The notes beneath the pieces were generated by a model that saw only the letters and a program-made list of their open reading frames with translations, ran no database searches and was not told the origin of the DNA. Below, in pieces: positions 1 through 25,979 of a DNA stretch of 25,979 nucleotides. Positions within the stretch are counted from its first letter, which is position 1, and each line of letters opens with the position of its first letter. Origin of the DNA: Zygophlyctis sp. KS116 (Eukaryota > Fungi > Chytridiomycota); the NCBI GenBank assembly GCA_054661495.1, contig BAAFSQ010000137.1:1-25979 (forward strand). The letters are read 5' to 3'. Position numbers and translations under genes: made by a program.

Positions 1-745
1 GAAAATTGAAAAAGAAAATTTATCGTGAGAGTTGAACTTACGTCATGAGAAATTTTTTCGGTCCATTAGGCAAACATGGTACTTTTAGTATGAACATTTC
101 AGTAGTTGGGAAAATGGGGAATACGCCTGGATTTAATCCTGGATATTGAATATCTTTAATAAGTGGATTAATGAATTCATTATCTGGTTTAAAGATTAAA
201 ATCGGAGGTTTGTGGTAGACAATAAGGCCATTTTGTTTAATTACTGTTTTGGGAAAATTAGGTTCATATTCTACAACACCAATCAACAAACCAGAGCATC
301 CATTTGTAAGTCCATATTTTGATAAAACAGGAAGATTTTGAACTTAGACGATTCTGCTATTTTTAGCACATTGAACTGTTCTGTAAAGGGTTTCTGCAAC
401 AGTTGATTTAGTTACAAGTGCATTCCACAAGTTTGAGTTTTTTTTCGAAATTCTAATTCTGTTTAAAGTATCTTCTGCACATATAATATAATGATATTTA
501 TGAATAGAGTGACCCAATGCTTTTAAACAATTGACTTCATAACCAAGTTGCACCCGCGGGATGATAAAAAATGCATCTCTCCATTGTTCTTGTTTTATTG
601 TATCAGAATTCAGAATTTTTGGTTTGAGCCATTCGTAATCATTGTAAGACAGACTTTTATCAATATCATCAATGTCTAGGCCTAATGAATTATTGTCTGT
701 GCGTTCCACTTTAATGAATGATAAGTCTACAACTTTGGAATCTGC
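1..745 (-). mobile_element. Helitron-type PIF1 helicase, C-terminal part (pseudogene fragment)
   Basis: ORFs 344..709 and 38..289 plus the linker read KYGLTNGCSGLLIGV...PPILIFKPD...PGLNPGVFPIFP, typical of the PIF1 2B/2A region of Helitron-like helicases. Frameshifted and with stops. Confidence 0.75.
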
Positions 746-3536
746 TTAAGTATCAGTTCTTCAGGAGCTCCGGCTTTTCAAAGCTCAGACGTCTGTCTCC
801 GGATTTATTCAGCCTAAATTATGTTTGAAACATACCTCCAGAGGTCGGAATTATCCTGTGGATAAATGTTTTGGCTGCCAGCCCCAGCTGCGTCCTGTGT
901 GCCCAGATTGTAAGGCAGCAAATAAGGAATACTATCACAAGCTTGGATCTTTTAAATGTATTCAGAAAAAAACTGTGAAAGTTTATTCGTGTATTTCTGA
1001 CCGGAGTAGTTGGTATTTAGACAGCGGATGTACCCAACATATGACTGGTGGTGATTGGCCTAGTACGCAATTCAAACCTAGCACTAGACCAGGTACTACT
1101 GCTAATGGTACAATCGCCTCTACTTGTATTGGATCAATTAGATAAGGACATATAGAGATTACAGATACTCTTTTTTGCCCACCTTCTGTACCAAATTTAT
1201 TGTTAGTGAGCAGACTAGCTCAAAAGGGTTTTGTAACAATTTTTAATAAATCTGGGTCAATAACTGTTCCTCAATCCTCTGATTTTCTTAACACTATTAA
1301 GCAATTCAGATCTAAATCTATAATATCATCTAGTCTTTCTGATGGTTTATATAAAGTCAGCCTATCAAATGCTAGTTCGTTTATTACTAAGTCATGGCAA
1401 GAAGCACATGAAATGTTTGGACATCGATATTTTGATGATCTTCCACGTATGGCAAAAATATTTAATTTTTCTCTCACTGGAGATAAGCCTGCTATTTGTG
1501 AATGCTGTGCGCAAGGCAAACTAACTCGTAACAATATTCCACGTTTTAGTCTCAATAATTTATCTGCAATGCCTGGTACTATAGTAGAAGGTGATTACCA
1601 AGGCCCATTTTCTCTTACATCATATGATCGGACTAATGGAAATGTTAAATTCATTGATGTTGGCTCAAAGTATATCTTTATGAAATGTCTTTATGGGAAG
1701 AATTCAATGGATATTGCAAAATTCTTTCACAAAATTTATCACCAATTGCACACTCAGCACAATATAGCTATCAAAGTTGTAAGAACTGATAATGGGACTG
1801 AATTCAAAGGTCTTTTGGATACTTTTCTAGTTGATAAAGGCATCCTACACCAAGTTGGAGACGATTACAAACATCATCAGCCTGGATGTGCTGAACGCTC
1901 GCATCGCAGTATTTTAGAACAGGCGCGTACCATTTTACTTGGATCTAAATTGCCAGATCAATTTGATTCAGCTGCTTTTGAGTACTCAGTATTCGTTTTA
2001 AATCGTATTCCTCGAGCTGGTCAAACCAAATCGCCCTTTGAAATTCTTTTTGGACAACAGCCTAAGTTAACTGAATTTATTCCTTTTGGATCGGTAGTCT
2101 ATGCTCATGACCCATTAGAACGACGTAAAAGCAAATTGAAACTTTCCGGTATTAGATGTCGATTTTTAGGTTATGCGGATGCTTCGTCTGGTAATGTTAT
2201 TCATAAAGGTCTCAAATTACTTCGTGAAGATAACTTTAAAATTTTATATTCTTCAGATTATAAGTTAGATTTAAATGCGGAACGTATTGAATTGAAACAT
2301 GCTATCACTAATCCTATGTCTCAGCCGTGGTTTGTGGAAATACACTCTAGCACAAATGCACCAGTATCTCCTGCAGTTAGATCGTCTGAAGAATCTAGTT
2401 CGTCTGTAGATTTCGTTGATTCTTTGGCTAGTTCTCCAGAATCTATGTTGCCAAATCATGTTCCTGATTCTGCTTGCGCCTCAGTTACGGATTCGATCAC
2501 CTCTCGTAATCGAAGACGTCAACCACTAGATTCTCAAACGCTAAGAGATATTCTTGATCAGCCTGCAATTCATGACCCTTCAGATGCCAGAAGTTTTTGG
2601 AGTGTTCCACCCTCAACAGTTCTTTAACCCCTGGTGTTACCGCTCTTACCAATTCTTTGGATTCAATTACTGCAACCTCATTATTAGCTGATTCTTTTGA
2701 TTTCGGTTCTTATTTAGCAAGTGCCACTCATGATTATATCCCCAATACCTATGGTCAAGCTATGCAATCGAATAAGCCTTCACTGTGGCAGGCTGCCATT
2801 GATAGAGAAATTCAATCGTTAAACAACAATGAAGTATTTACCCCATGCTCACTACCTCCCGGAAGAAAAGCAGTTGGATCACGATGGGTGTTTACCGAAA
2901 AAGTATTAGCTGATGGTTCTGTCATGGAAAAAGCTCGCTTTGTTGCACAGGGACATACTCAAATTGATGGCATTGATTGCGGGAATACATTTGCTCCGGT
3001 AGCCAAATTTGTGAGCTTTCGAGTCATGCTGACCACTGCTGCCTCGAAAGGCATGGAAATACATAAAATGGACGTCGACACCGCATTTATTTTAGCTCCA
3101 TTAGAGGAAGAAGTTTATTTGCGCCTTTCTGATGGATTCGGCGAGCTGTCGGGAACCATTTTTAAACTCAATCGTGCTCTGTATGGCCTAAAACAATCAC
3201 CACGTGCATGGTATGCCAAAGCTCACTCTATCTTATCTTCTCTTGGATTCATTGCAAATCGAAAAGATCAATGTTTATATACGGGAAAGCATATATTACT
3301 CTTTATGTCGATGGTCTTGCTTTAGCTATATCTGGAAAATCCAATATGCAAGCTCTGAAACAAGCTATTTCAAAACTTTTGCCTGTCAAAGATTTGGGAG
3401 AATTAAAGAATTATTTAGGATTACAATTTAGTTATAATTCCTCTCAGAAAATTATCAAAATTCATCAAGCTCGATATATTGATACTCTACTAACAAGAAC
3501 AAATATGTTAGAGTAAATTTCAGCGAACTGTGGCTC

Positions 3537-3600
3537 TTTCTTCTACAGAAGCTGAATACATGGCACTTTCTTCTACAGAAGCTGAATACATGGCACTTTC
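3537..3600 (+). repeat. 30-bp tandem duplication in copia RNase H (ALSSTEAEYM x2)
   Basis: ctttcttctacagaagctgaatacatggca occurs twice in tandem, bounded by ctttc microhomology. Confidence 0.9.
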
Positions 3601-3950
3601 TACTGCCGCTCTAGAAGCCTTATGGCTTCAAACACGATTTTGGTTTAATCCACAAGGGACCCATTCCTATTCTAGAAGATAATCAAGGGGCTATCAAATT
3701 GACTCTAGGGACTAAAGACCACTCAAGAACTAAACATATTGACTTTCGGTATCACTTTATTCAAGATCACATTTATAATGGAAATATTCATGTTTCTCAT
3801 GTTTCTACACACCAGAATGTGGCTGATATCATGACTAAAGCTTTGCCACCTTGTGTATTTAATCGTCATTCTACACATCTTGTCTCCTCTTTAGACACTT
3901 GCTTTGATTCGTATCTTCTCAGTTTCACAATTTTATGTACTTGCGAAACT

Positions 3951-4026
3951 GCGGGGGTGTATTAAAGTGAAAAACGCGCTACGCGTCCTAGGCAATATAT
4001 ATCTTTCTTATATTCCTAGTGCTTCA
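3951..4026 (+). repeat. Polypurine tract and start of copia 3' LTR
   Basis: GCGGGGG (3951-3957) directly followed by TGTATT at 3958. The 3' end is uncertain (CTTCA at 4022-4026, then Helitron sequence). Confidence 0.7.
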
Positions 4027-4035
4027 CTGAGCTCC

Positions 4036-4486
4036 TTATTTTAACTGATATCCATTCAATTCATCTTCATTAATTTCAAAGGTTCTATATCCAGGATGTT
4101 GGCGTTTGAGAAAATATAACCATGCAGCAATATTGTTTCTTTTAATTTTAAATAAATGCTTGGAAGCATTCATTATTTCAAATTTAGTGAGGTATTTAGT
4201 ATACAAAAAAACCACATGAATCCTTTTTGACAATTCTTTAGAGGCTATAGGTGATGAGATTGTTAAAATGGAGTCTGGATTTTGGCTTTTTGCGATCAAG
4301 TGACCTTTGAACCCTTTTTCTGACGGCAATTTACCAGGATTTAATTTTATGATTCAAGGACTAAAATTAACTCTTGAAATAATTTTTTCCTGTATCCAAT
4401 TGAGTTTTGGCAGATGATCTGCTAGTTCTGACCCGGTATAAAATCCATTAGCGAGTGCGAACGGTGGTAGTGACTGGTCTTTTAAA
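4036..4486 (-). mobile_element. Helitron-associated DUF6570-like domain fragment
   Basis: Minus strand reads LPPFALANGFYTG...LPKLNWIQEKIISRV...KGFKGHLIA...IHVVFL...FKIKRNNIAAWLYFLKRQHPGY, the domain found upstream of Rep/helicase in fungal Helitron-like elements. Same strand as the helicase at 1-745. Confidence 0.75.
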
Positions 4487-4855
4487 AAATGTCCCTGACT
4501 TTAAGTAAAATTTACTATCAGGCATTCAACTTATGAATAAAGGTTACACTCAAATTATTAAGGATGGATCTTTAAAAATAATTGATAAAAATATGTTGCG
4601 GGGGGGAATATTCAATCCTTCTTATGGTTTAATTGAAATAAACAAAGATGAGAAACTCAGCCTATCTGTTTCGCAATACCTATCACTAGATATCTGGCAT
4701 AAACGAATGGCTTGGAAAGGCGCTTTACCTCCTTATCGAGAACGATATTTAGAAGAATCTGACATTTCTTCGCATTCTTTTGATCCTTGGAGTCGAATGG
4801 AGAGCAGCTCAGTCAATTTATAGTCATAAAAGAAATATATTTTGAAGCATTAATC
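4487..4855 (+). repeat. Direct repeat A, copy 1 (matches 11971-12338); degraded copia pol fragment fused to unrelated sequence
   Basis: ORFs 4533..4823 and 12016..12306 are near-identical, with only a few substitutions and one indel across about 369 bp. Contains NLLSGIQLMNKGY and LDIWHKRM. Confidence 0.95.
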
Positions 4856-5269
4856 GTCCACTCCTTGAGTTTCAACAAATTTATAGTCAGGGTCTCTTTC
4901 CTTTTCCTTTGAGCTCGATTCTACTGGAACTTCTGGAGTACGCTGAGGTGTGTGAAGAGTGTCATGCTGGGGCAAGTCTTTCTTCTTTCTTGTGCGAGGT
5001 GGGTTTTTGTTGAAATATAATCAAAAGTTATTTGCAACAAAATTTGCGCGGAAAGCGAAATTCTCCGAGCTCAAAGACTGGCTACCAAATCAGTGGTATT
5101 TTGGATCTTGGTCAAAGTTGTCCGATCATTTTAAAGATCACAAAAAGCTGGAAAACATACTAAAAACTCAGAAGTAGATTATGAGAATTGAATGCGCTAG
5201 AGCAGGTTAAACAAGGAAATTTCAACATGATTTCAAATGGAATTATCTTCTAAACGCGTGATGCGATTT

Positions 5270-5551
5270 AAATCGACGATTTACAAAAATGTATTTTTAC
5301 TATCCCATCTAACTTTGAATATCTAAAGGAAGAATACAAACTTGTATATGCTCAACTTTACAAAAAAATTCTTTTCACCGCTTGCTTTTGACATCAACAT
5401 ATATGAATTTATTATGATGACAAAAGCGAAAATATCATTGAAAAAAATGAATTCTCTGAGACCTTGGTATTTGATCAGAAAGTAGAATTTCTTATATCAA
5501 TGAAATATTCATCAAAACAAGTGGATATAATTCTCGATGGAACCGAAAACA
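5270..5551 (+). repeat. Direct repeat B, copy 1 (matches 10148-10429)
   Basis: 282 bp essentially identical, from aaatcga[c/a]gatttacaaaaatg to ggaaccgaaaaca. Confidence 0.95.
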
Positions 5552-5603
5552 GATATTTCAGTATGCTCATCTACTCAAATCGTTGTTTAAAACATAGTTT
5601 TAA

Positions 5604-6030
5604 TATTGGAAATCGGATAAGAACTAAAGGAGATAGAGCTAAGCCCAAACCTAGTCATTCAAAGGCCTACAGGGTGCCGCAAGCTGCCGCATGTCTCAGA
5701 TCTCACCCTTTTGGACTATAAAAGAGCTCAAGTGGACGTTTTATATCTTTAAGAAAAATAAATCAACTTGCAATGAATGAAAATCTTAAATCGATTGAAC
5801 CCACTGGACTTCCTACTTCAATAGGTTATGGGCCCAATACAGGGTTATTTAAAGTGACTCAATTCAATGGAAATGCTGCTGCTTATGATGCTTGGAAAAC
5901 AAGAATGGAAATTCAAATTAAAGTTCTTGGATTAACTATGCTGACTGACAACAGCCTATTGATTGACGACATCAAAGACTTTAATGTTTTGGATGAAAAG
6001 TTTTATGACTTGATGGTCTGTTCAGTTTCG
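5604..6030 (+). mobile_element. 5' end of a copia element: about 220-bp LTR (5604-5823), PBS (5824-5836) and gag N-terminus
   Basis: Inverted termini TATTG...CAATA, TATAAAA at about 5717, then the copia-type PBS GGTTATGGGCCCA. ORF 5773 has the gag motif FNGNAAAYDAWKTRME. Confidence 0.75.
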
Positions 6031-6779
6031 GATTTAAATCCCCTTATAGACCACATGAAAACAACTTTCCTCTCCTGTGATCAAAACTTTTACTCACTGA
6101 CTGCAGAAAAAGTCAATTGTGGTTCAAATGGAAGAGTTACTGCAAGACAGAGAAATTCAAGTTGAAGTATATGACATGGATTAACACGAAAGAAATGCAG
6201 ATTATCCAACAATGCCAGGCAAACTTCATCACTACATTTTCGAAAGATGTAGAAACAAATCCGGAACAGATCAATTGCTCTCTAATCCCTTTGAAATATC
6301 TCATAAGGCTCTGCAATGGCGTTGCAATCTCCTATTTCACTACCGATATTGTCCCAGATGCTTTAAAAGTTTCAATAGAGGGCATCTTAACCGTTGTGTG
6401 CTATATGATGTGTTGGCAATGTAATTTCAGGGGGACTCGAAGACAGAACTATTTCAGAAAGATATCAAGTCAATTACTAATATGAAAAATATGGATGGAT
6501 CTAATTACACTCTTCTAGACTTCTACCTTAATAATCATGAATATCAAAAATTTATTCAAATCAATGAAAGCTTAGACAAAAAATTACTAAGGGATTAAAG
6601 CCAAAAAAAATATTTTCTTTCTCTCAAAGAGAGTTTTCAGATAAAGATCCGGAATAAATCCGGTTAAATTAGAAAAAATAATAATAAATCTCTTATCTCC
6701 TAACCCTAACTAGTCTTAGTTCCAAAGTAGATTTTCTTTTAAGCTAACCCTAAAGCCAAGTAATTGTCATGAGCATTCT

Positions 6780-7002
6780 AATTTTCCTGACACCGACCCG
6801 GAACTCATGGGTTAGGAAACTTAATCCGAGATGTTTAATCTAATCACTTACATAAACCATTTAACCCTAACGTGTACCAGCCTGTAAGTTGGTACTTATA
6901 CTTTGATATATATTATCTCACTCTATACTAAGGGTTAGTATCTCTACCTATTGTTTAACATGTTGGTACCAACTCGCCCAGGCCCAGATCCGCTTATATA
7001 AT
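6780..7002 (+). repeat. Repeat C, copy 1 (diverged and rearranged relative to 9508-9672)
   Basis: Shares gagatgtttaatctaa and atat[ct]atctcactctat...tattgtttaacatgttggta...ctcgcccaggcccaga[ta]ccgcttatataat with the second copy. 6780-6808 is the reverse complement of 9518-9546 (1 mismatch). Confidence 0.85.
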
Positions 7003-7158
7003 TTAAAATAGTCATCAAATTTGTTGTCCGAATCTTCTTACAGATTAGGAGAGGAAATGGTGTGAAACGGTCCCCTTCCTACACCATTATCTTCCAATTC
7101 AAAAAAGTAGCTACTAGTGATAAGTTTTCTAAATTGATAAAAATGTATTTTAGGATGA

Positions 7159-7246
7159 ATTTGAAAGGTTTGAGAAAAGTATTTGAAAGGCGTGAGAAAA
7201 GTATTTGAAAGGTGTGAGAAAAGTATTTGAAAGGTGTGCGGAAAGC
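7159..7246 (+). repeat. 22-bp tandem repeat x4
   Basis: ATTTGAAAGG[TT/CG/TG]TGAGAAAAGT at 7159, 7181 and 7203, with a diverged copy at 7225. Confidence 0.95.
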
Positions 7247-7254
7247 AGCGGTGA

Positions 7255-7480
7255 TGCAAAAGTGCAAAAAGAACCAGCATGCGGTTTGTGTCCTAGAGGA
7301 AACGAACCCATAGAATACAGGAACGTAAATTTCAGACTGTTGATCGAAAATCATCAATAGATGAAGCTGAGCAAAGTTTTTTGACAAAATCTGAAAGTAC
7401 CTGTAATTCGTAAACATATAGAACTTATTACCATCGATGTAGACAATTGAATGTCTCTGCGTAGAAATGGGTATAATTGC
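7255..7480 (-). mobile_element. MULE/Mutator transposase catalytic-domain fragment with a 31-nt intron (7401-7431)
   Basis: After splicing and correcting one frameshift it reads IVYIDGTFRFC-KNFAQLHLLMIFDQQSEIYVPVFYGFVSSRT, matching the MULE DGTF...YVPV.Y signature. Confidence 0.8.
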
Positions 7481-7510
7481 TTAGGGTTAGGGTAAAAAAC
7501 CTAACCCTAA
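7481..7510. repeat. Head-to-head interstitial telomeric repeats
   Basis: TTAGGGTTAGGGT-AAAAAA-CCTAACCCTAA at the truncation point of the MULE fragment. Confidence 0.9.
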
Positions 7511-8204
7511 AAGATAATTTGAATAAGTTGAACAAGGAAATCGAAGAATATAAGTCCACTTAACTGGTATTCTTGTTTAGCTTACAATAACAGCATTACG
7601 CCAAGAATTTGAATGATTTGATAGTTGCAAAGAATATGGAGGAAATTCAGGCAATTCAAGCAGTAGCTAAAAAAATTGAAAAAATCACTGTCAAGAGGAT
7701 CCGTTCTTTCAAAATGATAATTCTTTTTACCGACGTCTGGAGGCATTTTATCAAGAAACTGCTTTTATTCTTACAAGGGCCGATTCAAAAGAGGTGGTAG
7801 GCTCACAAGATGAACAAGGATTAACCATTCTAGAGTCACATTTGACGATATCCAACAAAAGTAAGTTGTCCGAAAATAAAAATGATCCAGGTTGTCAATC
7901 TGATGCTTCCTCTTTATTCGACATACTGGACCATGGGCAGATGCATGTGTTGAATGGTTTAAAGTAATTCTCTAGTGCAAAAACTTGTTTTCACCAGTAA
8001 AGAGAAAATTGTTTTTCTGCTTAAAATTATGTTGCAAGTTCATTGTCATAAATCAATTTTATTAAAAAGGGTTAGGTGAAATACATCTGATAATGTATTC
8101 AAAATTATAGATGAATTTCTATCTACAAAAATATCAGTTTGAGAGATTTGTTTGGTTGATCTTGTTACCAACAATTACTTGCGCGATAACCTTTTATGAT
8201 GTTA

Positions 8205-8400
8205 ATTAAAGAGACGGGCAGTTCTCTTGACAAAAACGAATCTCAGCCCGAGCTTGCACAATGATACAAATGGTCGAGCACCTTCGAAATGATAAAAAAA
8301 TATTATCAAATAATTGATCCAGTTCAGGAATTGTTTGCACATGATATGCCTGCGGATAGAGTTGCAGATGATGCGCCAATGGACCATTATAGCAGAGTTA
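8205..8400 (+). mobile_element. hAT transposase internal fragment
   Basis: KRRAVLLTKTNLSPSLHNDT-(frameshift)-WSSTFEMIKKYYQI parallels KRAAKLRRFTKLLPLKRNVTRWSSTDMMVKRYFQI in ORF 22641..23147. Confidence 0.65.
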
Positions 8401-9507
8401 AAATGTATCATTTTTAATTGAGCCAGTTTACTACCAAAATAAATATATTTGAGTTTTCTATTTTCAATACAGAATTGTTTGTTATAAAATTTGGTTGTAT
8501 CAAGCGTTTAATCATTGAAGGTAGATACTATGAGATTGAGCAAAACGATCTTTCTTATCCACTTCAAAAGATGCTAAAAAACTAATGCATTTCACTTTTA
8601 ATAATTTTATTTTGAGTCCAGCTCTGACACTGCAGATCTCCACTGAGTTATTCTCCTTCACGTGGTAAAGAAACACCCATGAATCATTCTCCTTTACAAG
8701 GTAAAGAATAAGTAAAAAATCTCTGATTCGTATTTATTTCTTACCGGAGAATCTTATATGACTATCCATCCTATTAAACAGTTCAATTTGTCCAATAATT
8801 TACATTCTGATGATTGATATACGTATTGATTTAATCTATGAAGCAGATACTTACCAATTAGATCAATAAAATTGAAAAGTATTTGAATTATTCAGAAATA
8901 AAACATTATCAATTTGGTATCTGCAGTTTTTGATGTTTTTGAGTTCTTGGTTCGATCTAGAATGAGCCCAGCTCATCCTTCTAAAAATTCTGGATTCATG
9001 AAGAATCCACTGGGAACCTTTTTTTTCATTGTGCCAAGGGTAAGCTGGGCCAGGTTTAAGCTAGGTCGATTATGGTGTATGGCAGCTTCATATTATAACT
9101 TTTCGGTTTTTGGATCTGCCAAGGGACTGGAATAGTCCGAACACAAAAAATTGTAACTCAAGGGAACCTGGAAGTCAAAAAATGTTTAGACCAGCTCGTC
9201 CAAACCCAGAAGTCGATCGGGATCTCCGATTTACCAAAAAAATTTCGTAGGTAACCCTGAGATTTGAAATATGGAGAATACAACCAACACTTCCACATCG
9301 TACGAGTAAAAGTTCACATCCTCTAATTTTTCACCTAAAATAAAATTCAATAAATTACAAAATAATTTGAATTCTCGTCCATTTTTGAGAAATCTTGAGG
9401 GTGGCACAGAGGCAGTAGCTGGAGCTGAATCTCCTTGATGAATTAGGAAGTTGCTAATAAGCTCCTGTTCAGATAGATGACGTCCAGAGGGATACATTCT
9501 TTTAAAT

Positions 9508-9672
9508 TAACCCTTAATATGAGTTCCGGGTCGGCGTCAGGAAAATTATTCGGAGATGTTTAATCTAACAGTTTTTTTATATATCATCTCACTCTATTCA
9601 AAGTTTTGTACCTCTATCTATTGTTTAACATGTTGGTATTACCTCGCCCAGGCCCAGAACCGCTTATATAAT
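9508..9672 (+). repeat. Repeat C, copy 2
   Basis: Homologous to 6780-7002, as described for copy 1. Confidence 0.85.
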
Positions 9673-9679
9673 CCGTTCA

Positions 9680-10810
9680 TAGAGAAGCCGTTAGATAGCA
9701 TAAAATTTCTGGAATCGGTTAAAAATGGACAATCTGAAATCGAACCATTGATGGAATCTGTCACGGAAGTGGTCTAACACTATGAAACAAAACAAAATTT
9801 CAATCAGAAATCGTTAAGCAAAATACGAGACACATTGGTGGTAAAACTTGCTCAATTCTACAAAGTACATTAAAAAAACAGGGTGATATTACAGATTGGA
9901 AATCTTTTCCATGGAAGTTGGTTTAAGGACTTAATGTGTGACAAGTTGCTTCACTCATTTGCCCAAGTTTTTTAAGGTATATTGTACAGATTGTATCGGA
10001 GAAAGTTCGAATATCTTTCAAACGTTGTCATTGATACTGAAATCGCTTGCAATTCATCAAGGATAACAGAAAAACTAAAACAGCAGACAAAAAATTGCTC
10101 TTTTTGTCGGATACAAAACGTAGCAGTGAAATCATTTGTGTATTTAGAAATCGAAGATTTACAAAAATGTATTTTTACTATCCCATCTAACTTTGAATAT
10201 CTAAAGGAAGAATACAAACTTGTATATGCTCAACTTTACAAAAAAATTCTTTTCACCGCTTGCTTTTGACATCAACATATATGAATTTATTATGATGACA
10301 AAAGCGAAAATATCATTGAAAAAAATGAATTCTCTGAGACCTTGGTATTTGATCAGAAAGTAGAATTTCTTATATCAATGAAATATTCATCAAAACAAGT
10401 GGATATAATTCTCGATGGAACCGAAAACATTAATTATTTGGAATGCACGGATAAGTTTTCTGACATACAATCTCAATCAAGCATACCAACGCCTAAGGAA
10501 GTCTTGACAGAAGAAAACAAGAGTGATTGGAAAAAGAAAATACTGATTCTGGATCGGAATATGTGGATATTTATTCTTCATCAACTAGTTTACAAAACGA
10601 GGTTTCTGAATTGTGTAAAAAGAAAAAAATCTTAGAAGATATTCGTAACTTAAAGCCAGAATTGCACAAATTGAAAGATGAAGGATCAACCGACGAATCA
10701 TCTTCAGTGTCTGCTCGGTCTGTTGTCAAATCTTTAAAAGTATGATCGGCCGAAAAAACTAAAACGAGTATTTCATCTGATAAGAAGAAAAATACTGCAA
10801 GTCGTGAAAT
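9680..10810 (+). pseudogene. Degraded coding sequence of unknown family; contains repeat B copy 2 (10148-10429)
   Basis: Chain of same-strand ORFs (9982, 10342, 10527) separated by isolated stops and frameshifts. No recognised domain. Confidence 0.4.
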
Positions 10811-10835
10811 TTATGGGTTAGGGCTACTCCTAACC

Positions 10836-11095
10836 GTTGGAATCTTTTTGATGATACATTCGCTATTACAACAGCTTGCAAAGGAGATAATAATTCGGAT
10901 ACCCGAGGTATAAATTTCCGAAAATATGATACTAGCCCATTAAACGAACGTGTTTCTCTGACATTAGAAGGTCTTGTAAAGTCTCTTATCACTTGAACTT
11001 TGAGGGTATCAGGTTTAATCCCTGTTGAATCAACTACATGCACGAGATAGGTAGAGGATGTCAGAAAGAAATCGCATTAGATCAAATTCCCAAAC
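10836..11095 (-). mobile_element. Ty3/gypsy RT C-terminal/connection fragment
   Basis: HVVDSTGIKPDTLKVQVIRDFTRPSNVRETRSFNGLVSYFRKFIP. Confidence 0.9.
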
Positions 11096-11444
11096 TTTTT
11101 ATTCTGAAATTTACATGGGGCATCTATTAAAATAAAAGAAGCATTGCATATTGTGAACACGCAACTCGACCAAAAAATGTTAGATTTATTTTATAGTTAG
11201 GGTAAGAATGGATTGCAAATTGTGAACGCGCAACTCGACTAACATCTACTGGCATATTCAAATGCTCCTGCTCGACGCTTGGTGTAAATGACTGAGGGAT
11301 CACCAGAAGATTTTGATTGTAAAGTTAATTAAGGAGGTAAAGCGCCTTTCCAAAAAGATCTTCCAATGCACTTTCAATTCCTTCAATGTTCCGGTTATCA
11401 GCGCACGCATCAAGAGTTTGATTCACCAAGTCGTCATATTCTTC

Positions 11445-11492
11445 ATGATGTTCATCGAACCACATAAAACCATGATGTTCATCGAACCACAT
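11445..11492 (+). repeat. 27-bp-period tandem duplication
   Basis: atgatgttcatcgaaccacat occurs twice (MWFDEHH x2 on the minus strand). Confidence 0.85.
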
Positions 11493-11749
11493 TTGAAATG
11501 ATTGTGTCAAGTGGCAAAGATGGTTGGACTCTGTGGGAGCAAAAGCATTATCGACAACTGATTACACATTGATGAGGAAAGCATGGGTTGTTGTAGTGGA
11601 TATGCGAAAGTATTTTTGTGCTTTACTGGAACATTATCACTCTTATGGTAATGCTCAGTTTAATCATGATTTTATTCAACAATAATTTTATGACTTAGTT
11701 AAAATTAGACTTTCTTGATGTGTGGATGTGCACTGGTCAGGGTTAGTGT

Positions 11750-12338
11750 AAGAAGAATCAGAATATCTTGCCCTTTTCTCTCATGACTCTAATCCCAACA
11801 CTACTAGTAAAACATTTTATGATACCGGGTGCACGCCAGAAAGATATTTCCGTGACAAACCACAATTTTATAAGTCAAGTAGGTACAGTGATTACAGCGT
11901 CAAATGAAACTATACAAACATTAGGCATTGGTGAAATCAGAAGCTTTGAAATCTACTTCTTAAGAATGCTAAATGTCCCTGACTTTAGTATAATTTACTA
12001 TCAGGCATTCAACTTATGAATAAAGGTTACACTCAAATTATTAAGGATGGATCTTTAAAAATAATTGATAAAAATATGTTGCGGGGGGGAATATTCAATC
12101 CTTCTTATGGTTTAATTGAAATAAACAAAGATGAGAAACTCAGCCTATCTGTTTCGCAATACCTATCACTAGATATCTGGCAGAAACGAATGGGTTGGAA
12201 AGGCGCTTTACCTCCTTATCGAGAACGATATTTAGAAGAATATGACATTTCTTCGCATTCTTTTGATCCTTGGAGTCGAATGGAGAGCTGCTCAGTTAAT
12301 TTATAGTCATAAAAGAAATATATTTTGAAGCATTAATC
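11750..12338 (+). mobile_element. Copia-like protease/pol fragment; includes repeat A copy 2 (11971-12338)
   Basis: FYDTGCT protease-like motif, VITASNETIQTLGIGEI, LNVPDFS.NLLSGIQLMNKGY, LDIWQKRMG. Confidence 0.75.
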
Positions 12339-12730
12339 TGTTAGAGATGAAACTCTTAAAGATAAAATTTATTATTAAATAAACCTAATAATTGATTTCC
12401 TAGTACTTCCATATGTGAGACTCCCAAACCTACTTGCTTAGGCCTCAAACTCAAACCTACACTGTCAATCACGTTCATCTGAACTAATCTGTCCCTCTAC
12501 ATCTTCCCCCAACTTGTTTAGCTGACGTCCTCGTCAGAACGGGCCAAACACGAAAATTCGAGATTAGATCAGTCTCAGGTGAAGCTGATACAGTTAAACG
12601 AATTACTTAGCGGTCAACAAGACCTAAACATAACTTTAAGAGAACTCTCTGGACTCGACGGACTCAGATTGAATAATTCTGTTAATAAACTCTTTTAAAT
12701 TCATTTATTTTATGATCTAACTATGAGCTC
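12339..12730 (+). mobile_element. Probable copia LTR (about 383 bp) with a PBS remnant
   Basis: Starts TGTTAGA and ends TCTAAC (inverted termini, final A missing). AATAAA near 12685. Followed by TATGAGC, resembling the GGTTATGAGC-type PBS. Confidence 0.6.
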
Positions 12731-13276
12731 CGGCCTATTTGAGCCAGCTACATTCAATTTTGGTTAGATCAATTTCATATTTCTTCAATTGTCCAAATCC
12801 TGTTAAATAAAATTTGCATGCAAATGCATGTTTGAGAAAGACCAATTTAATTAAGTTTTTGTACGTTTTCACTTGTTTGAGTCCAAGAATGAGATTTTGT
12901 TGGTCATCATCCTTCCAATTCTTCAATGCAGAGACGATGCGATCTCTGCTCACATTCCCTGTAAGTTTGATTTGTAATCTGATCTTGTCTGATCTTTCTC
13001 TTGGACAGTCACACATATTCAACCCTTAGCCTAATCAAGCGAATCCACCTTACACTCGGGGAATTGGTTGCTTAGAATTAAGCTTTTTGGAATTAAGCTT
13101 TTCGGTTATTTAAAGTAAACAACGCGTGAACTACTTTAATTTTTAGGAATTCTTTCTGAATTTTTGTAATCGCTTTTTCTGCCAGATGATGGATGTCATC
13201 ATGCTGTTAAATTCGTTACTAGCAAAGGAAAAATGAATAAGTATAGAATGACGCTGATGGTAGGCATGCTAAGGTT

Positions 13277-13294
13277 CAGGGGTTCCGAAAAAAT
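13277..13294 (+). repeat. Orphan DNA-transposon (hAT-like) terminus
   Basis: CAGGGGTTCCGAAAAAAT is identical to 23773-23790. Confidence 0.7.
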
Positions 13295-13824
13295 TAGGTT
13301 AGCAGTTGCACTCATGGTTGGATTGGATTGTCATTTTGAGATTAGGGTTAGATTATACTTTTTAAAAGAAGACTGTTGGAAGAAAATACAGATTTTTTCA
13401 GTTCCAATTATGACAGTTACTGTGGCCACAGCTGACAAAGAAATATATGAATCTACTTGGATGTCTTGGAAGAAAATGATTATTCAAAGAAAAAAAAGAC
13501 GACTGTAATTACTCTTATTGATGGTGACAAAAGAATCTATAGCCTATCATTTAGATCTGGTGACCCATCTTTCAGTGATCTACAAAATTTCAAATCCAAT
13601 TTGTTTTACCTAGGCTTTATACCTAATTTCGTAGGTTTTAAAAAAACTTTCAAATGACTATCTCAATCAGCTATTAATTTTGTTACTGTATGTTGACCAG
13701 CATGCTTGGCTATCTGATCAAATTAGAAAAAGTTACAATTGGTGCTCAGATGAATACTGCTGGAAAAAGAATCTTAAAGTCAGTTAATCCTTGGAAGCCA
13801 GATCATCAGCTCAATCCTTATTGA

Positions 13825-14400
13825 CAAGGTTAGAATGTGCTGCAACTATAACAAATGTAGGAGTGATTATAAATTGATTCATTAGTAATTTAATCTGTTC
13901 TAGTATATGTAGATTTTTAAATTTTAAATCTGATCTTGTGTTCTTATTCATTAAAATATGCTTACACCGTCAATAGCACATTGGGAATCTATATAAATCT
14001 TGATTGTTTGATTTGTGTTACATACTTCTAACGCTCCTAACATGGCTATCAATTCCGCTTTTGTTGATGATGGATTATAATGATCGATCATGATCATGAT
14101 TTTTTTCAAATTTTGTCCTTTTTTGTCCGTTATTAGTATCCCTGCACCTATTTTGTTATTTTCTTGTTTAAGCTTCCAACTGTCCTTAATTTATTTAAAT
14201 CTAGTTTTAGAGTAGAATGATCATTGTTTGAAATTTTTGAGGATTTAAAATCATGTTGTGAGATTTCAGAAACTGATCAATTTTGTTCATTGTCTGATAT
14301 AGGATGAATATCATCTGCATAAGCTATTGCCGAAATTGATAGAGAGTTAGTGAATTTATATACATTTAAGTGTTGCAGTTTTACTATAAGCTACTCTATA
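13825..14400 (-). mobile_element. Non-LTR (LINE) retrotransposon remnant: RT and RNase HI domains
   Basis: SISAIAYADDIH (YADD at 14310-14321), then after a deletion NPSSTKAELIAMLGALEVC...IKIYIDSQCAID...VAAHSN. Not in the ORF track because of stops. Confidence 0.8.
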
Positions 14401-14636
14401 CAGGAGCATTTAGTCAGATTAACCTTGAAGTAGCGTTAGCAGAAAGAATATTGGATTTGGAAGTCGCTTAGTGGAAGGAAGGTGCAAGTGACATGGGCAT
14501 TCATGGAAGCATCAAATAAAGGAGCAAACTGTAGAGAACCTAGAATTTATTCAGGACCAAGGGTTGATTTTTGATTTCGCATGGTTTAAAGATAACATCC
14601 TTTTTTTCTTTCTGACGCAACGATTTTAATTTAACT

Positions 14637-15320
14637 TTAATAGTTTTCTTCCCGGTTTGAGGAGATTGAGACCATGCTATTCAACTTCTTATCACCAGAT
14701 AATACCACAACACGTTTATCAGAGTATTTGTGTAGATAGTTCACGCATTTAATTATTTCAAAATCTGCATATTTATCCTTAAGATAATCCTTCACAGACT
14801 CCACATTTTGAATTATGAGAGAAGTATCCCCTACGACTCTAGGGTTAACTAGCTTTTCAAGAATAACAGTTGCTAACGTGGCCAAATTAGTCTTTCTGTT
14901 ATTATTGTTATCATGAGTTATTCCATCCAGCACCCTCCAGACTCTACAGAGAACCAAAATTGTACTACTATTCTTTGAAAAATGAATGAGAAAATTTTGG
15001 AGATTGTGGTTATTGTCAAAATGCCCGCGAACCATGTCTGTACCCTTAGCATTGAATATATTTAGCAGTAACTGTCTTTGTATCATTTCATTTTGTATGG
15101 CTTTTTGATGAGCTTCTTCAATCGCTTTATTCAATTTTATGCCCTCTTTTTTGCTACTGCCTGATCGATCATTGTCTGAGGCAGCACCGCTATTAGCTTT
15201 TCTGATATAATAAGTCATTCCATTATGCACCATTTGTGCATGGTCGACTGCCCGTCGATATTCCTTAATTTTTTTTTGAGGACACTTTTCGCAACGATAG
15301 ATTCTTTCAGAATTGTCAAA
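14637..15320 (-). pseudogene. C2H2 zinc finger + PIN-like ribonuclease domain protein (degenerate, or spliced at the 5' end)
   Basis: The frame stays open upstream of ATG 15233 to 15320 and reads YRCEKCPQKKIKEYRRAVDHAQMVH. The C-terminal part has HFDNN, ILVLCRVWRVLDGI, ADFEIIKCVNYL and VVVLSGDKKL, resembling PIN_4/Swt1-type motifs. Confidence 0.6.
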
Positions 15321-15518
15321 CTATTTTGACTAGTACTTCATCTTCTGATTTTGAAATCTGAGCGACTCCAACAAGCTCATCAGTTGAGTTCGAGCAGTCT
15401 CTATAGTGTTTAATCAAATTAGAGAATTAAGAGTATGTGAATTTCTTTTCACAATTCTCGCTAGGACAGTAGTAATAGCCATCAATTTTGCATTGTATCT
15501 GCATTTTTTTGTAACCCT

Positions 15519-16062
15519 TAGGACAGACAATAGCGTACAGTAAATCCTTCACTGCATTTACAGCGGAAGCCGGGATACATATAAGGGTTATAAATAGGAG
15601 CAGGTCGCGTATATAATTTTTTTAAAAATTAAGATGACTAACGAAATTGATATTTCAAAGTACTTGACTGACAAGTACGAGAAAAGTCAAAATAATTATG
15701 GGATTTGTGTTCACTGTAACACACATGTTGAATGGAGAACAGAAAGAGTTAAAAACCATTTCTTTAAAAGCTGTAAAACAGCTCCTCTAGAGTTGAAAGA
15801 GAGATTTCGAAACTCCAAGAAGAGAAAAGCGTTGTCTAGTATTTCTTATACAACTGAAGCATCTTGCTCTAATTTCTCTGAAATGTTCCCAGAAGACTCA
15901 GTTTCTACCACTCATCGTACTAGCAAGATAATTGAACATTTTAGAGTCGTAACAGATGCGTTTATTGAAAAAGTAAATGAAACTGGAATTTCTTTCAATG
16001 TTGCGGATTCCGAGTCTTTTAAAGATATTTTTAAGGAAGTCTCTCCAGGCTATAGAAATATC
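15519..16062 (+). mobile_element. hAT transposon 5' part (BED-like zinc finger)
   Basis: GICVHC...RVKNHFFKSC and GISFNVADSESFKDIFKEVSPGY; TACAG motifs upstream also occur at 20100-20180. Confidence 0.75.
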
Positions 16063-17240
16063 ATCTAAAAACCTTAATGGTTCTTATTGGACCGATCCTA
16101 CAACAACACGCTGCGCCAACTTAACAATGATTTTTGTGTCTGCCACATATGATGAAATATCTTCCCTTCCTGAATCATGCAATTTCCACTGAAATCAACA
16201 GTTTAACCTCCAAGAATACTTTCTCAATCATTAACCATCCTCCAGTGAATACTAATATCGTTGATAGTAAATGGGTGTTCAAAGTCAAATACAACACAGA
16301 TGGATCTATCAACAAATACAAGGCTCGCCTGTGTGCCCGAGGGTTTACACAAATAGAAGGAACAGACTATTATAACACATGGGCCCCCACCGGACGATAC
16401 AATTCTCTACGGTTTTTTCTTGCTCTTGCTGCTTACCACAACTTTGAAATTCGGGTCGTTGATGCTGTAACTGCATTTCTGAACTCTAAACTAGACACTC
16501 CTATATTTATGAAAATTCCTCAAGGATTTCCCAATCACTCCGATAACAAATTTTGGCAACTCAACATGACTCTGTATGGCCTCAAACAATCACCACACCT
16601 TTGGAACGTGGACCTGGATAAACATCTCCGTGCTTGTGGGTTTACTCCTTCTTCGTATGAACCATGTTTATATTTCAAGCCAACTTCCAACTCAACTGTA
16701 TCTCTGATATTCGTCTGGGTTGACGATCTTCTAATTGCCTCTCTCCCAGCTTAAATCTCTCCACTTATTGCACAACTCTCTTCGCTCTTTGATCGCAGCG
16801 ATAATGGACCTCTACAAGACTTTCTCAATCTCCGATTTTGTCATGATAAGAGTCAACGCTCAATTACTATTTCCGCCTCACACTATATTTCTCATATGCT
16901 TGTCACATTTCAAATGAAAGACTGTATTCCCGCCGCAACACCAATGGACTCCAATTTTCAACTTGTCAAGAACCGTTCTTCAAAACTGCACCATTCTATT
17001 CCATATCGCTCTTTGGTTGGCCAGCTCCTCTACTTAGCCTATACTGCTCGACCAGACATCGCTGCTGCTGTGGGTGTTTTGTGCAAATTCAGCAACGAGC
17101 CAACAAACGAGCATTTAACAGCAGCAAAAAGAGTTCTTAGATATCTTAAAGGAACCTCAGAATCCTAACCCTAGAACTATCTACGAGGACAATCAAGGTG
17201 CTATTGAACTAACTAAAAGTACCAAAAATCATTCACGCTC
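16063..17240 (+). mobile_element. Ty1/copia RT plus partial RNase H, nested in the hAT element
   Basis: IVDSKWVFKVK, YKARLCARGFTQ, DAVTAFLN, LYGLKQSP, VWVDD, YRSLVGQLLYL, RPDIA, AKRVLRYLKGT, then a jump to IYEDNQGAIEL...NHSRS. Confidence 0.95.
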
Positions 17241-17334
17241 TGATACACTTGATGTTTCATGTGAACCTTAAAAGCGGTAGCTGCCGCAATAAATTCTTTA
17301 CCTTTTTCTAAAACGTATTCTAAAGCCTCCATGT

Positions 17335-17664
17335 GATGGAATCGGTTTAATGGAAAAAGATATGTAGCTTCTGATACTTACACAACTTTTTTGGAACTTT
17401 TAGCCGAGCCTGTATTCAAGGAAAATGAAGAAATTCCGGACCTTATAAAAGATAGATGGGCCTTCTTACACACAGAGTCAATGGGATTTGCTTATTTCCT
17501 AGATCCTAGAAAGCTTGGCGGTAGGAAGATGGTTGGAGATGATAAAAAAGTACGGGAAGTCAACGAAAAGAATATTTGAAGAAGACTTTGGATGATGTCG
17601 AGCCTAAAGACATTGATGCAGAGGTCAGTTCATTTATTCAATATTGGTGCTATTTCAAGAATAC
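17335..17664 (+). mobile_element. hAT transposase middle fragment
   Basis: IKDRWAFLHTESMGFAYFLDPR motif, typical of DUF659-type hAT transposases. Confidence 0.75.
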
Positions 17665-17675
17665 GGTTAGGGTTA

Positions 17676-19745
17676 TTTTTAGTAGCGGCTGTACATGTAC
17701 CCATAATTTTAGGAGCACCGTGGTTCAGTTCAATATCTATTACTAATCTTACTTGGAAAGACAAAATTTTAAAATTCACTGATCTGAAAACAGAAGAATC
17801 TTTTTTGCTTCTCTTGAAGTTGTAGATATTTCGTATGTGGAATTCGAAGAACAGTTGGATAAGAATGAATTTGAGGAATGTGGGATTATAGATCTTTGTT
17901 CCTTTGAAGAGCCCAGCCGCGAGGAATCTCAAGAAATTAATGATCCCGAAACTAAATGTAGATTGAAAGCTCTTTTAAAAGAATACGAGGATATATTTGA
18001 AAAACCTAAAGAGCCGCCTCCCTCACGACCAGAGGATCATGCTATAAATCTTTTAAATAATTCAAATATACCTCTGGTTCGAGGAATCGGACGATTATTT
18101 GAAGCACAGCTTACTATATTAAAAAAGAAAATCAAGGAAATGTCGGAGAGTGGGTTTATCAGACCAAGCAATAGTCCTTTCGGTGCTTCTGTGTTATTTG
18201 CCAAAAAAACCAGATGGGTCATACCGAATGTGCGTCGATTATAGTGGCCTAAATGATATAACATTAAAAGATAAATCTCCTTTACCGCATTTGGGGGAAT
18301 TAAGAGATAGGGTGGCCGGATCTAAGTTGTTTAGTTCAATGGACTTACGGGACGGGTTTTACAATATCCTTGTTAAGGAAGAAGCTAGGTAAAAGACGGC
18401 CTTTAGTACTAGATATGGACAATTTGAGTTTAATGTCTTACCTATGGGGCGAACGAATTCTCCTGCTACTATGCAGGCCACTATGAACAGAATCTTTGGC
18501 CTTTATTATGTTATTTGGCAGCTGGTGTACCTGGACGACCTCTTTGTATATTCAATGGATATTACCACTCATTCGGAGTATCTTCGAAAATTGTTTTAAT
18601 TAATGCGACGGCATAGACTATATTTAAAGCAAGAAAAATGTAAATTCCTGATGCGCTCGGTTCGGTTCTGTGGGCACATCATATCTGCAAGAGGATTTGG
18701 GTTAAATATTGACAAGCTGCCGGCGTAAGACCAATCTCCTCCTTCTTCTAGCAAAGAGGTACAACGATTTTTGGGATAAGTAAATTGGTTTAGAGCGTTT
18801 ATACCAAATTGTTTTGTCCAATCTGGTGCGAAAAGATGTAGTGTTCACTTGGGGGAGAAAGGAGGCCAAATCATTTGAAGAGCTACTCAAATCATTGCAC
18901 GAGGCTCCAATTCTGGGTCACTTTGACCCTAAAAAACAAACTTATCTTTATACCGATGCCTCCCACTTTGCTCGTGGGGGATGGATTGGTCAGGAAAACA
19001 AGTCAGGTGCTATTCAGACCATTGTTTTTTACTTACGAAAGATGAACGAGCATGAAATCAAGTACCCAGTTCACGAGCAAGAATTATTAGCCATTATAAC
19101 AATGATAGATCATCATGGGGTATGTCTCTCACAAGAAGCAATTGTGAAGAATGATCTTGGTGTGGCTACAGTCGCAACCGTTCTTTTCCAGTCGACAAGT
19201 GAGATGGATTATGAAGCTCTAGGAATTTAACTTAAAAATTGAATATTTGCCAGGAAAGCTCAATAATGTTGCAGATTATCACAGCCAAGTTTAGCTCCAA
19301 AATGTCATATCTGCCAAAGCAACATTCAAGACTTTTAGCCTTCTAATGCGGGAACAGACGAGTTCACACTTTCTCGAAACGCCTCAGGAGATATTTGTTT
19401 AGTAGATTTATCGGATGAACCCAAGGCAAAAGAGCATTTAATCTCCTCGTTTCATGATAAAAGACATGCGGGAATTGATGCTACAACGAAGAGTCTAGCC
19501 CGATTTTATTCTTGGCCTAATTTCAAATCTACTGTTGAAGAGTCTATCAAAACTTGCGATATCTCTCAGAGGTTTAAAGGCCTTAATACAAAAGCCCATG
19601 GTTTGCTTCAATCTATTCCGATTCCCCATCTGAGATTTTCTTGTATTGGGATGGACTGGTTCTTTCCGCCTAAAGCACTCAATGGGAAAGATTGTGTGAT
19701 GATCATTGTCGATTATCTAACAAAATATTTTAACTCATTCCGTGT
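17676..19745 (+). mobile_element. Ty3/gypsy pol pseudogene (protease tail, RT, RNase H, integrase N-terminal part)
   Basis: IILGAPW; GFIRPSNSPFGASVLF; KPDGSYRMCVDY; MDLRDGFY; VYLDD near 18525; LYTDAS; YPVHEQELLAI; FHDKRHAG...KTCD; IGMDW...IVDYLTK. Domain order PR-RT-RH-IN. Confidence 0.95.
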
Positions 19746-19749
19746 TCTG

Positions 19750-20189
19750 CGAGAGAAGAGACGTGGTCGGTATTACTTGCTGACCAATTTCCTAGACTTT
19801 ACCGACTTGCGATACGGCTGTTTTCAATGCCGACCTCATCAGCTGCAAGCGAAAGAGCTTGGAGTGTCTTTAGTTTTATTCACTCAAAAAAAAAATGCAG
19901 ATTATTGAACGATACAGTAATGGAATTAGCCAAAGTTTATGTCAACACATCCATTTCTAAGATGGAAAATGCGAAGAAAAAGAACATGAGAGCCATTGAC
20001 TATTTTAAGGAGAATTTGAAAGTAAACGATGATAATTTTGAAACAGAAGAGGAAGAATATTGAAATTATCTAAAAATAAAGAAATATTTACCTGGAAAGT
20101 ACAGTGGACCTTAGCTACAGTGTACTACATTATACTTACCTACAGTACTGTATGAAGAAAACTCACTGTAGCTACAGCGCCGCATCCTA
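19750..20189 (+). mobile_element. hAT C-terminal dimerisation domain and right end
   Basis: LAIRLFSMPTSSAASERAWSVFSFIHSKKKCRL; clustered TACAG/CTGTA subterminal motifs ending GCCGCATCCTA (TAGG- terminus read inward). Confidence 0.85.
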
Positions 20190-20886
20190 GATAGAACCCG
20201 CGTTCATTTTTGGTACATAGTCTGTCGCGTACTGCTCTAGGTTCGGACATAACAAGAACCGATAGGTCCATAAAATATTTAGCAGGCGTCTTAATATCGG
20301 CAATTTTAATAGGTTTCTCCTTACTTGAATCCGATATACTAGACGTAGCTATGACATATTCTTCCACGTGTTTAAGCAATTCTTCTTGATAAACGCTGAG
20401 AGTTTTAAAATCGTTGGGTTTAACTCCTCCGATTTATCTTTATAGTTTATTGTATCGTTTGCGAAATTCGATTTTATGAAAGTCTTATTTCTTGCAACAA
20501 AGCCATCCATATATTTCCGAGCAAGTCTTTTGCGGTATACCCTGTCTCAACTTGAAAACTTCGAAAAGTATAATAATATTATCTTAGATCTCCTAAAGTA
20601 GTTTCTGCCTGTACTATTTATTCAAGCTTCCTAATCGCGTCAAGACGCTGATTAGTTCCTCGAAAGACTCGAAGTCTTCAGATACAAAAATTAGTAGAGT
20701 CCAAATATTTTAAGAAGTCACCAGACGCCTTAGAGTACATAAATGGATATTTCATATTGGCATAGCAAGAATTGGGACGATTTAATTCATTTAAGGGTAT
20801 CTGCACTCGGTGACCCCTAAATCCTAACTCAAAAGCGTGTTTGGTTTAATTCAGGGACGCATATTTTTCCATCACCACTCGAGAAA

Positions 20887-22352
20887 TGATTTCAGCTATG
20901 ACTGAAACTCTTGAAAACCCAAAAACTCTGTTAATTCCTAGTGACTTTGAAAAACTAGCTAAACAGAGTAACTATACTCGTTGAAAACTCCATCTTATTG
21001 ATTTATTACAACATCATGATGAATGGGATGGGGTAATTGACGCTCCTAGGTTTTTTAGTAACCCTAACTTCTAACCTGCTCTACAATTACTAAGTCTAAC
21101 TGTTGATTATTCAGTCAAAAATTTCTATTTGTAAATTGTTGCTCGACCCTTTACTTCAATATCTATGTGGAACGCCTTGAAAGCTTCCCTTGAACCAGAT
21201 TCTCTTCTGTTGAAAACTCAGTTACTTACTGAGATTGTCAATTTTACTCTTAAACTGAACTCTAATTCTGAAGAATCGCTGATAAAATTGACAAAACTTA
21301 TGTCTTCTTTCAATGCCCTCACTTGTAAAGGTTTCTCAGGCTCAGAGTTGTCTCTTATGCTGTTATATACTAAAATCTCTTTTGTTTTACAGGTGTGTCT
21401 TTAAATCCAGAGGTAGATCTTATACACTAAATAAATGTTTTGGATGTAATCCACATTTACGTCATGTGTGCTATCATTGTAAAGAAGCTGGTCAAAAAGA
21501 ATTTAATCACGTCTTTGGTTTCAAATGCACTAATAAAACGGTTGCAGTTTACCCGTTTATATCTGACAGAACAAACTGGTATCTCGACTCAGGTTGCCCT
21601 CAACATATGTCTCCTAGCACTAATAGCAGACCTAGCTGTGTTTCAATAACCACCGCGAGTGGCCATAGCAATCTACTGGAACTGGGACAGTTAAATTAAG
21701 ACATTAAGAAATAATTGATACTCTCTTTTGTCCACCCTCAGTACCAAATCTTTTGTCGGTCAGCCGCTTAGCTATAAAGAACTTTATTACTATCTTTGAT
21801 AACTCGGGATCTATCACAGTACCAAAGAATACGGATGCTGTTAAGTTTATCAACCAGTTAAGATCTCAATCTACTATCAACTCTACGCTAAATGATGGAT
21901 TATACAAAGTATCTCAGGGAAATACAAGTGCATTTATTTCAAAAACTTGGATAGAAGCCCATTAAATGTTTGGCCATAGACACTTTGAAGATCTCCCACG
22001 TATTGCCAAACTTTTTCACTGACGCTAAACCTACTATTTGTGACTGTTGTGCGCAAGGGGAAATGATTCGTGGCAATATTCCACGTTTAAATGTTAATAA
22101 TTTATCTGTATTGCCTGGACAAATCTTGGAGGGAGATTATCAAGGGCCTTTTCCGCTAACTTCATACAATAAAACAAATAGCAATATTAAATTTGTTGAT
22201 GTTGGATAAAAGTATATTTTTATGAAATGTCTTAATGGCAAGACCTCTCATGATATTGCTAAATTCTTTAGCAAAATTTATCATCAATTGCAAACGCAGC
22301 ACAATATTGCCATCAAGGTTGTTAGAACTGATAATGGATCTGAATTAAAAGG
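20887..22352 (+). mobile_element. Ty1/copia gag-protease-integrase pseudogene, same family as 748-4026
   Basis: Shares SRGR.Y...KCFGC, WYLDSGC.QHM, FCPPSVPNL, EGDYQGPF and IAIKVVRTDNG with the first copy; truncated after ELKG. Confidence 0.93.
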
Positions 22353-22359
22353 GTTAGGA

Positions 22360-23345
22360 TTGATATATGTCGTCAGTTTTTTAAGATGTCTACAAAGGAA
22401 CACTATTGGGATTGTAAACTATGTACAGATGAAAAAGGAAACTCTGTCAGAGCATTTAAGCTAACAAAAAACTCAGGATGGTCAAATCTATTTACACATT
22501 TACGGAATTCACACAAGGACTATGAAAAATTACTCAAATCAAATAAAGAGAAACATTTCTCTTCTTTTATTATTCCACAAAAGGTTCTAATACGTTTTCT
22601 TGGATTGAATTAATTGTAACCAAAAACCTTCCCCTCAGCTTTGTTGATTATCATCTGGTTAGAAAAGCAGTACATTTTGATAAGACCAGAAGAAGACATT
22701 TTGAAGAAAATAGAGACACTAATGTCTAAACTCTCAACTATTAAAAGGGCGGCGAAATTAAGGAGATTTACTAAGCTTCTACCACTAAAAAGAAATGTGA
22801 CTAGATGGTCGTCGACGGATATGATGGTGAAAAGATATTTTCAAATCAGAGAGTATTTAGATACTCGAGATTCAGAACTAAAACTATGGGTTCCAGATCT
22901 CTATGAAGAGAAAGCACTTAAAGAATTGGAAACAAAATTAAAGGACATTGAATCGGTTACTTTGAAATTACAAGAAGAAGACATTGATATGCTTTCAGTC
23001 AGAAAGCTCTTTGATGCTTTAATTAAAAGGTTTCCTGTAATGGCACAATATCTTTCCCCCACAGCAGATATTGTGCATTATCAGGCTTTTGAATCAGGAG
23101 TTTGCAAGATTTTGGTAGTAGAGGAATCATTGGACAATTCTAAATAAAAAGCTCTTGAAAATTTCAAAATTGTAGAAAAAAATTGTTATTTGGAAATACT
23201 ACTTTTCTTAAAATTTAATCGAGAACTGTGGGATGAAAAGCTTCTCGCCATATCTTATAATGAAGAAAGTTCGAAATAAGTAGAAATTGGGCTATTTTAA
23301 AGCAATAAATCAATAATTTATTGCGCTATTTTATCAATTGCAATC
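22360..23345 (+). mobile_element. hAT transposase with internal deletions
   Basis: BED-like WDCKLC...GWSNLFTHLRNSH; WIELIVTKNLPLSFVD; NVTRWSST; HYQAFESGVCKI; C-terminal LEILLFLKFNRELWD; ATTGC-rich tail. Confidence 0.88.
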
Positions 23346-23391
23346 CTCCTTATCCTTGACCATAGTAGCAGACACTGCAACTAAGGATGGT

Positions 23392-23466
23392 CAATCACCA
23401 TAATCATAATCACTTCTTAATTAATCACGTTTAATCACTTTTAATCACATTAATCATAATCACCTG
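23392..23466 (-). repeat. DNA-transposon end with TAATCA(C) subterminal repeats
   Basis: TAATCA at 23401, 23407, 23422, 23432, 23442, 23451 and 23457; reads CAGGTGATTAT inward from 23466. Confidence 0.65.
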
Positions 23467-23639
23467 TTAAGCTGCAAACAATTGAAAGTCAATTCAAAAC
23501 AGCTTTTCAATTTTACAAAGACAAGAACAAGATGTCTTTAGAAGTAAACAATACAGCCGTTGCGTTACCTTTGGGAAATTCATCTACAAAGGACTCAAGA
23601 GGTAGTGCAACGTAATTTCTTAATTTAGATATTTCAGTT

Positions 23640-23765
23640 TACAGCCTTTAGATGCTTTATTAGGACCTGAAGCAGTTTTGCATTTTGGAAATCTAAAGAA
23701 TTCGACTTTCCCATTTTGTCTGCTATGGCTCAAAACTATCTAACGGTTCAAGCTTCAAGTGTACA
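23640..23765 (+). mobile_element. hAT dimerisation-domain fragment
   Basis: FPILSAMAQNYLTVQASSV. Confidence 0.75.
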
Positions 23766-23772
23766 TGCACTG

Positions 23773-23840
23773 CAGGGGTTCCGAAAAAATAATTGCGATA
23801 AAAATAATTGCAATAATTATTGCCACAATTATTTTTACTA
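23773..23840 (+). repeat. hAT-like terminus with (A/T)ATTGC subterminal repeats
   Basis: CAGGGGTTCCGAAAAAATAATTGCG followed by repeated aataattgc/attattgc. Confidence 0.7.
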
Positions 23841-24151
23841 AAAAAATTCGCGTCTGCCGCGTCATGGACACTTACGTCACTGATTTTGAGAAAAATAACC
23901 TAAGTTATTTGAAGTAAAAGTTTTAATAACTATGGTTATGTTTCTCAAATTCTGCATCAGCGTAGTTATTAGAACCATTAGTTTGACCCCTTTACCAAAA
24001 GACTTGAAAAATCAAATTGAGGCGAGACAAATGTAAAATCAAATTATTTATGTTTATTAGTTATTAGAAAGATCAAATTAAGACAGAACAGAATTTCCTC
24101 TCTTAACGATGCAGGATCAAAACCGAAGCAGCCTTAGCTCTGCTGTTCCTA

Positions 24152-24490
24152 CCTTTCATCAAGTAAGGGAGTAAAAGCAAGTAAGTGCTGCTTTGTGATT
24201 TCTTTAGCTGAACTAAATACTGCAAAAATTCCAATAAAATGGGTTGAATCTTCTGACCAACCATCAAAAATGATGGCGAATTTCTCAGGCAAATCATCCT
24301 TGATTCGATTCTCTACTTGTAGAACTAATAACTCCATATACTTCATGAGAGTTTCAACACTGATTGGCTTTAATTTTGTATACTTTTTTGTGCATTCATC
24401 TTCGCAGAAACTGAATGGCAAATTTTTTGCTACAATCCAATCAATCCATCCATATATGTTACTCGATTTGGAATCAATAAATGAGGTTAG
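24152..24490 (-). mobile_element. hAT transposase fragment with the first catalytic Asp
   Basis: IYGWIDWIVAKNLPFSFCED...KPISVETLMKYM...FAIIFDGWS...LLAFTPLLDE. Confidence 0.85.
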
Positions 24491-24642
24491 TACTAACCCT
24501 AAGAATTTTGAAAAATAAATAATTAGAGATTATTAACTATACGCTTAGGTGGTGTCAGACGCGTCCATGGAGCCACCCCTTGACTCGGTGAATAAAACCC
24601 TTAAAGCAAACTCGCGTCAACTTCGTATCTTTTTCAAGTCCA

Positions 24643-25979
24643 ATGTCTTTTACTAGTGGACCGTATGCTACTCAGGCTCAAATAGTGCTGCGTACAGATC
24701 AGGAATTTCAAAGAAAAAATACTTCTTTAGCTTATTACCCAAAAATGAAGGAATTTAAAGAGTTTTGTCACTATGAATATACAAATAGTGAACACCCAAC
24801 TATTGTAACTGAAGAAAGAACTTTTGCCTTTCTCTTCTACCAGGCTTTTAGAAATCTTCGGACTCGTGGTGGTGGTAAAAAGAAGCAGAATGATCAATTT
24901 GATCCACAAGACTACGAACGCATAAAGAGAGAAGAAAACCCACAGGGGAGTACCTCGTATGAAGTAGTAAATAGTTATTTATGCGCTGTTCTGAAACTTC
25001 ATGCATCCCAAAGAGACAATAATTGTAATAATCTTTCAAAAGAGCAGATACGCTCTGAAAGAGTCACCCGTTTGCTAGCTATGGTCAAAAACAGAAAAAA
25101 GAGGATAAAAAAGGCAACATATGCAGAGAAACTTGATTCAGAATTCACTCCTTATTTTTTAGTTCGAAAAGTTCCTGATATTGAAAAGGCAATCTTTTTT
25201 AAAAACTTTAAAACCATGGCGTTTTGTCAATCGTCACTTCGGGATCGCTTTTTCTTTTTGTTGACTCATCAAGGTAAGAGGTGAATCACTAACTCATCAA
25301 GGAATATTAAGAGGTGAATCACTAATACAATGTGAATTGTCGGATCTTTGCGATATTGTTCTTGAAGACGAAGGTCCTACCCCATGCCAAATTTTAGTAA
25401 TGCAAGTTGCTACTGGGAAAACTAATTCAACAAAAACAATATATGGCCGTGTCATGCGACACAAAAAACCAGAATTGTGTCCGATTGGAGCTCTTGGACT
25501 CTATCTGATTTCCAGGTTTCATGTAGCTGGAGAAATATTGGACTTTTCAAGCAATCACAAGTGGTTTTCGGTGAAGCTTTTGGTGGAACATGGATCGGTA
25601 AACACGGAGAAGGGGATCCGTGATCAAAGTTATGCAAAAACGATCAAAGAAGTTTGCAAGGAATTAGAACTCCCGTCTAAACATTTTATACATATTGGTA
25701 GGTCAGTGGGTTCTGTAACGGCTGAGTATCAAGAAATCCCAGGTGATGCAATAAAAAATTTGGGTAATTTCAACAACTAAATCTAAAGGGAACTGGAATC
25801 CTGATTGTAGAGAAGATCGTTATTCGGCAAAACTACCCTTGCGTCCCTTGAGAATGATGGGGGGCCATATGGAGCAAAAAGGCCTTTTTTATATCAGTAG
25901 AGCTGAAATAGACCCGCCTCAAAGTCTGCAAAGAATGATTTTTCCTTTTATTGAAGAAGCGCAAGAAACAATTAATGTG
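24643..25979 (+). CDS. Crypton-type tyrosine recombinase (Ndc10/CBF2-like DNA-binding domain); predicted exons 24643-25273, 25302-25763, 25789->25979; runs off the window
   Basis: Splicing two GT-AG micro-introns (28 and 25 nt) gives one open frame with the recombinase residues R (ILRGES), K (TGKTN), HxxR (HIGR), W (LGNWN) and Y (DRYS), plus RHKKPELCPIGAL and PPQSLQRMIFPFIE. Confidence 0.88.

Follow-up and report, generated by a model that had tools for sequence, protein, structure and literature searches.

Short words in telomere register recur among the transposable-element (TE) fragments of a contig of the chytrid Zygophlyctis sp. KS116, and the question they raise is whether they mark places where TE DNA was broken and rejoined and, if so, what made them. 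We analyzed a stretch of 25,979 nt (the window), for which a first-pass annotation had reported 11 matches to the 8-mer TAACCCTA/TAGGGTTA and additional 7- to 8-mers at 6809, 6931, 8068, 10815, 11196, 11739 and 22350. All of these were found in place; against the 11 matches, dinucleotide shuffles averaged 0.50 and never exceeded 3. The hexamer TTAGGG by itself was not enriched in the window (14 occurrences versus 9.3 expected). We defined a patch as a maximal TTAGGG-phase stretch and counted those that reached 8, 9 or 10 nt; the window contained 18, 13 and 10 of these, compared with 1.8, 0.4 and 0.1 expected under an order-2 Markov model. No patch of at least 8 nt was present at 1-6698 or 24503-25979, in agreement with the earlier observation that the least-decayed elements are free of the motif. 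Across 193 kb of TE DNA from the Zygophlyctis genome, patches of at least 9 nt numbered 49 versus 4.0 expected, a density of 25 per 100 kb compared with 2.4 per 100 kb in copia-bearing contigs of other organisms totalling 460 kb.

The motif is not spread evenly. Genome-wide it is restricted to small TE-rich contigs, with the patches concentrated in a few of them (C131, C133 and C137). In gene-rich contigs the 8-mer was under-represented (328 occurrences versus 974 for a reversed control), and the 10-mer was found only four times in C1 to C96. The patches follow the exact TTAGGG register, and a typical one spans 9 to 13 nt, or 1.5 to 2 units. The longest measures 13 nt, about 2 units, and (TTAGGG)3 had zero instances across the 12.7-Mb assembly. 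Degenerate in-phase flanks were absent (3.16 versus 3.15 matches of 12 beside patches). The patches are truly short and are not remnants within degenerate repeats. Patch starts were biased to TTAGGG (26 of 49), and the preferred phase was centred on TTAGGGTTA; the phase bias is partly compositional.

We compared patch positions with the ends of BLAST homology, in a homology sample that comprised only 193 kb picked for its resemblance to the window. Of 14 patch sites, eight lay no more than 3 nt from a homology end, versus 8.4% for random 10-nt intervals (p = 4.5e-6), and a more sensitive alignment (word-7 BLAST), which added 8068, 14840 and 21059, placed 12 of the 14 on a breakpoint or indel. 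The claim that the motifs sit on truncation, deletion or fusion points was borne out at 8, and up to 12, of 14 sites, whereas no breakpoint was found in the 193-kb sample at 6744, 6809, 11739 and 24485. Paralogous parent copies (paralogues, not orthologous empty alleles) passed through at least 10 junctions without a patch, and the patch was missing from parents at 7510, 13352, 17675, 17157-17177, 10834, 11195, 22352, C777:1183 and C403:867. Because the parent copies continue straight through without the motif, the patches are non-templated filler, a point that the first-pass annotation had proposed to test, and these alignments indicate one-step insertion at the junctions. The events so marked are deletions, truncations, fragment fusions and a few small insertions, with 0 to 4 nt of microhomology in telomere register (e.g., GTT, TT, TTA or AGG). 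The adjoining fragments belong to many unrelated families and are cut at arbitrary internal positions.

Deletion within a single element is seen at 17157-17177, where a filler of about 21 nt containing CCTAACCCTA (17164-17173, minus strand) accompanies the loss of about 260 bp from a copia RT/RNase H region (RVT_2 at 16134-16754). The alignment to C337 covers 16189-17156 and resumes at 17178, its two blocks being separated by about 272 bp of C337 sequence, and C525 gives the same picture. At 17665-17675 (plus strand), GGTTAGGGTTA caps the 5' truncation of a gypsy-type element (17675-19756) with RVT_1 and RT_RNaseH_2 domains downstream; C1009 and C156 align from 17675 and 17694, and their further upstream sequence is common to both but not to the window. 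The truncation of a copia integrase fragment coincides with AGGGTTAGG at 22350-22358 (plus strand), with 3 to 4 nt of microhomology (AGG/AGGG); the window's own copia (837-1810) and C918 align to 22352 and 22354, after which the integrase continues. The same word at 8068-8076 (plus strand) lies immediately past the end of a C341-like fragment, the word-7 alignment to C341 stopping at 8068. GTTAGGGT (11196-11203, plus strand) comes right after a C385-like fragment, two C385 copies aligning to 11190 and 11195 and then differing, and TTAGGGTTAG (13342-13351, plus strand) abuts a C335-like fragment, where alignment to the motif-free parent L039 begins at 13352. On the minus strand, TAACCCTAAC followed by the 7-nt ttctaac (21059-21075) abuts a C329-like fragment whose alignment begins at 21076; ttctaac looks like a decayed repeat unit. 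A gapped alignment with a C872 paralogue places an insertion of about 24 nt containing TAGGGTTA (14840-14847) at 14833-14856 (plus strand), and a patch in C236 has a 13-bp flanking duplication. Changes of the end-joining type include the deletion with 21-nt filler, the microhomology, spacers of 5 to 7 nt and a small duplication. At 6699-6710 (minus strand), CCTAACCCTAAC joins a truncated copia-gag fragment (6037-6709) to a C644-like repeat (6710-6932); the HSPs end at 6709/6710, and contigs of public freshwater runs (X1-X3) bridge the junction. TAACCCTAAC at 6862-6871 (minus strand) stands two bases upstream of a truncated dispersed-repeat fragment, to which C615, C873 and C471 align only from 6874, with unrelated sequence upstream; C644 has the same junction.

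Two or three sites in the window have a head-to-head arrangement. At 7481-7510, a 13-nt G-strand patch is followed by a 6-A spacer and an 11-nt C-strand patch. Alignment to C403 begins only at 7510, the motif being missing upstream in C403, and X1-X3 contigs covering 6899-7558 bridge the junction with 0 differences. At 10815-10835, GGGTTAGGG, the spacer ctact and CCTAACC stand immediately upstream of a C500-like fragment; the C500 alignment begins at 10834, the upstream sequence of the parent is unrelated, and the junction is bridged by X1-X3 contigs and by a 199-nt contig of the lake metagenome X4. A small head-to-head arrangement of GGTTAG, ta and CTAACCCTAA can be read at 24485-24502, upstream of a Crypton-like element; the 193-kb sample held no homologous copy defining a breakpoint there. 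Genome-wide, we counted four GTTAGG...CCTAAC pairs, including that at 7481-7510, and no tail-to-tail pair; because reversed-pattern controls gave 24 and 10, the difference of 4 versus 0 is weak. At most junctions both sides abut the patch, which leaves a 3'-addition orientation rule without statistical power.

We propose, with a probability of roughly 55%, that broken ends are extended by about one template length, by telomerase or by some other activity that copies a telomeric template, and are then joined; this would place the short-ITS mechanism of vertebrates in a new lineage, at very high density. The patches would be scars left in TE-rich DNA by error-prone repair of double-strand breaks. 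The 3' end at a break, often with 1 to 4 terminal bases in telomere register, would be lengthened by about one telomerase-template length, with TTAGGGTTA as the core and up to 13 nt in all, and end joining would then ligate it to a second broken end. Such repair would produce deletions, fusions between unrelated TE fragments or, in rare cases, simple insertions flanked by a short duplication, and extension of both ends would yield a head-to-head scar. Longer tracts would be either not made or not tolerated, and scars would persist in TE graveyards alone, since sloppy repair does no harm there. We infer that telomerase is the polymerase and that the ends are ligated by end joining, either Ku-dependent or microhomology-mediated. 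Telomerase is a plausible maker of the patches because TERT (RBD on C66) and Ku (two loci) are present, as the first-pass annotation had suggested checking, because Batrachochytrium, a sequenced chytrid, has TTAGGG telomeres (PMC11797018), and because patch size fits one template length. Searches of the 12.7-Mb assembly for telomere arrays of GGG type with period 6 or 7 found none, and telomerase RNA was not found with RF00024. AC preceded TTAGGGTTA nine times out of 32 (p = 1.4e-5), A/AA tended to follow TTAGG, and these flank biases are not predicted by a simple model. A further point against the proposal is the junction at 6699, where two copies have the same fragment downstream of the G-strand patch but different partners upstream of it, so that re-breakage at the patch is needed. 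The first-pass reading of a dedicated system, by which TE DNA would be routinely deleted and rejoined, was overstated: only about 12 to 14 of the 137 homology-end clusters in the window, at most about 10%, bear a patch. The annotation itself remarked that not all junctions carry the motif.

This type of scar has already been described for vertebrate short interstitial telomeric sequences (short ITSs). Vertebrate short ITSs and TERC-ITSs (Nergadze, Giulotto; PMC8537989, PMC7215372) are likewise one-step insertions in telomere register at repaired double-strand breaks, with NHEJ-type modifications, and share with the patches deletions, random bases, microhomology, occasional head-to-head order and telomerase as the proposed source. 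However, vertebrate arrays have a few to hundreds of units, whereas the chytrid patches never exceed 13 nt; short ITSs are sparse in mammals according to the first-pass annotation, whereas patches occur about once per 2 to 4 kb of TE DNA; and vertebrate loci show no TE enrichment, whereas patches are restricted to TE graveyards and mark places where TE fragments have fused. Beside the patches, no flank derived from telomerase RNA was identified. The patches look like the vertebrate telomerase-assisted break-repair scar, far denser, in the TE graveyards of a freshwater chytrid. De novo telomere addition at TG-rich seeds similarly extends a 3' end from a few telomere-like microhomology bases, but it leads to a terminal deletion and a functional telomere, whereas the chytrid extension would stop after about one template length and be rejoined internally.

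Could the patches instead record the history of a chromosome end? In a region that is, or once was, subtelomeric, repeated terminal breakage, telomere healing, erosion to a stub and capture or fusion would internalise one remnant per cycle, an account that we consider unlikely. Both the head-to-head "fusion-type" scars and the concentration of patches in few contigs are consistent with it, and short telomere tracts internalised at fungal chromosome ends are known. In Magnaporthe oryzae, TTAGGG tracts at MoTeR junctions resemble the patches in being internally stable only at 2 units or fewer, with no internal (TTAGGG)3, and ITSs of at least 3 units are unstable (PMC7367193). However, those tracts belong to one telomere-specific retrotransposon at chromosome ends, in fixed orientation (PMC7367193), whereas the patches involve many unrelated TE families, mixed orientation and no telomere-targeting element. 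The pairs at 7481-7510 and 10815-10835 have the G-strand-then-C-strand order of fusion-type ITSs, but their arms of 7 to 13 nt are not arrays and their flanks are TE fragments, with neither arrays nor subtelomeric flanks seen in the window. Patch orientation is mixed along 18 kb of the window, terminal events cannot produce the single-element deletion at 17164 or the small insertions at 14840 and in C236, and longer or degenerate tracts are lacking, with no telomere array anywhere near; all of this argues against a chromosome-end origin.

Telomerase-independent filling, in which a Pol-theta-type polymerase or a TE reverse transcriptase copies telomeric DNA, telomeric repeat RNA or a nearby patch before joining, is improbable as well. 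It would leave the same junction anatomy of microhomology, extra filler bases and short duplications, and local clustering, such as that of three patches within 170 bp at 6699-6871, accords with it. The start bias to TTAGGG and the limit of about one template length, however, are indirect pointers to a fixed short template rather than to copying from long arrays.

The first-pass annotation had also raised selection for protein binding. The core TAGGGTTA, which we take to be a known Myb site, would be of the TRF/Tay1/Teb1 type, and patches would be kept or spread, nucleating heterochromatin or marking a centromere-like TE island. The preferred phase centred on TTAGGGTTA and the restriction of patches to TE islands, with few in gene-rich contigs, point in this direction, and in Neurospora telomere repeats are able to trigger H3K27 methylation. 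Nevertheless, we regard selection as very unlikely, since it cannot account for the origin of patches that arise as breakpoint insertions missing from the parents and not as point mutations, and since the phase bias is in part a matter of composition. Myb/TRF binding could still influence which patches are retained.

It is highly improbable that the motif belongs to mobile elements, whether as a TE terminus, through a telomere-targeting retroelement of MoTeR, Athena or Coprina type, or as a preferred insertion target. The window and C745 do have the same fragment plus patch with different partners: C745 carries the left fragment and patch of the 6699 junction and then diverges, and C644 carries the right fragment without the patch. 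However, the fragment that the window and C745 have in common is a truncated copia gag region and not a natural terminus, and the fragments adjoining patches derive from copia, gypsy and a number of unrelated repeats, lie in either orientation and have parents without the motif. No Penelope-like or non-LTR RT adjoins the patches, nor does one retroelement family stand beside every patch in fixed orientation, as it does for MoTeR and Athena/Coprina. Chimeric joins made during assembly or amplification are negligible as an explanation, even for a short-read de Bruijn-type assembly with 77-nt contig overlaps, as the examined junctions are bridged with 0 differences by contigs of three to four public freshwater runs from different studies, junctions are common to paralogues 7 to 12% diverged, and a word of 8 to 13 nt is unable to misjoin k=77 paths.

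If telomerase makes the scars, the genome would constitute a dense natural record of telomerase at internal breaks in competition with end joining, probably of hundreds of events in 12.7 Mb. For vertebrates, rare loci are the basis on which the process is inferred, and one experiment that induced breaks in cell culture did not reproduce it (PMC8537989); with a dense record, seed usage, template boundaries and length limits could be treated statistically. More speculatively, and with little confidence, we suggest that internal breaks in this chytrid lineage may be accessible to telomerase, which may act routinely in TE-rich chromatin, for one template length before end joining, making telomere-register 10-mers a standing signature of TE decay, and that patches might recruit telomere-binding proteins which help to define silent or centromere-like TE islands.

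Patches can also serve as practical markers of ancient breakpoints in annotating the TE mosaics of early-diverging fungi. Among the first-pass TE labels, Pfam searches gave support for copia, gypsy and Crypton-like (NDC10_II) elements, weak support for hAT and none for MULE. Scars would later be copied along with segmental duplications, as the patch CTAACCCTAA at 6744-6753 (minus strand) illustrates: it lies within the C644-shared repeat, an identical patch occurs at L005/C644:199-208 in an alignment of 93% identity, and it is an older scar, inherited by duplication with the repeat from a C644-like copy.

The genome is represented by a short-read assembly of 12.7 Mb in 1175 contigs, of which the window is the whole of C137, and GC content is approximately 35% throughout the window. 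Pfam searches placed a fairly intact copia element at approximately 1200-3325, a second copia RT at 16134-16754, a gypsy-type RT/RNase H at 18150-19230, a weak hAT dimerization match at 19827-20063 and a Crypton-like NDC10_II domain at 25337-25780, and did not confirm the MULE label given in the first-pass annotation. BLAST comparison with the remainder of the assembly resolved 6-24.5 kb of the window into a mosaic of pieces of 100 to 1100 bp, each with its own set of paralogues elsewhere in the genome. The contig also carries recent internal duplications of 280 to 370 bp linking its 4.5-5.5 kb and 10-12.3 kb regions (10148-10429 equals 5270-5551 at 100%, and 11971-12338 equals 4487-4855 at 98%), and a 198-aa ORF within the TE mosaic (14637-15233, minus strand) gave a weak PIN_4 match just below the cutoff (E=3e-4). 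Exact 77-nt overlaps join 15058-15134, 23827-23903 and 25903-25979 to the ends of neighboring contigs (C872:1-77, C674:2789-2865 and C267:1-77, respectively). Such overlaps are characteristic of assembly on a de Bruijn graph with k=77, in which C267 is probably the neighbor at the right end of the window.

The 8-mer TAACCCTA/TAGGGTTA occurs 11 times in the window, exactly where the first-pass annotation had located it, compared with 0.5 occurrences expected from shuffles. The bare hexamer TTAGGG was not enriched in the window (14 versus 9.3 expected), and the signal therefore resides in words of at least 1.3 units. Maximal TTAGGG-register stretches of at least 9 nt (here termed patches) numbered 13 in the window against 0.38 expected, and 49 in 193 kb of the TE DNA of this genome against 4.0 expected. 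Patch density was 25 per 100 kb here versus 2.4 per 100 kb in a 460-kb set of metagenome contigs that carry copia elements and belong to other organisms; these came from a copia-based scan that yielded only distant elements (33-43% identity) and served as controls, not as relatives. Genome-wide, the 8-mer was not enriched (328 matches versus 974 for the reversed control). The 10-mer CTAACCCTAA had 110 matches genome-wide and only 4 in the 96 largest, gene-rich contigs, indicating that the signal belongs to small TE-rich contigs such as C131, C133 and C137; a 12-mer occurred 15 times in the genome and an 18-mer not at all. The scarcity of telomere-register words outside TE-rich contigs suggests that they are purged from gene-rich DNA. 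Counts of hexamer pairs genome-wide were below those of controls. Among the large gene-rich contigs, TAACCCTAAGT occurs once, at C2:26631-26641, where it may be a telomerase RNA template.

In order to relate patches to breakpoints, we collected 168 homology-end coordinates in the window, omitting ends caused by locus edges; all homology statistics are based on the 193-kb sample. Eight of the 14 patch sites lay within 3 nt of a homology end, compared with 8.4% of random 10-nt intervals (p=4.5e-6), which upholds the earlier claim that many of the motifs sit on or next to truncation points. Word-7 alignment placed three further sites on a break or indel: a C341-like fragment terminates exactly at the patch at 8068, the motif at 14840 lies within a 24-nt insertion relative to C872, and a C329-like fragment begins 7 nt past the patch at 21059. 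The patch at 6744 lies inside a repeat whose C644 copy has it too, and thus represents an older scar that has since been duplicated. The sites at 24485, 6809 and 11739 had no homologue within the 193-kb sample. Conversely, only approximately one-tenth of the 137 end clusters bear a patch. At 6931-6938, inside one repeat copy, the 8-nt stretch AGGGTTAG stands where sister copies in C745, C873 and C471 have AGTTTGG; this telomere-like word is the product of a small replacement and is not at a fragment end.

The patches were compared with paralogous copies. At 7510, 13352, 17675, 10834, 11195, 22352 and 17157-17177, and on other contigs at C777:1183 and C403:867, paralogues have the neighboring fragment in common with the patched copy but, in place of the patch, run on into sequence of their own family. 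The clearest cases are four in which both parents are known. In C777, one family breaks after ...aaacaaGTT and the other resumes with tggacc..., with AGGGTTA in between; in C403, the break follows ...ccttatTT, with AGGGTTAGGG as filler. The third, at 17157-17177, is a copia from which approximately 260 bp have been lost and to which 21 nt containing CCTAACCCTA have been added, and at 22350 a copia integrase fragment ending in ...AAAGG runs on as GTTAGG. Telomere-register overlaps of 0 to 4 nt are common at the upstream edge of junctions, and extra filler, where present, is 5 to 7 nt long and lies at the opposite edge or between two patches. A difference in gaps upstream and downstream of the G-strand patch is only suggestive, as few junctions have both parents known. 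On the basis of these alignments, the patches are non-templated. A few are plain insertions with flanking duplication; in the best case, at approximately C236:10862-10897 (L054:684-719 in the local homology sample), TTAGGGTTAG has on its flanks a direct duplication of 13 bp without mismatch (tgtcttgaatcac); in contrast to the fusion junctions, this is a simple insertion in which the target was duplicated. Such duplications are not general, as those of at least 4 bp flanked 4 of 49 patches versus 5% in controls.

Exact patch lengths were 9 to 13 nt, with none longer, and the observed limits were TTAGGGTTAGG. We considered whether patches are the cores of longer decayed arrays and rejected this, since in-phase matches over 12 nt of flank equaled out-of-phase controls (upstream, 3.16 versus 3.15; downstream, 2.94 versus 3.00); the only site resembling a decayed second unit is 21059-21075. 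The first T of TTAGGG was the start in 26 of 49 patches, and ...TTA, ...TTAG and ...TTAGG were the favored ends. Patch size looks like approximately one telomerase-template length, with base composition and G-run mutation adding to the bias. The dinucleotide AC directly preceded TTAGGGTTA in 9 of 32 unrelated contexts in the 193-kb sample (background, 4.8%; p=1.4e-5), and A/AA was overrepresented after TTAGG; these biases might stem from a preference for certain seeds or from copying that runs on into the flanks of the telomerase RNA template. Head-to-head sites occur in the window at 7481-7510 and 10815-10835, with a third, small one at 24485-24502. Addition to 3' ends predicts head-to-head pairs without tail-to-tail pairs, and GTTAGG...CCTAAC pairs genome-wide were head-to-head in 4 cases and tail-to-tail in none, an underpowered comparison with small numbers and higher reversed-pattern controls.

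This anatomy is that of filler DNA from error-prone break repair with a telomeric template as its source, and the patches are short interstitial telomere-repeat scars of such repair. The first-pass observation is thus confirmed on stronger evidence than its author could give, and its interpretation is partly supported, the support covering break-repair scars and not a dedicated TE-shredding system. We consider a candidate telomerase the probable copier (probability approximately 55%): a broken 3' end would be extended by approximately one template length and then sealed by end joining. At 6699, this would require the added assumption of a second break at a pre-existing patch. There, fragment and patch are common to the window and C745, the partners differ, and both partners are truncated when compared with their respective parents; re-breakage at a fragile or seed-like patch is plausible. 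The genome encodes a TERT RNA-binding domain (C66:33829-34210, minus strand) and two Ku-domain genes (C408:1014-1556, plus strand; C75:38440-38997, minus strand). Searches of the assembly for (TTAGGG)5, (TTAGGG)3 and generic period-6 or period-7 GGG patterns found no telomere arrays, and the telomerase RNA model Rfam RF00024 had no match. The extended words CCTAACCCTAAGT and TTCCTAACCCTAA were confined to TE contigs and hence gave no telomerase RNA template candidate. Chromosome ends in Batrachochytrium are TTAGGG (PMC11797018).

It is accepted that the short interstitial telomeric sequences of vertebrates entered break sites in one step, accompanied by deletions and randomly added bases; now and then the tracts are head-to-head, which is attributed to a second telomerase at work on the opposite end (PMC8537989). 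The event here is of the same known kind; it differs in that the host is a chytrid, the density is very high, the length is always 13 nt or less and the scars are confined to TE graveyards. Internal tracts in Magnaporthe are stable up to 2 units but break at 3 units or more, and (TTAGGG)3 does not occur at internal sites (PMC7367193); this may explain why the upper length limit is so sharp.

Cycles in which a chromosome end is healed by a new telomere and then fused would also account for the head-to-head scars but are at odds with the mixed orientation, the intra-element deletion and the small insertions, and are unlikely. Copying of telomeric DNA or RNA by a telomerase-independent polymerase is a less likely source of the filler. 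Patch retention may be affected by selection for Myb/TRF sites, although such selection cannot account for the origin of patches at junctions. A TE-borne motif is largely excluded, templating in a TE consensus or terminus having been ruled out at approximately 10 junctions; the fragment-plus-patch shared by 6699 and C745 is not a TE terminus, since it ends inside copia gag.

An assembly artifact is likewise largely excluded, as contigs from the three public runs that contain most of the window cover several junctions with no differences (6648-6891, 6899-7558, 9643-10986 and 11106-11324). One run carries an organism label, and the other two are freshwater metagenomes that come from separate studies; one of the runs with the best coverage of the window may be the source sample. 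A low-depth lake metagenome from a fourth study contains a 199-nt contig spanning 10815-10835, together with copies of parent type whose starts are at 6710 and 7510 and whose upstream sequence is different. The contigs of all four runs were assembled from short reads, with no long reads among them. In addition, junctions are common to paralogues that are now 7-12% diverged. Within 8674-9163 of the window, a high-depth contig of one run (X3) skips 488 nt (8675-9162) carried by the other two (X1 and X2), a structural variant or alternative repeat path between samples.
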